A model generated the notes under the pieces. The model had not been told where the DNA came from. It saw nothing but the letters and a program-made list of their open reading frames with translations, and did not search any database. Source: a virus (Duplodnaviria > Caudoviricetes). Taken from it: 64,000 nucleotides of DNA. The stretch spans positions 1-64,000 of the IMG/VR virus record IMGVR_UViG_3300017791_000355. One strand, given 5' to 3'. Each line of letters starts with the position of its first letter. Within the stretch, counting starts at the first letter, position 1. Position numbers and translations under genes: made by a program. Positions 1-64,000 of this stretch are shown here, piece by piece.

Positions 1-110
1 ACTACGACGCGAAGGGTCGACTCACCCACTACACCCACCCGACGTGCCGCGACACGGGCCGGTGCTGCGTCGCCTCGACGGAGCGTCACGCGCGCGCTGA
101 GAATCGCGCG

Positions 111-923
111 GTGTTTGGTTCCACTGGCAAGTGTGGTGTCTGCGGCGCGCACTTCTCGCACGGCACCATGTTCCGCCACCACTCCACCGGTGAGATCGTG
201 CACATGGGTCACGACTGCGCGCGGAAGTATTCCCTCATGTTCGACCTCTCTCACCACGCGCTAGAGCGTGGCAGGGTCGAGCGCGCCGCGGCAATCGTCG
301 TGCAGCGCGAGGCGAACGATCGCGAGCGCGCGGCATTCCTCGCGAAGCACGAGGGACTCGAGGCGGACCTTGAGGTCGACCATCACATCGTCCGCGACAT
401 CGCGGCACGGTTCGTGGAGTGGCGCTCGCTCTCTGATAAGCAAGTCGCGCTCGTGCGCAAGCTCGCAGCGGAAGCACGGGCACCCAAGGTCGACCGCGCC
501 GTCGAGGTCCCGGCTGTCGCGCCGACGGGGAAGGGGATCGAGTTCACCGGTGAGATCGTGTCGGTCAAGGTCCACCATGGAGAGTGGGGCTCTTCCTGGA
601 AGTGCACGATCAAGGTCACCTGCGAGGACGGATCGACTTGGCTCGCGTGGGGTACGATCCCCGCGTCGCTCGTCGACTCGTGCGCGAACCTCGGCGCACC
701 AGTGAGCGACCTCCGCGGTGTCCGGGTCGAGGTCAAGGCGACACTCGAGCGCCCGCAACCACGTGAGTACGAGACCGACCCGACCCGAGCATCGCGTGAC
801 AACTTCGTGTTCATGAAGCGCCCTGCGATGTCGCTCGCGGGTCTGTGCTCGCACCCGATGCAGTGCAGCCCGCGCGCCCCGAAACGTGCCGCGGCCGCGC
901 CGACGGTGGACGCTCCGTTCTAA
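111..923 (+). CDS. hypothetical phage protein (Cys/His N-terminus, possible OB-fold-like C-terminus); may start upstream of window
   Basis: 270-aa ORF with coding-like composition; CGVC...HMGHDC. Confidence 0.6.
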   Translation: MFGSTGKCGVCGAHFSHGTMFRHHSTGEIVHMGHDCARKYSLMFDLSHHALERGRVERAAAIVVQREANDRERAAFLAKHEGLEADLEVDHHIVRDIAARFVEWRSLSDKQVALVRKLAAEARAPKVDRAVEVPAVAPTGKGIEFTGEIVSVKVHHGEWGSSWKCTIKVTCEDGSTWLAWGTIPASLVDSCANLGAPVSDLRGVRVEVKATLERPQPREYETDPTRASRDNFVFMKRPAMSLAGLCSHPMQCSPRAPKRAAAAPTVDAPF

Positions 924-1055
924 GGTGTTGCGCTAGCGTCACGCTCGTCCAGGGAAGTGTTACGCCTGCACCACGCTCGTCCAGTGGACAGTCGAGTCGG
1001 ACCGCGGACCTAGGTCTCGTCCAGGGTAGGCACGTCGCGTGCTTAGTCCAGGGAC

Positions 1056-1223
1056 ATGACCACGACGAACAAGACGACGAGGAAACAAACCTGCAGCTGT
1101 GGCAACCCGAGTTACCAAGGCTACGCGCACACGGTCCACTCCAAGCGTGAGTGTTGGATCCCGAACAACGGTGTTCGCCTGGTTCCCGATTCCAACCGGT
1201 CCACCGAGCGGGGCGCGTCGTGA
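1056..1223 (+). CDS. small hypothetical protein (MTTTNKTTRKQTCSCG...)
   Basis: ATG 2 nt after GTCCAGGG motif; TGA overlaps next GTG. Confidence 0.6.
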   Translation: MTTTNKTTRKQTCSCGNPSYQGYAHTVHSKRECWIPNNGVRLVPDSNRSTERGAS

Positions 1224-2038
1224 AATTCGAGCGTCACGTCCCGAACCGGACCGACACGACCGCGAAGCACCAATACGACGGCTACGCGCCCGCCGGGACC
1301 GTGGTCGGCGACACGATCCGGTGGGGATCGTGGTCCGAGGAGCGCGACGACGCGGACGGTTATACGGTCCCCATCACGCTGTTCCCGTACGCGTCGGGGT
1401 CCGACTACTCGGGTAACACCGTCGAGGCGTCAAACTACCGCGTGCTGGTCGACGACGAGCACGTGATGTCGCGATCGGTCCTGATCCAGGGTCATCACGG
1501 CACGTTCGGGGTCGCGTTCATCGGCTACCCCACGCGGCGCATCCGGGGAATCCTCGCAGCCCTCGCCGGGTACCCCGTCCTGGACGAGGATGATCTCTCC
1601 GAGCTCGAGTGCGAGGTCGAGGCCGAGCAGTGGGCGGACCACGGTCGGGCGGACTTCCGGCGCGATCTCGTCGACTCGTTCGACGGGACCGCGTTCGTCA
1701 CGGATGATGACAGAGATCTCCTGACAGACGACCTACTCAACGCGACCTGGTACTCGTTCGCGCAACACCATGGCGATGGAGGCAAGAGCCACGAATCCCC
1801 CGACTCGTGTCACTTCTACATCGACGAGTGTATCGAGTGGCTTCGCAAGAATCGAACCTTCGGCCAGACGCTGGTTCTCGGTGACGTGAACTACCGCGAT
1901 CGCGGCGTCCTGGACGTCGCGCGCGACGCGCTACTCGAGGATCGAGCAGGTCAATGCCGGACCATCCTGACCGGCATCCCCGGCGTGGTGTTGATCGACT
2001 TGGTGGACGAGGCCGAGGTCGCGGACGAGGCAGCGTAG
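1220..2038 (+). CDS. hypothetical phage protein
   Basis: GTGA-coupled start inside ORF 1151..2038; acidic coding-like sequence. Confidence 0.7.
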   Translation: MKFERHVPNRTDTTAKHQYDGYAPAGTVVGDTIRWGSWSEERDDADGYTVPITLFPYASGSDYSGNTVEASNYRVLVDDEHVMSRSVLIQGHHGTFGVAFIGYPTRRIRGILAALAGYPVLDEDDLSELECEVEAEQWADHGRADFRRDLVDSFDGTAFVTDDDRDLLTDDLLNATWYSFAQHHGDGGKSHESPDSCHFYIDECIEWLRKNRTFGQTLVLGDVNYRDRGVLDVARDALLEDRAGQCRTILTGIPGVVLIDLVDEAEVADEAA

Positions 2039-2591
2039 GTATTTCAACTAGGACGAGGCGCGGGACAATTGCCTTGTACGCCGATTCGCGATTAAAGTCG
2101 CGAGGTTCGAAGTTTGGGACAAGGCGGACGATGGTTTCGGGGGTTCCACACTAGGAGGCTGTGCGCACACACAGACTACCCCGAGATTCCCCTACCACCA
2201 GTGTGTGCACACACCGCAGGCTTCTACTCCATCCTATTCTCTAATTCCCTTGTCCCAAGGGTATAAGTAATGAGTATTGATTGGGATTAGGCGTACAAGA
2301 CCCATCGTCCCACCATCGTCCCAAGTCCGATCAGATTCCCGACTACCACCGGCCTCACGGCGACCGCGCGCCCGCTACGCCGAACACGCGCGCCGGACCG
2401 CACGGACCACACGCGCCGGACCTCGGACCATGGTCGGGTCCGGGGTCGGATTGGGTCTGTTTGGACCCACCAGTTTTCCCTGGGTCCGGGCGGACCCAAT
2501 CCGCCGAGTCGATCGTGGTAATCTTGCCATGATCGGCTGGTCGCCGATGGATGTCGATTTGACATCACAGGCCAGTAAAGCAGCGAAAACA

Positions 2592-3062
2592 ATGGACGAA
2601 TCACATCTCCCAAAGCGTGGACCGAAGTCCGTGACGCAGCGTTACTCGAGGGACCTCTCACTCGCGGCGCGCGAGGGGATCCCAGCGGACGTGATGATGG
2701 ACTGGATCGCGGCCCTCATGGAAGAGGGACCCTACCCAGCGCTCAAGCGCGATGCTCGAGTCGAGGGGGGCTGGACCGTGGTCCGACCCGAGTCCGGCCT
2801 GATGACCACGCCCGAGCAGAGACAGTGGGCCTGGCAACAGTGGCGCCTCGCGGGGTACGGTCAGCCCGCGCAGTCGATCCACCTAGAGGCGGACCTCCGG
2901 GCCCGAGTCGCGTCCGCTCACGTCGCGGCCCCGATCGGCGCGCTGACCCCTGCTCAGATGCACGCGATGCGCGCTCTGCTGACCGGCGCCGCGGGGGCGC
3001 TTCCGGCCGGGACCCCCGCGCTCGCGCTCACGGACCCAACGGAATCTGCAGAGACGCCTTGA
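2592..3062 (+). CDS. terminase small subunit-like protein (tentative)
   Basis: Helical protein with C-terminal LAGYGQPAQSIHL resembling the RGYGKPxQ motif of many TerS-like proteins. Confidence 0.4.
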   Translation: MDESHLPKRGPKSVTQRYSRDLSLAAREGIPADVMMDWIAALMEEGPYPALKRDARVEGGWTVVRPESGLMTTPEQRQWAWQQWRLAGYGQPAQSIHLEADLRARVASAHVAAPIGALTPAQMHAMRALLTGAAGALPAGTPALALTDPTESAETP

Positions 3063-3185
3063 TCGCGTGGTCGAGCTCACGCGCGGCAAGTCGATCGCGA
3101 ATGCGCCGGACCCGGGTCGCGTCTCGGTGCCACCCAGACACGACGCAGATCGCGTGCGTGACCATCACCAGCGCGACCAGCGTGA

Positions 3186-3479
3186 TCACTCGTCACCATC
3201 GTCACCCGCGGCCACAAAATACGCGTGCAGTGCCTCGCTCGTGCGCGTGACGCGCGTGCACACGGGCTCGCGCTGGACCTCCGTCGACTCATCCTCCAAA
3301 CGAAGTGCACGCTCGTACTGCCCCGCGGCCACAAAATACGCGTGCAGTGCCTCGCTCGTGCGCGTGACGCGCGTGCACACGGGCTCGCGCTGGACCTCCG
3401 TCGACTCATCCTCCAAACGAAGTGCGCGCTCGTACTGCTGAAGGAGCCTTCGTAGGCGCGACGCGTCGCGGATCGTCAC
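3186..3479 (-). CDS. hypothetical protein with internal 39-aa tandem duplication
   Basis: QYERALRLEDE...YFVAAG occurs twice; GTGA overlap with upstream gene. Confidence 0.6.
   Translation of the reverse strand: MTIRDASRLRRLLQQYERALRLEDESTEVQREPVCTRVTRTSEALHAYFVAAGQYERALRLEDESTEVQREPVCTRVTRTSEALHAYFVAAGDDGDE
3205..3438. repeat. 117-bp direct tandem duplication
   Basis: Units start at 3205 and 3322; one mismatch seen. Confidence 0.95.
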
Positions 3480-3811
3480 GGCGTACCGTCCGACTCGAGC
3501 TCGACGGCGCCGGGCGCCTCGTCCGCGCACGCGCGCTTCGCGTCGCGCTCGGTGATCCCGCCGTACGGTCCCGTCCGCTCGTGGATGCACACCGCGATCC
3601 ACCCCGCGACGCGCGACCGGCGATCGTACTCCTCCGCGATCTTCCGATAACGCATAGCATCAGCAAGCGAGGCCTGAAGGGGCGTCTGTCTCGCCTGGAC
3701 GCCCGACGACACGCCGCGGACGGCGCCGCGCGCGGCTGACCCGAGTGCGTCGCCGTGCACCACACCAGAGGTGAACGCGAGGACGAGCACGACGAGCAGT
3801 GCGCGCTTCAC
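3476..3811 (-). CDS. secreted/membrane hypothetical protein
   Basis: Signal-like VKRALLVVLVLAFTSG. Confidence 0.6.
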   Translation of the reverse strand: MKRALLVVLVLAFTSGVVHGDALGSAARGAVRGVSSGVQARQTPLQASLADAMRYRKIAEEYDRRSRVAGWIAVCIHERTGPYGGITERDAKRACADEAPGAVELESDGTP

Positions 3812-3966
3812 GGGCGCACCGAGCGAAGTGCGCCGCGGAACCACGCGAGGTCCGCCGCGGTGAACGAGACGTCGGTCGGCTGCAGAACCGGGATCACCTG
3901 GCGAGTGCGCGCGTCCAGGCGCGAGGCCTCGACGAGCGTGGTCAGCAGACGGGTGCGGTGGGTCAT
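3808..3966 (-). CDS. small hypothetical protein
   Basis: AAAGGA RBS-like sequence upstream; coupled to next gene. Confidence 0.55.
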   Translation of the reverse strand: MTHRTRLLTTLVEASRLDARTRQVIPVLQPTDVSFTAADLAWFRGALRSVRP

Positions 3967-4237
3967 ATGCGTATTTCCTTTCGTGTTTAGCGGACTTCGA
4001 TCGCGACCACGGTCCCGCCGCGAGGCGTGACGCCGCAGAGCGACGCGTGGGAGAGCGCGCACTCGGCGTCCAGGGACTCGACGACGAGCCCGGTGTCGTC
4101 GGCGCGATCGGTGCGGAGGATCCAGATCCGAAAATGCTTCACAAAAACCCCTTGCTAGCGGGTGCCCGATCGGAGGATCGCGACTGCGAGCGCACCCGCG
4201 AGCGCGGGCACCAGGGTCGCGACGAGGACGAAGGCGA

Positions 4238-4465
4238 TCACGACGCAGCCTCGACGAGCGAGGCGACCGCGGCGCGGCACGCGGCCGCGCGGTTGAGGAT
4301 CGCGGCCGCGCCGTAGGCGACGCGCTCGGCGAGGATCTCGAGTGCGTCGGCGAGGTCCGCGATCTCGGCTCCGGTCGCACCGACCTCGACGTAGTGCTCG
4401 AAGGCCTGCAGGAGCTCGGTGCGGATCGTCGCGTCGTCGGCGCCGGAGATCGTCGTCGTGGTCAT
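4238..4465 (-). CDS. small hypothetical protein (MTTTTISG...)
   Basis: ATG directly follows CCCTGGAC on the minus strand. Confidence 0.65.
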   Translation of the reverse strand: MTTTTISGADDATIRTELLQAFEHYVEVGATGAEIADLADALEILAERVAYGAAAILNRAAACRAAVASLVEAAS

Positions 4466-4741
4466 GTCCAGGGAATGAGCAGGATCCGGACCACATCCCT
4501 GGACGTCGCAAGCTCGCAGAACCACTGGCCCGACCCGGGTCCGGGCGTGGCCGAGTGACGCAAAATGCGCTCACCATGTGACGTTTTTGCGCCACTCCTG
4601 GACGAGCGTGGTCAGTGCAGTGGCTTCGCTGGACGAGCGCAAGACCTTGGAATGGCTCGCAGACTCGCAGACCCCCTCGGCGCCCACAGCCGAAATCGCG
4701 GAGTTGCCTGGACGGGCATGTTTCGTGCTCGTTCCCTGGAC

Positions 4742-4951
4742 ATGAACAAGACCGCACTGATCAAGACCGCGTCCACGTGGCGGGGTTGGCAGAACTGGGA
4801 GGTTCGCCGGGCCGGCACGATCGTCGCGGTCGTGTCGAAGTTGGAGCGTCCGGGTGCCTTGTACCGCGTGGCGATCGGCGTGACCGGGCGTGAGACTGTC
4901 GTCGAGCTCTCGTCCCTCGTTGCGGTCCGCGCTCTCGTGGGGGCGCTGTGA
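4742..4951 (+). CDS. small hypothetical protein
   Basis: CCCTGGAC-ATG start. Confidence 0.65.
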   Translation: MNKTALIKTASTWRGWQNWEVRRAGTIVAVVSKLERPGALYRVAIGVTGRETVVELSSLVAVRALVGAL

Positions 4952-5207
4952 GCGCATGCTTCGACCTCAGCGACGTCGTCCCGGCGATCCCCGCGCCGCG
5001 CCGGGGCGCAGCCCGCCCGCCCCCGGTCCCCGTCCGGGCACTTCGTCCCTGGACGAGCTCGCTGCGCCGGATGTAGGTGTGAAAACCCGGCACAGGGATG
5101 TATCCCTGGCGCCACAGAACGCACCGCGTCGGCGCACCGCAGCACGTGGACTTCCGCGCACTTCGCCCGTCCAGGGGAGTGGCACGCTGCACGCATATCC
5201 CCTGGAC

Positions 5208-5456
5208 ATGACCACGACGGACTTTGCGAGCAAGGCACGGAAGGCACTCCACGCGGCACAGCTGGCCCTCAGCGCCGAGCGCCTGGGGAACCTGGAGGAG
5301 GCTGACACCGCTGCACGCACGTGCGGCCGCATCGCCCACGGCATGGGGTTGATCCTCAAGACGGTGTGGGAGGACCTCCTGAGCGAGGGGATCGTCGATG
5401 CCCCGAGAGTCTGGGGTGCGGTGGTGGACGGCTGGCACGACGCCGCAGAGCGCTGA
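5208..5456 (+). CDS. small hypothetical protein (MTTTDFAS...)
   Basis: CCCTGGAC-ATG start. Confidence 0.65.
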   Translation: MTTTDFASKARKALHAAQLALSAERLGNLEEADTAARTCGRIAHGMGLILKTVWEDLLSEGIVDAPRVWGAVVDGWHDAAER

Positions 5457-5607
5457 GGTGGGGCGGGGTAGGTGGGGTGGGAGGATGGTTCGCGGCGCGC
5501 GCGGCACGAACCGTGCCGGACCTGGGTCGGGTCGATGGTCCGGAACGTGCACGAGCTCGCTCAAGGCGCATCGAGTGCACCTCGGTGGTGGTCGGGGCGC
5601 CACCTCA

Positions 5608-5862
5608 TGCAAAATACTTGTAGATCCAAATTTAAAATAAATTTTAAGTAGTTAGAATTGCTCAGACCCTCGTCCTGACCACGGTCCGAGGTCCGAGTCG
5701 ATCGTCCTGACCACGGTCCGAGGTCCGAGTCGATCGTCCCGACCACGGTCCGAGGTCCGAGTCGATCGTCCTGACCACGGTCCGAGGTCCGAGTCGATCG
5801 TCCTGACCACGGTCCGCGGTCCGAGGTTCGGGTCCCTCGTCCTGACCGCGGTCCGAGGTCCT
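5608..5862. repeat. AT-rich tract followed by 32-bp tandem repeats (iteron-like)
   Basis: CGTCCTGACCACGGTCCGAGGTCCGAGTCGAT at 5671, 5703, 5735, 5767, degenerate copies at 5799 and about 5838; AT-rich 5608-5660. Confidence 0.9.
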
Positions 5863-6038
5863 CGCGATGAAGTGAGGACGTCTGTCCGCCGCGCGACGCG
5901 AAGGTCCGTCGCGCTCCTCGATAGTCCTCGACCTCGCGTTGTTCACGTCGCGCGCGTGTGAGGCGCGGGATGAAAAATCGACCGCCCCTGGACGATTTTT
6001 GAACGCGCGGGTCGAGTCGAGGGGTTCGTCCAGGGAGC

Positions 6039-6203
6039 ATGACGATCTACCAGATCATCTCCCTATTCCTGGCCGCGGTCGCGACTGCCTACTACCTCCC
6101 GAAGGTCGTGCGGCCGAGCCTCTACCACCTCTACCTTCCGGGTCTGGCGATCTGGACCGGGCTGGTCATGAACGCGGTCGTCGCGTTCTTGGGGATCAAG
6201 TGA
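6039..6203 (+). CDS. small membrane protein
   Basis: MTIYQIISLFLAAVATAYY..., two hydrophobic stretches; follows GTCCAGGG. Confidence 0.6.
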   Translation: MTIYQIISLFLAAVATAYYLPKVVRPSLYHLYLPGLAIWTGLVMNAVVAFLGIK

Positions 6204-6457
6204 CCTTCGAGGACCTGACCGAGTCGGACCCCACGCCCCCGTTCGCAGTCGGGGACGTGGTTCGGTTCCGGGGCCAGTTTCGGCGGATGACTGTCGAGGA
6301 GATCGAGCCTGTCACGAGGATCGACGGTCGCACCTACAAGGTGACCGTCGCGTGGTTCGAGCCCGTCTACATGGGCTTTGGGGAGACCTTCCGCCGCGAC
6401 GTGTTCCCGAGCGCGATGTTCGAGCTCGTCCCGGAGAAGGACCTGGCCGGCCGATGA
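6200..6457 (+). CDS. YodC/DUF2158-like small protein
   Basis: FAVGDVVRF...MTVE...VAWF pattern. Confidence 0.55.
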   Translation: MTFEDLTESDPTPPFAVGDVVRFRGQFRRMTVEEIEPVTRIDGRTYKVTVAWFEPVYMGFGETFRRDVFPSAMFELVPEKDLAGR

Positions 6458-6699
6458 AGTACTCCAAGCAGGAGCGCGAGCTCGCGGCCGTGATCTGCGC
6501 GATCGCGGCGAGCACGCCGGACCTGGACCAGTCGTACCGATACGTGTGGGCCGCGCTTGAGGGTCGAGACCCATTCGAGGTACCTGCGCTGCATCGGCCA
6601 GCGTACCGGCTCGCGCTCGCGGCCTGGACCGAGTGCTGGCGCCTGGACCGCCCGGACGCCGAGGCAGAGGCCCTGATCCGGATGGGGTGGACGCCGTGA
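6454..6699 (+). CDS. paralogous small protein 1 (divergent)
   Basis: ERELAAVICAIAAS...EAEALIRMGWTP. Confidence 0.7.
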   Translation: MKYSKQERELAAVICAIAASTPDLDQSYRYVWAALEGRDPFEVPALHRPAYRLALAAWTECWRLDRPDAEAEALIRMGWTP

Positions 6700-6956
6700 C
6701 GGCTGAGCAGCGCGACGAGGTCGTCGAGCTCCTTCGGTGCGCGGCGGATCTGTGCTCGACCAGGTCGGACTCCGCGTTGTCGATGGCCGGGGAACGCCTC
6801 GGGTATACGTACTGCGATGCTGAGTACAAGGCTGCGTGGAGTGCTCGTCGCTGGGTCCTCGGAGAACGCGTCGAGTACTGGTACCTCAATTCAGAGATCT
6901 ACCTGGCGGCTCTGCTCGAGGCCGCGCGCCGGGTCGAGGAGGGCTGGAACCCGTGA
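6696..6956 (+). CDS. paralogous small protein 2
   Basis: TAEQRDEVVELLRCAAD...LLEAARRVEEGWNP. Confidence 0.75.
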   Translation: MTAEQRDEVVELLRCAADLCSTRSDSALSMAGERLGYTYCDAEYKAAWSARRWVLGERVEYWYLNSEIYLAALLEAARRVEEGWNP

Positions 6957-7204
6957 CGCCCGAGACTCGAGAGGACGTGGTGGAGGTTCTGCTCTGCGCG
7001 GCCGACCTCGCGGCGCAGGGTCGAGGTGCGGTACTGACTGCCTGCAACCTCCTGGACCTGGACCATAACTGCGAGGTCGCGCTCTTCGCGGCGACCGCCT
7101 GGGACGCTGTGGCGATCCCGAGAATCGACTCGGGGTCGTGGGAGTCCGACGAGTGGTGCCTGCTCGAGGCGGCGCGTCTTGTCGAGGAAGGACGTCTGCC
7201 GTGA
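6953..7204 (+). CDS. paralogous small protein 3
   Basis: TPETREDVVEVLLCAAD...LLEAARLVEEGRLP. Confidence 0.75.
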   Translation: MTPETREDVVEVLLCAADLAAQGRGAVLTACNLLDLDHNCEVALFAATAWDAVAIPRIDSGSWESDEWCLLEAARLVEEGRLP

Positions 7205-7434
7205 CGTACGAGGAGCGCGAGCAGGTCGTCGAGGTGCTGCGCTGCAGCGCCGATCGATTCATGACGTGTCGGCAGGTCGTCGACGAACTCGAGATGTCCG
7301 ACGACGTCGCGCACAAAGCGGCCCGGGCCTGGCATGACGTCGCGTGCGAGGTCGTCGGGAACGACTGGCACGTGAACTACGTGAGGGACTGCCTCGAGGC
7401 CGCCCTTCGCGTCGAGAAGGGGTGGGACCCGTGA
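7201..7434 (+). CDS. paralogous small protein 4
   Basis: TYEEREQVVEVLRCSAD...CLEAALRVEKGWDP. Confidence 0.75.
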   Translation: MTYEEREQVVEVLRCSADRFMTCRQVVDELEMSDDVAHKAARAWHDVACEVVGNDWHVNYVRDCLEAALRVEKGWDP

Positions 7435-10400
7435 CTGATCGTCTCACTAAGCAAGGTATCCGCGACTTAAACTCGCCGACCGACAACGGTCGCATGAGTC
7501 GCGATCGCCGATTCTGCAGGCACCACTTTGCCGAGAGCGTGGTCGTTGGTCATCGCTGGGAGAGCGAACCTTACGGTGGCTGGTACGAGTCGTACCGGGT
7601 CCCGGTGTACGCGAGGCGGTGCCTGTGGTGTGGGTTCACGAGTCAGGAGCGTCCATGACGAACGCACAGCGCAAGCGCGTGCAGCGACTCCTCTTGAAGT
7701 CCGCAGCCGAGCTCGACCGCATCGCCGGCGTCCTGGCGACCTTCGAGTCGGACTGGGAGGCCGAGTCCGCGATCGCCCGGGTGCAGCAGGCCGCGATGCA
7801 CACGCGTCTGGCATGGCGGCGGGTGTCCTCGTGAGCGGCCCCATTCGTCCCGACCAAGTCGTCGAGAAGAAGACGGCGCAGATCCCCGAGTTCGTCTTCG
7901 ACGCCTTCAACGAGTGCATCGCGAAGAATCGGACCGGGTCGTCGGCGCAGTTCACGCAGGACGAGGTCGTGAGTGAGATCCTCACCAGGATGCCCCTCCA
8001 TCGTGATTGGGGTACCCGACAGGAGATCTACAACAACCACTGGCTGGACGTGGAAGAAGCGTACCGCGCGGTCGGCTGGACGGTTGACCGGACGGTCGTC
8101 TACGACAAGCCCGGGTTCTGCGAGACGGACTCGGCGAACTTCACGTTCAGCAACCAACGGAGAAGGTAGCTGTGCACCACACCGCTCTGCAGTCCTATCC
8201 CGACATCACAATCGTCCACAACGGAGACTGGAGCGGTCCCGCGACCGTACTCTGGCACCCGGACGGCGCGTACGTGCGCTGGGAGACCACTGGCGAAGAG
8301 TTGATCTCGGGCAAACTACCCGACGAGATCCGCGCGACTGATAGGTATGGTCGAGGATTCGACTTGCCCGTCAACGTAGCAACCCGCGCCGTCGCGATCG
8401 CGGTCCGTTGCGCGCTCTCGCAGCACCTCGTCCGAATCGGTGAGGACGTGATGGGATTCCGCGCCGGCGAGGAGAAGTGAAGTGAAGGTCCACCGCATTG
8501 TTGTATCCGTCGTCGATCACGACGGACTCGGCGCCGCGGAGGTCGCGAGCGTGCTCGAGAACGCGCGCTTCCCGAATGACTGCATCGGCCCGCGGGTCGT
8601 CTCGACGGAGACGCGCGAGGTCGAGTGGGCAGACGACCATCCGCTCAATCTTCCAAGGTGGAAGCGGGCGTTCGAGGAGCTGTTCGACCTGTCGGATATG
8701 AAACCGTGAGCAAGAAGCCCTCGTATCAGGTCCCGCACTACCCGGACGGTTCCATTCCGGACTACGTCCGCCACGGCGCGACCAACGGCGGGTGGGGAAA
8801 CGATCCGAAGCTGGCGATCACCTGGCGCGACCCTGCACCGTTCGACGCGCGTTTGAGCTTCACGTGCTTCTCCCGCGGTCGATCGGCCGCGCACGCGCTG
8901 ATGTTCAGCGAGACCGGCGCGCGATTCACGGTGTTCCTGACGGACCTCAGCGAGATGATTCGCGACGCACGTTGGTGCGGCGGTCTACTGGCCGCCCGCT
9001 TCATGCCGTGCAAGCGAGGGCAGAACTACGGTGTCCGATTGGCGAAGGAGGAGGAAGGATGAGCAAGCGAGCATTCAATCGTGGCCTTCGCTTCGGCGGG
9101 CTCCTCGAGGCTCTCTGTATCTCGCGTCAGGCGGTCCAGGCCGTCGGCAAGTATCGCGACTTACTCGAGTCGGAGGATGCCGAGCGAGTGACGGAGTGTC
9201 TGGACATCTTGACCGGTCTCGAGCAGCGAGCGTGGAGCGCCGCGGAAGAGGAGTGGTGATGAGCGCGGCTGACGACCTCGAGCCGATCCACATGTGGTTC
9301 GAACTCACGTATTCGAGCTACCTCGTGCTGCATCGATCGCTGCTCCAGTCGATGCCTCGCGAGTGGCAGGTGAAGTTCGTGGGCCTCCTCGAAGAGATGG
9401 AGGACTCGTTCGACTGTTCCGACGTGCCCACGAGCTTCACGGTCAAGGCGAAGAAGAACGGCAAGTTCGTCCACGACCCCTACGCCGACTACCAACGCGG
9501 CCGGCGAGTCGTGCCGCTGAAGAGGAGCTCATCGTGACGAGCGTCGAGCGCTGGCTCCGAGACCCGCGGCAGCCCGTTCCGTCCGCGCGCGACCTCGCGA
9601 TGTACATCGAGGACCGAGTCGCGAGCGAGTACCCACTGACCGACGAGGAGCGAGATCTCGGTATCACCGAGTGTCAACCCCCGAATCACGACTGGATGCG
9701 TCGCGCGGCGCTGGCTCTGGCCAAGGCAACGAGGATTGTATGAGCGACCCACTGAACATGACCGACGGGGAGAAGATGGTGTGGGCGGCCGCGTTCGCGC
9801 GGGCCCTCGAGGCATACCGCTCGCGAGGAGTCTCACGATTGACTGACGACAACGAGGCCGCATTGTACGCGTGTTCGCGGGCGGACAATACACTTCTGGC
9901 GCTTCGCTTCGCGGGTACCGGCCACGGCCGTGCCGCGGTCTGCGAGCTCGGTGCGCACTCCCCGACCGCGAAGAAGGTCGACTTCACCCTCGGACCGGAG
10001 GCCGTCGAGGACCAGGAGATCGAGGACCCGACCGCGGAGGTCTATCGGGATCGCGTGATCGTTTACGACGGAGGTGACGTCGCGTTCAAGGTCAACGCAC
10101 GCGAAGCGCTCGTACTCGCGTACCGCCTGTGCCAGGCGGTCGAGAAGTTGAGGACGAAGTGACCATTCGAGAACTCCGTGTCGCCCTCGAGGACATCGCG
10201 GACGATTTCCAGAACTGTGAGGTCGTGTTGCGCGTCGATCTCGACGACGAGCTGCACGTTGTCGGTCTGCACTGCGTCTCGATCGATTCGGGATGCGATG
10301 ACGAGGCTTTCCTAGCGCTCGACGGCGATCAGAACGAGGAGTAGAGCACCATGTTGATTGACGTGAAGCGTTTGAGCGAGCTGGCGTCGCTCTGGCCACA

Positions 10401-11994
10401 TCAGTTGAAGCAGTTCGAGGTCCTCGAGGTCCAGAAAGCTCTCCCCGATCTGCTCGCGGTGTACGAGGCGGCGTGTGCGTGGAAGGACGCGCCGCAAGGT
10501 CGCCGCATTCTCCAGCAGATGGACCTCGAAGACGCCATCGACTCGACCAGGAGCAAGTCGTGAGCGACGGTTGGCTCGACATCGGCGGCGACGAGTATCG
10601 CTGGTACATCGCGTGGTTCTTCGAGGACGACGGTGAGGGCGGCGCGCTCGGTGAGAGCACGCACACCGAGAAGGACCTCGAGAACGCGACACCCGAGGAC
10701 CGCGAGCACATCCTCGCGACGCTGACGGCCCAGAAGACAGAGGGCTGGGAACGCGGCAACTTCGGTGTGCTCACCTGGGAGTCGCTCACCAAGGCGAAGG
10801 CCGCGCTGCGCGCGGTGAAGGCCGCGCTGAAGTCCGACAAGGGCGGGAAGTGGCCAGAGTGGGCAGTCAAGGCGCAGGCGGCCGGCTGGAAGCCCCCGAA
10901 GGGATGGAAGCCGTGAGCTGCATCCACCCCGACGTCCGTCGCGCGCTCGAGCAGATCGACGCGGCGGTGTTCAGCGGCGACACGTTTCACGACGACGGGG
11001 CCCGCGCGGAGTTCTTCGAGTATCTCGTCGCGTGGCGCATGGAGATCGACGACCTCGAGGAGCAGGAACCGCTCGAGCAGGACGAGGACGAAGGAGAAGA
11101 CGAGTGAAGAAGGTGTACCGCTACAATGAGTACTTCGGTCGGATGGGTCGGCTGGAGAGTGTGTTCGTCGCGACCGACGAGGACGTCGAGGAGTTGCGTG
11201 AGTGCGGCGAGATCTACCTCGGCGAGGTTCTCGGCAAGCACTCCGAGATCTGGGCACTCGTCAACGACTCCACGCTGCGCGAGCTGACGGCAGACTCGGT
11301 CATCGTCGAGTTCATCGATACCGAGCTCAACGGCGTCATCGGTGTCGACCTGATCGGTGCGGCGGCAGATCAGATGGCACACGAGGACGACGAGGACGAC
11401 GATGAGTAAGCCTCGCCCCATGACCATCGAGGAGATGCGCGAGGCGTTCCTCGACCAACTCGAGACCTACGTGAACTACTGGACCACGATCCCGAATCCC
11501 ATGGGAGTCTCTGGCGAGACCGAGGCTCAGGCCCGGGTCCGCGGTCTGGCGTTTTCGTTTCTCGTGATGCTCGACGGCGGGACGCTCGACCTATCCGCGT
11601 TCAACCTCGTTCCCGTGATGCTCGACGGCGGGACGCTCGACCTGCCCGCGTTCAACCTCGTGCCCGACCCGCATCCCGATGACGAGGAGTTCCACCGGGA
11701 GGAGGGCGAGAATTGGTGGGTTCCCCAGGTCATCAACGACTGCCAGCTCCACGACGAGTGGTGCGCTCGCGGACGGAGGAAGAAGTGAACAAGAATGAGC
11801 TCTACGCTCTCCTCTGGGCGATCGAGCAGCTCCTACAGACCGCGCGATTCCAGGACGTCATCGGCATCCCGTGGGGTGGCGCGCCGCCGGGCGAGATTCG
11901 AATCTCTCAAGGTGCACGAGACAACCTCCTCGATCGCGTGCAGCGGTCGATGGCCGCGCTGGTCGCTGGTCCGGAGACGAGCGGGGACGGATGA
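7431..11994 (+). other. run of about 17 small, mostly translationally coupled hypothetical ORFs (7431-7658, 7655-7834, 7831-8169, 8172-8480, 8482-8709, 8706-9062, 9059-9259, 9259-9537, 9534-9743, 9740-10162, 10159-10344, 10351-10563, 10560-10916, 10913-11107, 11104-11409, 11402-11788, 11785-11994)
   Basis: ATGA/GTGA stop-start overlaps and GGAG RBSs; typical phage early region. Confidence 0.7.
11563..11664. repeat. 51-bp in-frame tandem duplication (VMLDGGTLDL[S/P]AFNLVP twice)
   Basis: Units start at 11563 and 11614. Confidence 0.9.
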
Positions 11995-12479
11995 GCGTCA
12001 TCTCCTTCACCAAGGTCTCGGGACCGTACGGCTACGGCTGGCTCAGCAACATGTCTCGACACCCGATCATGATCTCGAGCATGTGCTACCCGACCGCCGA
12101 GCACCTCTTCCAGGCGCTGCGGTTCCCGGTCGGCAGCCCGATCCGCGACGAGATCTGCACGCAGCGCTCGCCGATGTCCGCGAAGATGGTCGCCAAGAAG
12201 TACGTGAGTCAGATGATCGTGACTCCGCGCTCGGAGGTCGATGTCTTCAACATGCGCTTCGTGCTGCTCTGCAAGATCCACGAGCACCCGGAACTGATCC
12301 AGAAGCTTCTCGCGACCTACAACGCCGAGATCATCGAGGACGTCTCTTCTCGCCCGACCGAGAGTGGTCTGTTCTGGGGCGCTCGGAAGGTCGGGTCGGG
12401 TTGGTATGGCGAGAACCGACTCGGCAAGCTCTGGATGGGGATCCGTGAGGAGCACGCGCTGAGGAAGCAAGCCGGATGA
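11991..12479 (+). CDS. NADAR (YbiA-like) family protein
   Basis: YGWLSN, YPTAEHLFQALRF, IIED, FWG...GENRLGKLWM motifs. Confidence 0.88.
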   Translation: MSVISFTKVSGPYGYGWLSNMSRHPIMISSMCYPTAEHLFQALRFPVGSPIRDEICTQRSPMSAKMVAKKYVSQMIVTPRSEVDVFNMRFVLLCKIHEHPELIQKLLATYNAEIIEDVSSRPTESGLFWGARKVGSGWYGENRLGKLWMGIREEHALRKQAG

Positions 12480-12576
12480 TCGACGCGATCGGAGCCGCGA
12501 TGATGACGGTCGTTGGGGTCTGCCTCATCTACTTCCTGTCCCTCGTCGGGATGGGGATCCTGATCTGGTGGCTCAC

Positions 12577-12810
12577 GTGATCGACTTCGAGAAGTTCGTA
12601 GAGCAAACGAACGAAACTATAACCAATTCGAACTACCGATATCTCAATAATGTAACTCCGATTCAGTGGGGTCAGTTGAAGATAGTTCTCCAAGTATTGG
12701 TCGAGGTCGTCAACGCGGAACTCAAGTCGCGCGTGGAGCAGTGCGACACGCAGATCCTCGAGCGGGCGATGTGCGCGATCGGCGAGGAACTCGTCAGGAG
12801 GGGTGCCTAG
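12577..12810 (+). CDS. hypothetical protein (lower GC)
   Basis: ORF track; AT-richer codons. Confidence 0.55.
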   Translation: MIDFEKFVEQTNETITNSNYRYLNNVTPIQWGQLKIVLQVLVEVVNAELKSRVEQCDTQILERAMCAIGEELVRRGA

Positions 12811-13241
12811 TGTCTTTTCAGCGATGTCACTGTGGTCACTACAACGACGTTCACGACGACCGCGTCGGAGTCTGTCGACATGTCCATTCGAACTCGTGGT
12901 GCGCTTGTACGAAGTTTCGTGGTCGTGGCGACGCCCCGGAGGGCGCCGACCACGGACCCGAACCGCGTCCGGACTTGAAGTCCATCGCGAAGCCCGGCTA
13001 TCACCTCGCGACGATCGCAAAGGGCGAGCTCGGCGAGCTCTCGAAGATCCAGGAGGAGCTCGACGAGCTTCGGGACGCCGAGGCGCAGGGCGTGAAGATC
13101 ATGGCCCTAGTGGAGGCGTCCGACCTCATCGGTGCGATCGACGCGTGGTTGGCGAAGCACCACCCGCAGACTACGCTGGCGGACCTCGTTCTCATGCACG
13201 AGGTCACGCGTCGCGCGTTCGAGAATGGGAGAAGGAAGTGA
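12810..13241 (+). CDS. Cys/His-rich N-terminus plus MazG/HisE-like all-alpha NTP pyrophosphohydrolase
   Basis: SKIQEELDEL...VEASDLIGAI (EExxE...ExxD pattern). Confidence 0.6.
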   Translation: MSFQRCHCGHYNDVHDDRVGVCRHVHSNSWCACTKFRGRGDAPEGADHGPEPRPDLKSIAKPGYHLATIAKGELGELSKIQEELDELRDAEAQGVKIMALVEASDLIGAIDAWLAKHHPQTTLADLVLMHEVTRRAFENGRRK

Positions 13242-13888
13242 ACTACGCGAATCTCGCCCGCGCCCTAGAGTTCTACCAGGAGCGCGGCTACGTGTATCTC
13301 GACGACGTGCCGTGGACGGTATTCCACGGCGCGTACTACGCAACGAAGCCCGACGGCGCGAAGGACGTCCGTATATTCAACGACTCGCGAGACCTTCGCA
13401 ACCATCTCGATGACTCACCTGTTCAGTTCACCATCGAGTCGCACGACGAGCGCTTCCTCGTCGCTTCGGCCGAGCAGTCGTTCATTCAGATGATGATCGA
13501 CGGGCAAACCATCAAGCGGGCCATCGCGATCACCCCGTGCCATCGTGCCGAGCCTCGAGTCGACACACTCCACCGTCCGTACTTCATGAAGGCGGAGCTC
13601 ATCAACGCGCAGGACGTCGACGAGGGACATCTCGTGCACATGATCCACGATGCCTGCGCGTTCTTCGAGCAGTTTTTCTCCGTGCGCGTGGTGAGGACGA
13701 CGCCGACGCTCCTGGACGAACCCTCCTACGATATCGTCGAGAAGGGGTCTCGGTTTGAACTCGGGTCGTACGGTATCCGGCGCATGGAGATCGCAGGCAA
13801 GAAGTTGGACTGGATCTACGGCACCGCGTGCGCGGAGCCGAGGTTGTCGACCGCGATCCAGAAGCACCTGAAGTACGTGGGCCGGTGA
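13238..13888 (+). CDS. stand-alone class II aminoacyl-tRNA-synthetase-like (SerRS-like) catalytic domain
   Basis: LVASAEQS, motif 2 TPCHRAE...FMKAEL, ELGSYG, motif 3 GTACAEPRL; about 216 aa, no tRNA-binding arm. Confidence 0.75.
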   Translation: MNYANLARALEFYQERGYVYLDDVPWTVFHGAYYATKPDGAKDVRIFNDSRDLRNHLDDSPVQFTIESHDERFLVASAEQSFIQMMIDGQTIKRAIAITPCHRAEPRVDTLHRPYFMKAELINAQDVDEGHLVHMIHDACAFFEQFFSVRVVRTTPTLLDEPSYDIVEKGSRFELGSYGIRRMEIAGKKLDWIYGTACAEPRLSTAIQKHLKYVGR

Positions 13889-15016
13889 TGTTCGACTGCA
13901 TCGAGACACGCGATGAGTGGTTCGAGAAGTGGGAGCGAATACCGGACTACCTCGTTTTCTTGTTGGAGGATGAGACGAAGACGTTGGACGATTTGTGTCC
14001 GGGGTGGGAATGGGTAGGCCTGCACACGATCATCGGACGTAAGGAGGCAACTGGACAGTCACCGGACATCGTCTACGAACTCCCCAATGGAATCTTCGTC
14101 CGCGGCTGGGACATGACCGGCGCGATCTCGAGGTACGTATGAGTGACGACGAGGACCCAGGACCGCGCTTCACGACCGCACGTGTTGCGCGTGCGTATGT
14201 TCTTGAGGTGTGCGCGTCGATGCTCGACTCGCAACTCAATCATTATCCCGAGAACGTTGAAGGATGGATGTTCGGCGGCGTGGACCATCCCGAGGATCGT
14301 GAGCGAGTGACAGCTGAGATACGGCGACTTCAGGACTCGCTCTTGAAGCGTGCGGCGAAGCTTCGAGGCGAGCGATGAGATTTCCCGACGCGGAACTGCG
14401 TTACTTCCGGTTCATCCTCGGACTACCGTTCAGTGAGATCAACCACCTCGCGCGGACTCCGACTCAACCTCCACTCTTCCTCACTAGGAACTGGTGGACA
14501 GTGAGCGATTCGTGACCGAGGTTTGGTATCGCTACGAGGACGTCGCGTACTCCCACCTCAGCCTCGATGTGAACGGAGGCGAGAGCTACTACAGCACGCT
14601 CCGCGTCGAGCTCCGCGAGTTTGAGGTCGCGCGCCACACTCCGAAGGGCGTGTGGCTCCGGGTCGGGTGGGACGAGCGCTGGGTCGCGCGGTCCGCGCGA
14701 AAGCGCTTTGCGTGCCCGACCGTCGAGGAGGCTAGGGAGTCGTTCCGGGCGCGCAAGTTGAGACAGATGAAGATCCACGAGGCGCGGACGGATCGTGCGA
14801 GACGTGCGCTTCGCGAACTGGAGAACTCGATTGAACCTTGACCCGACCCAGGTCCAAGTCCCGCTGACCTGCCAGTGCCCCGGCGATTGGGACGTGTACG
14901 CGCTCGGCGAGCGGAGGTTCGACGCGAAGGGCAACCTGCGCGGCGTGGTCCTTCACGTCACCGTGTGTAAGTGCAACGCGCCGTCGCCCGAGTGGCTACG
15001 CACTAACTGGCGATAA
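13888..15016 (+). other. small hypothetical ORFs (13888-14142, 14139-14378, 14494-14841 and others)
   Basis: Coupled short ORFs. Confidence 0.55.
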
Positions 15017-15027
15017 CACTCCTGAAC

Positions 15028-16212
15028 ATGATCGACCCCACCCCCGCTCAGACCAAGGTCCTCCGCGAGATCCAGTCGTGGCTCGCGACGTCGACCAACC
15101 GCCGGAGCGCGCACCACGGCCAGGTTCGGGTCCTGACAGGCGCAGCAGGCACAGGGAAAACGAGTCTCGCCGCGCTCGCGGTCGAGGGGTACCGCGCTCG
15201 GTTCTGTGCGCCGACCGGCAAGGCCGCGCTCGTGCTTCGCGAGAAGGGGTGCGAGGGCGCGCGGACGATCCACTCGCTCATCTATCGCCCGCGCGAGGGG
15301 ATGAGCGGCGGGCAGAGAGTCGTGCGCTTCTCGGTCAACCCGAACGCCGAGCTCGGGCACGGAGACGTCGACGTGGTGGTCGCGGACGAGTGCAGCATGC
15401 TGTCTGGCGACTTGATGCGCGATCTGCTCTCGTTCGGGGTCCGCGTGCTGCTCCTCGGAGACCCGTACCAGCTACCTCCTGTCGACGATGGAGGTCGCCC
15501 CGCCGCGCGCCCCGGCGAGGTCGCGGGCTACCGGGCGGACTGGCACCTGGACGAGGTCCATCGTCAGGCGCGCGAGTCCGGGGTCCTGCGATTAGCGACG
15601 GACGTGCGAGAGGGCATGGGCATCGACCGTCGCGCGGGCGCGTACGGTCAGGACGTGTTGGTCGCTCGATCGGACGAGGTCGACGCGCTCGGCGTCGTCG
15701 CGGACGTCGACCAGGTCCTCGTGGGCACGCGGCGAGCTCGGAGGGACCTGAACGCGTGGGTACGGAAGGTCGCCGGAGCGGTCGATAACAGTCCAGTAGC
15801 GGGCGATAAGGTGGTCTGCAGGCTAAATAACGGTGATCTAGGCCTGATCAACGGCGGACAGTGGATGGTGACCGATACGAGTGTTCGATTGCACCAGAGG
15901 GACGTCGAGCACGTTCGTCTTCGGCTTGAGTCGCTCGGCGGGGACCCCGACGGCCCTCAGACGGTCGAGGTGACCTCCCACCCGCACTACTTCGAGGGTC
16001 GCGAGGAGTCGCTGAAAGCAGTCGCGTGGTCGGCCTCGAAGAAGCACCAGGAGTTCGACTACGCGTACGCGATGACTACGCATGCCGCCCAAGGATCCCA
16101 GTGGGACTCGGTCGCGGTGGTCGACGAGTCGAGCACGTTCGGTGCTGACGCGACGAGGTGGATGTACACGGCAGCGACTCGCGCGGCGAAGAGACTGGTC
16201 GTGCTGACGTGA
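15028..16212 (+). CDS. SF1B DNA helicase, Dda/RecD2-like
   Basis: GAAGTGKT, APTGKAA, ADECSM, GDPYQLPPV, EVHRQ, TTHAAQGSQW, YTAATRA. Confidence 0.93.
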   Translation: MIDPTPAQTKVLREIQSWLATSTNRRSAHHGQVRVLTGAAGTGKTSLAALAVEGYRARFCAPTGKAALVLREKGCEGARTIHSLIYRPREGMSGGQRVVRFSVNPNAELGHGDVDVVVADECSMLSGDLMRDLLSFGVRVLLLGDPYQLPPVDDGGRPAARPGEVAGYRADWHLDEVHRQARESGVLRLATDVREGMGIDRRAGAYGQDVLVARSDEVDALGVVADVDQVLVGTRRARRDLNAWVRKVAGAVDNSPVAGDKVVCRLNNGDLGLINGGQWMVTDTSVRLHQRDVEHVRLRLESLGGDPDGPQTVEVTSHPHYFEGREESLKAVAWSASKKHQEFDYAYAMTTHAAQGSQWDSVAVVDESSTFGADATRWMYTAATRAAKRLVVLT

Positions 16213-16751
16213 CCCGGCGCGAGAGACTCGATCGATGGCAGAGGGCCGGCGGGAACTGGTGGCGCGCCCGCGTACCCGTCGAGCTCTTCCGAATCGTTCA
16301 TCGGGTGAATATCGGCACCCGAGCCGTGGACTGGTCAGACGTCGCGCTCATCGAGCAGCTCGACTGGGTCAATCGTCACTGGGCGAGGAGGTGGGCGTGG
16401 TCGTTCCGCGCCGCCGCCTCGGTCGCACACGACGCGATGCTCGAGGGCCGGCGCGCGGACGCGATCGCGGTGTTGTGTGAGATCGTGTCGCTCGAGTGCG
16501 CTGTCAGATTGACGTCATCGCGCGAGGCGGTCGAAGTCGAGTGGGCGAGCGAGTGCATGCAGGTGCCGGTCGCGAAGAGCGATGATCGCGTGGACGCCAT
16601 GAGGTCACTGGTCGAGTTCGTGCGGCAGAGCTGGCCAGGTCTCGGATTTGGACAGTTCAATCGAACAGACGACACGATCTTCGATTACAGACTGCGCGAG
16701 TACCAGATCGACGCACTCGCGGAACAGTACCGGGTCTACCGCCACACGTGA
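16209..16751 (+). CDS. hypothetical protein
   Basis: GTGA-coupled to helicase. Confidence 0.55.
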   Translation: MTRRERLDRWQRAGGNWWRARVPVELFRIVHRVNIGTRAVDWSDVALIEQLDWVNRHWARRWAWSFRAAASVAHDAMLEGRRADAIAVLCEIVSLECAVRLTSSREAVEVEWASECMQVPVAKSDDRVDAMRSLVEFVRQSWPGLGFGQFNRTDDTIFDYRLREYQIDALAEQYRVYRHT

Positions 16752-16852
16752 CCTACGCCGATCACGCTCTCGAGAGTCCCGGTCGGTGGAGAGATCCACA
16801 GGCACGCGTCGATTTTTGAAAGTCTGTCGCGGTTCCGGGAGTTCCCCTGGTC

Positions 16853-17179
16853 GTGACGCAGATCGAGTTCGACGCCGCCATCATTGACTGGGCCGGTCGG
16901 GCTATCGTGATGAAGATCGCGATCCGTAGGTCCCAGGAACGCGAAAGTTTTCGTCGCTGGCGTGTAGCGAACCTCGAGAAGGAACGTGCGCGCAAGCGTG
17001 CCGACTACGCGACCAAGCCCGAGTACCGGGCCAGGATAATCGCGCAATCCAGTCGGTGGGCGCTCGAAAATGCGGAGCGCAAGCGTCAGCTCGACAAGGA
17101 AGCTGGTCAGAGGCGACGCACTCGAATAACGGAGCAGAAGTGGACCGACCTGATGAGTAAGAGGAGCAAGAAGAAGTGA
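16853..17179 (+). CDS. basic hypothetical protein
   Basis: ORF track. Confidence 0.5.
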   Translation: MTQIEFDAAIIDWAGRAIVMKIAIRRSQERESFRRWRVANLEKERARKRADYATKPEYRARIIAQSSRWALENAERKRQLDKEAGQRRRTRITEQKWTDLMSKRSKKK

Positions 17180-17784
17180 CCCAGAGCAAGACCTTCCAGT
17201 TCCAACAACGTTGGCGAGCGCTCGAGAAGTCGCAACGCGACCTCGACTTCGCCAAGGCACAGTTCGCGCGCGAGTTGCGTGCCGAGTTCCCCTCCGGCAA
17301 GACCGGGGACGGCGAGTTCATTTGGTGGTGTGAGACGGAACTCGGACTGACCGAGGGCCAGGTCCGAGCCGAGCTCCTGGCTCGCGCGGCGGCGATCGCG
17401 GTCGTCCCAGACGAGAAGACTTGGACTCAGGTCGGCGGGTTCAAGGCGATCCGCAAGATCGCGGAGGTCCCCGCGCGACGCGACCAGGTCGCGGTGATCG
17501 AGGCAGTCAAGGCATCGGGCAAGGCAGTCACGACGGTTCTGCGCGAACGGGGCCTGGACGGGCTTACGCCGGTTCGTTCGGTCTCGAAGCCGGTGAAGCC
17601 CCCGGTGGTCGTGACGATCCGCAAGACCTCGGTTCTCCCGCCGAGCACGCCCGCGAACGACGACGGCTCCGCCCGCGCGGACGCGATCGCGCTCTCGCAG
17701 TACGTCGCGCGGACCTGCAAGAACATTCCGCGGGAAATCATGAAGATCATCGCGAAGTACTCGCGCGAGTCGGCCGCAGCCTAG
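17176..17784 (+). CDS. hypothetical protein
   Basis: RBS and strong GC3 codon bias. Confidence 0.7.
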   Translation: MTQSKTFQFQQRWRALEKSQRDLDFAKAQFARELRAEFPSGKTGDGEFIWWCETELGLTEGQVRAELLARAAAIAVVPDEKTWTQVGGFKAIRKIAEVPARRDQVAVIEAVKASGKAVTTVLRERGLDGLTPVRSVSKPVKPPVVVTIRKTSVLPPSTPANDDGSARADAIALSQYVARTCKNIPREIMKIIAKYSRESAAA

Positions 17785-17856
17785 ATAGAGTCGAAATTCG
17801 ACTCGTGACGGTCGATTTCTGAAAGCGCCAATCCTGTCCAGGGGTTCTGACGCGAG

Positions 17857-18598
17857 ATGAAGCAAGACCCTGACTTCGAGACTACCCAGCCCATCCCGGT
17901 CGAGACCTTCGCCGAGGTCCTGACCCGCGGCTTCGACCAGGCTCCGCACGTCCGCTTCGACACGAGCGACGCTGTCCAGGATGCCTACGATGATCGCTCG
18001 AACGCGCTCGAGTTCGACAGGCTGCTGCGCAGTCAGCGACCTACGGTCGACATCCGGCCGATCCGTCTACGAGGAGACCGCCGGTGATCGGAGACTGGCA
18101 CGCGATCGTCGACGCGTTCAAGCAGGAGGTCTCCATTCTCCCCACGAGTGGACTCTTCCTGTTCATGCACGCCGGCCAGGACGATTTCCTGAAGATGGCG
18201 AAGACGGACTACGATCCCGGCGACCCGAACACCTGGCTGTCCGACGCGATTCTCTACGATCGCGTGCGCGAGCTCGCCGCGGTCGTGCTGGCGGAGGTCG
18301 ACCGCCGGATCCCGGTGCCGGCGTGATCCTGAAGTACAACGTGGGGGATGAGGTCGAGTGGAGAGACTATCTCGGCACTGGTAGATGGGTTCCCGCCAGA
18401 GTCGTGATCGTGCATCACGAGGACGATCGTCCTAGTGTTCCACCGTTTACTTTTGTGGAAGTTCGACTCTATAACGAACTCCGTCGGCGATGTTACGAGC
18501 CGGAGATCAAGACTTGTCTTCGCAAGAAGTGCGAGCGCCCGGTCGGTTGTCTGTCCGACTGCAGCAAGTTTGGTTGCGGCGGCGGGTGTTCGCAGTGA
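17857..18598 (+). other. three small hypothetical ORFs (17857-18087, 18084-18326, 18323-18598)
   Basis: Follow GTCCAGGG at 17836; coupled. Confidence 0.6.
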
Positions 18599-18654
18599 TT
18601 CCGAATTCCGAACTTTCTTGAAAGCTCGCGAGCCTCGGCGGAGTTCCCTGGACG

Positions 18655-19095
18655 ATGGCAAGATACACCGAGAAGAACGAGCGCGGATACGTTGTCCCCC
18701 GAGTCGGCGCCATCGTGCGCGACTCCCTGATCCTCCTTGGACTGCTGATAGCGGCCGGTATGTACGGCTGCCCTCGGTACGAGGTCTGGCAGCAAGGCTT
18801 GAAGGGTGAGGCCGAGCTCAAGCGCGCCGAGCAGAACCGCAAGGTGAAGGTCTACGAGGCCGAGGCCGAGAAGGATGCCGCGAAGCTCAAGGCCGAAGCG
18901 GAGGTCGAGCGCGCCAAGGGAGTTGCCGAGGCTAACCGGATTGTCGCCGACGGTCTCAAGGGCCACGACGAGTATCTGCGGTACCTCTGGATCGACAAGG
19001 TCGCGAACAACGCCGCGCGCGAGATCATCTACGTCCCGACAGAGGCCGCGCTTCCGATCCTCGAGGCCGGTAAGACGACCGGAGGCCCGAAGTGA
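18655..19095 (+). CDS. SPFH/band-7-related membrane protein (short phage type)
   Basis: TM segment, coiled coil, RAKGVAEAN...YLRYLWI...IIYVPTEAALPILEAG. Confidence 0.75.
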   Translation: MARYTEKNERGYVVPRVGAIVRDSLILLGLLIAAGMYGCPRYEVWQQGLKGEAELKRAEQNRKVKVYEAEAEKDAAKLKAEAEVERAKGVAEANRIVADGLKGHDEYLRYLWIDKVANNAAREIIYVPTEAALPILEAGKTTGGPK

Positions 19096-19653
19096 ACCAG
19101 ACGACATTGAACTGGGCCATCGAGCGCGCCGAGTCAGTGTGCAAAGGCGTGATTCAAAAGGACGAGCTGTACTGGCGGACATATGCCGAGGCGCTCGTGA
19201 TTCTGGCACGCAGGATCGCGACCTACCGAGATGGACTCGCTGGACTCGAGCACATCAGGACGCCAGAGGAATCGAAGTGAATGTTCGCCTGCAAGGTTAC
19301 ACAGAAGACGCGCGACTGATTGCGATGTCCAGGAACCGAGGTAAGCCCGTCCACATCCGCTCCGTCTACTGGGTGCGCGACTCCACTGGACAGGTAACTG
19401 GCGAGCGTGACTTCGTGTTCCCGACGACACCGGGAGGTGGAGAGTGATCGCCAGTGGACTGTTTCCAGAGGAACCAGTAATCGAATCTCGTCTTGAGTGG
19501 CCCGACCACGATTCGCTCTTCCAGCGTTTCGAGCAGCTCGACGCGTTGCTCGAGAAGGCCAGCGACCAGAGGGCGACCTTCCTGGACGTGTGGCGTGCCG
19601 CGCGAGACGCGCGCGAACTCGCGAAGTTCATTCGGATGCAGGTGCTGCGGTAG
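19092..19653 (+). other. three small hypothetical ORFs (19092-19280, 19277-19447, 19444-19653)
   Basis: GTGA coupling. Confidence 0.55.
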
Positions 19654-19656
19654 TAG

Positions 19657-20388
19657 TTACTTGTTCTTTTCACGAGCTTCGCGACGCTCGCCGTGTTTTA
19701 CGGGTTTTCCCTTGACGGTTTTCGGGGGTAGGGTTGCGTCAGCCACGAACTCACTGATGAGGAAGTACTTCTTCGCGTGACCGCCTCCGCTCAAGTCGAT
19801 GATTTTGTCGGTTCGTTGGACCTCGACGATCGCGCCTTGGACACGACTTTCGGCGGCGCCCGTGGCACGAACGACGTCTCTCGCCCACATTGGACGCTCT
19901 GAGAGTAGTCGTCGTACGACTTGAATCAATGTCGGCGTGTCGACTTCGTTGCCAACTCGCCAAGTCCAGATGGCACTGTCTTCGTATCCTACATTGTAGA
20001 CCAGATCCTCTTCCCGCAACGACTTGATGATCTCAGCTAACGCCTCCACCGGCTCTCTGATTGTTTTGGCGAGCTGCTTGATGTTCAGTGATTCCTTGGT
20101 CAAGGCCCAACGGATCCGGTCTCGGATGTCGTTCGATCGGTCGGCAGGGTCGGGTTCCACGGCCTGTAGTCTTGCCGGGGTATTGAGTTGTGCTCCCCGG
20201 GTGCGAGTAGCGGTTACCTGTTCACTAGAGTGTAGTTTTTCCACCACCCCTCCCAACCTGGTCACCTCGGCAATCAACTCGCGCATCTTCGTGTTGACTT
20301 GATCCCAGGATAGATCGGCCACCGTGTCTGGCGCGGTAGTTGGACGTTGCTCGACTTTCATTGGACCTCGACCCTCCGATCGCTTCAT
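19657..20388 (-). CDS. winged-HTH-like regulator, candidate repressor
   Basis: Divergent from xis/int; LNIKQLAKTI and MWARDVVRATG wHTH-like segments. Confidence 0.5.
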   Translation of the reverse strand: MKRSEGRGPMKVEQRPTTAPDTVADLSWDQVNTKMRELIAEVTRLGGVVEKLHSSEQVTATRTRGAQLNTPARLQAVEPDPADRSNDIRDRIRWALTKESLNIKQLAKTIREPVEALAEIIKSLREEDLVYNVGYEDSAIWTWRVGNEVDTPTLIQVVRRLLSERPMWARDVVRATGAAESRVQGAIVEVQRTDKIIDLSGGGHAKKYFLISEFVADATLPPKTVKGKPVKHGERREAREKNK

Positions 20389-20531
20389 TTGTCGTTCATC
20401 GTCATGTTGGAACCGTCCTCACACAATCTCGAAGAGATTTCTGAGTTTCTTGATGCATGGTCGGGACCATTCCCTGGACGAGTGAAGAATCGTTCGAAAG
20501 TTGAAAACGTTCGGTATTCGCTCGGAGTTCA

Positions 20532-20879
20532 TTGGGGGTGTCTCCAGAGTTCGTAGAGCAACTGCGCGCGTGGATCACAGGTGTGGCGCGTGAGGAGGTC
20601 ATCCGCGCACTGAGTGATCTAACGCAACCCACCGAGTATCTGTCTACACGAGAAGCTGCGTCGCTGGCCAGAGTTTCGTCTGGAACAATTCGTCGCTGGT
20701 TGCGGGATGGCCGGCTGGATAGGTGCGGCGGCGGCCGGGAAGTTCGCGTGCGACGTGACCAAATTCAGGCGCTGATGCAGGGCACTGGACAGCGAAAACT
20801 TCGTCGGTCTAACCCTTCTCGAACGCGAGCGAATCGCCTGTCTCCCGAGGAGGAGGCGAGGCGCGACCTCGGCCTGTGA
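20532..20879 (+). CDS. excisionase-like HTH protein
   Basis: EYLSTREAASLARVSSGTIRRWLRDGRL; directly upstream of integrase. Confidence 0.8.
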   Translation: MGVSPEFVEQLRAWITGVAREEVIRALSDLTQPTEYLSTREAASLARVSSGTIRRWLRDGRLDRCGGGREVRVRRDQIQALMQGTGQRKLRRSNPSRTRANRLSPEEEARRDLGL

Positions 20880-20937
20880 TGTTCGCTGGACGAATCCGGT
20901 TGACCCTCGCAGAGTCGGGAGTGTAAGTTCGTCCAGA

Positions 20938-22422
20938 ATGTCAGAGCACGTCACCCTTCCGAAGTACTGCTTCCTACGCGGTCAGGTAATTTGGGTCTCG
21001 TACAAGAACGAGGACGGCCGCTGGGTCAATCGCTCGACCAAATGCAAGGTGAACGAGGTCGAGCGCGCGCGGCGCTACGTAAATGCGCTGTTGCGTGGCG
21101 TGGAGATCAAGGTCCAGAGGAGTGGAACTGATCCCAGGACGGTGGCCGACTACGTGGCCCGATGGCTGGACGATCGCGAGCGTCGTGGGATCGCAGCCGT
21201 CGTGGACGAGCGTTCGAGGCTCGAGAAGTACGCGCTGCCTTACGTTGGTCAGATCGATCTCCAGGAGCTCCGACCTCGACACGTTCGCGACATGGTCAGG
21301 TCGTTGAGGGAACTCAAGGATGACGACGGCGAGCGCCTGCTCGCACCGCGCACGATCCACCACGTCTACAACACGCTCCACAACGTCTTCGAGACAGCGA
21401 TCGTCGACGAGGTGGTTTACACCGCGAATCCGGTGCGAGTGGCCGCTGGAGAACTGCCCAAGAAGGTCGACGCTGATCCCGAGTGGCGGTCTGAGGCGAC
21501 GTACACGGTCGAAGAGGTGGAGCAACTACTCTCTTCGCCGATCATTCCGGTCGAGCGGAGGGTGATGCATGGATTGAAGGCCCTGGCTGGCCTGCGACAC
21601 GGAGAGGCCGCCGCCTTGTGCGTGCGACACGTCGACTTTACGGCCCAACCACTGTCTCGACTACACGTCGTGCAAGCCTGGTGCTCACGTCATCGCGAGG
21701 TGAAGTCGACCAAGACGGAGGAGACGCGGATGATCCCCGTCCACCCGAGTCTCTCAACAATTCTATCGCTGTGGCTTCGCGATCACTGGCCCCGCGTCTA
21801 CGGTCGGCAACCCGGACTTGATGATTTTGTCGTGCCGACGCGAACGTTCCGTTGCGTGGCGGTCAAGGATGCCAACGACGCGTTCAAGCGGGATCTCGCC
21901 GCGCTAGGTCTTCGCGTCGAGGCCGGGCAGTACCGTGACCGCGGAGGTCATGACCTGCGGAGCTGGTACGAGACGAGATGCATCGAGGACGGCGCCGAGT
22001 ACCTACTGCTTCGTCGCACCACGCACGCCGCACCTAAGAACGTCGCCGGCGGCTACGAGCGCTTCTCGTGGGCTGCACTGTGCCGGCAGATCGAGAAGCT
22101 CCAGATCAAGCTTCCCGAGAACCCACTCGAACTCAGTGCAGTGTCCTTACAGGCAGCGAAAAAGGCCGGTGGTCGTTGGACTTCAGTGGTGACCCCATCG
22201 GGACTTGAAGGCGAATTTGGAGACCCGAGTAACGGGAACCGATCACCGGTTACCGTCGAGGACCGGACCGAAGCCCGGCCAGTCGCGACCACTCACGAGT
22301 ACTACCGACGTAAGGAGCTCAGTGCAGTTTCCACCGCGGCTCGGATGCTCGAGCAGGCGATCCGTGGCGGTGACGCACCGCGCGCACTCGAGATCGTCGC
22401 GCAACTTCGCAACATGAGGTAG
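20938..22422 (+). CDS. int: tyrosine integrase
   Basis: AGLRHGE (R), KSTKT (K), HDLR (HxxR), TH...GGY (H, Y). Confidence 0.93.
   Translation: MSEHVTLPKYCFLRGQVIWVSYKNEDGRWVNRSTKCKVNEVERARRYVNALLRGVEIKVQRSGTDPRTVADYVARWLDDRERRGIAAVVDERSRLEKYALPYVGQIDLQELRPRHVRDMVRSLRELKDDDGERLLAPRTIHHVYNTLHNVFETAIVDEVVYTANPVRVAAGELPKKVDADPEWRSEATYTVEEVEQLLSSPIIPVERRVMHGLKALAGLRHGEAAALCVRHVDFTAQPLSRLHVVQAWCSRHREVKSTKTEETRMIPVHPSLSTILSLWLRDHWPRVYGRQPGLDDFVVPTRTFRCVAVKDANDAFKRDLAALGLRVEAGQYRDRGGHDLRSWYETRCIEDGAEYLLLRRTTHAAPKNVAGGYERFSWAALCRQIEKLQIKLPENPLELSAVSLQAAKKAGGRWTSVVTPSGLEGEFGDPSNGNRSPVTVEDRTEARPVATTHEYYRRKELSAVSTAARMLEQAIRGGDAPRALEIVAQLRNMR
22187..22209 (-). other. attP core: tRNA 3' half TTCAAGTCCCGATGGGGTCACCA inside int
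   Basis: T-loop, acceptor strand and CCA on the minus strand; flanked by CTCAGTGCAGT repeats at 22132 and 22318. Confidence 0.75.
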
Positions 22423-22574
22423 GTCCCGCTGAGCGTTGGCGCACGTTGAACTGGCCGGTCGCGAGATCAAAGAGAGGTCTCGCCCTCACGCATTCCACGC
22501 TTTTATACTTGAGACAAATTACCTGGCCCGGCCCACGCAGTACTCGGTCTAGGTCGAACACCAGGAGAAATGTA

Positions 22575-22811
22575 ATGGGCAACAAGACGCGGGACGGGGA
22601 TGATGACTCAGACGAACTCGCTAAGGTGACTCACACAAACGAGGCCATTCGAGCCGCTCGCCAGCACGTGCTGGAGCTCGAGCAGCGGTTGCAGTGGTTG
22701 CAACAGCAACTGTTGGCTCGAGGCACCAGGAAGGACGTACTTCGACAGGCACGGGAGGCCATCGATGCCACCGTCAAGGAGGTCGAGGACGATCTACGTA
22801 ACGAGAACTGA
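22575..22811 (+). CDS. coiled-coil hypothetical protein
   Basis: AGGAG RBS before ATG. Confidence 0.6.
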   Translation: MGNKTRDGDDDSDELAKVTHTNEAIRAARQHVLELEQRLQWLQQQLLARGTRKDVLRQAREAIDATVKEVEDDLRNEN

Positions 22812-23044
22812 CCGATCCGGAAGCGAAGGGGTTGTCGATGGAGTTCACTTCTCGGTGATTCGAGCGGCAAAATACTTCGCGACCTTCGTGGTCAGTTCCT
22901 TGATGATCGTCATAGCGTCTCCGCTGCTGTTCTGGCTCGGACGCGCCTCAAGTCCACGAGGTGAACTCGTGGTGGACGAGGATTTGCTCGCAGACGATCC
23001 TGGCGTCGATGTCGATAGCGACGACGCCCACCGCGCGCCGTGAT

Positions 23045-23419
23045 CTAGTCCTCAATCACGGCGAGGATGTCAGACGCGCGAAGCATCAGGATCCCGAGCC
23101 ACTCGGGTCGTCCGCCCTCGCGCTCGTCCGGGACCAGTGCGCTCTCGGGCCGCCGCTGGAACAGAACCCGGTCTCCGGGGCGGACGTCGATCGGAATGCG
23201 CGCGCCGCCGGGCGCGATCGCACCGGGACCGACAGCGAGTACCGTTCCGAAGTCCTCTTGGAGCTCCCTGGACAGGGTGTCTGGGAGATAGAGCCCGCTC
23301 GCGAGACGCTCCTTCGGGGCGTCCTGACGCACGACGACCTGATCCTTGATTGGGGTGACCTTCGGGTTTACGAGGTTTTCTGCGAGTGTTAAGACGTTTT
23401 CTGTGAATTTGTTCTGCAT
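23045..23419 (-). CDS. groES: co-chaperonin GroES (Cpn10)
   Basis: PIKDQVVVR, ASGLYLPD, GTVLAVGPG, VRPGDRVLF, SDILAVI. Confidence 0.92.
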   Translation of the reverse strand: MQNKFTENVLTLAENLVNPKVTPIKDQVVVRQDAPKERLASGLYLPDTLSRELQEDFGTVLAVGPGAIAPGGARIPIDVRPGDRVLFQRRPESALVPDEREGGRPEWLGILMLRASDILAVIED

Positions 23420-23532
23420 GTCGATAAGGAACTCCCTGGAGTATTGAACACTTTCAACACGTAGTCGTGGACCAGGGCACCTCGTCCAGGGCTTCCTAAC
23501 CGGCTGTCCAGTGAACTGGTACGCTACATGCA

Positions 23533-25746
23533 ATGGGGTGCCCGAACAGTGATCCGGATGCGGAGGACCGTCTACCGAATGGACGGTTTCGACCCGGCAG
23601 GTCAGGCAATCCAAAAGGTCGCCCAAACCCGCCGCGCGCAGACGCCGCCGATCCGACCCAGGTTCGCCTGGACGGATGGGCGAGCGCCTTCACCAACCTC
23701 GGCATCGAGGGACGTGACAAGCGACTATCCCATACATTCCAAGGTTCTTGCCTGCCGTACGAGCAGATTGCCTGGCTCTGGGCGAAGAACGGCCTCGCCG
23801 CGAAGGCGATCGAGTCCCCGTCGGCCGAGGTCTTCCGCGAGGGCTACGAGCTCAACATCCAGGACGAGGGCAAGTACGACGACCTGAAGGAAGAGGTCGA
23901 GGACAAGCTCGAGGATCTCGACGTCAACAAGAAGATCGAGCGCGCGTGGCAGTTCAAGCGCGCGTACGGCGCCGGACTGATGTTGCTCGGCACCGACGAT
24001 CCCGGCGCACTGGACGAGAAGCTCGATCTGACGAAGGTCCGCTCCCTCGACTACCTCGAGGTGTTCGAGCCCATCGAGATCGTACCTGAGGACCTCTACA
24101 CCGGCCTTCAGAACCACGGCGAGCCCGAGTACTACCGAATCAACACCAGCGCCGCCCTCGACTTCAAGAAGGGTCTCAGCGGAAAGGGAACCCGAGACCT
24201 GAGTCGCTCAGGCGGGCGGATTCACGAGTCGCGACTGATCGTTTTCGACGGGATCAAGACGTCGAACTTCATGCAGAGCACGAACATGATCTCGCCGTAC
24301 TACGGCGGGTCCGTGGTCGATCGGTTCATCGACGCCCTGCGCGACTGCGGTGTCGGGTACGAGGCCGCCGGCATCCTTCCAATCGATTCCTCTCAGCCCG
24401 TCATCACGATCGAGGGCCTGAAGGAGATGGTCGCGAAGAACGAGCAGAAGTTCCGCGATCGCGTGGCGGCCATCGAGTATGGGCGTTCGAACGCTCGACT
24501 GATCGCCCTCGACGCCAAGGGTGAGAAGTACGAGCGCCAGACCACAAATCTGTCTGGGATCCCGGACCTGCTCGATCGCCTCTCGATCAAGCTCTCCGCC
24601 GATATCGACATCCCCCTCTCGGTGCTCTTCGGCTACTCGCCGTCGTCGCTCGGGCAGCCGGGCGAGGTCGAGTTGAAGCTCTGGTACAACAAGGTTCGCG
24701 CGATCCAGAGCCAGGACCTCTCGCCGGTCCTGAAGATGATCGTGAAGATGATCATGCGCTCGCTCCGGCAGCGCAAGATCCCCAAGAAGTTCTGCATCGA
24801 TTGGCACGAGCTCGAGAGGATGACGATCCCACAGCGTGTCGAGGCCGAGCTCAACATGGCTCGTCGCGACTCGATGGACATCAAGTCGGGTATGGCGAGC
24901 CCCGACGAGCTCCGGAAGACCCGCTACAAGGGCGGATACTCGTTCAAGACGAACATCGACGAGTCCAAGAAAGCTCCAGGCTTCTTGGCCCCGCTGCCCA
25001 CCGGGGTCGTTCCTGGATCGAGCGTAACGGGCAAGCCGGGTGCCGCGGTCGCCGGCGCGCACAGCGTGCAGAGCTACGCGCGCCGGAACCCGTCGGCACC
25101 CGCCGGTGGCCAAGCCGCGCCGAAGCAGGGTGGGGACAAGGCGCCAGGAAGCCGAGGCGATGAGGCCGACTTCGACGTGCAAGCCGAGGTAGACGCCGCT
25201 CGATCGGCCCTCGAGAAGGCCCACGCGGAGAACGCGGACCCCGCAGTCATCAAGTTCCTCGAGAGCTGGCTGCACGAGTGCGAGCTCGACGTCGCCCAGG
25301 AGGCGCGAGGTGACGCGGACGGAGCCGGACCGATGCGCACGTTCGCGGGGATGCAGGTCTGCATCGAGTCCCCTCGCGGTTCAACGCGGACGTGGACCGA
25401 CACCGACGGGACGCAGGGCTCGACGAAGATGCGCTACGACTACGGCTACGTTCAGGGAACGGCCGGGACCGATGGCGACTCCGTCGACGCGTACCTCGGC
25501 CCGAGCGAGGACGCGCAGTGGGTCTACGTCGTGCATCAGATGAGCAAGGCGAGCGACTTCACCCAGCACGACGAGGACAAGGTCATGCTCGGCTTCGACT
25601 CGGCGAACCACGCTCGCGACGCGTACCTGGGACAGTACGACGATGAGCGCTTCTTCGGTGGGATGAGCGTGATGTCGCTCGACGACTTCCGGACGAAGTT
25701 GTTCGCGCGGCCGGGTGAGAAGGTCACGAACGCGGACGCCGCGTAA
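23533..25746 (+). CDS. portal protein (DUF1073-type) with C-terminal inorganic-pyrophosphatase-like domain
   Basis: IHESRLIVFDG, DIPLSVLFGYSPSSLG, WYNKVRAIQ; C-terminal IESPRGS, DYGYVQGT..DGDSVDAYLGP, DEDKVMLGF. Confidence 0.88.
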   Translation: MGCPNSDPDAEDRLPNGRFRPGRSGNPKGRPNPPRADAADPTQVRLDGWASAFTNLGIEGRDKRLSHTFQGSCLPYEQIAWLWAKNGLAAKAIESPSAEVFREGYELNIQDEGKYDDLKEEVEDKLEDLDVNKKIERAWQFKRAYGAGLMLLGTDDPGALDEKLDLTKVRSLDYLEVFEPIEIVPEDLYTGLQNHGEPEYYRINTSAALDFKKGLSGKGTRDLSRSGGRIHESRLIVFDGIKTSNFMQSTNMISPYYGGSVVDRFIDALRDCGVGYEAAGILPIDSSQPVITIEGLKEMVAKNEQKFRDRVAAIEYGRSNARLIALDAKGEKYERQTTNLSGIPDLLDRLSIKLSADIDIPLSVLFGYSPSSLGQPGEVELKLWYNKVRAIQSQDLSPVLKMIVKMIMRSLRQRKIPKKFCIDWHELERMTIPQRVEAELNMARRDSMDIKSGMASPDELRKTRYKGGYSFKTNIDESKKAPGFLAPLPTGVVPGSSVTGKPGAAVAGAHSVQSYARRNPSAPAGGQAAPKQGGDKAPGSRGDEADFDVQAEVDAARSALEKAHAENADPAVIKFLESWLHECELDVAQEARGDADGAGPMRTFAGMQVCIESPRGSTRTWTDTDGTQGSTKMRYDYGYVQGTAGTDGDSVDAYLGPSEDAQWVYVVHQMSKASDFTQHDEDKVMLGFDSANHARDAYLGQYDDERFFGGMSVMSLDDFRTKLFARPGEKVTNADAA

Positions 25747-25911
25747 TGCCGGGCATGTTGCAAGAGGCGCGAGTGGTCGAGGTCGAGGTGGATGAGGAGA
25801 CCGACGAGGGCGAGCTGATCGCGTACGCGCTCGAGCTCTGCCCGCCAGGGGAATCCATCGAGATTCACGTTCCGTCGTGCGACGTGTTCCCGTGCACGTG
25901 CATCCCGCGAG

Positions 25912-26844
25912 TCATTCAGAAGCCGATGGCGTCGTGACCTTCGGTGCCAGGTCGCCCGCAAGATAGCGCAGCGCGCAGCGCGTGGTGTGTTGACCGACGT
26001 GGACGTGCTCACCGTACTCGGCGAGGAAGGTCGTGTCGCTGATGTCCTCACCGATGGTGATTGGACGGTGCTCTTCGCACATACGTTCGCGACAGAACCT
26101 GCACCACGCCCACGCGTACCCGCGTTGCACTGCCGCGAAGGTGTGGACCCAGAGCCCGTCACCGCGCGACTTGGTGTTTGCGTCGCGGTATGCGGCGACC
26201 GAGAGAGATAGGAGTCGCGATAACTCGGGGTGTTTCCAGCCCTCCTCATGTGCGTCGAGTGCGACCATGGCGAGCGGGCGAGCTTCCTCAATCAAGGCAT
26301 GAAGCAGAGCACGCTGTTCCTCGCGCTCCGCCTGCTTCTTGGACTTGAGTTGTGTGAGGCGCGCGCGAACATTCATCTCGCGCTCTGCTCGCTGCTCGAA
26401 TGTCTCGGCGAGTAATCGGCGACACTTCGTACAGTTCACGCGAGCGCGTTCTTGAGTGCCGATGTGTTGGCGTCGACCCGTGCGCGTGAAGCCGAGACGA
26501 GTTGCGCACAGCGCGCCGGATCGGGCGACCCCGCGCGAGCCTCCGTCGTACCAGTGGTACGTCGTCGCGTCCTCACGACGTCGACGCTCAGCTGCTGCAC
26601 AAGCGGCTAGACGTGCGGACTCCGCTTCCGAGATCATGCGCGCGTGCTGGTCCGTGATGCGATGATTTAGAGACGCGTAGACGTTGCACGAATAGCACGC
26701 GATCACTTCGAAACTGCTACCACGAGTCGCGATCGCCCACCCCGGACACGATCCGCGAACGACCTCGGAGGGGAACGTGCCGGGACGGTCGTCACACCGG
26801 CGGGTGCGCTTCTCGAGCCGCGCGCGGACCTGGGCAGGGGTCAC
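25912..26844 (-). CDS. Cys-rich hypothetical protein
   Basis: Several CxxC motifs; coupled to upstream gene. Confidence 0.6.
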   Translation of the reverse strand: MTPAQVRARLEKRTRRCDDRPGTFPSEVVRGSCPGWAIATRGSSFEVIACYSCNVYASLNHRITDQHARMISEAESARLAACAAAERRRREDATTYHWYDGGSRGVARSGALCATRLGFTRTGRRQHIGTQERARVNCTKCRRLLAETFEQRAEREMNVRARLTQLKSKKQAEREEQRALLHALIEEARPLAMVALDAHEEGWKHPELSRLLSLSVAAYRDANTKSRGDGLWVHTFAAVQRGYAWAWCRFCRERMCEEHRPITIGEDISDTTFLAEYGEHVHVGQHTTRCALRYLAGDLAPKVTTPSASE

Positions 26845-27140
26845 CTGTATCCACCTTCTCCGAGCAGTGCGTGCCCGCGGACCGTTAGACGGTAGGGCGT
26901 GTTCGGTCCGTCAGTCGTGATGTAGCCGTCCCGTTCGAGACGAAGGTACACGTTCAGATCCTTGATGCGATGACTCGCAGCTTTCTGCTCTGCCAACGCC
27001 TGAGGTCCTGGTGTTGTGTGGATGCCACTGACCGCTCGGTCCTTGTGCCACTGGGCATCTGCTCTCCCGAGTCGGAATTCGTCGCGACGCATGCGCTGGG
27101 CAGCGCGAACCTGGAGGAGAGCGGCGTGCATGTCGGTCAA
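26841..27140 (-). CDS. hypothetical protein (winged-helix-like C-terminus)
   Basis: LERDGYI...YRLTVRG. Confidence 0.55.
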   Translation of the reverse strand: MTDMHAALLQVRAAQRMRRDEFRLGRADAQWHKDRAVSGIHTTPGPQALAEQKAASHRIKDLNVYLRLERDGYITTDGPNTPYRLTVRGHALLGEGGYR

Positions 27141-27391
27141 GGGTTGCTCCTCAGCCGCGCGATCTGCTTGCGGATGATATCGATCGTCGGGTTCGGCAGT
27201 CCAGTCATGCCGCCGGCACGCGCGGCGATGTTCGTCGCCACCTCCGCGAGCTCGAGCGCGAGGCGCAGCGAGTCGGCGAGGCGCATGAAGTCGCCGGCCG
27301 GGACGGTGATGGGTGGCTTCTCCTTGGTCTCGGCAGCGCGTCGCGTGCCCTTGACGGAGCGGTAGGTCTCGAGAACGGTCATCTGGTGCAT
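27137..27391 (-). CDS. hypothetical protein
   Basis: CCTGGAC-ATG start on minus strand. Confidence 0.6.
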   Translation of the reverse strand: MHQMTVLETYRSVKGTRRAAETKEKPPITVPAGDFMRLADSLRLALELAEVATNIAARAGGMTGLPNPTIDIIRKQIARLRSNP

Positions 27392-27561
27392 GTCCAGGAG
27401 AGGTGCACGGCGCGTGCCGTGAGGTTGACCGTCCAGGTGGTTGAAAATGCTCCCGCTGACGCTGACGTCAGTGTGGTGATCCGGACACAGATGTGAAACT
27501 AGGCAAGCGTCGGGATGTACCTGTAACCTCGCGATAACTTGGCGTATGCCACGGTCTCTGG

Positions 27562-28505
27562 ATGCCGGTCGCTCACGTCCAGTACACCACCGTTCAGGCG
27601 TCCAGGGGGCGCCGAATCCACGCCGTGTCGCTCGTCGCCCCAACCAGGACGGCTTGCGGTCGAGCGTTCGCTGGCTGGAACGTGGCGATCAAGCGCCTGA
27701 ATTGCGGCCTCTGCAAGCGGGCTATCCTCGGTCAGAAGCTGACCCGGGGGACGACGCGGTGACGACTCTTGAGTACGTCACGATCGCCTTCGTGGTGACC
27801 GCCTCGATGGCGACGCTCGACTACGCGCACGCTCGCTACGCGGTCGCGATGATCGATTTCCGCGCTTCCCGTCGACGGTGGAACCTTCGCGCCGGTCTCT
27901 GGTCGCTTGTGCAGTGGAGCGCCGGCGCGGTCGCGTTCTACGTGAACGTGCGTGTGTCGATGTGGTTTCTGCCTTTCGAGGGGCTTGGATTGCTGCTGGG
28001 AACGCTGCTCGGCTCTGCGCGGTCCAGGGAAGCGCGTCGCTAGTCCAGGAGTTCTCTGAGCGATGGCGTGGCATCACGTTGAGGACCAGGAGACGGTCGC
28101 ACCAAAGTACGAGCTGCTACCCTGGCGCGATCGTTTTGGAGCTGCCCGAGTACACATTGGGAAGAAGGCTACCGGAGCGAACGTCACCGTCACGCACGCG
28201 ATCTGGCGCTGCGGGAACTGTCGAGCTCTCGCAGTGACCGAGGCGGGCACTAGACCGACCGGGAACTGCGGAAAGTGTGGGGCGCGAGGGTGACGTTGCT
28301 CCTCGCGCTCATCTCAGTGTTCGTGCTTGTCGTCGCGACTGGACCTGTCGGTGTTGAGGTCCGCGAGCGCCGCCGAGCTCGGAGACAGCTCAGACTCGAC
28401 AGGCCGCTCGCGAAGGTCATCTACCTGCCGACGGCCGCGTGTCGCCCTCGAGAGAGCGACTTGACGACGGACGTCTCGGATGCCAAACAAGGAGCTGCGG
28501 AGTAG
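27562..28505 (+). other. four small ORFs (27562-27762, membrane protein 27759-28043, Zn-ribbon 28063-28293, 28290-28505)
   Basis: Coupled ORFs with CxxC or TM features. Confidence 0.55.
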
Positions 28506-28567
28506 AGCAGAAGCAGCTCGCCAGGCTCATAACCTGGAGGTCGAAGGTGCGAGTCCTTCTTCCGCTA
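28496..28567 (+). tRNA. tRNA-Met(CAT), possibly initiator-like (1:72 mismatch)
   Basis: CCAGG-CTCATAA-CCTGG anticodon arm. Confidence 0.85.
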
Positions 28568-28634
28568 CGAACACATGACGACTCTCCGACTACCTCGACT
28601 TCTCGCGGCGCGATTGCGCGCTCGCTAGAGATCC

Positions 28635-28706
28635 GTCGCGGTAGCCCAACGCAGAGGCAGCAGGTTGAGAGCCTGTCCAGTGAGGGTGCAAATCCCTTCC
28701 GCGGCA
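28635..28706 (+). tRNA. tRNA-Leu(GAG), short variable arm
   Basis: GCAGG-TTGAGAG-CCTGT. Confidence 0.8.
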
Positions 28707-28711
28707 CGCAC

Positions 28712-28785
28712 GCCATCGTGGTCTAACTGGTAACGGCGTCCGGCTCAGGCCCGGAAGATTCAGGGTTCGAATCCCTGCGGTGGTA
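28712..28785 (+). tRNA. tRNA-Leu(CAG), short variable arm
   Basis: TCCGG-CTCAGGC-CCGGA; GTTCGAATC T-loop. Confidence 0.85.
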
Positions 28786-28790
28786 CTCAC

Positions 28791-28863
28791 GTCGACGTAG
28801 TCCAACGGTAGAGGCGGCGAGTTCAAACCTCGCGCGTTGCAGGTTCGAATCCTGTCGTCGACA
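28791..28863 (+). tRNA. tRNA-Leu(CAA), short variable arm
   Basis: GCGAG-TTCAAAC-CTCGC. Confidence 0.88.
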
Positions 28864-29394
28864 CTAATCGACCCAATTCATTAAAAGATCGAGGCGATAC
28901 CACATCCGGTTCACGGCGTAGAGTGACGCGGGCTTTTCCGACCTCAAGTTGAATCGAAACTCGCTGTACTCCGCCTTGTACATCTCGACCGCGCGACCAC
29001 CGAACTCGACGTTCGCGATGCGATCGGCGAGTTTCAGGGCAATCGCGCGTTCCCCCGTGACGCGAATCTTCGGGTAGGTCAGCGCGTTGCGTGTCTTGCG
29101 GTTCGGACCATCCTCCGAGGTCACGGCTGAGACAAGCATCCCGACGTCCTCGCCGAAGATCTCCTCGATGTCCCGCACGCGCACCTCGTTCTGCTTGCCA
29201 CGAGTATCCTCGATGACGTCGTGAAGCCATGATGCGGCTTGCAGCTCCACGTCCTGATAGACCGCCTCGTACTTGATGAGGACGCGCTCGACGTCCGCGC
29301 AGTGGTGCGTGTACGGTACGACTCCGTAGAGCTGGCGGTTGTCGAGAACGTGCTTCTGGGTGGCGAACATCTTAGCCTGGGTGATGAGATCCAT
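28864..29394 (-). CDS. HD-domain (p)ppGpp-hydrolase-like protein (SpoT-HD/Mesh1 type)
   Basis: PYTHH, AASWLHDVIEDT, FGEDVGMLVSAVT, LKLADRIAN. Confidence 0.88.
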   Translation of the reverse strand: MDLITQAKMFATQKHVLDNRQLYGVVPYTHHCADVERVLIKYEAVYQDVELQAASWLHDVIEDTRGKQNEVRVRDIEEIFGEDVGMLVSAVTSEDGPNRKTRNALTYPKIRVTGERAIALKLADRIANVEFGGRAVEMYKAEYSEFRFNLRSEKPASLYAVNRMWYRLDLLMNWVD

Positions 29395-29453
29395 CCTGAG
29401 AGAACTCCCCGGCCGATGGACGACTTTCGAAAATCGTCACGTCCAGGGAAGTG

Positions 29454-29482
29454 TTGACGTCGTCCAGGAGTTGTAGTAGACA
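29454..29482 (+). promoter_or_regulatory. candidate sigma70-type promoter of the tRNA operon
   Basis: TTGACG-17 nt-TAGACA, with GTCCAGG(G) motifs at 29441 and 29462. Confidence 0.5.
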
Positions 29483-29491
29483 CAAGCAGCC

Positions 29492-29611
29492 ATGATGAAC
29501 CGAATCGACAATCAGAACGCGAAGGGCGCCGAAGGGCGCGGTCGCGAGTGGTGTGTCGACAGGTATCACCAGGCCACCAACCCAACGTTTCCCAAGGAGG
29601 CCCTCGACTAG
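29492..29611 (+). CDS. putative attenuator leader peptide MMNRIDNQNAKGAEGRGREWCVDRYHQATNPTFPKEALD
   Basis: 39 codons ending about 30 nt before a terminator; its 3' end pairs with the terminator 5' arm. Confidence 0.65.
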   Translation: MMNRIDNQNAKGAEGRGREWCVDRYHQATNPTFPKEALD

Positions 29612-29641
29612 GTAGACCGGCGCGAAGCTGAACCAGATCGA

Positions 29642-29680
29642 GGGCCGCCCCGGATGAAACCGAGGCGGCTTTTCTGTTTC
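29642..29680 (+). terminator. intrinsic terminator (attenuator) directly before tRNA-Tyr
   Basis: GGGCCGCC-C-CGG-ATGAAA-CCG-A-GGCGGCTT followed by a T-rich tract. Confidence 0.8.
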
Positions 29681-29681
29681 T

Positions 29682-29766
29682 GGGTGAGCAGACCGGCATG
29701 GTTCCGGGCGTGACTGTAGATCACGCGGCCCTAGGGTCCAGGAAGGTTCGATTCCTTCTTCACCCA
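29682..29766 (+). tRNA. tRNA-Tyr(GTA)
   Basis: CGTGA-CTGTAGA-TCACG; long variable arm. Confidence 0.85.
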
Positions 29767-29829
29767 CTCTCTGACAAAAGAATAGTGAATGATGATGATG
29801 ACGACGCGGGCGCTCGTGGCCCGCATCAT

Positions 29830-29901
29830 TCGGGGTTCGTTCAACTGGTAGGACAACAGACTCTGACTCTGTGAACGAAGGTTCGATCCCTTCACCCCGA
29901 A
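29830..29901 (+). tRNA. tRNA-Gln(CTG)
   Basis: ACAGA-CTCTGAC-TCTGT. Confidence 0.9.
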
Positions 29902-29906
29902 CGAAT

Positions 29907-29979
29907 GTCTCTCAAGCTAACCAAGTGAAAGCGCCTCCCTGAAGAGGAGGAGAGCTCGGCGCGCTACCGAGGGGAGACA
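29907..29979 (+). tRNA. tRNA-Phe(GAA), atypical T-loop
   Basis: CCTCC-CTGAAGA-GGAGG. Confidence 0.75.
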
Positions 29980-30016
29980 CGCAGGGAAGCCTGGAACTAG
30001 CTCTAGGAGTTCCTAT

Positions 30017-30092
30017 GGGTCGCTAGTGTCAATGCAGCACACCGGTCTCTTACACCGTGTTAGTGAGAGTTCAAGTCTCTCGCGACCCACCA
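30017..30092 (+). tRNA. tRNA-Lys(CTT)
   Basis: CGGT-CTCTTAC-ACCG; encoded CCA. Confidence 0.8.
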
Positions 30093-30094
30093 CC

Positions 30095-30529
30095 TTGAAG
30101 AAGTGTTCCGTCTGCAAACGTAGAAGACATCGCGATGCCTTCAATAAGAAGTCGAAGAGTCGAGACGGACTTCAGGCTCACTGTCGGGAGTGTAGCCACG
30201 CGAAGTTTGCTCGATATTATCGCGAGAACCGCCTCAAGCATTTACAGAATGTTCGAGAAGACAAGAGACGACTCCTGGCGAAGATTCGCGAACTGCTGTG
30301 GGAGTACTTTAGGACGCATCACTGTGTCGACTGCGGCGAACAGGATCCGATCGTGTTGGAGTTTGATCATGTTCGAGGTAAGAAGCGCGAAAACGTGACA
30401 ACACTCGTTAGGAGCGGCAGTAGTTGGCCTGCGATCCTTCGAGAAATCGAAAAGTGCGATGTACGTTGCGCGAATTGTCACAAGCGCGCAACATACCTAC
30501 GTTCTGGTTGTTGGCGACTGAACATGTAA
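30095..30529 (+). CDS. HNH endonuclease
   Basis: CVDCGEQDPIVLEFDH...CDVRCANCH; ORF-track start overlaps tRNA-Lys, so TTG at 30095 is used. Confidence 0.85.
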   Translation: MKKCSVCKRRRHRDAFNKKSKSRDGLQAHCRECSHAKFARYYRENRLKHLQNVREDKRRLLAKIRELLWEYFRTHHCVDCGEQDPIVLEFDHVRGKKRENVTTLVRSGSSWPAILREIEKCDVRCANCHKRATYLRSGCWRLNM

Positions 30530-30530
30530 C

Positions 30531-30604
30531 GCATCCACCACTCTATGGAGAGTACCCGGCCTTTACCCGGAGCTGAGAGGGTTCGATTCCTTCTGGATGC
30601 ACCA
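30531..30604 (+). tRNA. tRNA-Lys(TTT)
   Basis: CCGG-CCTTTAC-CCGG; CCA. Confidence 0.8.
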
Positions 30605-30665
30605 GTACAGAAACGGCATCGCATGCGCTCGCTGGAGTGACGGCGATGTACGCCTGGCTGACCTT

Positions 30666-30737
30666 CGGGGTGTGGCCTAATGGTAAGGCACGTGGTTTGG
30701 GACCATGGGAGTGCAGGTTCGAGTCCTGTCGCCCCGA
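30666..30737 (+). tRNA. tRNA-Pro(TGG)
   Basis: CGTGG-TTTGGGA-CCATG. Confidence 0.9.
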
Positions 30738-30882
30738 CGATGTTTGGAGGTCGCCCGATCGACCTACCCGCGCGGACGCGTGCGAGGCAAACGATGAAGC
30801 AGAAGCTGAACAACGGCACGCGCTCGCCGAAAGCGAGAAAGCGTCGTTACGATGCGAGGGAGCCGAGTCGGTTCGGAGTACT

Positions 30883-30955
30883 GCAGGCGAGGCCGACTGG
30901 TGAGGCCCTTCGTTGCCAACGAAGAACAGGATGGGTTCGATTCCCACCGTCTGCT
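30883..30955 (+). tRNA. tRNA-Gly(GCC)
   Basis: CTTCG-TTGCCAA-CGAAG. Confidence 0.85.
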
Positions 30956-31021
30956 CGACGCGTTACGAGATTCGTCCGGTGGGTGACTATCGGAGCGGGA
31001 GCATGACCCGCAGCGCGACAC

Positions 31022-31091
31022 GCAGACTTTGCTCCAGGCGAGCAAGCAGCCTTCCAAGCTGCCCAGACGGGTTCGAGTCCCGTAGTCTGCT
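31022..31091 (+). tRNA. tRNA-Gly(TCC)
   Basis: GCAGC-CTTCCAA-GCTGC. Confidence 0.85.
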
Positions 31092-31172
31092 CTATGACGT
31101 CCCGCAGCGAGGAGCCTACACGCAACTCGATTGGAACTCGAAACACGAGCTCCTCGCACTCGGACGTCTCTC

Positions 31173-31247
31173 GCTCCTCTGATCCAGCAGCAACGATGCC
31201 TGCTTCGTACGCAGGACACGCCGGTGCAATTCCGGCGAGGAGCTCCA
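31173..31247 (+). tRNA. tRNA-Thr(CGT)
   Basis: CCTGC-TTCGTAC-GCAGG; CCA. Confidence 0.8.
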
Positions 31248-31306
31248 AGACAGATCGTGGGTGGGGCGGACAGCCCGCCAAATTTCGCAACCTCCCACGA
31301 TCGCCT

Positions 31307-31378
31307 GCTGCACGTAGTCCTCGAGCGAGGGCCCCTGTTTTGTACTCAGGAGAGGCGGTGCGACTCCGACGAGCAGCT
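31307..31378 (+). tRNA. tRNA-Thr(TGT), degenerate
   Basis: CCTGT-TTTGTAC-TCAGG; stem mismatches. Confidence 0.55.
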
Positions 31379-31383
31379 CGATT

Positions 31384-31457
31384 GCGTCTCTAGTATCTCT
31401 GGTGAGTACGGCGGTTTGTTAATCCGAGAGAGGTTGGTTCGATTCCAACGAGACGCG
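31384..31457 (+). tRNA. tRNA-Asn(GTT)
   Basis: TTGTTAA loop; GGTTCGATTCC; weak anticodon stem. Confidence 0.75.
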
Positions 31458-31629
31458 CGATGTCGACGGTCTGCCCTACAGAGGTGGAAGACCAAAGAAC
31501 AGGGTTCGAGTCCCGGACATGCCCATTTAGTAGTTACCGATCCTCCGACGAAGAGTCTCCCGGCACGGGCCGGCGGTGAGAGTCGAGCGAGCGACCCGCG
31601 AGGGCGAGCGACTCGGTGAAGAGGGCCAC

Positions 31630-31700
31630 GCACTTGTCCCGACGGGTTCGGGCGCCACCACGACAAGGTGGACGCGCAGGTTCGATTCCTGACTGGTGCA
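31630..31700 (+). tRNA. tRNA-Val(GAC)
   Basis: CCACC-ACGACAA-GGTGG. Confidence 0.7.
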
Positions 31701-31774
31701 CCGGATGCCTGAAGAACAGAGGGCTACTCATTCGTCGATGCCGTGGAAACACGAACGCGACGTTGTCCCGCCAT

Positions 31775-31850
31775 GTCGCGATCCTCCAACTGGCTAGGAG
31801 TTCGGCTTCTCACGCCGACAATCGGGGTTCGAGTCCCCGTCGCGATACCA
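31775..31850 (+). tRNA. tRNA-Glu(CTC)
   Basis: TCGGC-TTCTCAC-GCCGA; CCA. Confidence 0.9.
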
Positions 31851-31851
31851 T

Positions 31852-31919
31852 CAGGCCCTGACTGATAGTCGCTCACTGCGCAGGTGGGAGGGGCGGTGTA
31901 ACTCCGTCGGTCCTGACCA
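31852..31919 (+). tRNA. atypical tRNA-like element (nominal anticodon CGC) with CCA end
   Basis: CTCAC-TGCGCAG-GTGGG; tiny D arm; TGTAACT T-loop. Confidence 0.45.
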
Positions 31920-31920
31920 T

Positions 31921-31989
31921 ACCCTCGACGTATAGAACGAGCCTCGGGCTACGAACTCGAGAGAGCGGGTGCGATACCTGCCGGGGGTA
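31921..31989 (+). tRNA. tRNA-Arg(ACG)
   Basis: TCGGG-CTACGAA-CTCGA. Confidence 0.75.
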
Positions 31990-32067
31990 CGAATCAACAG
32001 TGGTCTGTTGACTCACAGTCGGAGTCGAGAAGTCAACCGCCAGACCAGGCGTTCCGACAGGTCACAT

Positions 32068-32140
32068 AGGTCGCGCATGCTGGGCATGGCTTCGGCACCA
32101 AACCGAATGCAGGTGGGTTCGATTCCTACGCGGCCTGCCA
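32068..32140 (+). tRNA. tRNA-Trp(CCA)
   Basis: TTCGG-CACCAAA-CCGAA; G73; CCA. Confidence 0.8.
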
Positions 32141-32141
32141 T

Positions 32142-32213
32142 CGCAGACAGGCATGGTGTTCGACGCGGCTCATATCCGCGGTCGCGAGGGTTCGATTCTC
32201 TCGTCTGCGACCA
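32142..32213 (+). tRNA. tRNA-Met or Ile2 (CAT)
   Basis: CGCGG-CTCATAT-CCGCG; CCA. Confidence 0.8.
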
Positions 32214-32314
32214 CTTTCGACTTCGCACAATGGCCGGCAGGCGCCTAAGAACTGCACGCAAACCGCGTCGCTCTCAGGCGACGATGTTAGGCGGCGGGGT
32301 CGCGAGAAAAACAT

Positions 32315-32386
32315 CAGAGCGTAGCGAAGCGGTATCGTACTCGGCCCGGAACCGAGGGATCGCAGGTTCGAATCCTGCCGCTCTGA
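32315..32386 (+). tRNA. tRNA-Pro(CGG)
   Basis: CTCGG-CCCGGAA-CCGAG. Confidence 0.85.
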
Positions 32387-32392
32387 CGACAT

Positions 32393-32461
32393 GGCGAGAG
32401 TCCTGGGAGACAGACGAGGCCTACACCCTTGTCTTGCTCGGTTCGATTCCGAGTCTCGCTA
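32393..32461 (+). tRNA. tRNA-Val(TAC)
   Basis: CGAGG-CCTACAC-CCTTG. Confidence 0.7.
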
Positions 32462-32468
32462 CTGATTC

Positions 32469-32540
32469 CCGCCCATAGCACAACAGTAAGTGCAGTCGCT
32501 TGATAAGCGATTGATCGAGGTGCAACTCCTCGTGGGCGGA
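32469..32540 (+). tRNA. tRNA-Ile(GAT)
   Basis: GTCGC-TTGATAA-GCGAT. Confidence 0.85.
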
Positions 32541-32542
32541 CT

Positions 32543-32614
32543 GTGGCCGTGTTCCAACGGTCAAGATGTCTGGTTGTGTCCCAGACGATCGGGGTTCGAT
32601 TCCCCGCGGCCACC
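32543..32614 (+). tRNA. tRNA-His(GTG)
   Basis: TCTGG-TTGTGTC-CCAGA; C73; genomic -1 base is T. Confidence 0.85.
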
Positions 32615-32641
32615 CGAACACGCTAAACCAAGGAGAGGAAG

Positions 32642-33175
32642 ATGTCCGACGCGCAAGTACTCGTGCTCGATCAGTCGTACCGACCTCTCCAGGTCGTGCA
32701 CTGGACTGCTGCAATCACGATGCTCTTTACGTCCAAGGCCGAGGTCGTCGCCGAGTACGACGGCTTCGTTCGCTCGCAGTTGCTCGTGATCAAGATGCCG
32801 GCGGTGATTCGCCTGCTCAACGCGTTCCGGCGTCGGAGCAAGAAGGTCAAGTTCTCGCGCGTGAACATCTACGCTCGCGACAACTACGAGTGCCAGTACT
32901 GCGGTGAGCGCAAGCGGATGGGCGAGCTCACGTACGACCACGTCGTGCCGCGCTCGCAGGGAGGCAAGACGGACTGGACGAACATTGTGTCGTGCTGCAC
33001 AGAGTGCAACGCGAAGAAGGCGAACCGGACGCCGGAGCAGGCGCGCATGCGGCTGCGCAAGCGACCTGTACAGCCGACGCAGGAGCCCGCGATCGTGCTC
33101 CAGCTCTCGCGGGACAACGTGCCGGACGCGTGGAGGGACTACCTGTACTGGACTTCGGAGTTGGAGCAGGGATGA
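32642..33175 (+). CDS. HNH endonuclease (McrA-like)
   Basis: VLVLDQSYRPL, IYARDNYECQYCG, TYDHVVPRSQGGKTDWTNIVSCCTECNAKK. Confidence 0.92.
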   Translation: MSDAQVLVLDQSYRPLQVVHWTAAITMLFTSKAEVVAEYDGFVRSQLLVIKMPAVIRLLNAFRRRSKKVKFSRVNIYARDNYECQYCGERKRMGELTYDHVVPRSQGGKTDWTNIVSCCTECNAKKANRTPEQARMRLRKRPVQPTQEPAIVLQLSRDNVPDAWRDYLYWTSELEQG

Positions 33176-33351
33176 CCTTCGCGCAGCACCTCGAGCTCGC
33201 GCGCGGCAGCCTGACGAAGGCGCGTCGCGAGTACATCCGCGAGCGAATGTGGCGTGGTGATGAGTGGTACGAGGAGTGGCTGCGAGGCCTCGGCGACGAG
33301 GTCGAGAGCGCGGCGAGACAGTTCGGGTCGTCGAGCAGAGTGGTGAGATGA
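33172..33351 (+). CDS. small hypothetical protein
   Basis: ATGA-coupled to HNH gene. Confidence 0.5.
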   Translation: MTFAQHLELARGSLTKARREYIRERMWRGDEWYEEWLRGLGDEVESAARQFGSSSRVVR

Positions 33352-33569
33352 CACCTAGTGGGGTGTGCGCCACGATGAAGCGAAACGACCAAGTCCCCGT
33401 CGACGATGATTTTCCAAGTTGATCGTTGGGTCGTCGACGGGGGCGGTGCACTAGTTCGTAAAGCCGAAGCCCGTCGAGGTAGCGCCTCGATAGGTGAAGG
33501 CACGGCGCCCGAGGGGGAACCTCACCGCTAAGCGGAGCCGCAAGAGCCGTTGAGTCGGCCTCGGGTATT

Positions 33570-33643
33570 GGGTCTGTAGCTCTCTGGTTGAGGGCGCTTG
33601 ATTGTCGATCAAGATCAGGCGGGTTCGATCCCCGTTAGGCCCG
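33570..33643 (+). tRNA. tRNA-Asp(GTC)
   Basis: CTTGA-TTGTCGA-TCAAG; G73. Confidence 0.85.
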
Positions 33644-33648
33644 CGTTC

Positions 33649-33722
33649 GGGTAGGCATGTTCCAAGGAGGCGAGCTGCACTTGCAATGCGGCTGTTGGTC
33701 GGTTCGATTCCGATCCTATCCA
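33649..33722 (+). tRNA. tRNA-Ala(TGC)
   Basis: CTGCA-CTTGCAA-TGCGG; G3:U70. Confidence 0.85.
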
Positions 33723-33820
33723 CAATGACGAGAGGTTCGACTCCTCTGAAACTTGGAGCGTCAGAAACCGTGTGCCGCATGTTCGACTCGTGCATTCGGC
33801 GGATCCGAGCACACGTCACT

Positions 33821-33890
33821 GCTCCGAGTCTGTGGTCAGCACGCAGTCCTTGGTATGGACAGCGGCGCGGTTCGATTCCGCGACGGAGCT
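33821..33890 (+). tRNA. tRNA-Thr(GGT)
   Basis: GTCC-TTGGTAT-GGAC. Confidence 0.7.
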
Positions 33891-33974
33891 CCGACGTAAG
33901 CACGACGTGATGGGTTTTCGGTGGTTTCCCAGAAAGCCGAGACCGGCAGGTACGTGCATACTGCCCGGCAACAT

Positions 33975-34048
33975 TCAGGCGTAGTTCAATTGGTAGAACC
34001 GGAGGCCTTGACCCTCTGTGTGCGTGGGTTCGAACCCTACCGCCTGAA
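33975..34048 (+). tRNA. tRNA-Gln(TTG)
   Basis: GGAGG-CCTTGAC-CCTCT. Confidence 0.85.
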
Positions 34049-34171
34049 CTCTCCCGGGTAGCAACCGGAAGCCGACATCGATGGCAGGCCTCATGAACCT
34101 GCGGGAGAGTGTCGGCGGGACTAGGTCCGGAGTCGCGCTCCACTGGACGGAGTCATGCCCGTCCTGACGAT

Positions 34172-34247
34172 GCACTGGCGTGGCAGGACCACACGGCCGA
34201 TTGCAACCCGGCTCGGCGTTAGGGTGCGAGACCCTCCCAGTGCTCCA
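34172..34247 (+). tRNA. tRNA-Cys(GCA)
   Basis: GCCGA-TTGCAAC-CCGGC; U73; CCA. Confidence 0.75.
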
Positions 34248-34248
34248 C

Positions 34249-34316
34249 ACCTTGCACGATGGATCGAACCCGGAGCTTCTAACTCTGGCGGCCCGGTTCA
34301 ATTCCGGGGCGAGGTA
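34249..34316 (+). tRNA. tRNA-Arg(TCT)
   Basis: CGGAG-CTTCTAA-CTCTG. Confidence 0.75.
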
Positions 34317-34327
34317 CTATCTCGACC

Positions 34328-34636
34328 ATGATGAGGGCCACGATGTTCTTGATCGTCCTGACCGGGTGTCCGACGAAGCAGGAAGAGGCACAGGTGAAGC
34401 GCGAACTCGAGGAGGAGACCAAGAAGGCAGAGGTTGAGTTCAACCAGAAGGTCATCGACGAGGCGATCGCACAGTACCAGATGGTTGCGCGGGCCGGACT
34501 GAAGCAGGAGATGTGTCTCCGTGCCGGCATCGTGGTTGAGGCCCACCTCCAGGCGAAGCAGGAGGAGGACTGGCGGGTGTGGAAGCAGATCCAGTACAGG
34601 GACTGTAAGAAGGCCGGCATCCCGGTCATGAAGTAG
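34328..34636 (+). CDS. putative lipoprotein
   Basis: Lipobox VLTGC. Confidence 0.65.
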   Translation: MMRATMFLIVLTGCPTKQEEAQVKRELEEETKKAEVEFNQKVIDEAIAQYQMVARAGLKQEMCLRAGIVVEAHLQAKQEEDWRVWKQIQYRDCKKAGIPVMK

Positions 34637-34639
34637 TTC

Positions 34640-34708
34640 GCTCTTGACCGAGGACGTTGACCGGGTTTCCTAAACCTGGATCCGCAGGTTCGATTCCTGC
34701 CAGGAGCA
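34640..34708 (+). tRNA. tRNA-Arg(CCT)
   Basis: CGGGT-TTCCTAA-ACCTG. Confidence 0.75.
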
Positions 34709-34771
34709 CGGGGGTGGCGTTGCTACAACGCAAAGCGAGCGTCGAGCGCACGATGTCTCGCCCTCCACCAA

Positions 34772-34839
34772 GTCTCCGCGCATGGACGCGACTCGGGCCT
34801 CCGAAGCTCGACGAGCGGGTTCGATCCCCGCCGGTGACA
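34772..34839 (+). tRNA. tRNA-Arg(CCG)
   Basis: CGGGC-CTCCGAA-GCTCG. Confidence 0.75.
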
Positions 34840-34843
34840 CTTC

Positions 34844-34916
34844 GGCGTCGGTTCACTACTGGTGTGGTCGTCGGATTTTCAACCCGACCCTCGGAGTTCG
34901 ATTCTCCCCGACGTCA
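34844..34916 (+). tRNA. tRNA-Glu(TTC)
   Basis: TCGGA-TTTTCAA-CCCGA. Confidence 0.75.
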
Positions 34917-35038
34917 CTAACTAGGTCGTCATCATCACTCGCTATTCAAGAAAGTGAGCGCATGCGCACGCTTTGTGAAAGCGGAGCCGGGGTCCGGAGG
35001 TTGTACCTGGACACCGTTACCTATCACAAAGGAACTGC

Positions 35039-36379
35039 ATGAAGATGTTCAAGTTGTCACTGCTCATGGTCTGCGTACTTGCTTGGCCCGTCGCTGCCGC
35101 AACACCAGACAGCGTTGGAAACAACGACAAACTCGCCAGCGGCTACGATGCAACGTGCATCATCGAGGGTACGACGCTCTATTGCTGGGGCCCGAACGCG
35201 ATGGGAGCCGTCGGTGACGGGACCACGACTGCGAGGTCGAACGCGAATCAGTATCAGCACAGTGGTTCGTGGAAGTCGGTCTCCAGTAACTGGGGACACA
35301 CGTGCGCGATCAACTCGAGCGACGAACTGTATTGCTGGGGCAAGAACGATAACGGGCAGCTCGGGCAGGGCGACTTGACCGATCGTAGCTCGCCTACCCG
35401 CGTCGGAACCGCCACCTACTATCGCGTCGCGAACGGCTCGCAACACACGTGCGCGATCCGCAAGTCACCGAACGCGAATACCGACGGCAACGGTAACTCC
35501 GACATGTATTGCTTCGGTGACAATGCATACGGTCAGGTTGGCGACGGGACGACGACCGACCGCACCACCCCGACTCTCGCCAGTGTCAAGTCGGTCTTCG
35601 TGGCCGCCGGGTGGGGGCACACGTGCATCATCACGGCGACGTCCGGAACTACTCGCATCCTCTCTTGCGTCGGACAAAACAACTACGGTCAGCTCGGGGA
35701 CAACACGACGACGAATAATTCGGCGTGGCAGGCGCCTCGAAAGTCGGATGGCACCGCCATCACGATGAACTACGTCAGCAAGCTCGCCGCCAACACCTAT
35801 CAGACGTGCGTGATTGGCGGACTGACTTCGACGAACTCCGAACTTCGCTGCTGGGGCAACAACAGTCAGAGCGCGGTCGGGGATCCGTCGGCGTCGTTCG
35901 TGAAGTACGTCCCGACGTCAGCGAAGTGCATGCCGTCAGCGGCGCACTTCGGACGCACCTCGATTGGCTGGAACATCTGCAGTGGCTTCACTGAGGTATC
36001 TGTCGGGTACCAGCACGTCGTGTCGATCTGGGACGCCACGTGGACGCAGCAGAATCCATTCTACGCGTACCACGAGGGACTGCACGTCGTAGGCATGGGC
36101 TGGGGTGCCTTCGATCAGTTTGCCCAGTACGGTAGCGGGTCCGGTTTCAACTCGACGTCAAACTTGGTCGTGTTCGATGAGCCTGACGGCTCCTGTTACA
36201 ACGATAACTGCAGCGGTGTCGCTGGTTACACGGGATATGCGCTCGGTGTCGCGGGCGGGTGGTACCGGTCCTTCGGTTACTACGCCGTGCATGCCTTCCG
36301 CGAGTACGGTACCGACACTTCGTATCCGTCACCTCCCTGGCTTCAGTCCGTCATCGACGCTCAGGGTTGGGAGTACTGA
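35039..36379 (+). CDS. secreted RCC1/BLIP-II repeat beta-propeller protein
   Basis: Signal peptide; repeated HTCAI...LYCWGxNxxGQLG. Confidence 0.9.
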   Translation: MKMFKLSLLMVCVLAWPVAAATPDSVGNNDKLASGYDATCIIEGTTLYCWGPNAMGAVGDGTTTARSNANQYQHSGSWKSVSSNWGHTCAINSSDELYCWGKNDNGQLGQGDLTDRSSPTRVGTATYYRVANGSQHTCAIRKSPNANTDGNGNSDMYCFGDNAYGQVGDGTTTDRTTPTLASVKSVFVAAGWGHTCIITATSGTTRILSCVGQNNYGQLGDNTTTNNSAWQAPRKSDGTAITMNYVSKLAANTYQTCVIGGLTSTNSELRCWGNNSQSAVGDPSASFVKYVPTSAKCMPSAAHFGRTSIGWNICSGFTEVSVGYQHVVSIWDATWTQQNPFYAYHEGLHVVGMGWGAFDQFAQYGSGSGFNSTSNLVVFDEPDGSCYNDNCSGVAGYTGYALGVAGGWYRSFGYYAVHAFREYGTDTSYPSPPWLQSVIDAQGWEY

Positions 36380-36380
36380 C

Positions 36381-36875
36381 CTATCGAGGAGCGAGTTGCA
36401 GGTCGAACTCAATCGACGCGGGCTCGTTCTCGTAAGTCACCAACGTCCACGTCATCTTCCCGCGCCAGACACCCGCATCGTCCACGACGAGCGTGGTGGG
36501 CTGGCGCGCGCCCGTAGAGTCCTGAATGACAGTACCGGGAACCTGAACCCTAAGATGTTGATCATCGACTGTAGTTGACGGGACCGAACTCTCGAATTCG
36601 TGACTGTCGGGCGCGAATCGCCACAGCGGGAGGTCCCAGTAGTTCTCCTGCTCCACCCACCCAACAGTATCTCGAGTGAAGAAGTTGCAGAGCTCCGGCG
36701 TGCAGTCGATCGGCTGTCTCGAGTCGCCGTTGACCTTGGCGATGAGTGTCGGGTGGAGCCACCGCAGCTCGTACCGCGGTGCCCACGGAAAGACCTCGAG
36801 AGGCATCGGTTCCGGCTTTGGTTCTTGAGATACGCACGCGGCGACGAAGACCGCAGAAGTCACGACTTTCAGCAC
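36381..36875 (-). CDS. putative lipoprotein
   Basis: FVAAC lipobox-like sequence. Confidence 0.55.
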   Translation of the reverse strand: MLKVVTSAVFVAACVSQEPKPEPMPLEVFPWAPRYELRWLHPTLIAKVNGDSRQPIDCTPELCNFFTRDTVGWVEQENYWDLPLWRFAPDSHEFESSVPSTTVDDQHLRVQVPGTVIQDSTGARQPTTLVVDDAGVWRGKMTWTLVTYENEPASIEFDLQLAPR

Positions 36876-37035
36876 GCACTCATCCTAGACCCTGCCTCCG
36901 ACGAAGATCAAGCTCGAACGCGTTCCCTGGACGAACCGACGAACGTCGGCTAAACAAGAGCATCGTGTTCTCCATCTCATCCCAGTCGAGTACGTCGCGC
37001 TCCGCGAGCTCCCGCTCGTCGGCGCGCTAACTCCT

Positions 37036-37123
37036 GGAGCATGAGGTGGGCGGGTGCCCACACCCGTCTCGAAAACGGGCCCACGGCCGAGAGGTCGTGC
37101 GGGTTCGAGTCCTGCTTGCTCCG
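37036..37123 (+). tRNA. tRNA-Ser(CGA)
   Basis: CCCGT-CTCGAAA-ACGGG; long variable arm; G73. Confidence 0.88.
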
Positions 37124-37129
37124 CTATCT

Positions 37130-37212
37130 GGAAGGTAAACCGGCGAGGAGCCGGCGCCGGCCGCTACCCGGTTGGGACCGACAGGTCTGGGCTTCGAGTG
37201 CTCTGCCTTCCA
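37130..37212 (+). tRNA. tRNA-Ser(GCT)
   Basis: GCCGG-CCGCTAC-CCGGT; long variable arm. Confidence 0.75.
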
Positions 37213-37253
37213 CGAATTGAAAGTGCAGACTCGCATCAGCGGTTTCTCAACAG

Positions 37254-37658
37254 ATGCCAGAGAACAGCGATCCTCCCGGAAACCCGCTGAGCGCACTGCT
37301 CGGACGACCGTCTGAATCGGATGAGTCCAAGAAGCAGAAGGGCAAGCCGAAGGTCGAGAAACCGAAGTCGCTTGACCTGATGCACGCCGAATCAGGTTTG
37401 CCTGATCTCGACGCCGAGATCGTGAAGTCACCTGGTCCGCAGCCACCATTCCCTGTCGGAATGCAGGTCCGCTACGGCGGCTCGCGTCGACTATTCGCGG
37501 GCTGGGAGCTCAGCATGATCCTCGTCCCAGGCATGGAGTTCAAGATTGAGGAAGTCGTCGGCCGCTACAGTGTGGTCGTGACTGACGTCTACGGCGTCCG
37601 TTATGACATGCTCATCTCCGACGAGAACAAGGCCGAGTGGTCTCTGGTACAGAGGTGA
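37254..37658 (+). CDS. hypothetical protein
   Basis: ORF track. Confidence 0.55.
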   Translation: MPENSDPPGNPLSALLGRPSESDESKKQKGKPKVEKPKSLDLMHAESGLPDLDAEIVKSPGPQPPFPVGMQVRYGGSRRLFAGWELSMILVPGMEFKIEEVVGRYSVVVTDVYGVRYDMLISDENKAEWSLVQR

Positions 37659-37954
37659 AGGTCGAGGACATCTCGTGGTGCTCGGACGATTCGGAGACGC
37701 GACGCGTCGTTGCTCAGGTCGTAGGATGCGCGAAGACGTGGCGAGAGACAGAGTGCATGTTCGCGAAGACCACTCTCGGAGTCCCGGAGTGTCATCGCTG
37801 TAACGGCGAGAATCATCGCGAGAACTGTCCGGTCGAACTCACACGCCAGGACCTCATCGCCGCGCTCGACAAGTTCGACGCGCACAAGGTTCGGATACTA
37901 GACCGTTGGTAGACGCTTAGTTGCAAGTATCGTGCCAGGGGCGTACCCTGGACG

Positions 37955-39394
37955 GTGCTTCTCGACGTACATCACGATAGACTCCCCGCACTTGCGGCCC
38001 CGCTGGTCGCGCGCGTATTCCAGGGACGTGCCGCTCGCGTTCACAGTCGCGGGGACGGTCTTCGGTATCGCCTGCGAGACGGCTCCTATCGTGAGGAGTT
38101 GCGCGATCAGGCCGAGCTCGAGCGCGTGGTTCGCCAATTGGTGGGCAAGCCGGTCTGCTTGCTGCACCCGGACTCGTCCGAGCAGAATCACCGCGGAGTA
38201 ATCGCTGACGGGGCGACGGCCGACATCATTGGCCGAATCGTCGCGGCCCGACTGGTCGACGGCTACGCCGTCGTCGACATCGCCGTCACCGCGAGTCACG
38301 GGATCGACGCCGTTGAACGAGGCATCCGCGAGCTCTCGCTAACCTATCGCTGCGACCTCGACGACGCCGGTTATCAGCGAAACACCGAGGTCGACCACCT
38401 CGCGGTCCTGCCCCGCGGCCGATGCGGCGCTGGTTGCGCGGTTCGGGCGGACTGCGACGGGGCCGAGGACTGCGGTTGCGAGATCAACACCGACGGAAAC
38501 CTCAGCGCGCGCGAGCGGCGCTCCCTGGACGACTCCTTCGCCGTTCCAGAGAACGAGGGTCTACCGATCCACGATCAGGAGCATCCCGCTGGAGTCCAGG
38601 GATGTGCGTGCAAGGGTCTTGCCAAGTCCCTGGACGTCGGTCAATCTGCAATTCACATGCCAACGGCATCGGACACGGACAAGGACAAGGCGCCCATGGA
38701 CGAACTCCAGAGGAAGCTCGCCGAGGCTCAGGCCGAGGCCAACGCGCAGAAGGTTCGCGCTGACCAGGCCGAGGCGGCCCGTGACGCAGCTCGGCTCGAG
38801 GCTCTCGAGAATCGCTCCGAGGCGAAGACTGCCGAGACCGAGCGCACTCGTGCGGACCAGGCCGAACAGGGTCTGAAGGTCGCGAACGAGCAGATCAAGA
38901 CTCTCACCGCTCAGTTCGAGACCCAGAAGACCCGCGCCGACGAGGCCGAGCGTCTTCGCGCCGACGAGGCCGCCAGTGTCGACGCTCGCATCGATGCAGC
39001 TGTCGACGTGAAGGTCGCACTGATCGCCGAGGCAGCACCGATCATCGGCAAGAACGAGAAGGGCGAGGCCGTCGATCTCTCGAAGATGAGTGATCGCGCG
39101 ATCAAGTGCGCGGTCGTTCTGCGCGTCGACGGTGTCGACCTCGAGACCCTCGACCCGAAGCCCAGTGCCGACTTTGTGTCCGGCGCCTACGCAGGTGCTG
39201 TCAAGCGCCACGCTCGCGTCGCGTCCTCGCGCGCGGCAGTCGAGAAGGACGTCGCCGTCATGATCGACTCGTCCAAGGTCGAGTCGAAGGGTGACGAGGT
39301 CACGGGTTCGGAAGCCGAGAAGCGCGGCACCGACAAGATTCGCAACAGCCTGAGCTCGGCGTGGAAGAAGCCCGCGCAGAAGGACAAGGAGTAG
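37955..39394 (+). CDS. DUF2213-type head maturation protease/scaffold fusion
   Basis: GKPVCLLHP, GIRELSLTY, QRNTEVDHLAVLPRGRCG; coiled-coil C-terminus with RAD repeats. Confidence 0.85.
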   Translation: MLLDVHHDRLPALAAPLVARVFQGRAARVHSRGDGLRYRLRDGSYREELRDQAELERVVRQLVGKPVCLLHPDSSEQNHRGVIADGATADIIGRIVAARLVDGYAVVDIAVTASHGIDAVERGIRELSLTYRCDLDDAGYQRNTEVDHLAVLPRGRCGAGCAVRADCDGAEDCGCEINTDGNLSARERRSLDDSFAVPENEGLPIHDQEHPAGVQGCACKGLAKSLDVGQSAIHMPTASDTDKDKAPMDELQRKLAEAQAEANAQKVRADQAEAARDAARLEALENRSEAKTAETERTRADQAEQGLKVANEQIKTLTAQFETQKTRADEAERLRADEAASVDARIDAAVDVKVALIAEAAPIIGKNEKGEAVDLSKMSDRAIKCAVVLRVDGVDLETLDPKPSADFVSGAYAGAVKRHARVASSRAAVEKDVAVMIDSSKVESKGDEVTGSEAEKRGTDKIRNSLSSAWKKPAQKDKE

Positions 39395-39398
39395 ACCC

Positions 39399-39932
39399 AT
39401 GGGTCAGCAGACCACTTACAGTACGATGCCGGCCATCGGGTACTCCGGCACCCTGGACAAGAACGCCCCGTTCAAGTGTCTGACGATGGTGAACGCCGAG
39501 GCCACCTCGGCGATCCCGTTCGGCAAGGGCGTGAAGCGCAAGTCGGGCGCGACGACCGACTTCCAGGCGACTTTTCCAGCCGCTCAGGGCGACAAGATTC
39601 TCGGCATTGTCGAGCGTCTCACGACCTACGCGCGTACCTGGACGGACGCCGACGGCAACACGCTCGGTCAGCTCAACGCGACCGGTCTCGTTCCCGGCAC
39701 GATGATGAGTGTCGCGACCGAGGGTCGCATGCTCGTGACTGTCGCGACTGGCTGCACTGCGGGTCAGGGACTTCACATCTACGCCGTCGCGAACGCCGGC
39801 AAGGTTCCCGGTGACATCGCGAACGCGGCCGACAGCACGAACACGGTCGACTGCACCACGCAGGCTCGGTTCGAGTCGTCGTGCGCTGCCGGCGGACTCG
39901 CCTGGCTCGTCTTCGACTTCGCGAACATCTAG
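39399..39932 (+). CDS. capsid decoration/cement protein
   Basis: Between scaffold and MCP; AIPFGKGV, VATEGRMLV. Confidence 0.7.
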   Translation: MGQQTTYSTMPAIGYSGTLDKNAPFKCLTMVNAEATSAIPFGKGVKRKSGATTDFQATFPAAQGDKILGIVERLTTYARTWTDADGNTLGQLNATGLVPGTMMSVATEGRMLVTVATGCTAGQGLHIYAVANAGKVPGDIANAADSTNTVDCTTQARFESSCAAGGLAWLVFDFANI

Positions 39933-39957
39933 TCCGCTCACTTAGAGGAACTGACCG

Positions 39958-40647
39958 ATGCCCTATCCACCACGCAATCCCGAGCAGAATCAGGAGTTCT
40001 TCCCGATTCTGTACGATCACGGCTCGATCTCCGCGACCACCTCGGTCAAGCGGTGGAGGGTGCCGTCGGGTCGCTCGTATCGCATCGATCGGCTCCTCTA
40101 CATCAATCCGACCGGCCTCGTCGAGGACACGACCAACGCGTGTCAGCTCGAGATCAAGACCAGCGCGTCAGCTCTGGCCGACCTGACGTTCACCGTAGCG
40201 AACGCGACCGACCTCGCCACCTCTTCGGCGCACGGCCATGTCACTGGTGCGGGCCCGTTCCGTGTGTTCAACACGGGTGGCGGTCTCCCGACCGGTCTCC
40301 TCGCGTTCACGAACTACTGGCTGATCGTCGTCTCGTCCACGACGTTCAAGTTCGCCACGTCGCGCGCCAACGCGCTCGCGGGCACGGCCATCGACCTGAC
40401 GTCCGACGGCACCGGCACGCAGACTCTGATGCGAAACCTGATCACTCAGGTCTTCCACACCGACTCGGACCTGACGCCTGACATCGGGGCGACGCTCGCA
40501 GTCAACACGTTCCTCGAGTTCACCGCGGACGTCGACGTCATGAATCGCGTCGTCGCGGGCGGCGACACCATCACCCTCGTTCACACCAAGTTCGGCACCG
40601 GCACGCTGCCGGCCGGTTCGCTGATCATCGAAGGCCGTCTCCTCTAG
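39958..40647 (+). CDS. virion structural protein with inserted beta-rich HGxxTG domain
   Basis: Position in head module; domain shared with sheath and tail completion protein. Confidence 0.65.
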   Translation: MPYPPRNPEQNQEFFPILYDHGSISATTSVKRWRVPSGRSYRIDRLLYINPTGLVEDTTNACQLEIKTSASALADLTFTVANATDLATSSAHGHVTGAGPFRVFNTGGGLPTGLLAFTNYWLIVVSSTTFKFATSRANALAGTAIDLTSDGTGTQTLMRNLITQVFHTDSDLTPDIGATLAVNTFLEFTADVDVMNRVVAGGDTITLVHTKFGTGTLPAGSLIIEGRLL

Positions 40648-40659
40648 GAGTTCCTACAC

Positions 40660-41706
40660 ATGTCCGAGAACATCGCCACCCTCTTCCCCAAGGACCGACT
40701 CCTCGCGATGCTCGCGCACGCGAAGGAGCTCGGCCGGACCGACTACCGTTCCGACGGCTTCGACGACATCCTGAAGTCGTTCCCGTCCGGTGGCGAGTTT
40801 CGTCAGGACGGCGCCGAGGCGTACTACGTCGCGCGCCAGCTCGAGCACATCCGCCAGGGCGTGATCGACGCGGATTTCCCGCCGCTCAAGTCGTCGATGA
40901 TCGTCCCGTTCGACACGTCGCCGGATGACGGTGCCGAGAGCTACACGGTCACCTACGCGAACCGCGCAGGCCGCGCCCGTATCTCGAAGGACATGCGCGG
41001 AATCATCCCGTCGGTCGACATGGACGTCAGCCAGAAGACGTTCTCGATCTACTCGATCCTGCTCGCGTACGGCTACACGCTGCAGGAGGTTCGCGCCGCG
41101 ATGCGCGAGCGCAAGCCGCTGCAGGCGGACCGCGCGCTGCGCTGCCGTCAGCAGATCATGATGGAGATCGACGACATCGCTCTCCTCGGCTACTCGGACG
41201 CAGGCCTCAAGGGCATGTTCACGCTGAGCGGTACCGACACGTTCGCTACCCCGGTCGGCGCGGGCGCCTCGAAGTCGTGGGCTGCCAAGACTCCGACCGA
41301 GATCCTCTCCGACTGGAACGGTTCGGTGAGCCAGGTCGTCGTGAACACCCTCGAGATCGAGGTGCCGGACACCACCGTGCTCCCGACCTCCACGTTCGAG
41401 GACGTCACCACTCGTCGCGTCGGCGACGGTACCAGCGACGTGATCGCGACGTACTTCAAGAGGAACAACCCGCACATCACGATGGTCGAGTCGTCGCACA
41501 AGCTCGAGTCGAACTCGGGTTGGACCGGCAAGCGGATGGTCAACTTCAAGAAGGACCCGCTGAAGGTCGCCATGATCCTCCCGGTACCGTTCGAGCAGCT
41601 CTCGCCGAAGGTCGAGCCGACCGAGACCACGGTCGTGTGTCACGCACGCACCGCCGGCGTCGTCGCCCACCGTCCGAAGAGCGTGGTCTACACCGACGAG
41701 ATCTGA
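40660..41706 (+). CDS. major capsid protein (DUF2184/encapsulin-like HK97 fold)
   Basis: YVARQLEHI, YGYTLQEVRAA, PDTTVLP, RTAGVVAHRP. Confidence 0.9.
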   Translation: MSENIATLFPKDRLLAMLAHAKELGRTDYRSDGFDDILKSFPSGGEFRQDGAEAYYVARQLEHIRQGVIDADFPPLKSSMIVPFDTSPDDGAESYTVTYANRAGRARISKDMRGIIPSVDMDVSQKTFSIYSILLAYGYTLQEVRAAMRERKPLQADRALRCRQQIMMEIDDIALLGYSDAGLKGMFTLSGTDTFATPVGAGASKSWAAKTPTEILSDWNGSVSQVVVNTLEIEVPDTTVLPTSTFEDVTTRRVGDGTSDVIATYFKRNNPHITMVESSHKLESNSGWTGKRMVNFKKDPLKVAMILPVPFEQLSPKVEPTETTVVCHARTAGVVAHRPKSVVYTDEI

Positions 41707-41736
41707 GTCACTGGCGCGGGACGCGCGCCCCATCGA

Positions 41737-41773
41737 CGCCCCGCGCTCCCCGAGCGTCGGGGCTTTTTCGTTT
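41737..41773 (+). terminator. intrinsic terminator after MCP
   Basis: GCCCCG-CGCTC-CCC-GAGCG-T-CGGGGC followed by TTTTT. Confidence 0.75.
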
Positions 41774-41786
41774 CTGAGGAGCAACA

Positions 41787-42392
41787 ATGCGCCGTTACCC
41801 AGTATCAGGATCTGGTCAGTTTGCAGCTGTCTCGACGTCCGCAGTCGCGGCTGCGAGCGCCCTCGTGTCTGGCGCGGACTACGTATTCGCGTGCTCGACC
41901 AACTGCTACATGCGACAGGGAACGGCGCTGAAGATCACGTGCGTCGCGAAGGCCAACTTCGCGGACACCGACTTCATCACGATCACCGTCAACACCGTTC
42001 CCGTCACGTACGAGTTCGACACGGCCGGTAACGGCGTCACTGCCGGGCGCGTTCAGGTCAACATTTCCGGAGCGACGACCGCCGCGGACTGCGCAGCGAT
42101 TCTTCGGACCGCGATCCTGGCAAATCAGGCGTCGCTGCGCGTTGTCGACCCTACCGACGGCACACTACAGGTTGACCTCGTCGACTCTCGCGGTCTCACC
42201 ATCGACGAGACCGTCGCGAACGCTGGCTTCACGATCACCGCGGGCATCATGCAGGCCTCCGCGGTCGCCGGATCTACCTACGTACCGGCTGGCGTGATCT
42301 TTGACATCGACGGCGTCCGAGGAGCGCAGGTCGGCGCAATCCGCGACAGCGCGGACGGCCGCTCCACGGTCACTCGCTACACGACCAAGTAG
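41787..42392 (+). CDS. virion structural protein
   Basis: Thr/Ala-rich beta protein in head module. Confidence 0.6.
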   Translation: MRRYPVSGSGQFAAVSTSAVAAASALVSGADYVFACSTNCYMRQGTALKITCVAKANFADTDFITITVNTVPVTYEFDTAGNGVTAGRVQVNISGATTAADCAAILRTAILANQASLRVVDPTDGTLQVDLVDSRGLTIDETVANAGFTITAGIMQASAVAGSTYVPAGVIFDIDGVRGAQVGAIRDSADGRSTVTRYTTK

Positions 42393-42397
42393 AAGTC

Positions 42398-42766
42398 ATG
42401 ACTCCGATTGTCAAGCAGGACGTGCTCGACTTCGCGGCCGAACTCTCGACGGTTCCGGACGCCGCGTGGACCAAGATCCTCGCGCACGTCAATCAGATCA
42501 ACTTGACCTCCGACGACACTGACGAGGATCGCGTACTCGCGCGCATCTACCTCGCGGCTCACATCGGCAAGAAGATCAAGCCAGGAAGCAACACGAGCGC
42601 CGCCGGGCCGGTGACATCGGAGTCTGTAGGTGGCGTTCGACGGTCGTACGCCAGCGTGATCGCGACCTCGACCGCAAACAGTTCACTACAGACCACGCCG
42701 TACGGGCAGCTCTACCTGGAGCTCCTGACCGGAACGTTCTGCAACGGACCTCAGTTGGGTGGGTAA
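42398..42766 (+). CDS. head-tail adaptor (DUF4054-like)
   Basis: YLAAH, VTSESVGGVRRSY, TTPYGQLYLEL. Confidence 0.85.
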   Translation: MTPIVKQDVLDFAAELSTVPDAAWTKILAHVNQINLTSDDTDEDRVLARIYLAAHIGKKIKPGSNTSAAGPVTSESVGGVRRSYASVIATSTANSSLQTTPYGQLYLELLTGTFCNGPQLGG

Positions 42767-42769
42767 CGA

Positions 42770-43333
42770 GTGCCGATTCAGACTAGACGAGGAGTCAAGT
42801 TCGAGTATCGCGACTTCGGTCTGAAGAAGATCCTCGACGACGTCGCACGTGCGAACCTCACCCAGCTTCGCGTCGGAGTTGTCGGCGCGAAGGCTTCCCA
42901 GCCAACTGCAGACGGACGACTGACCAACGCAGAAAACGCGGTCATTCAGCAGTACGGGCTGGCAGGTCCACCTGGTTCACCGCCTCGCGACTTCTTGAAC
43001 CAACCGTTCACGAGTGCACGCTACCAGGTCGCGAGCATCATGCGACGGGTTGTCGGGCGAATCATCCGAGGTGAGACCTCCGAACAGGCTCTCGACTGGG
43101 CAGGCTACGAACTCGAGAAGATCTCGCGAGACGCCATCATGGGTCCTCCCGGTATCTCGCCGCACAACGCACCGTTCACGATCCAGAAGAAGGGTTTCGA
43201 TCACCCGCTCATCGATCATCTCAACCTCTACGACGCCATCTCTCACAGAGTGGTTCGCGAGGGCGGGGACGTGCTCGAGGCCGGATCGTCGGTCGGCGAC
43301 TTCGAGTCGTTCGAGATCGGGGGCGGGGAGTAA
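42770..43333 (+). CDS. neck/virion morphogenesis protein
   Basis: PPRDFL, HNAPFTIQKKGFDHPLID. Confidence 0.8.
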   Translation: MPIQTRRGVKFEYRDFGLKKILDDVARANLTQLRVGVVGAKASQPTADGRLTNAENAVIQQYGLAGPPGSPPRDFLNQPFTSARYQVASIMRRVVGRIIRGETSEQALDWAGYELEKISRDAIMGPPGISPHNAPFTIQKKGFDHPLIDHLNLYDAISHRVVREGGDVLEAGSSVGDFESFEIGGGE

Positions 43334-43716
43334 TGTCGGTCAACGACAGCATCTCTAGTCTCGGCAACGCGACGTTGACCGTGACTCGGACCGTTGAAGG
43401 TGTGTACGTCAACGGGATCTACGTTCCAGGTTCGACGAGCACGTTCCCGATCGACGTCGTCATCCAGCCTGCGTTCAACCTGAATCGAATCATCGGTGGC
43501 GCCGACCTCGAAGGTGCGGTCGACAACCAGCGCGTTCAAGAGATCTACCAGATCCACACGACGACGTTGTTGAAGACTCGGACTCCGACAACGGACCCGG
43601 ACGTCGTCTCCTACAAGGGGGCTAACTGGACAGTCGCTCGCGTCGAGGAGTGGGACCTTGACGGTGAGGTGCACTACCACGTAGTCATTACCAAGCAGAC
43701 TAAAGGAGCTAGCTAG
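43333..43716 (+). CDS. head closure protein
   Basis: Gene order; size. Confidence 0.65.
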   Translation: MSVNDSISSLGNATLTVTRTVEGVYVNGIYVPGSTSTFPIDVVIQPAFNLNRIIGGADLEGAVDNQRVQEIYQIHTTTLLKTRTPTTDPDVVSYKGANWTVARVEEWDLDGEVHYHVVITKQTKGAS

Positions 43717-46064
43717 TGCCGGCGGGCGGAATCGACTGGACCACCGTTCTCGCGGCCATGCACTCGTGGGTCGTGAGCGGGAGCGGTCTATCTTCGCAGC
43801 AGGTTGTTTGGGGACAGCAGGACGCCCCGCGCCCCGAGTTCCCGGCCCTGACCCTTCGAATCTCTAACATCAGCGACATCGGCTCGACGTGGATTGACTT
43901 CGTCGACAAGCCGTTTGTGTTTGCGGACAAGTTGGTGTCGTCGATCAACCTGGGCACCGGCGCGCTCACTTCGACTGCGCACGGCCTACTTACCGGCGAC
44001 GGACCCGTTCGACTCTCGTCGACAGGTACTTACCCGAGCACTGATCCAGTCGTCGACGCAAGTACTGACCTCTGGATCATCAAGGTGGACGCGAATTCTT
44101 TCCAGCTCGCGTACACGTTTCAGAATGCGATGGCGTTGACGCCGGTACCTGTCGAGTTCACGACCGGCGGCTCGGGCATCATCACCGTCAGTGACACTCC
44201 AGCCACGGTACGGGCCGGTCAGGAGCTTCAGGCAGTAGCTCGCGGACTCATTCGAGCGACCCTGGAGATTCGGTGTCATGCCGACTTGACGATCGGCCCG
44301 AACATGGCGGTCGCGATCCTTCAAAGGATCCGAACTCGTTATCAGTGGCCGAGTCAACAAGCGCTCCTCGAGGCCGCGAACGTCACGCTTCAAGACATTG
44401 ATCGCGTCCGCGCGATCATGGGTACGCGCGACGACTTCCTGTTCGAACCTCGAGCGTATCTCGACGTGCACATGTGCATCCCAGTCGAGGAAGGCGAGAA
44501 CGCCACGATTATCGAGCGCGTAATCGCGACAAACCAGATTCCGACACCTGAGCACGTGTTCGAGATTCCCACGCCCGTGGTCCCACCGGCTGCTGTCGCA
44601 CCACCTCCGGCCGGCGAGAAGTGGTTGCTGGTGATGATCGGACAGTCCAACGACATCGGCTTCATGAGTGCGTCAGCTCAGACCTTCTACGGTACCGATC
44701 TGACGTTGTCGGACCCGCGTGGGCAGATCATCGATCGCAACGCCTCCGCATTCGCGAATCCTCCAAACTTCATCGACGAGGGACCTCGCGACTTGTCCCC
44801 ACGGTCGATCGCTCTCGGAGGTTCCTACGTCTCCGGGACCGGAGGCATCGAATTGACCGAGGCCCGCGAGATCATGAATCGCACGCCTCACACGGTCTAC
44901 GTGGGGAAGATGGGCATCGACGGCTCGTCGCTGATTACGGGCTGGGACAACCCGGCGTACCCGATCGGCGGAACTTCGCTCGCTAACTTGTTGCTCGCTC
45001 GCATCGCTACGTGGTTGACGCTCTTCGGAGTCGACGCCAACCACATCATCATCCAGTTCATCCAAGGTGAAGCTGACACCGGACAGGCCTACGCGACCAT
45101 TCTGGCAGCGCTGCAGTCCTTCCTCGTCACGAAGTTGCGCGGAACATATCCGAACGCGTATCTCGCGCTGGGTCGACTCAGCAACAAGAACGACAACATC
45201 GGCAACTACCGAACCGCGCAGGAGTCGTTCTACTCGATCACTCCAAATACTACGATCTTCTACAACGACGACCTCGGTCTGCGCGACGCCGCCCACCTCA
45301 CCGACAATGGTTATGCCCAGCACGGTGTGTACGCCGCAGACGCCGTCATCCCGATGATGATGGCAACCACTCCGACGTCGCCCCGGTACATCGCTACTGG
45401 ACCGTTTGTGATCGCGGGCTCGGGTGTAGGCGCTACCCCCGTGCTACCGAAGCACTTGGCGGGCGACATCATCATCGTTTGGGCGACGGCGCTCGGTAAC
45501 AACGCGTACACGCTCACCACCGCTAACGGATTTGTCGAGGGCACAGCGTCCCCGCAACACGACGGAACGAATTCTTTGGCGGCGCGCGCTCAGTACTGGT
45601 GGGTTCGTGCTGACCAACCGACGATGGATGCGAACGGTGGGCAGATGCCGGCACCTGTCATCGGTGACGTCGCAGGTGACGACTTCAAGATGTTCGCGGC
45701 CAGTGTTTATCGAGGCTGCGTCTCGAGTGGCAACCCGATCAACACCGCGGTCGGGTCGACGGCACCATCAGGGACCGCAGTCGTCTTCCCCGCGATCACG
45801 ACCACGGCGCCGAACTGCTTGGTCATCAACTACATCGCGTATCGAGTGGATGACCCGGCAAACGCGTCTCAGGTTTCTGGCTGGTCGAACCCGGACATCG
45901 CACCGCTAACCGAGCTTATCGACAAGGACACCAACAGCGGTCAGGGCTTCGGCATGGGGAAGGCCGTCGGGTTCAAGGCCGCGAGCGGATCCGTCCAGGC
46001 AACGACTGCGACTCTAGGCACCGCGAGCACGATGGCGCTGCTCACGGTTGCCCTCAAGGCCTGA
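43716..46064 (+). CDS. tail completion/neck protein fused to SGNH (sialate O-acetylesterase-like) and a C-terminal beta domain
   Basis: VVWGQQDAPRP N-terminus; MIGQSN, FIQGEAD, DAAH motifs. Confidence 0.75.
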   Translation: MPAGGIDWTTVLAAMHSWVVSGSGLSSQQVVWGQQDAPRPEFPALTLRISNISDIGSTWIDFVDKPFVFADKLVSSINLGTGALTSTAHGLLTGDGPVRLSSTGTYPSTDPVVDASTDLWIIKVDANSFQLAYTFQNAMALTPVPVEFTTGGSGIITVSDTPATVRAGQELQAVARGLIRATLEIRCHADLTIGPNMAVAILQRIRTRYQWPSQQALLEAANVTLQDIDRVRAIMGTRDDFLFEPRAYLDVHMCIPVEEGENATIIERVIATNQIPTPEHVFEIPTPVVPPAAVAPPPAGEKWLLVMIGQSNDIGFMSASAQTFYGTDLTLSDPRGQIIDRNASAFANPPNFIDEGPRDLSPRSIALGGSYVSGTGGIELTEAREIMNRTPHTVYVGKMGIDGSSLITGWDNPAYPIGGTSLANLLLARIATWLTLFGVDANHIIIQFIQGEADTGQAYATILAALQSFLVTKLRGTYPNAYLALGRLSNKNDNIGNYRTAQESFYSITPNTTIFYNDDLGLRDAAHLTDNGYAQHGVYAADAVIPMMMATTPTSPRYIATGPFVIAGSGVGATPVLPKHLAGDIIIVWATALGNNAYTLTTANGFVEGTASPQHDGTNSLAARAQYWWVRADQPTMDANGGQMPAPVIGDVAGDDFKMFAASVYRGCVSSGNPINTAVGSTAPSGTAVVFPAITTTAPNCLVINYIAYRVDDPANASQVSGWSNPDIAPLTELIDKDTNSGQGFGMGKAVGFKAASGSVQATTATLGTASTMALLTVALKA

Positions 46065-46173
46065 CGAGCAGCGATCAATCAGGCACTTGCGACCCAGACG
46101 CTGTCCAGGGGACGTTATGCAAGGTTCGGGCCAAGTCTGCTAGGCTGTCCAGGATTCCTTCCTGGAGGCCGCC

Positions 46174-47805
46174 TTGGGTTCGCTCGCCGACCACGTAACC
46201 ATCACAATCACCGCGGACACGCTCGGCGTACCACGGGCCGGGTTCGGGGTGCCGATGGTTTTGTCGGCGACCGCGACATTCCCCGAGCGCATCCGCTTCT
46301 ACGACGACCTCGCTGGCGTCGCCGCGGACTTCCCGGTGACGACCTCGGCCGAGTATCTCGCAGCCTCCGCGATCTTCAGCCAGAACCCTCACCCGGAGCA
46401 GATGGCGATCGGCCGCGCGATCGGTAAGCCGACGCAGAAGTACCGCATCGACGTCTCGTCGGTGACCGTCGGCGCGACCTACGGGATCAACGTCAAGGGC
46501 AAGGGTGTGACGGCGACCGAGTGTCGCTACACGACGCTTGCCGACATCACGTTCACGGCCGCGAACGCGACCGAGCTCTTCACGTCGGCGAGCCACGGGA
46601 TGGTGACGGGCGACGGCCCGTTCCGCGTCAGCAACTCCGGTGGCGCGCTTCCGACCGGACTCGCGGTCGACACCGACTACTGGGTGATCGCGGACGCCAC
46701 CTTGCCTGGTGGTGACGCGGTCAACACGTTCCAACTCGCGACATCGCGCGCGAACGCGCTCTCGAGCACCGAACTCACGATCACCACTGACGGTACCGGT
46801 ACGCAGACTCTGCGTCGCAACCAAAACGACGTCATCTGTGCCCAGCTTCTCCAGGACCTGAACGCGGTCGTTGGCAAGAACTACACCGCAGTTCAGCAGG
46901 TCGGTGCGGGCGAGACCGACTTCCTCGAGGTCACCGGGACCAATCCAGGTGACTGGTTCTCGCTCGAGGTCACCGACGTATCGCTGCTCAAGAACACGCA
47001 GACACACGTCGAGCCCGGAACGACGCTGGCGACTGATCTCGGAAACATCTCGAACGAGAACAACAGCTGGTACGCGCTCATCACGTTCTACAACAGTGAA
47101 CCCTGCGTCAAGGCCGCGGCTGCGTACATCGAGACCGTCAAGAAGCTGTACCTCCCGCTGATCTGCGACTCGGAAACGGTCACTCTGGCGTCGGCTGGGA
47201 CGGGTAACAGTGACTGCGTCGACGACCTGAAGTTCCTCGGCTACAAGCGCACGGCAGTCGTGTACCACCCGTCGCCGGCGTCGATGCTCGCGTCCGCGTG
47301 GTTGGGCACGCGTCTGCCCTACACTCCGGGCTCCGAGACTTGGAAGTTCGCGTCTCCAGCCGGCGTGTCCGCGTACACGCTGACGTCGACACACAAGACG
47401 AACCTTCGGGCGAAGAACGCCAACACGATCGAGTCCCTCGGCGGAACGAACCGCATGTGGGAGGGCAAGACTGCAAGTGGTCAGTTCATCGACGTGACTC
47501 GCGGCCTCGACTGGCTCGAGGACGACATGCAGGTCGCGGTCTACAACGCGCTCGCGGGTGCGCTGAAGGTCCCCTACACGGACCAGGGCATCGCGCTCAT
47601 CGAGAACGCGGTCCGCGGATCGCTCGAGCGTGCTGTCCAGAACGGACTTCTGGCTAACGACCCTGCACCCGTCGTGGTCGTGCCAAAGGCGAGCGCCGTG
47701 GCGACCACCGATAAGTCGGCGCGCACGCTGCCCGACGTGAAGTTCAGCGGAACGCTGGCCGGAGCCGTCCACAAGGTCATCGTGACCGGCGTGGTGAGCG
47801 TCTAG
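46174..47805 (+). CDS. tail sheath protein (DUF3383-like)
   Basis: PGSETWKF, GQFIDVTRGLDWL, KVPYTDQGIA, LAGAVHKV. Confidence 0.9.
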   Translation: MGSLADHVTITITADTLGVPRAGFGVPMVLSATATFPERIRFYDDLAGVAADFPVTTSAEYLAASAIFSQNPHPEQMAIGRAIGKPTQKYRIDVSSVTVGATYGINVKGKGVTATECRYTTLADITFTAANATELFTSASHGMVTGDGPFRVSNSGGALPTGLAVDTDYWVIADATLPGGDAVNTFQLATSRANALSSTELTITTDGTGTQTLRRNQNDVICAQLLQDLNAVVGKNYTAVQQVGAGETDFLEVTGTNPGDWFSLEVTDVSLLKNTQTHVEPGTTLATDLGNISNENNSWYALITFYNSEPCVKAAAAYIETVKKLYLPLICDSETVTLASAGTGNSDCVDDLKFLGYKRTAVVYHPSPASMLASAWLGTRLPYTPGSETWKFASPAGVSAYTLTSTHKTNLRAKNANTIESLGGTNRMWEGKTASGQFIDVTRGLDWLEDDMQVAVYNALAGALKVPYTDQGIALIENAVRGSLERAVQNGLLANDPAPVVVVPKASAVATTDKSARTLPDVKFSGTLAGAVHKVIVTGVVSV

Positions 47806-47820
47806 TCCAGGGAGTCATCG

Positions 47821-48252
47821 ATGGCATCGTTCAAGACGTACAACCCGGCACTCGTCACCGTCTCCTTCGACGGGATCAACGTCACTGGCTTCATGGACGG
47901 AACGTTCGTGGAGGCTGAGCGCGACGAGGACACCTTCACCAAGCACGTCGGCGCGACCGGCGACGTTACGCGGACGCGAAACCTGAACACGTCCGGCAAG
48001 GTCACGATCACGTTGGTCGCCGCGTCGCCGACGAACGACCTGCTCGCAATCAAGTTCGCTACCGATGAGATCCTCGGGTTCGGCTACGGATCGCTTCAGG
48101 TCAAGGACCTGAGCGGAACCATGCTCTGTCGTGCCACTCAGGCGTGGATCACGAAGCCGCCCAAGATCGAGCGTGCGAAGGAGTCTGGGTCGTGTGTGTG
48201 GGTCTTCGAGTGCGCGGATCTGAAGGTCTTCGCTGGCGGGAACGTGATCTGA
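47821..48252 (+). CDS. tail tube protein (DUF3277-like)
   Basis: TYNP, TGFMDGTFV, SGKVTITL...SPTNDLL. Confidence 0.88.
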   Translation: MASFKTYNPALVTVSFDGINVTGFMDGTFVEAERDEDTFTKHVGATGDVTRTRNLNTSGKVTITLVAASPTNDLLAIKFATDEILGFGYGSLQVKDLSGTMLCRATQAWITKPPKIERAKESGSCVWVFECADLKVFAGGNVI

Positions 48253-48680
48253 TGATCAAGCAAGAGACACGCTTCATCGAGGACATGCAGTTCACTTGCA
48301 CGCAGTTTGCCGCGATGCGGGCATTCACGATGCTTGGAAAGCTGGCGAAGACGATCGGTCCGGTGATCACAGTGCTTAGCGGTGTCGATCCGCAGACCGA
48401 CATCGTGACCATCGCACCGCAACTCGCGGATGCGATGAAGGACCTCGATCCCGACGCAACGACTGCACTGGCCGTCGAGATGCTGTCGAATACAACGGTG
48501 ACGCTGAACGGTCAGCCGATCCCGCTCAACTCCGAGACGAACATCAACCTCGCGTTCAGCGGCAAGTTGATGGTGATGTTCCGCGTGCTCGCGTTCGCGC
48601 TGGGAGTGAACTACGGGGATTTTTTCTCCGCGATCGGTCCAGCCGCCGCCCAGCAGCCGACCGCGGTCGCGAACGCGTAG
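48252..48680 (+). CDS. tail assembly chaperone (G); -1 frameshift would extend it to 48889 (GT)
   Basis: VNYGDFF end with slippery T-TTT-TTC at 48620-48626; -1 frame open. Confidence 0.8.
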   Translation: MIKQETRFIEDMQFTCTQFAAMRAFTMLGKLAKTIGPVITVLSGVDPQTDIVTIAPQLADAMKDLDPDATTALAVEMLSNTTVTLNGQPIPLNSETNINLAFSGKLMVMFRVLAFALGVNYGDFFSAIGPAAAQQPTAVANA

Positions 48681-48962
48681 CGCGACCTACTACCGAACTC
48701 CCAGAGCATATCCAGATCTGTCTGCCGTGCTTTCAGCTGGTGGAGACGCGTCGGATCACGTGGACGGAGGTCAGCACGTCGATGTCGATCACCGATGTCC
48801 TCGACGCGATCGACGCGTTGAACTTCATCATGGGGCAGAAGAACGCGGTCCGCGAGATGTCCGAGGACGAGTACGACGACCCGGAGTAGTGGTCCGGACT
48901 CCTAGTTGGGTCAAACTACAGCCCTGGACGGAGAACAGTCCAGAGAAGGGAAGACGAGCTAA

Positions 48963-50576
48963 GTGAAAGTCGCAGAGCTATTTGCCGTCTTCTCCGTGCG
49001 CCCCGACCTCTCCAGTCTGCGAGAGACCAACTCCGCGATCCGCGCGATCCGGAACTCAGTCCTCGGACTCGGCACGATCTTCGGCGCAGGCGCGCTGCTG
49101 AAGTCGATGCTCGGCTTCAACATGCGCGTCGAGGACGCGAAGAACTCAATCGCGGGCATGATCGCGCTCGTTCGCGGAACCACCGTCACCGACGAACTCC
49201 AGACCGCGAGCAAGCTCTACGACGACATCCGCCAGAAGGCGGCCGAACTCCCGGGCACGACCGAGGAGTACCTGCAGGTCCTGCAGAAGCTCACTCGTCC
49301 AGTGCTCGCTGCCGGCGGTTCTCTCGAGGATCTGAAGAAGATCACCATCGCGACCGCCGTCGCGGCGAAGGCCGGCGTCGGAGGCTCGACCATCAAGACC
49401 GCGACCACCGACGTCCTGCAAGGAATCGGCGGTCGCTTCGCGGTCAACGACTTCTTCCTGCAGGCCGTGCTTGGCAAGAAGTTCAAGGGCGAGGAGGGGC
49501 GGAAGCGTTTCCGCGGACTGTCCGAGAAGGACCGCTTCAAGACGCTCCTCGCGGAGCTCAATAACCCGGTCTTCGTCGAGCTCGCGAATCGCCAGGCCGA
49601 CAGCTTCTCGGGTCGACTCGACAAGGTCAAGGAGCAGCTCCTCCAGTTCCTCGGCCGCGTCGGGATCCCACTTTTCAAGGCACTCGGTAACGCCTTCGAG
49701 CGCGCGAACGTATGGTTGACGAACAACCAGGCGGCCGTGCAGAGGTTCGCGGACACGGTCGGCGGCGCGTTCGCGACGGCCTTCGGACTGATCTCCGACA
49801 TCATCAAGTTCTTCGTCGAGAACTCGCCCGAGGCGCAGTCCCTACTCTTCGGTCTGGGGGTCGCCGCCGCGTTCTTCGCGGCACGCATTGGGGTTGCGTG
49901 GCTCGCCGTCCTCGGCCCGGTAGGACGCATCGTCGCTGCGATCGCGCTCATCCACTACACCTTCAACCAGCTCAAGGACAAGATCGGCGAGCTCGGCGCC
50001 GCCCTGGTTGCCGCGTTCTCGATCTTCGCGGCGGCGCGGGTCGTGAAAATTGTCGGGGGAATCACCCAGGTCACCAAGGCCATGCTCGGTCTGCAGGTGG
50101 CGACGAAGGGCGTGGCAGCCGCGAACGCGCTCGCGGGAATCGGCGGAACGGCAGCTACCGCGGCATCCGCTGCGGGCGCGGCCATCAACGCGGGCGCGCT
50201 CGCAGGCGGACTCGGCCCGGCCGGTGCAGGCGCTGCTGGGGCAGGCGGGTTGTTCGGCAGGCTAGGTCTAGCGCTCGGTTCCATCGGCACTGTCCCGATT
50301 ATTGGAGCGGTGATCGGCACGGCCTACGCGCTGAGCGAGGTGACCGGCGGCGCGATGGACCTCGCGAGAGCGCTCGAGGTAGTTCGCGAGCAGGAAATCA
50401 ATCGTCGCTATGAGCAGGCTAAGGCCGCCGGCATCACGGTGACGACCGACGTCCACGTCAACGTCACGGGAATGATGAGCGGGGACACGCTCGTCGAGTT
50501 CCGTCGAGTCATCGAGGAAGAGGCGGAGAATCAGCTCCGTCACATCCAGGCAGCGGTCGCAGGAGGTACGCGCTAG
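48963..50576 (+). CDS. tape measure protein
   Basis: Position; Ala/Gly-rich helical with hydrophobic segments. Confidence 0.85.
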   Translation: MKVAELFAVFSVRPDLSSLRETNSAIRAIRNSVLGLGTIFGAGALLKSMLGFNMRVEDAKNSIAGMIALVRGTTVTDELQTASKLYDDIRQKAAELPGTTEEYLQVLQKLTRPVLAAGGSLEDLKKITIATAVAAKAGVGGSTIKTATTDVLQGIGGRFAVNDFFLQAVLGKKFKGEEGRKRFRGLSEKDRFKTLLAELNNPVFVELANRQADSFSGRLDKVKEQLLQFLGRVGIPLFKALGNAFERANVWLTNNQAAVQRFADTVGGAFATAFGLISDIIKFFVENSPEAQSLLFGLGVAAAFFAARIGVAWLAVLGPVGRIVAAIALIHYTFNQLKDKIGELGAALVAAFSIFAAARVVKIVGGITQVTKAMLGLQVATKGVAAANALAGIGGTAATAASAAGAAINAGALAGGLGPAGAGAAGAGGLFGRLGLALGSIGTVPIIGAVIGTAYALSEVTGGAMDLARALEVVREQEINRRYEQAKAAGITVTTDVHVNVTGMMSGDTLVEFRRVIEEEAENQLRHIQAAVAGGTR

Positions 50577-51484
50577 TGGCCGACCTCCCAACAGGCGCGT
50601 TCATCCCTCCCGGGACCTTCGTCATGATCGAGAAGGACGACGGGACCGCTCGTCTTCTGATCGACGTGTCGCTCACCGAGGAGCACTCGTTCGAGAGCGA
50701 GGTCACTGACTACCCTGTCGAGTCTGGCTCGACGATCAGCGACAACATTCGACCGAAGCCTATCACCGTGGGCTTCGAGGGCCTCGTCACCAACACACCC
50801 CTCGACCCGATGCGCGCGAATCGCGGGGACGATGACCAGGCAGCGAAGTCGGCGCAGACCGCGTACCAGTTCCTCCTCGACATCTACAACGGACGCGACC
50901 TCGTTACGGTCAGGACGTCGCTCGGCACCTTCAGGAAGATGGCGCTGACTTCACTGTCGCTCCCTCGCTCGAAGGACACCGGAGACGCGCTCAAGTTCAG
51001 CGCACGATTCCAGCAGCTGACGCTCGTCACGAACGCTCGGGTTCGGACCGCTCTTCGAAGCGGAGGTGGGGGGAAGAAGAACCTCGGCACGAAGCCGCTC
51101 ACTTTGAAGGACGAGAAGATCGTCGAGTGGCGCAAGGGCGTCGTCTACCTGACTCATGGCGCAGGCTTCGTGTACATCGGCGGGGCGCCGATCGTGCGCG
51201 AGTCCGAGACGGTCTACTGGATCCCGAACGTCTTCCCGTACGACTTCAAGCTACCGACGATCGGTTTCGACCCTGGTAGCCCGGACGGCATCTGGTTTCA
51301 CTCCGACAAGCAGACTCCGCTGACGCTCGAGGAGCGCCGACGCTTGATTCTCGACCTTCGCCGCGACATGCGCGGGCAACCGAGCGGTCAGATCAAGTTC
51401 GACGAGGCAGCCAAGAAGACCAAGAGCCCGATCGACGTGAACGCGACGAATCGGCGCCCTGGCTTTGAAGGATTCAAGCAGTAA
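50576..51484 (+). CDS. baseplate/tube initiator (Dit-like)
   Basis: EEHSFESEVTDYPVESGSTISDNI. Confidence 0.8.
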   Translation: MADLPTGAFIPPGTFVMIEKDDGTARLLIDVSLTEEHSFESEVTDYPVESGSTISDNIRPKPITVGFEGLVTNTPLDPMRANRGDDDQAAKSAQTAYQFLLDIYNGRDLVTVRTSLGTFRKMALTSLSLPRSKDTGDALKFSARFQQLTLVTNARVRTALRSGGGGKKNLGTKPLTLKDEKIVEWRKGVVYLTHGAGFVYIGGAPIVRESETVYWIPNVFPYDFKLPTIGFDPGSPDGIWFHSDKQTPLTLEERRRLILDLRRDMRGQPSGQIKFDEAAKKTKSPIDVNATNRRPGFEGFKQ

Positions 51485-51831
51485 TGGGTCCGGCCGTCAT
51501 CCCATTCATCCCGTCCGTTCCCGAGTACGACTTCGACTGCGTCATCGAAGACGACAGCTACAACTTCGACGTTCACTGGAACGAACACGACAAGGCCTGG
51601 TACTTCACGCTCTCGGAGACCGACGGCGACGTGATTGCCGAGGGACTCAAGATCACCGTCGGCTCGTACATCGGCCGGTACTCGACGCACAAGCTGTTCC
51701 AGCGAGGCGTGATCGCGACGATCGACACCTCCGGTCAGTACAAGGACCCGACGTTCGACAATCTCGGGACCACGGTCGAGGTCCGCTTCTACAAGATCGA
51801 GGACCTCATCGCCGAGAACTACGCGGTGTGA
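51484..51831 (+). CDS. baseplate plug-like protein
   Basis: HWNEHDKAWYFTL; gene order. Confidence 0.7.
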   Translation: MGPAVIPFIPSVPEYDFDCVIEDDSYNFDVHWNEHDKAWYFTLSETDGDVIAEGLKITVGSYIGRYSTHKLFQRGVIATIDTSGQYKDPTFDNLGTTVEVRFYKIEDLIAENYAV

Positions 51832-51834
51832 GTC

Positions 51835-52749
51835 GTGGCAGTTGACCCGATCACAGCTCGCATCCGAGCACTCAACCGCACCGCGGATCTGATCGTCTAT
51901 CGGGCTTCTACCCCGTCGACGGGAAACGACTTCTTCGTACAACGTCAGGGCGGTCCGGACGGCAAGACGACGAACGGCATCCAGATCACGAATCTCAGGA
52001 TGGAGTTCACCGTCCACCGGGATCTGTCGAAGCACCCGAATCGCTCGGACGTGAAGATCTACAATCTCGCCCCCGTTACTCGCGCCGCCGTCGAGACCAA
52101 GCCGCTCAGCGTCGACTTCACCGCCGGCTATGACGGGGTCAACCGACTCGTGGTCGCGGGCGACGTACTGTTCGCGATGTCTAAGCAGGAGGGTCCCAAC
52201 TGGGTGACCATGCTCCAGGTCGGCGACGGCGCGAGGGCGTTCGGTAACGCGCGCGTCACCCCGCGCTCCTATCCCGGCAGCACGAGCGTCAAGAGCATCG
52301 TTCGGGACATCGCCAAGAGCATGGGTCAGACGCTGCCGTTGAACATTGAGCAGTCTCGAACCCTCAACGCGCAGGTTCCGATCGGGTCTGTCATCTCGGG
52401 CCCGGCCCAGATCGAGCTCAGTCGCCTACTGGCCCCATATGGATTCGACTGGTCGTTCCAGAACGGTCGGCTGCAGATCTTGCGAGACACGGACGTCCGG
52501 ACCGACGTACTCCCGATCGGCGAGAAGTACGGGATGCTGGGTACCCCCGAGTTCGGGCAGCCCAAGAAGAACGGCAAGCCTCCCACGATGACGGTCAAGA
52601 ACCTCCTGTATCCCGAGCTCGTACCGGGTGGGCAGGTCGACCTCCAGACCACGACGATTCGGGGGCGCTTCAAGGTGGTCAAGGTGAAGCACAACGGCGA
52701 CACCCACGGTGATCAGTGGTTTACCGAGATCGAGATTAAGCCCTTGTAG
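51835..52749 (+). CDS. baseplate hub protein
   Basis: VKIYNL, AGY, WSFQNGRLQI, GDTHGDQW. Confidence 0.85.
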   Translation: MAVDPITARIRALNRTADLIVYRASTPSTGNDFFVQRQGGPDGKTTNGIQITNLRMEFTVHRDLSKHPNRSDVKIYNLAPVTRAAVETKPLSVDFTAGYDGVNRLVVAGDVLFAMSKQEGPNWVTMLQVGDGARAFGNARVTPRSYPGSTSVKSIVRDIAKSMGQTLPLNIEQSRTLNAQVPIGSVISGPAQIELSRLLAPYGFDWSFQNGRLQILRDTDVRTDVLPIGEKYGMLGTPEFGQPKKNGKPPTMTVKNLLYPELVPGGQVDLQTTTIRGRFKVVKVKHNGDTHGDQWFTEIEIKPL

Positions 52750-52827
52750 GTCCTGGCCGGTTTAGGCCAGGGGACAGCCCTGGACAGTGTCGGCACGACT
52801 CGTCCAGCGAGGTATCCTGCAACGACC

Positions 52828-53487
52828 GTGCCACTGCAGTCACCTACCTGGGCCGATGTCATCCAGGGCGCCATCGACGCGCGCCTGGGGGACGTCCACA
52901 CCGCGCTCCCTGGCCGCGTCGAGTCGTTCAACAAGACGACCCAGCGCGCGAGCGTGCAGGCCCTCGTGCGCCGCCCGTACTACGACGAGAACGGGGATCG
53001 ACAGACTGAGCGAATCCCGGTCTTCCAGGACGTGCCGGTGATGTTTCCCGGTAGCGGCAAGAACCGGATGACGACCCCCGTCAAGTCCGGGGACCTGGTG
53101 CTCCTCGTGTTCGCGAGCGCATCGCTGGACCTCGTGCTCAGCCAGGGCGTCGAGACGGATCCGAAGGACGATCGCCGTCACTCCCTGAGCGACGCGATCG
53201 CGATCCCAGGCTTCTACACGTTCACGTCTCTGCCGACCACGGCCCCTGACGATGCCGTCGTCATCCACGCGGAGGACGAGGTCCGACTCGGTGGTCCGGG
53301 CGCCAACAAGGCGCTCACGCGAGCGACCGACGTCGAGAACGCGATCAAGGGACTATTCAGTGACACCGCCTTCCTCGCCGCACTCGCGGCGATTCCGGTC
53401 AACGGTACCGCCCCAGTAACCGCAGCTGTCAACGCGTACTTCGTCGCGCACCCTGCTAGCGGCGCACCTAAGGTGAAGGCCGAGTAG
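52828..53487 (+). CDS. baseplate spike (Gp138-like)
   Basis: HTALPGRVESF, DVPVMFP, RRHSLSDAIAIPG. Confidence 0.88.
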   Translation: MPLQSPTWADVIQGAIDARLGDVHTALPGRVESFNKTTQRASVQALVRRPYYDENGDRQTERIPVFQDVPVMFPGSGKNRMTTPVKSGDLVLLVFASASLDLVLSQGVETDPKDDRRHSLSDAIAIPGFYTFTSLPTTAPDDAVVIHAEDEVRLGGPGANKALTRATDVENAIKGLFSDTAFLAALAAIPVNGTAPVTAAVNAYFVAHPASGAPKVKAE

Positions 53488-53879
53488 TGGCGCTACCTCT
53501 CGTAGACGAGCCGCGCGACTTGCTGCTCGATGCAGACGGCGACCTGGTCATCACGACGGATCTGCAATGGACGTACGGGATCGACGCGGTTGTTCAGAGC
53601 TGTCGAATCGCGCTCCAGATGTTTCAGGGCGAGTGGTTCCTCGACCTCGACGCAGGCATCCCGTACTGGGACCAAATCCTCGGGCAGAAGCCGGCGATCG
53701 CGATCGCCGTGGCGCGCGATGAGTTTCGTCGCGAGCTCCTGACAGTCAGCGGCGTCCTCGAGGTCATTCGTCTCGACGTCACGTTCAACGGCGCGACTCG
53801 AGCTCTGACCGTGGTCTGGCAGGTCAGGACCGCTCTCGGGGAGACCCCGGTCGACACGTTGGACTTGGAGGTCGCATGA
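53487..53879 (+). CDS. baseplate wedge/sheath initiator
   Basis: FQGEWFLDLDAGIPY. Confidence 0.85.
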   Translation: MALPLVDEPRDLLLDADGDLVITTDLQWTYGIDAVVQSCRIALQMFQGEWFLDLDAGIPYWDQILGQKPAIAIAVARDEFRRELLTVSGVLEVIRLDVTFNGATRALTVVWQVRTALGETPVDTLDLEVA

Positions 53880-55390
53880 GCTTCGGCCTCACAGACAACG
53901 GACTCGTCATCCCCAGCCTCGACACCATTCGCGAGGCGCTCAACACGAATCTTCGAAACGTCTTCGGCACGTCGATCGATCTCGGGGACAAGAGCATCCT
54001 CGGCCAGATCACGGGAATCCTCGCCGAGAGACTCCACGCGTTGTGGGAGAAGCTCGAGGCGGTCAACTCGTCTCAGGATCCGGACAAGGCGACTGGCGCA
54101 AGTCTCGAGGCGATCAGCGCGCTCACCGGCACGTTCCGCCCTGCCTCGACTTTCTCGACCGTCGTCCTCACCTTGACCGGGACAGCGCTCACCTTGGTCG
54201 CGGCCGGGAACAAGGCGAAGACCACGAGCACCCAGAAGTCGTTCGTCACGCTCGACGACGCGACGATCACGGCGTTGACCGCATGGGCCAACACGACCGC
54301 GTACGCACTCGGCGATCGCAGGTCGAACGCTTCCCGCTCGTACCAGTGCATCACGCCTGGCACCTCGGCTGGTTCCGGCGGACCGACCACGACCGCGTCG
54401 GACATCACCGACGGTACGGTTCACTGGACGTACCTGGGTGAGGGTACCGCGGCCATCGACGTCAACGCGCGCGCCGAGGAGAGCGGTCCGGTAACGGCGT
54501 TCGCTCGCGACATCGATGCCATCGAGTCCGCCGTCGGAGGTTGGAGCTCGGTCATCAACCTCCTCGATGCTACCCCCGGTCGAGACCGTGGAGAGGACGG
54601 CGAACTGCGACTGCTTCGCGAGCAGGAACTGGCCGCAGGTGGCAACACGACCATCAACGCGATGCGCGCGGAGCTTCTCGACATTGAGGACGTCGTGTCG
54701 GTGACCATCTTCGCGAACAACACCGACGTAACTGATGCGGACGGAGTCCCGCCACACTCGGTCGAGCCGGTGATTCGCATCCCAGTCGGAGCTGACGAGG
54801 ATCAGGCCGTGTTCGACGTGCTTTTGGACGCCGCGTCCGCGGGTATCCGAACCCACGGGGTCACCGTCGGTACGGCGACCGACGACGCCGGCACGGCGCA
54901 GACCATGAAGTTCACGCGACCGACCGAGATCCCGATCTACGTGGCGCTGATGCTACTCGTCGATGCCGCGACGTATCCGTCCGACGGGAACACCGAGGTC
55001 AAGGAGGCGATCGTCGAGTGGGGCGACCTCCAGACCACCGGTAAGAACGCGGTCCCCTCCGGCGTCGCGGCGCAGGCGTTCCGAGTCACCGGAGTGCTGG
55101 AGGTCGTCGCCGTGGGAATCGATACCGCGACGCTCGCGGCGCCGACCACGTGGCTCCCGAGCACGGCCTACGTCACCGGCAACGTAGTCGCGAACGGTGA
55201 CCGCATGTACGAGTGCATCACCAACGGCACCAGCGCGAGCTCGGGAGGACCAACCACGACCGCGTCGGACATCACCGACAACACAGCGCACTGGAAGTAC
55301 GTCGGTAACACCATCCCGATCTCCCTTCGCCAACTCGCGACGTTCGACACCTCGCGCATCAACATCACGAGCACCAGCTCGACACCGTGA
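53876..55390 (+). CDS. baseplate J-like protein with two CBM5/12-like inserts
   Basis: DPDKATGASLE, GRDRGEDGELR, GVPPHSVE, AGIRTHG. Confidence 0.9.
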   Translation: MSFGLTDNGLVIPSLDTIREALNTNLRNVFGTSIDLGDKSILGQITGILAERLHALWEKLEAVNSSQDPDKATGASLEAISALTGTFRPASTFSTVVLTLTGTALTLVAAGNKAKTTSTQKSFVTLDDATITALTAWANTTAYALGDRRSNASRSYQCITPGTSAGSGGPTTTASDITDGTVHWTYLGEGTAAIDVNARAEESGPVTAFARDIDAIESAVGGWSSVINLLDATPGRDRGEDGELRLLREQELAAGGNTTINAMRAELLDIEDVVSVTIFANNTDVTDADGVPPHSVEPVIRIPVGADEDQAVFDVLLDAASAGIRTHGVTVGTATDDAGTAQTMKFTRPTEIPIYVALMLLVDAATYPSDGNTEVKEAIVEWGDLQTTGKNAVPSGVAAQAFRVTGVLEVVAVGIDTATLAAPTTWLPSTAYVTGNVVANGDRMYECITNGTSASSGGPTTTASDITDNTAHWKYVGNTIPISLRQLATFDTSRINITSTSSTP

Positions 55391-55398
55391 GGTAGCGC

Positions 55399-55767
55399 GT
55401 GGCTCTCCCGACTCGAGCTCAGATTCGCACGACGATCTTGGCCTGGTGGCAGGCACCAGGACGGCCGCGCCTCGCGCGGTTGCGCGCGCTGTTGGCCGCG
55501 ATGATCAACACGAACGTCGATCCTGGAGTCGGGATTCAGGTCGGCATCGTCAACCTCCCCCCGCTCACGTTGGTGATTCGCGCAACGCAGACCGACGTCG
55601 ACGGGAACCAGACCGTGCTCAACACGCTGACGTACGACGCCACCGACATCCCACCCAACGCGCAGAACATCGACTTCGACGACATCATCGACGACGACAC
55701 AGGCAAGCTCACGCGTCGCCAGCGGGCCAACAACCAGAACTCGCAGAGTCAGAGGGTGGGTAACTAG
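55399..55767 (+). CDS. hypothetical protein
   Basis: GAGG RBS; coupled to next gene. Confidence 0.6.
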   Translation: MALPTRAQIRTTILAWWQAPGRPRLARLRALLAAMINTNVDPGVGIQVGIVNLPPLTLVIRATQTDVDGNQTVLNTLTYDATDIPPNAQNIDFDDIIDDDTGKLTRRQRANNQNSQSQRVGN

Positions 55768-58421
55768 TGGCGAACGACGCGCAGCGAACCACGCGGTGGG
55801 CGTTCCCAATGCGGACGAGCACGCTCGCGACGAACACGACGCTGGGGACGGCGACGCGTCACGATTTCGCCGCCGAGACGATCTACGTCCCGGAGACGAC
55901 GCGCTCGTTCGCCAAGGCGAACGGAGGTCGCGTCATGGTGCGCGTGTCCGCGCATCTCGCCCACAACGCGGCCACCGATCTCGACGGCGTACGCATCGGA
56001 ATCAAGATCAACGCGGTCGCGTTTGACGACCTCGACATCACGGTCGCGTTGGCGAACTCTGGAAACACGTGGCGTGTCGACATGACCCGCGACGTCACCG
56101 ACTACTTCGCAGCCAATGATCCCGGCACCGCGAGTTTCACGTGTCAGGTGGGAGTGGCGTTCGCCACCGGTGTCGCCGGTACGGTCACCGCGATCACCGC
56201 GGAACTCGTCACGACATACGCTTACGATTCAGCCGCGAGCACGTGGGCTGACACTGCGATCTTCCCGATCCAGTCCGGCCTGACCTCCCCGCCGAGCTCG
56301 GCCGGTTCGACGTGGACTGAGATGGGCGTCGACGGCACCGGCGCCGCGCCGACCAACCAGATTCGCAAGTTGACGGGAAGCGGAGGTGCCTTCGAGAACG
56401 TCACCGGATTTACGCTTCGAAAGCGGTTCCTGGTCGTGATGGCGAACTACAACTCGACCACCGTCAGCTTCCCGGTCGCGCTGCGCTACCAGATCGACGG
56501 CGCCGGCGCGACCGCGCTGTCGTGCTTCGGCGGCAACATCGGCGGCGCGGGCACCTCGAATCGCGTGTATGCGGTCGTGGACATCACCGCGCTCTCGGCG
56601 AGCGCAGCCCACAAACTGGAGTGGTCGGACGACATCGTGAACGGGTTCGAGCATCTCGGGTGTCTCGACGTCGTGACCTACGAGTACACCAAGCCGTCCG
56701 GGACAGACGTCTGCTTCGTGTCGATCCAGGTCCCTCTCGTGAATCACAACGGTGACAACACCGGAACCCCGGCTCGTCTCGCCACCACCGCCGACTGCGA
56801 TCGATGGTCTGCGATCTTCGACGTGCAGGAGGTGTCGCCGTCGATGGACCAATCGGGCATCGTGCTGTGGGACGGACACTTCGGCGGGGGTACCGACACG
56901 ATTCTCTCGGCTCCAAGTCAGACCGAGCGCACCTACGATCGTTCCACGGTCAGCGCGCGCGATAGCTGGAACGCCGTCGTTCACCGCTGCGATCACTCGA
57001 GTTCGAACTGGGCGGTGGCTCGTGGACGGAACGTCCTCTCAGTCGACGTCCGCACCAACTCGGTCAACACCTCGGTCGGTGAGTCGGCAGGAATCGCGTA
57101 CATCAACTACCGCTGCACGCGTCACCCGGGCGGCGCGCACAAGCACAACCGGACGCTGCTAGCCGCGCAGCTGCTCTCGTACACCGAGGGCGCGACTCCG
57201 ACCGCGACCCCGGACGAGCCCGTCATCATCCCGACCGACTACACGCTTTCTGGCGCGTACGCAGAGCAGTTGGTGTGGTTCAACCAGGCCGCCGTCGTTT
57301 GCGGTATCGGGGCCCAGCGCCAGAGCGCAGAGGACAACGGGAAGGGTTGGTACCGATCGGGGCTCGCCGGAAACAACAACATCTCCGAACTCGGCTCGAC
57401 GATCCTACCGCACCCGATGACCAAGTGGTTCCGCACTCGCACCTCGCTGGTTGACGGAGCCGATGTCGAGGTCGAGCGGAAGTGGCATCTCCACGCGAGC
57501 ACCGCGTCCGCGGGTCATCAGGCTTGGCTGTACCTCACGATGCACGCGTGTACGTTCGCGGTGTCCGGCACCGTCACCATCAACGGAGCCGCGGCCGCGA
57601 ACGGTAAGACGGTCAAGGTCTGGTCGGTCGACGCGAGCAACCGGGTCGAGTTCGTCGGTTCCACGACCACCGGCGGTGGCACCGGTGCGTTCTCGCTCAC
57701 GACCGCCCCGGACTCGGCGAAGACCTACTGGGCGTCGTACGTCGACGGGACAGACCTCGGACGTTCCGCCGACGGCACCGCCGGAACCAGTACGTTTGAC
57801 ATCGGAGTTGGCGCTGCGCCGACGCCGGACGTCATCATCACGAGCTTCCCGTCTGTGTCGACGACCTCCACGTCGGCGAGCTTCAGCTTCACTATCAGCA
57901 CCGGTTCCGCGGAGTTCAAGGTCGACGCGGGATCGTTTGCTCCGGCCACGTCCCCCATCAATCTGTCGAGTCTGTCGGTAGGCACCCACACGATCACGAT
58001 TCGCTCGACTACCGACACGTCGCACTCTCAGGCCTTCACGTGGGACGTGGTCAGCGGTTCGTCGGGTACCGACGTCATCATCACCGGCACCCCAGTGGTC
58101 AGCAGTGATAGCTCGTCCGCGACGTTCGCGTTCACGATCAGCTCTGGTTCGGCCGAGTACTCGCTCGACGGCGCCGCGTACGTCCCTGCCACGTCTCCGA
58201 TCACGCTCACGGGCCTCGCGGTCGGCGGACACAGCCTCACGATTCGCTCGACCACGACTCCGACTGCGCTGCAGTCGTTCTGGTGGACGGTCACCGGAAC
58301 CGACGTCGAGACCCTGGAACCGATCGAGGCACCCAGCAACTCCAGCGACCTGCCGCTCGTCGATCACGTGAGCGCGGGGCTCGCGCGCCTGTGTCAGCAA
58401 TTCAGAGGGGAAGATGGCTAA
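55767..58421 (+). CDS. large tail/baseplate appendage protein with two Ig-like repeats
   Basis: Ser/Thr-rich; DVIIT...TIRSTT twice. Confidence 0.7.
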   Translation: MANDAQRTTRWAFPMRTSTLATNTTLGTATRHDFAAETIYVPETTRSFAKANGGRVMVRVSAHLAHNAATDLDGVRIGIKINAVAFDDLDITVALANSGNTWRVDMTRDVTDYFAANDPGTASFTCQVGVAFATGVAGTVTAITAELVTTYAYDSAASTWADTAIFPIQSGLTSPPSSAGSTWTEMGVDGTGAAPTNQIRKLTGSGGAFENVTGFTLRKRFLVVMANYNSTTVSFPVALRYQIDGAGATALSCFGGNIGGAGTSNRVYAVVDITALSASAAHKLEWSDDIVNGFEHLGCLDVVTYEYTKPSGTDVCFVSIQVPLVNHNGDNTGTPARLATTADCDRWSAIFDVQEVSPSMDQSGIVLWDGHFGGGTDTILSAPSQTERTYDRSTVSARDSWNAVVHRCDHSSSNWAVARGRNVLSVDVRTNSVNTSVGESAGIAYINYRCTRHPGGAHKHNRTLLAAQLLSYTEGATPTATPDEPVIIPTDYTLSGAYAEQLVWFNQAAVVCGIGAQRQSAEDNGKGWYRSGLAGNNNISELGSTILPHPMTKWFRTRTSLVDGADVEVERKWHLHASTASAGHQAWLYLTMHACTFAVSGTVTINGAAAANGKTVKVWSVDASNRVEFVGSTTTGGGTGAFSLTTAPDSAKTYWASYVDGTDLGRSADGTAGTSTFDIGVGAAPTPDVIITSFPSVSTTSTSASFSFTISTGSAEFKVDAGSFAPATSPINLSSLSVGTHTITIRSTTDTSHSQAFTWDVVSGSSGTDVIITGTPVVSSDSSSATFAFTISSGSAEYSLDGAAYVPATSPITLTGLAVGGHSLTIRSTTTPTALQSFWWTVTGTDVETLEPIEAPSNSSDLPLVDHVSAGLARLCQQFRGEDG

Positions 58422-59214
58422 CAACATCCAGAAGCTCCTCACCGCCTGGCTCGCACCGTTCCAGGACATCGAGAACTGCCTGCAGCAGTTGGTCACCGAG
58501 CGCAGCGTTGATGACTCGGTTGGCGCGCAACTCGATGTTCTCGGGAAGATCGTCGGTCAGAGCCGTCTCGGACAAGACGACGACCTATATCGCCGGTACA
58601 TCCGGGCTCGCATCAGCGCAAATCGATCGAAGGGACGCATCTCCGACATCCTGCGGGTGTCCGACTTGATCGTGTACGACGATGCCGCGACGTACGTGCT
58701 CGACAACGAGGGTGCCGCCGCGTACGTGCTCCGGGTCGAGGGGACGACGGTCACGATCCCGGTACTCCAGGCTCTGGCCTACTTCCTCCGCTCGGCGACG
58801 TCCGCCGGCGTCCGCTCGATGGTTCAGGGAAATCAGAACCCGGCCACCAGTGCGTTCAACTTCTCGAACGGTCCGGGCAAGGGCTTCGGACAACTTCCGC
58901 AGCTCGACCTGGCACCGCTGACTACGAACGTGGACACCGTTGTCCGCCACCGCGACTCGCGAATCCCGACCCTCGCCCTGACCGCTGACGGCGCAGGCGC
59001 GGGGACGCTCACCAACGCGGGGGACGCGTGGACGTTCCACTTCCAGAGTGGCGTGACGACCGTCGCGCAGTTCGAGTCAGCGATCAATGCGAGTTCGGGG
59101 CTGGTAGTCCTGACGGCGGACGGCGTCGGAACGATGGGCGCCGGCGACGTCGTCGCGACGACACCGTTCACGAAGAGCGTCACCGGCGGTAAGTTCGCGT
59201 GCGTGTTCGAGTAG
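58414..59214 (+). CDS. baseplate wedge protein (DUF2612/gpI-like)
   Basis: GAQLDVLGKIVGQSR..DDDLYRRYIRARISANRSKG. Confidence 0.85.
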   Translation: MANNIQKLLTAWLAPFQDIENCLQQLVTERSVDDSVGAQLDVLGKIVGQSRLGQDDDLYRRYIRARISANRSKGRISDILRVSDLIVYDDAATYVLDNEGAAAYVLRVEGTTVTIPVLQALAYFLRSATSAGVRSMVQGNQNPATSAFNFSNGPGKGFGQLPQLDLAPLTTNVDTVVRHRDSRIPTLALTADGAGAGTLTNAGDAWTFHFQSGVTTVAQFESAINASSGLVVLTADGVGTMGAGDVVATTPFTKSVTGGKFACVFE

Positions 59215-59273
59215 CGCGTCCAGGGGACAGACTGGCTAGCGAGCCCTGTTCCAGTCAGACTCCCTGGACATAG

Positions 59274-60566
59274 ATGTCGAAGCCGCTCAACTTCCCTCAA
59301 TGGTCCACTGATCAGAATTTCACCGGCGGACCCGAGAACGGCACCCCCACGAAGGTCGAGCCGAGCTCGGGAAAGAAGGGGGAGGGGTGGGAGCCGTCAG
59401 AAGAACCCGCACCTCAGAGTCTCAACTGGTGGATGAACAACGTCGGCGAGTGGCAGAAGTACTTCGGGCATCGCGTTGGGCGCGTCACCGATCTGTCCAC
59501 CAACTGGTGGTGGTTGTTCCAGCGCGTTTCGCCCGGCGCCGGAGTCATCATCCCTGGATCAGCCGCGAAATGCGACGGCGATCCTCTCGATACGGGGGCG
59601 CCCACCTACGTGAACAGTGCCTGGACGATGGGCACCTCGACCAAGGTTCTCTACTATCCGGTTCAGGTGCTGGTCGGCAGCGTGTTGACGGGGTGGAAAC
59701 TCTACCTGCGCAAGACTTCCGCGACAGGCACGCTGACGGCGCAGCTGTTTCGCAGGAACATGACCACCGGCACTGAGACCGCGATCGGTAGCACGGACAC
59801 AGACAGCACCAACAATCCCGGCTTCATCACGCTCGACCACACGCTCACGACGCCATACAAGGTCCAGAACAGCCAAGAAGAGTACTACTTGAAGTTCACG
59901 CCGTCGGGCGTGACCGGAGACTTCGCGGCCGGAGCACAAGTTCTCAACTACGTTGACTTGACGCCGTGGACTACTTTGACGGCGGGTGGCGGAACGGTCA
60001 CTACGACGGTGCTCTCGACGGTCATCGGTGGAGGTATCGCCGCCGTACTCGATGTTCCGGCGAACACTGACCTAGCGTCTGTGATTGTCAGAACCGAATT
60101 GCGCATGGCGCCGTGCGATTCGAAGACCGTGCACCTCATGGAGTGGGAGTGCGACACCACGGAGTTGGTCGGCACGCCAGGGCTCACGTTCGCTGCCGGC
60201 TTCTCCAACGGCGGGGCAGTCACCGACGCGGTCTCGGTCGAGAAGACCAGCGCGTCGGCGAACTACTTCCTGCGAACCACGAACGGCACTGGCCCGACGA
60301 CGACGAACACCAACACCAACGTCGCGGCGGCCTCGGGCGTCACGCGCTTCACGCTGCTGTGGTTCGGGTCTGCGGTCGACAGCGGCGGTCAGCGCGCGGA
60401 GCTGTACATCAACGGTGCGCTCGTCGCGACTAACACGACGAACATGCCGAGCGGCGTGATCGATTTCAGTCCGACCATCGGTCTGCTGTCTACAGGCGCC
60501 ACTACCTCGACGATGCACGTCTCACCGCTGCGCTACCTCAGCGTGCGCTACCTGTTCGGGGACTAG
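59274..60566 (+). CDS. tail fibre protein
   Basis: N-terminal PSSGKKGEGW...PAPQSLNWWMN anchor motif. Confidence 0.75.
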   Translation: MSKPLNFPQWSTDQNFTGGPENGTPTKVEPSSGKKGEGWEPSEEPAPQSLNWWMNNVGEWQKYFGHRVGRVTDLSTNWWWLFQRVSPGAGVIIPGSAAKCDGDPLDTGAPTYVNSAWTMGTSTKVLYYPVQVLVGSVLTGWKLYLRKTSATGTLTAQLFRRNMTTGTETAIGSTDTDSTNNPGFITLDHTLTTPYKVQNSQEEYYLKFTPSGVTGDFAAGAQVLNYVDLTPWTTLTAGGGTVTTTVLSTVIGGGIAAVLDVPANTDLASVIVRTELRMAPCDSKTVHLMEWECDTTELVGTPGLTFAAGFSNGGAVTDAVSVEKTSASANYFLRTTNGTGPTTTNTNTNVAAASGVTRFTLLWFGSAVDSGGQRAELYINGALVATNTTNMPSGVIDFSPTIGLLSTGATTSTMHVSPLRYLSVRYLFGD

Positions 60567-61075
60567 CGCGCCCCGCAGTCCAGCGAGTCGCGCGCGTCGA
60601 GCGCGTCCAGGTACGAGGGCTCGCCCGTGCTCGGGTAGGCGTTCATGACGGAGCTCTGTAGGTTCGAGTGAGGGAGGCCCATCGCGTGTCCGAGCTCGTG
60701 CACGAGCATCCCGACCATGAATCTACCGGCGTCGCCGGTGTCGTCGGTCGTGGTGCCTGGCTGACGGATCTTGATGACACCGTCGTAGTCGTACGTGCCC
60801 ATCTCCCAGGTGTCCTCGTGCCACTGTGCGTTCGGAACGAGCACCACGTTGTGTCCGTCGTCGAGCTCGGGCTGTCCAGGTAGTGCGTGTAGAAAGGCGG
60901 GCGCGTCGCAGTGGACGTCCCGCAGACGGTTGTTCCAGACGTCGGCGGCCGCGTGGACCACGCGAGGCCACCAGGTCATCGACTCGTCGGCTGCGACCGC
61001 GCGCAGCGGGGCAGGGAAGTCACTCCAAGGAGACGGGGTGCACGCGGTCAACACAGTCAGCACGAGCAGTCGCAT
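60563..61075 (-). CDS. matrixin-like (M10) zinc metalloprotease lipoprotein
   Basis: LTAC lipobox; HELGHAMGLPH; SVM Met-turn. Confidence 0.88.
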   Translation of the reverse strand: MRLLVLTVLTACTPSPWSDFPAPLRAVAADESMTWWPRVVHAAADVWNNRLRDVHCDAPAFLHALPGQPELDDGHNVVLVPNAQWHEDTWEMGTYDYDGVIKIRQPGTTTDDTGDAGRFMVGMLVHELGHAMGLPHSNLQSSVMNAYPSTGEPSYLDALDARDSLDCGAR

Positions 61076-61195
61076 TTTTGCCCATCATGGATCCCCGCAT
61101 CCGCGTTGTCCACTGTAATTTCACGGGAATTTGATCCCTGGACTGGCGCTCCGGACGCTGGGCAGGATGCAATAGGTGCGCCATAGTCCCTGGAC

Positions 61196-61360
61196 GTGGC
61201 GGAAGACCCCGACAAGATTGCCGAGAACCGCAAGAAGTGGCGTCGCCGAGCGCTCGTCGCCGGCGTACTCCTCGGGTTTGCCTGCCACCTCCTGCCACAC
61301 GACTACCAGGCGCCGTGCAAGACGATCGCCAAGGTGTGTTCGGGTGGGCTGATCCCGTGA
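61196..61360 (+). CDS. small membrane protein
   Basis: CCCTGGAC-GTG start; KKWRRR then a hydrophobic stretch. Confidence 0.55.
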   Translation: MAEDPDKIAENRKKWRRRALVAGVLLGFACHLLPHDYQAPCKTIAKVCSGGLIP

Positions 61361-61398
61361 TCTCGCGACTCCGATCGATCTCCAGAAGGAATCTACAC

Positions 61399-61998
61399 AT
61401 GAAGCGTGCGTACACAGCCCTCTCTATCCTCGGCCTCACCCTGGTCTCCTTCACCGCGACCGCGTTCGCGGCCGGCGCGGTGGCACCTGATGGTTCCTCG
61501 GCGCTCGCCGACTACTTCTCCGCGATCGTCGACGCCGTCAAGCACGGTCAGTGGGCTCTCGCGGGCTCCGTCTCGGTCGTGCTGCTGATGGCGGCCGCGA
61601 AGAAGTACCTGCCCGACAGCCTCGGCGGGCGCTTCGTCCGCGGCGACGGGCTCGGCGGCGTGCTCTCGACCTTCGTGCTCTCGTTCGCCGGCTCGCTCGC
61701 GATCGCCCTCGCGCCGACCGGCGCGACGGTCAGCATGGCGATGGTCTACGCGGCCTCGAAGTTCGCCCTGGTCGCGATTGGCGGCTACGTCGCCCTGCAC
61801 AAGCTGGCGAGCGCGCTCGTCTCGACGCACTGGTGGGCCGACCACGCGCCCGCATGGCTCAAGTCGGGTGTGTCTCTGCTCCTCGCGCTGATCGGCTCGA
61901 CCGCGGTCGCGAAGGCGGAGAAGGCCGGCGAAGAGGCCGTGAAGGCGAACCCGCCCGCGGGCGCCGCTGGCCCGGCCGGCGAACCCTCGAGCATCTAG
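61399..61998 (+). CDS. multi-pass membrane protein (holin-like, tentative)
   Basis: Signal sequence plus several TM segments after tail genes. Confidence 0.55.
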   Translation: MKRAYTALSILGLTLVSFTATAFAAGAVAPDGSSALADYFSAIVDAVKHGQWALAGSVSVVLLMAAAKKYLPDSLGGRFVRGDGLGGVLSTFVLSFAGSLAIALAPTGATVSMAMVYAASKFALVAIGGYVALHKLASALVSTHWWADHAPAWLKSGVSLLLALIGSTAVAKAEKAGEEAVKANPPAGAAGPAGEPSSI

Positions 61999-62004
61999 GT
62001 CGCC

Positions 62005-62376
62005 GTGACTCGCCGCTTGGCAGTCGCGCTCACCGCAGCGCTCACAATCACCGCGCCGAGCGTCGCGCTCGGCGATCCCGAGCCCCTGCCGACCGAGCAC
62101 GTTGTCGTGCGCACCGAAGGTGCAACGGTCGTCGTGCCTGGTGAGCCGAGTCCGCGCATCTTCGGCCTCCCCGTAGGCTCGCACCTCCTCACCCCGCCGT
62201 CGTGGGAGCGCCTGGACGTCGAGTTCAAGCGGCTGCAGGAAGCAGAAACGCGGTTGAGGGCGGAGAACGACTCGTTCCGCAAGACCGCCGCTTCTTGGCA
62301 GCCCGGCTGGAAGATCCTCCTGACCACGCTCGTCGTCGGCGTCGCCGGTGGCGTCTACCTGGGCACGAGATTCTAG
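62005..62376 (+). CDS. membrane protein, possibly spanin-like
   Basis: Signal, coiled coil, C-terminal TM. Confidence 0.45.
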   Translation: MTRRLAVALTAALTITAPSVALGDPEPLPTEHVVVRTEGATVVVPGEPSPRIFGLPVGSHLLTPPSWERLDVEFKRLQEAETRLRAENDSFRKTAASWQPGWKILLTTLVVGVAGGVYLGTRF

Positions 62377-62416
62377 GAGCGGAAGCGCGGCGTTGAGCCC
62401 GGAGTTTTTCAGGACG

Positions 62417-63799
62417 ATGGAGCAGTCCTCAGACGCGACCTCGACCTACCTGAAGACGTGTAGCAACTGCGAGCGCACGCTTCCGGAAGACGACTTCCAA
62501 CCGCGGCGGGATTCCCCGGACGGACGTCGAGGGACGTGTCGAGAGTGCGAGCGCGAGTACCGGCGAACGAGGTCGCTGCTCGACCAGGACGAGGCGCTCC
62601 TCCGAATGATCGAGGAGGGCGGGGAGTCGATGCTGTCGTTCGCGTTGCCGCTCGAGCGCGCGAGCGCCGAGTCGCTCCTCCGACTCGGCAGCGTGGTCCA
62701 GGCCGCTCTCGAGCTCCAACTCGACCCGCGACAGCTTCGAGCGCACCTCAGCGAGCTCCAGCGCCGCGCCGCCACGCGAGGCTGGTCGCCGACGAGTGAC
62801 ATGACCAAGACGACGCCGCCCGGCTACCACGTCAAGGGCGTGTCGACGTACTACAAGATCGATCCGGACACCGGCGAGTCGCGCCCGTCGGGTCAGTGGG
62901 TGAAGACCAAGCGTGACGAGGAGAGCCGGTTCGAGGCGATGCTCGACGCGCTCTCGGCCGTCGCCGAGCCCCTCCGCGGGTTGGCGGATCCGATCACCCC
63001 TCGCGCGGTTCACGACGCGGACCTGCTCTGCGTCTACCCGATGGGCGACCCTCACGTGGGCCTGATGGCGTGGCCTGCGGAGACTGGCAACGCGTTCGAC
63101 CTGCGCATCGCCGAGGACAGTCTCTTCGCGGCCGTCGACCACTTGGTGAACCTCGCGCCTCCCGCCGCGAACGCGCTCATCATGAACCTCGGCGACTTCT
63201 TCCACGCCGATAACAAGAAGAACGAGACCACCAAAGGCACGCCCGTCGACGTCGACAGTCGCTGGCCGAAGGTGCTCGCGACCGGCATCCGCGTGATGCG
63301 CCGCCTGATCGACCGCGCGCTCGAGAAGCACGCACACGTCACCGTCATCAACGAGATCGGCAACCACGACGACCACTCGTCGATCATGCTGTCGATCGCT
63401 CTCGCGCAGTTCTACGAGCGCGAGCCTCGCGTCACGATCGACACTTCGCCCGAGCCGTTCCACTGGTACCGCTTCGGCAAGGTCCTCATCGGCGTTCACC
63501 ACGGCGACAAGACCAAGCCGATGGACCTGCTCGGCGTGATGGCCTGCGATCGCGCGCAGGACTGGGGCGAGACCGAGCACCGCTACTGGTACATCGGCCA
63601 CGTCCACCACGACACGCTCAAGGAGCTCCCCGGCGTCACCGTCGAGTCGTTCCGCACGCTCGCGGGACGCGACGCCTGGCACCACGGCCAGGGCTACCGC
63701 GCTGGTCGCGACATGAAGCTCGACGTCGTCCACCGACTCCACGGCAAGATCAATCGTCACATCGTCGGCATCGGTCAGCTGCTCGCGCTCGCTGCCTAG
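62417..63799 (+). CDS. calcineurin-like metallophosphoesterase with N-terminal Zn finger
   Basis: CSNC...CREC; GDPH, GDFFH, GNHD, HHGD, GHVHH. Confidence 0.85.
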   Translation: MEQSSDATSTYLKTCSNCERTLPEDDFQPRRDSPDGRRGTCRECEREYRRTRSLLDQDEALLRMIEEGGESMLSFALPLERASAESLLRLGSVVQAALELQLDPRQLRAHLSELQRRAATRGWSPTSDMTKTTPPGYHVKGVSTYYKIDPDTGESRPSGQWVKTKRDEESRFEAMLDALSAVAEPLRGLADPITPRAVHDADLLCVYPMGDPHVGLMAWPAETGNAFDLRIAEDSLFAAVDHLVNLAPPAANALIMNLGDFFHADNKKNETTKGTPVDVDSRWPKVLATGIRVMRRLIDRALEKHAHVTVINEIGNHDDHSSIMLSIALAQFYEREPRVTIDTSPEPFHWYRFGKVLIGVHHGDKTKPMDLLGVMACDRAQDWGETEHRYWYIGHVHHDTLKELPGVTVESFRTLAGRDAWHHGQGYRAGRDMKLDVVHRLHGKINRHIVGIGQLLALAA

Positions 63800-63819
63800 T
63801 CACGTTCTCGGAGAACAGC

Positions 63820-64000
63820 ATGTATCAGCCCACAGGGTTCGCGCTCGACATCTTCCGCGCGCGTCACGCAGCACACGAGAACGAGACCTGGGAGGAGGGC
63901 TGCGACCGTGTCGCGGTACACGTCTCGAATGCCGAGTCTGGAGAAGCTCGAGCGGAGTGGCGCGACAAGTTCGCCGACGTGCTCAAGCAGAACCTCTTCA
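63820..64000 (+). CDS. ribonucleotide reductase large subunit, N-terminus (truncated by window)
   Basis: DIFRARH...ETWEEGCDRVA...F...NLF. Confidence 0.7.
   Translation, partial: MYQPTGFALDIFRARHAAHENETWEEGCDRVAVHVSNAESGEARAEWRDKFADVLKQNLF

Follow-up and report, generated by a model that had tools for sequence, protein, structure and literature searches.

Among the closest described systems, the leaders of trpL, hisL, leuL, thrL, ilvGMEDA and pheST (E. coli/Salmonella) share with the locus described here a short 5' ORF followed, ahead of the operon's first gene, by an intrinsic terminator. These attenuators of amino-acid operons also share with it an antiterminator that depends on ribosome position, aminoacyl-tRNA supply being the putative signal in our case; they differ in carrying runs of one or a few regulatory codons, whereas the phage leader uses 17–20 amino acids once or twice, and in controlling biosynthetic enzymes or synthetases, whereas the phage-borne element would control tRNAs. 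In B. subtilis vmlR (PMC9226507) and in mef/mel (PMC4335068), stalling on an upstream ORF frees an antiterminator ahead of an intrinsic terminator. The stall-to-antiterminator logic of these translation-stress sensors is the same, but their trigger is a drug-bound ribosome, in many cases at a particular peptide motif, and their targets are ABCF or efflux genes, whereas the composition of the phage leader points to amino-acid or tRNA sensing and its output would be tRNA. T-box riboswitches likewise control termination according to tRNA charging status, but each binds one uncharged tRNA directly and needs no translation, unlike the phage leader. In the pyrBI and pyrE coupling attenuators what decides the outcome is likewise how far behind RNA polymerase the lead ribosome is on a leader ORF, although the logic is opposite (a close ribosome prevents the terminator) and the signal is UTP-dependent polymerase pausing.

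The window analysed here comprises 64,000 nucleotides (positions 1 to 64,000 of IMGVR_UViG_3300017791_000355) from an uncultured soil phage of the Caudoviricetes. From its sequence we suggest, with reasonable though not high confidence, that a ribosome-mediated (leader-peptide) transcription attenuator stands in front of the phage tRNA operon, and that this phage and ten relatives probably make extra tRNAs only when decoding is slow. The features on which this reading is built are as follows.

29446–29482, + strand: promoter-like region, GGGAAG (29446–29451), 18 nt, GTT (29470–29472)
29492–29611, + strand: leader ORF, 39 codons, tandem ATG start, TAG stop
29505–29559, + strand: P1, a long imperfect hairpin within the ORF, with an inner GC hairpin at 29526–29539
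29596–29607, + strand: s1, antiterminator 5' strand, GGAGGCCCTCGA, the last codons of the ORF
29618–29630, + strand: small hairpin in the s1–s2 interval, closing the antiterminator junction
29638–29649, + strand: s2, TCGAGGGCCGCC, which pairs with s1 (antiterminator) or, as terminator 5' arm, with s3
29643–29679, + strand: intrinsic terminator, stem 29644–29653 with 29660–29669, loop 29654–29659, U-tract 29670–29679
29682–34917, + strand: putatively gated tRNA array, tRNA-Tyr to tRNA-Glu(TTC), about 18 amino acids, no Leu or Ser tRNA
32642–33175: HNH endonuclease gene embedded in the tRNA array

Ten leaders homologous to the phage's own were found in uncultured relatives, each immediately 5' of a tRNA array. 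The element lies directly 5' of tRNA-Tyr in all six array-bearing relatives identified via the portal protein, and in three relatives that have no array near the portal gene the element is absent as well; four further copies came from DNA-pattern scans, tRNA-Tyr again being the next gene in each. Four of the 11 leader sequences were retrieved with a pattern demanding the s1 and s2 cores, and seven without any leader-based pattern. Within the phage genome the element occurs once. In all ten relatives found, the ORF, the position of its stop, the antiterminator pairing and the terminator are kept, so that the observation which an initial annotation of this DNA had named as refuting its attenuator proposal, homologues with no conserved uORF or pairing, is not what the family presents.

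Upstream of the ORF, GGGAA(N)-N17/18-GTT recurs 14–22 nt 5' of the ATG in 10 of the 11 leaders (L021 has GTA), and the phage's own version, GGGAAG-N18-GTT, resembles promoters of the ECF (SigR/SigH-type) class. It overlaps the TTGACG (29454–29459) -17- TAGACA (29477–29482) that had been proposed as the promoter: that sequence is present, and TTGAC/TTGCC is also kept among relatives, but the position of the -10 hexamer TAGACA is not, and the promoter assignment is uncertain. One sigma-70-family protein is encoded in the phage genome (77097–77297). The leader ORF has a predicted 5' UTR of only about 11–13 nt and no clear Shine-Dalgarno sequence, both of which count against the attenuator reading. 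Downstream, the array begins in the same order, Tyr-Gln-(Phe)-Lys, in the relatives. It had been described as a set of about 29 tRNAs for 18 amino acids, a figure that is reached only with relaxed ARAGORN settings and synteny with relatives, default settings yielding 18 tRNAs in 29682–34317, to which Rfam adds four. The Leu (28635–28864) and Ser (37036 onwards) tRNA genes lie outside the array, as had been stated, and Leu tRNA genes stand upstream of the leader, outside the gated unit, in 10 of the 11 phages. RNA-repair genes are found nearby, HD_4 in the phage itself and RtcB, NADAR and Ro60 in relatives.

The leader ORF, the terminator and the complementarity between them that were first proposed are all present. 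The end of the ORF and the terminator 5' arm (s1 and s2) are complementary at 11 of 12 positions, with a 9-nt perfect core whose length was reached by only 18 of 20,000 shuffled versions of the ORF's tail (0.09%) and by 26 of 9,043 genomic 30-mers. Invariant in 10 of the 11 leaders, s1 reads Gly-Gly-Pro-Arg in six and Glu-Ala-Leu-Asp/Glu in four, L018 being a variant of the second frame, and a stop codon follows 1–7 nt after it in all 11 (in the phage's own leader the stop, 29609–29611, starts 1 nt after s1). Since the sequence is kept though read in two frames, with the stop kept so close behind it, s1 is conserved as RNA. Over the 11 sequences the s1:s2 cells are 99% paired with one compensatory pair; the core being invariant in 10 of 11, direct covariation between the strands comes from L018 alone. 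The s1:s2 helix is the RNAalifold consensus structure of the whole leader and is present in the free folds of all 11. For the phage, the minimum-free-energy fold of 29488–29685 forms the antiterminator (z = -3.9). Across the leaders, masking 40 nt at the ORF end, which mimics a ribosome at the stop codon, gives the terminator fold; the models predict a competing antiterminator that such a ribosome could mask.

The terminator adjoining the first tRNA is likewise in place, as a hairpin (GCCGCC/GGCGGC plus CGG/CCG) followed by TTTTCTGTTT, which ends 2 nt 5' of tRNA-Tyr (29682); a simple terminator scan had overlooked it because of an internal mismatch. Downstream of the ORF and ahead of the first gene of the array, each of the 11 leaders has an intrinsic terminator whose stem is followed by a U-tract and whose fold energy, once the end of the ORF is masked, is -21 to -27 kcal/mol. 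Five of its 10 stem pairs have changed on both sides, a degree of covariation reached by no shuffle, and in the small hairpin between s1 and s2 pairing is also kept by differing sequences (three of four pairs changed on both sides). Antiterminator and terminator overlap by only 3–6 nt, and for the phage's own leader and L018 one minimum-free-energy fold retains a shortened terminator hairpin beside the antiterminator. Within the ORF, the 3' strand of P1 is the invariant TGGTGYGTC (29549–29557), the Trp-Cys-Val codons, and all 11 leaders are predicted to form a similar hairpin out of differing 5'-arm sequences; it may serve as an RNA polymerase pause or synchronising hairpin. In a further difference from the amino-acid-operon attenuators, no anti-antiterminator (1:2 pairing) involving s1 was found: P1 lies wholly upstream of s1 and the free folds pair s1 with s2, so that without translation the leader would be expected to give read-through and not super-attenuation. 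Searches of Rfam returned no T-box or other leader or riboswitch family, with tRNA-type matches only, both at gathering threshold across 26000–40000 and at E <= 1 across 28300–37400.

The sequence architecture, its conservation and the composition statistics are what the data show. The mechanism proposed from them comprises the following steps, of which leader translation, the promoter and transcription start, ribosome–polymerase timing or coupling and the direction of the response are those that we infer. Transcription would start about 10–13 nt 5' of the ATG, and a ribosome would then translate the 39-codon leader. Were it to arrive at the stop codon before polymerase had finished the following ~70 nt, s1 (29596–29607) would be covered, s2 would pair with s3, and the terminator would form and end transcription 2 nt before tRNA-Tyr. 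A ribosome delayed at any point within the first ~31 codons, or one that never loaded, would instead allow s1:s2 pairing, which would remove the base of the terminator stem beside the U-tract and permit read-through into the ~29 tRNA genes. As almost every amino acid is present once or twice, the time taken to read the leader would integrate nearly all aminoacyl-tRNA supplies, and the resulting negative feedback would match transcription of the tRNA genes to demand. The leader omits Leu, the amino acid whose tRNA genes stand apart from the gated unit.

The amino-acid content of the leaders bears directly on this reading. The 19 of 20 amino acids first noted in the phage leader (Ser is missing) are indeed there and are only mildly unusual for one 39-mer alone (P 0.013–0.04); neither Leu nor Ser occurs ahead of the antiterminator strand. 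Across the 11 leaders (30–42 residues) each has 17–20 distinct amino acids, and five have all 20, against a mean of 15 in windows of the phage proteome (P 0.0002–0.016 for ten leaders, 0.2 for L004). Clustered cognate codons are not found; there are no runs, and the 17–20 amino acids occur about once or twice each. Part of this diversity is inherited rather than independently evolved, since much of it lies in the conserved core. Where His or Tyr has been lost from the core, it is found in the N-terminal half instead, and the complementarity in amino-acid content of a leader's own halves (208) exceeds that of swapped halves (197.3 +/- 2.2), 0 of 100,000 permutations reaching 208; in the seven leaders found without a leader-based pattern, P = 0.0008. 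Leu before s1 is seen three times across the leaders against 28.6 expected (P = 6e-10), a tenfold depletion that is also apparent in the N-terminal halves alone (P = 8e-5), whereas the ratio of observed to expected for every other amino acid is 0.6–1.9. The only phage with Leu tRNAs inside its array, L055, has Leu at leader codon 9. The match between leader and array content is imperfect: L102 and L018 have Leu at codon 3 or 2 despite Leu tRNA genes upstream, and L004, which has a tRNA-Phe gene in its array, has no Phe in its leader. Family-wide coverage, half complementarity and Leu depletion carry the original pan-amino-acid idea well beyond a single 39-mer. The accompanying claim of rare or AT-rich codons was not borne out, GC3 being 0.80 in the leader and 0.81 in phage genes; nor do the phage's own tRNAs suit the codons of the leader any better than those of its genes.

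Other readings of the same architecture have to be weighed. Perhaps what is sensed is the general state of translation (ribosome availability, translation shut-off, antibiotics) and not the supply of single aminoacyl-tRNAs, the amino-acid spread being incidental; the fold without a ribosome is the read-through fold, which means that the array would be induced whenever translation is lost, and the leader codons are ordinary and unmatched to phage tRNAs. Near-complete coverage, the relocation of His and Tyr, half complementarity and the specific lack of Leu would all go unexplained, and we think this unlikely. An untranslated structured 5' leader with an incidental open frame, acting in processing or stability, by protein binding or in a riboswitch-like manner, would suit the stable folds (z = -3.9), the strong conservation of core nucleotides at all three codon positions and the lack of any clear Shine-Dalgarno sequence upstream of the leader ATG. 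What makes it highly unlikely is that a short ORF (30–42 codons in the relatives) is kept as an open frame in 11 of 11 leaders despite ~40% nucleotide divergence plus several indels, frame +1 being interrupted by stops in nine and the chance of staying open after shuffling being 0.28–0.44 per leader. Moreover, ATG and stop positions are conserved among leaders of both s1 frame types, the spacing between the conserved promoter motif and the ATG, frequently tandem, is fixed, and the third codon position is the most GC-rich in all 11 leaders, in a gene-like manner (GC1/GC2/GC3 0.54/0.56/0.80 in the leader ORF, 0.64/0.49/0.81 in phage genes). The composition statistics are meaningful at the amino-acid level only, and an Rfam match is lacking.

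If the ORF is translated, its product could be an independent small protein followed by an ordinary terminator, with the array expressed through leaky read-through. The gene-like GC3 and a core motif (Trp-Cys-Val ... Tyr-Gln-Ala .. Asn-Pro-Thr) that is 65% identical across the family speak for this, but the N-terminal halves are only 25% identical to one another, and with pN/pS = 0.83 and three equally variable codon positions the peptide lacks the classical signature of purifying selection, a point that counts against our own reading too. No Pfam family matches it, its C-terminus is read in two frames while the RNA sequence is kept, the gap between terminator and tRNA-Tyr is too short for a promoter, and the conserved s1:s2 pairing would have no role; we hold such a gene to be quite improbable. 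Still less credible to us is an arrest peptide of the TnaC or SecM kind, whose conserved Trp-containing core would stall the ribosome in response to a small molecule or factor, an idea to which the invariant Trp-Cys-Val codons and the Pro/Gly-rich codons near the stop in six leaders might lend themselves. The last 4–8 residues differ wholly between the two frame types, and the core lies 12–15 codons from the stop at a distance that varies with indels, whereas peptides of the TnaC/ErmCL type have a conserved motif whose distance from the stall or stop site is constant.

We therefore prefer the leader-peptide attenuator that responds to slow decoding. A more specific version, in which the leader would serve during infection to signal attack by host immunity directed at tRNA (anticodon nucleases, tRNA pyrophosphorylating toxins), is one that we put forward as a doubtful possibility: any host tRNA species that was cut or blocked would cause a stall on the leader and so switch on a near-complete set of replacement tRNAs. 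The only hint that host defence nucleases cleaving tRNA are the trigger is the RNA-repair gene neighbourhood.

To our knowledge the control that phages exert over their own tRNA genes is largely unexplored, and we found no published account of leader-gated phage tRNA arrays. Why phages carry tRNA genes is debated, codon compensation being set against escape from tRNA-targeting defences (PMC10264068, PMC11464382). If the mechanism suggested here is true, the gating of a whole operon by a leader containing nearly all amino acids would amount to a feedback controller of decoding capacity and would put the classical attenuation principle to a new use; it would also be a compact natural 'translation speedometer', open to reuse as a sensor. 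That Leu is omitted across the family, in line with the placement of Leu tRNA genes outside the gated unit, provides a sharp and falsifiable prediction of this view.

The long tRNA array of this phage is preceded by a 39-codon leader ORF (29492–29611), present in the window as the initial annotation described it, and by a predicted terminator, a GC-rich hairpin with a U-tract that ends 2 nt before tRNA-Tyr. The complementarity proposed between the last ORF codons (s1, 29596–29607) and the 5' flank and arm of the terminator (s2, 29638–29649) holds at 11 of 12 positions, and the whole arrangement recurs in ten relatives. The record is a 135,661-bp uncultured virus without end repeats (estimated completeness 90%), of which the window spans the first 64 kb; the window has a G+C content of 63% and carries a portal gene and a tail-sheath gene. 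The leader ORF, hairpin and U-tract lie in a 287-nt intergenic region after the HD_4 gene, within the following locus.

23533–25746, + strand, portal gene with a C-terminal PF18823 (InPase) domain
28496–28864, small tRNA cluster, Met and three Leu tRNAs
28864–29394, − strand, HD_4 family gene between the small tRNA cluster and the long array
From 29682, long tRNA array, starting with tRNA-Tyr
32642–33175, + strand, HNH endonuclease gene inside the tRNA array, likewise found in the relatives' loci L004, L005, L020 and L102

With default settings ARAGORN finds 18 tRNAs in the array and Rfam adds four; only relaxed ARAGORN settings bring the total to about 29 tRNAs for 18 amino acids, the extra calls being plausible because the corresponding positions in relatives hold tRNAs for Phe, Val, Trp and Cys. 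One gene resembling tRNA-Phe (29907–29980, anticodon GAA) is detected only by relaxed ARAGORN; L102 (from 15946) and L018 (from 19247) have almost the same unusual sequence, and default detection also misses several other array members. Within the array, a conserved hairpin, GACGCGGGC / GCCCGCATC (29790–29829 in the window, 7035–7062 in L005), adjoins the 5' end of tRNA-Gln; it has no U-tract, is preceded in the window by four consecutive ATG codons, and might act as a signal for processing or as another small element of control. No comparable leader was found in front of the upstream Met/Leu cluster.

Searches by DNA revealed no close kin in public phage genomes or IMG/VR, and blastn of 28800–30100 against public phage genomes matched only tRNA-Gln. 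Relatives of the HD gene in IMG/VR lack tRNA arrays; a single-sequence scan of IMG/VR with the portal protein gave no matches, and an alignment scan gave 80 loci, mostly matching the C-terminal domain only, with neither leader nor arrays. The PF18823 domain alone is common to many unrelated IMG/VR phages, and some portal homologues are labelled 'anti-CBASS Acb1 family' by NCBI. Metagenome assemblies, by comparison, contain portal homologues with 45–85% identity, and all six retrieved portal relatives with a tRNA array have the order Met/Leu cluster, opposite-strand genes, leader ORF, terminator and tRNA-Tyr; the leader element is missing from three relatives whose portal gene has no array nearby. 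A DNA pattern combining Trp-Cys-Val codons with the s1 and s2 cores, run on metagenomes, viral contigs and genome contigs, yielded four further leader copies among many false matches, each with tRNA-Tyr and a long array behind it. Three of 59 metagenome matches were true leaders, the remainder being mostly one recurring protein-coding gene that fits the pattern by chance, and the viral-contig scan added L021. None of the 16 genome-contig matches was true, and therefore the scan identified no prophage copy and no host; matches from a 17-mer scan were rejected as chance coding matches only. Seven of the eleven leaders were thus found with no constraint on leader sequence and four by a pattern fixing part of s1 and s2, and all eleven sequences are from uncultured viruses.

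The leader has the composition of a coding sequence. Its frame is open in all eleven phages, each staying open in only 28–44% of shuffles, and frame +1 contains stops in 9 of 11. In every leader GC3 (0.80) greatly exceeds GC1 (0.54) and GC2 (0.56), as in phage genes, and this excess extends to the poorly conserved N-terminal half; since GC3 equals that of phage genes, the reported use of rare or AT-ending codons did not survive. The spacing between the promoter-like motif and an ATG, often doubled, is fixed. Purifying selection on the peptide was not detected across the leaders by pN/pS (0.83) or by per-position variability, which is equal at the three codon positions, and these values fit a leader peptide that would have no function of its own. 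In the proposed sigma-70-like promoter the −10 hexamer is not conserved in relatives; the conserved element is instead GGGAA(N)-N17/18-GTT, 14–22 nt before the leader ATG, a layout like that of ECF promoters, and the phage encodes one sigma-family protein. A loose regular expression for this promoter showed no genome-wide enrichment, and an internal candidate before tRNA-Lys (GGGAAG-N19-GTT, 29984–30011) was rejected as not conserved in relatives. Across the genome GTCCAGG is present 62 times and its complement 73 times, often right before start codons, and two copies of the composite GGGAAG-N10-GTCCAGGAGTT exist, one before an ORF at 28063 (28027–28053) and one before the leader (29446–29472); this composite may represent a phage-specific promoter or operator family.

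What is conserved at the end of the ORF is the RNA. The s1 strand, GGAGGCCCTCGA, is invariant in ten leaders, in six of which it is read as Gly-Gly-Pro-Arg and in four, one base shifted, as Glu-Ala-Leu-Asp/Glu, and a stop codon follows within 1–7 nt in every leader; what has been conserved across two frames is therefore the sequence of the RNA and the point at which translation ends. Shuffling produces a perfect 9-nt complement of this kind in 0.09% of cases, the window region folded as one RNA adopts the antiterminator (z = −3.9), and RNAalifold on the whole leader gives the s1:s2 helix as consensus. Folding with and without masking gave alternative structures, with s1 paired to s2 in the free fold of all eleven sequences and the terminator formed (−21 to −27 kcal/mol in 11/11) when 40 nt are masked to mimic a ribosome at the stop codon. 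The antiterminator occupies the lowest 3–6 nt of the terminator stem, beside the U-tract, and in two sequences a shortened terminator hairpin is predicted to coexist with it. Covariation is clear in the terminator stem and in the small hairpin between s1 and s2; the expected covarying antiterminator was found in the ten relatives to the extent of one compensatory pair, from L018, in a helix that is 99% paired and nearly invariant. P1, a long hairpin predicted within the ORF of every leader, may, speculatively, pause RNA polymerase. In a closer relative (a soil-metagenome contig, run X1, compared over window 29394–29771), 29577–29650, from s1 to s2, is about 95% identical, the promoter and N-terminal leader are replaced (182 nt by 170 nt), and so is 29651–29770 (120 nt by 523 nt).

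The claim that the leader carries 19 of 20 amino acids is correct, and the accompanying caveat, that a 39-mer may hold many by chance, is a fair one, since taken alone the count is only mildly unusual (P 0.013–0.04). Across the eleven leaders (30–42 residues) distinct amino acids number 19, 17, 19, 19, 19, 20, 20, 20, 20, 20 and 19, against a mean of about 15 when the phage proteome is sampled in windows of matching length. Some of this diversity comes with a conserved core that the leaders inherited. Leaders that have lost His or Tyr from that core carry the residue in the N-terminal half instead, a half that is otherwise unconserved, and the two halves of one leader make a more complementary pair than halves exchanged between leaders (0/100,000 permutations reach the observed total; exact P = 0.0008 for the seven leaders found without a leader-based pattern), bearing in mind that P values assuming independence overstate the evidence because the eleven sequences are related. 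Judged from these comparisons, near-complete amino-acid coverage is actively maintained.

Leader content may also follow the position of the tRNA genes. Before s1 there are 3 Leu against 28.6 expected, eight leaders having none, and all other amino acids occur at 0.6–1.9 of expectation; the Leu tRNA genes lie upstream of the leader, outside the unit behind the terminator, in 10 of 11 phages. L055 is a natural test case for leader content mirroring array content, with four Leu tRNA genes inside the array (4633–5008) and Leu at codon 9 of the leader; exceptions are the leaders of L102 (Leu at codon 3) and L018 (codon 2). The window leader lacks Ser, and 2.1 kb of protein-coding genes lie between the array and the Ser tRNA genes of the window, while in three relatives with a Ser tRNA directly ending the array Ser is present in the leader; these cases, small in number, appear to point the same way as Leu.

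The element shares its architecture with classical leader-peptide attenuators, but lacks their runs of regulatory codons and their anti-antiterminator and, unlike them, would control tRNAs. No Rfam family matches the leader region, and searches of full-text literature turned up no report of tRNA genes controlled by a leader peptide. Between the Met/Leu cluster and the leader, the slot is always filled by genes on the opposite strand with ties to RNA or nucleotide repair, located as follows.

Window, 28864–29394, − strand, slot gene
L004, 14881–17627, slot genes
L020, 10580–11824, slot genes
L102, 13906–15002, slot genes
L018, 17103–18725, slot genes

In the window the slot gene is HD_4 (a RelA/SpoT-type hydrolase fold), and in relatives RtcB ligase, NADAR with HD_4, or TROVE/Ro60 with vWA; RtcB is absent from the genome of the window phage. 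This neighbourhood is the sole hint that host tRNA cleavage might be the trigger, and slot genes and array together look like a putative tRNA supply-and-repair island. We suggest that fast, complete translation of the leader would lead to termination before the tRNA genes, and that a lagging or absent ribosome would allow read-through into them. Leader codons are matched by the phage's own tRNAs at 87%, against 79–93% in phage genes, giving no signal; there is no codon-level match to phage anticodons, and the sensed quantity would be the total pool of host and phage tRNAs. The leader would thereby sum up how well nearly all aminoacyl-tRNAs are supplied and control transcription of the tRNA genes by feedback.
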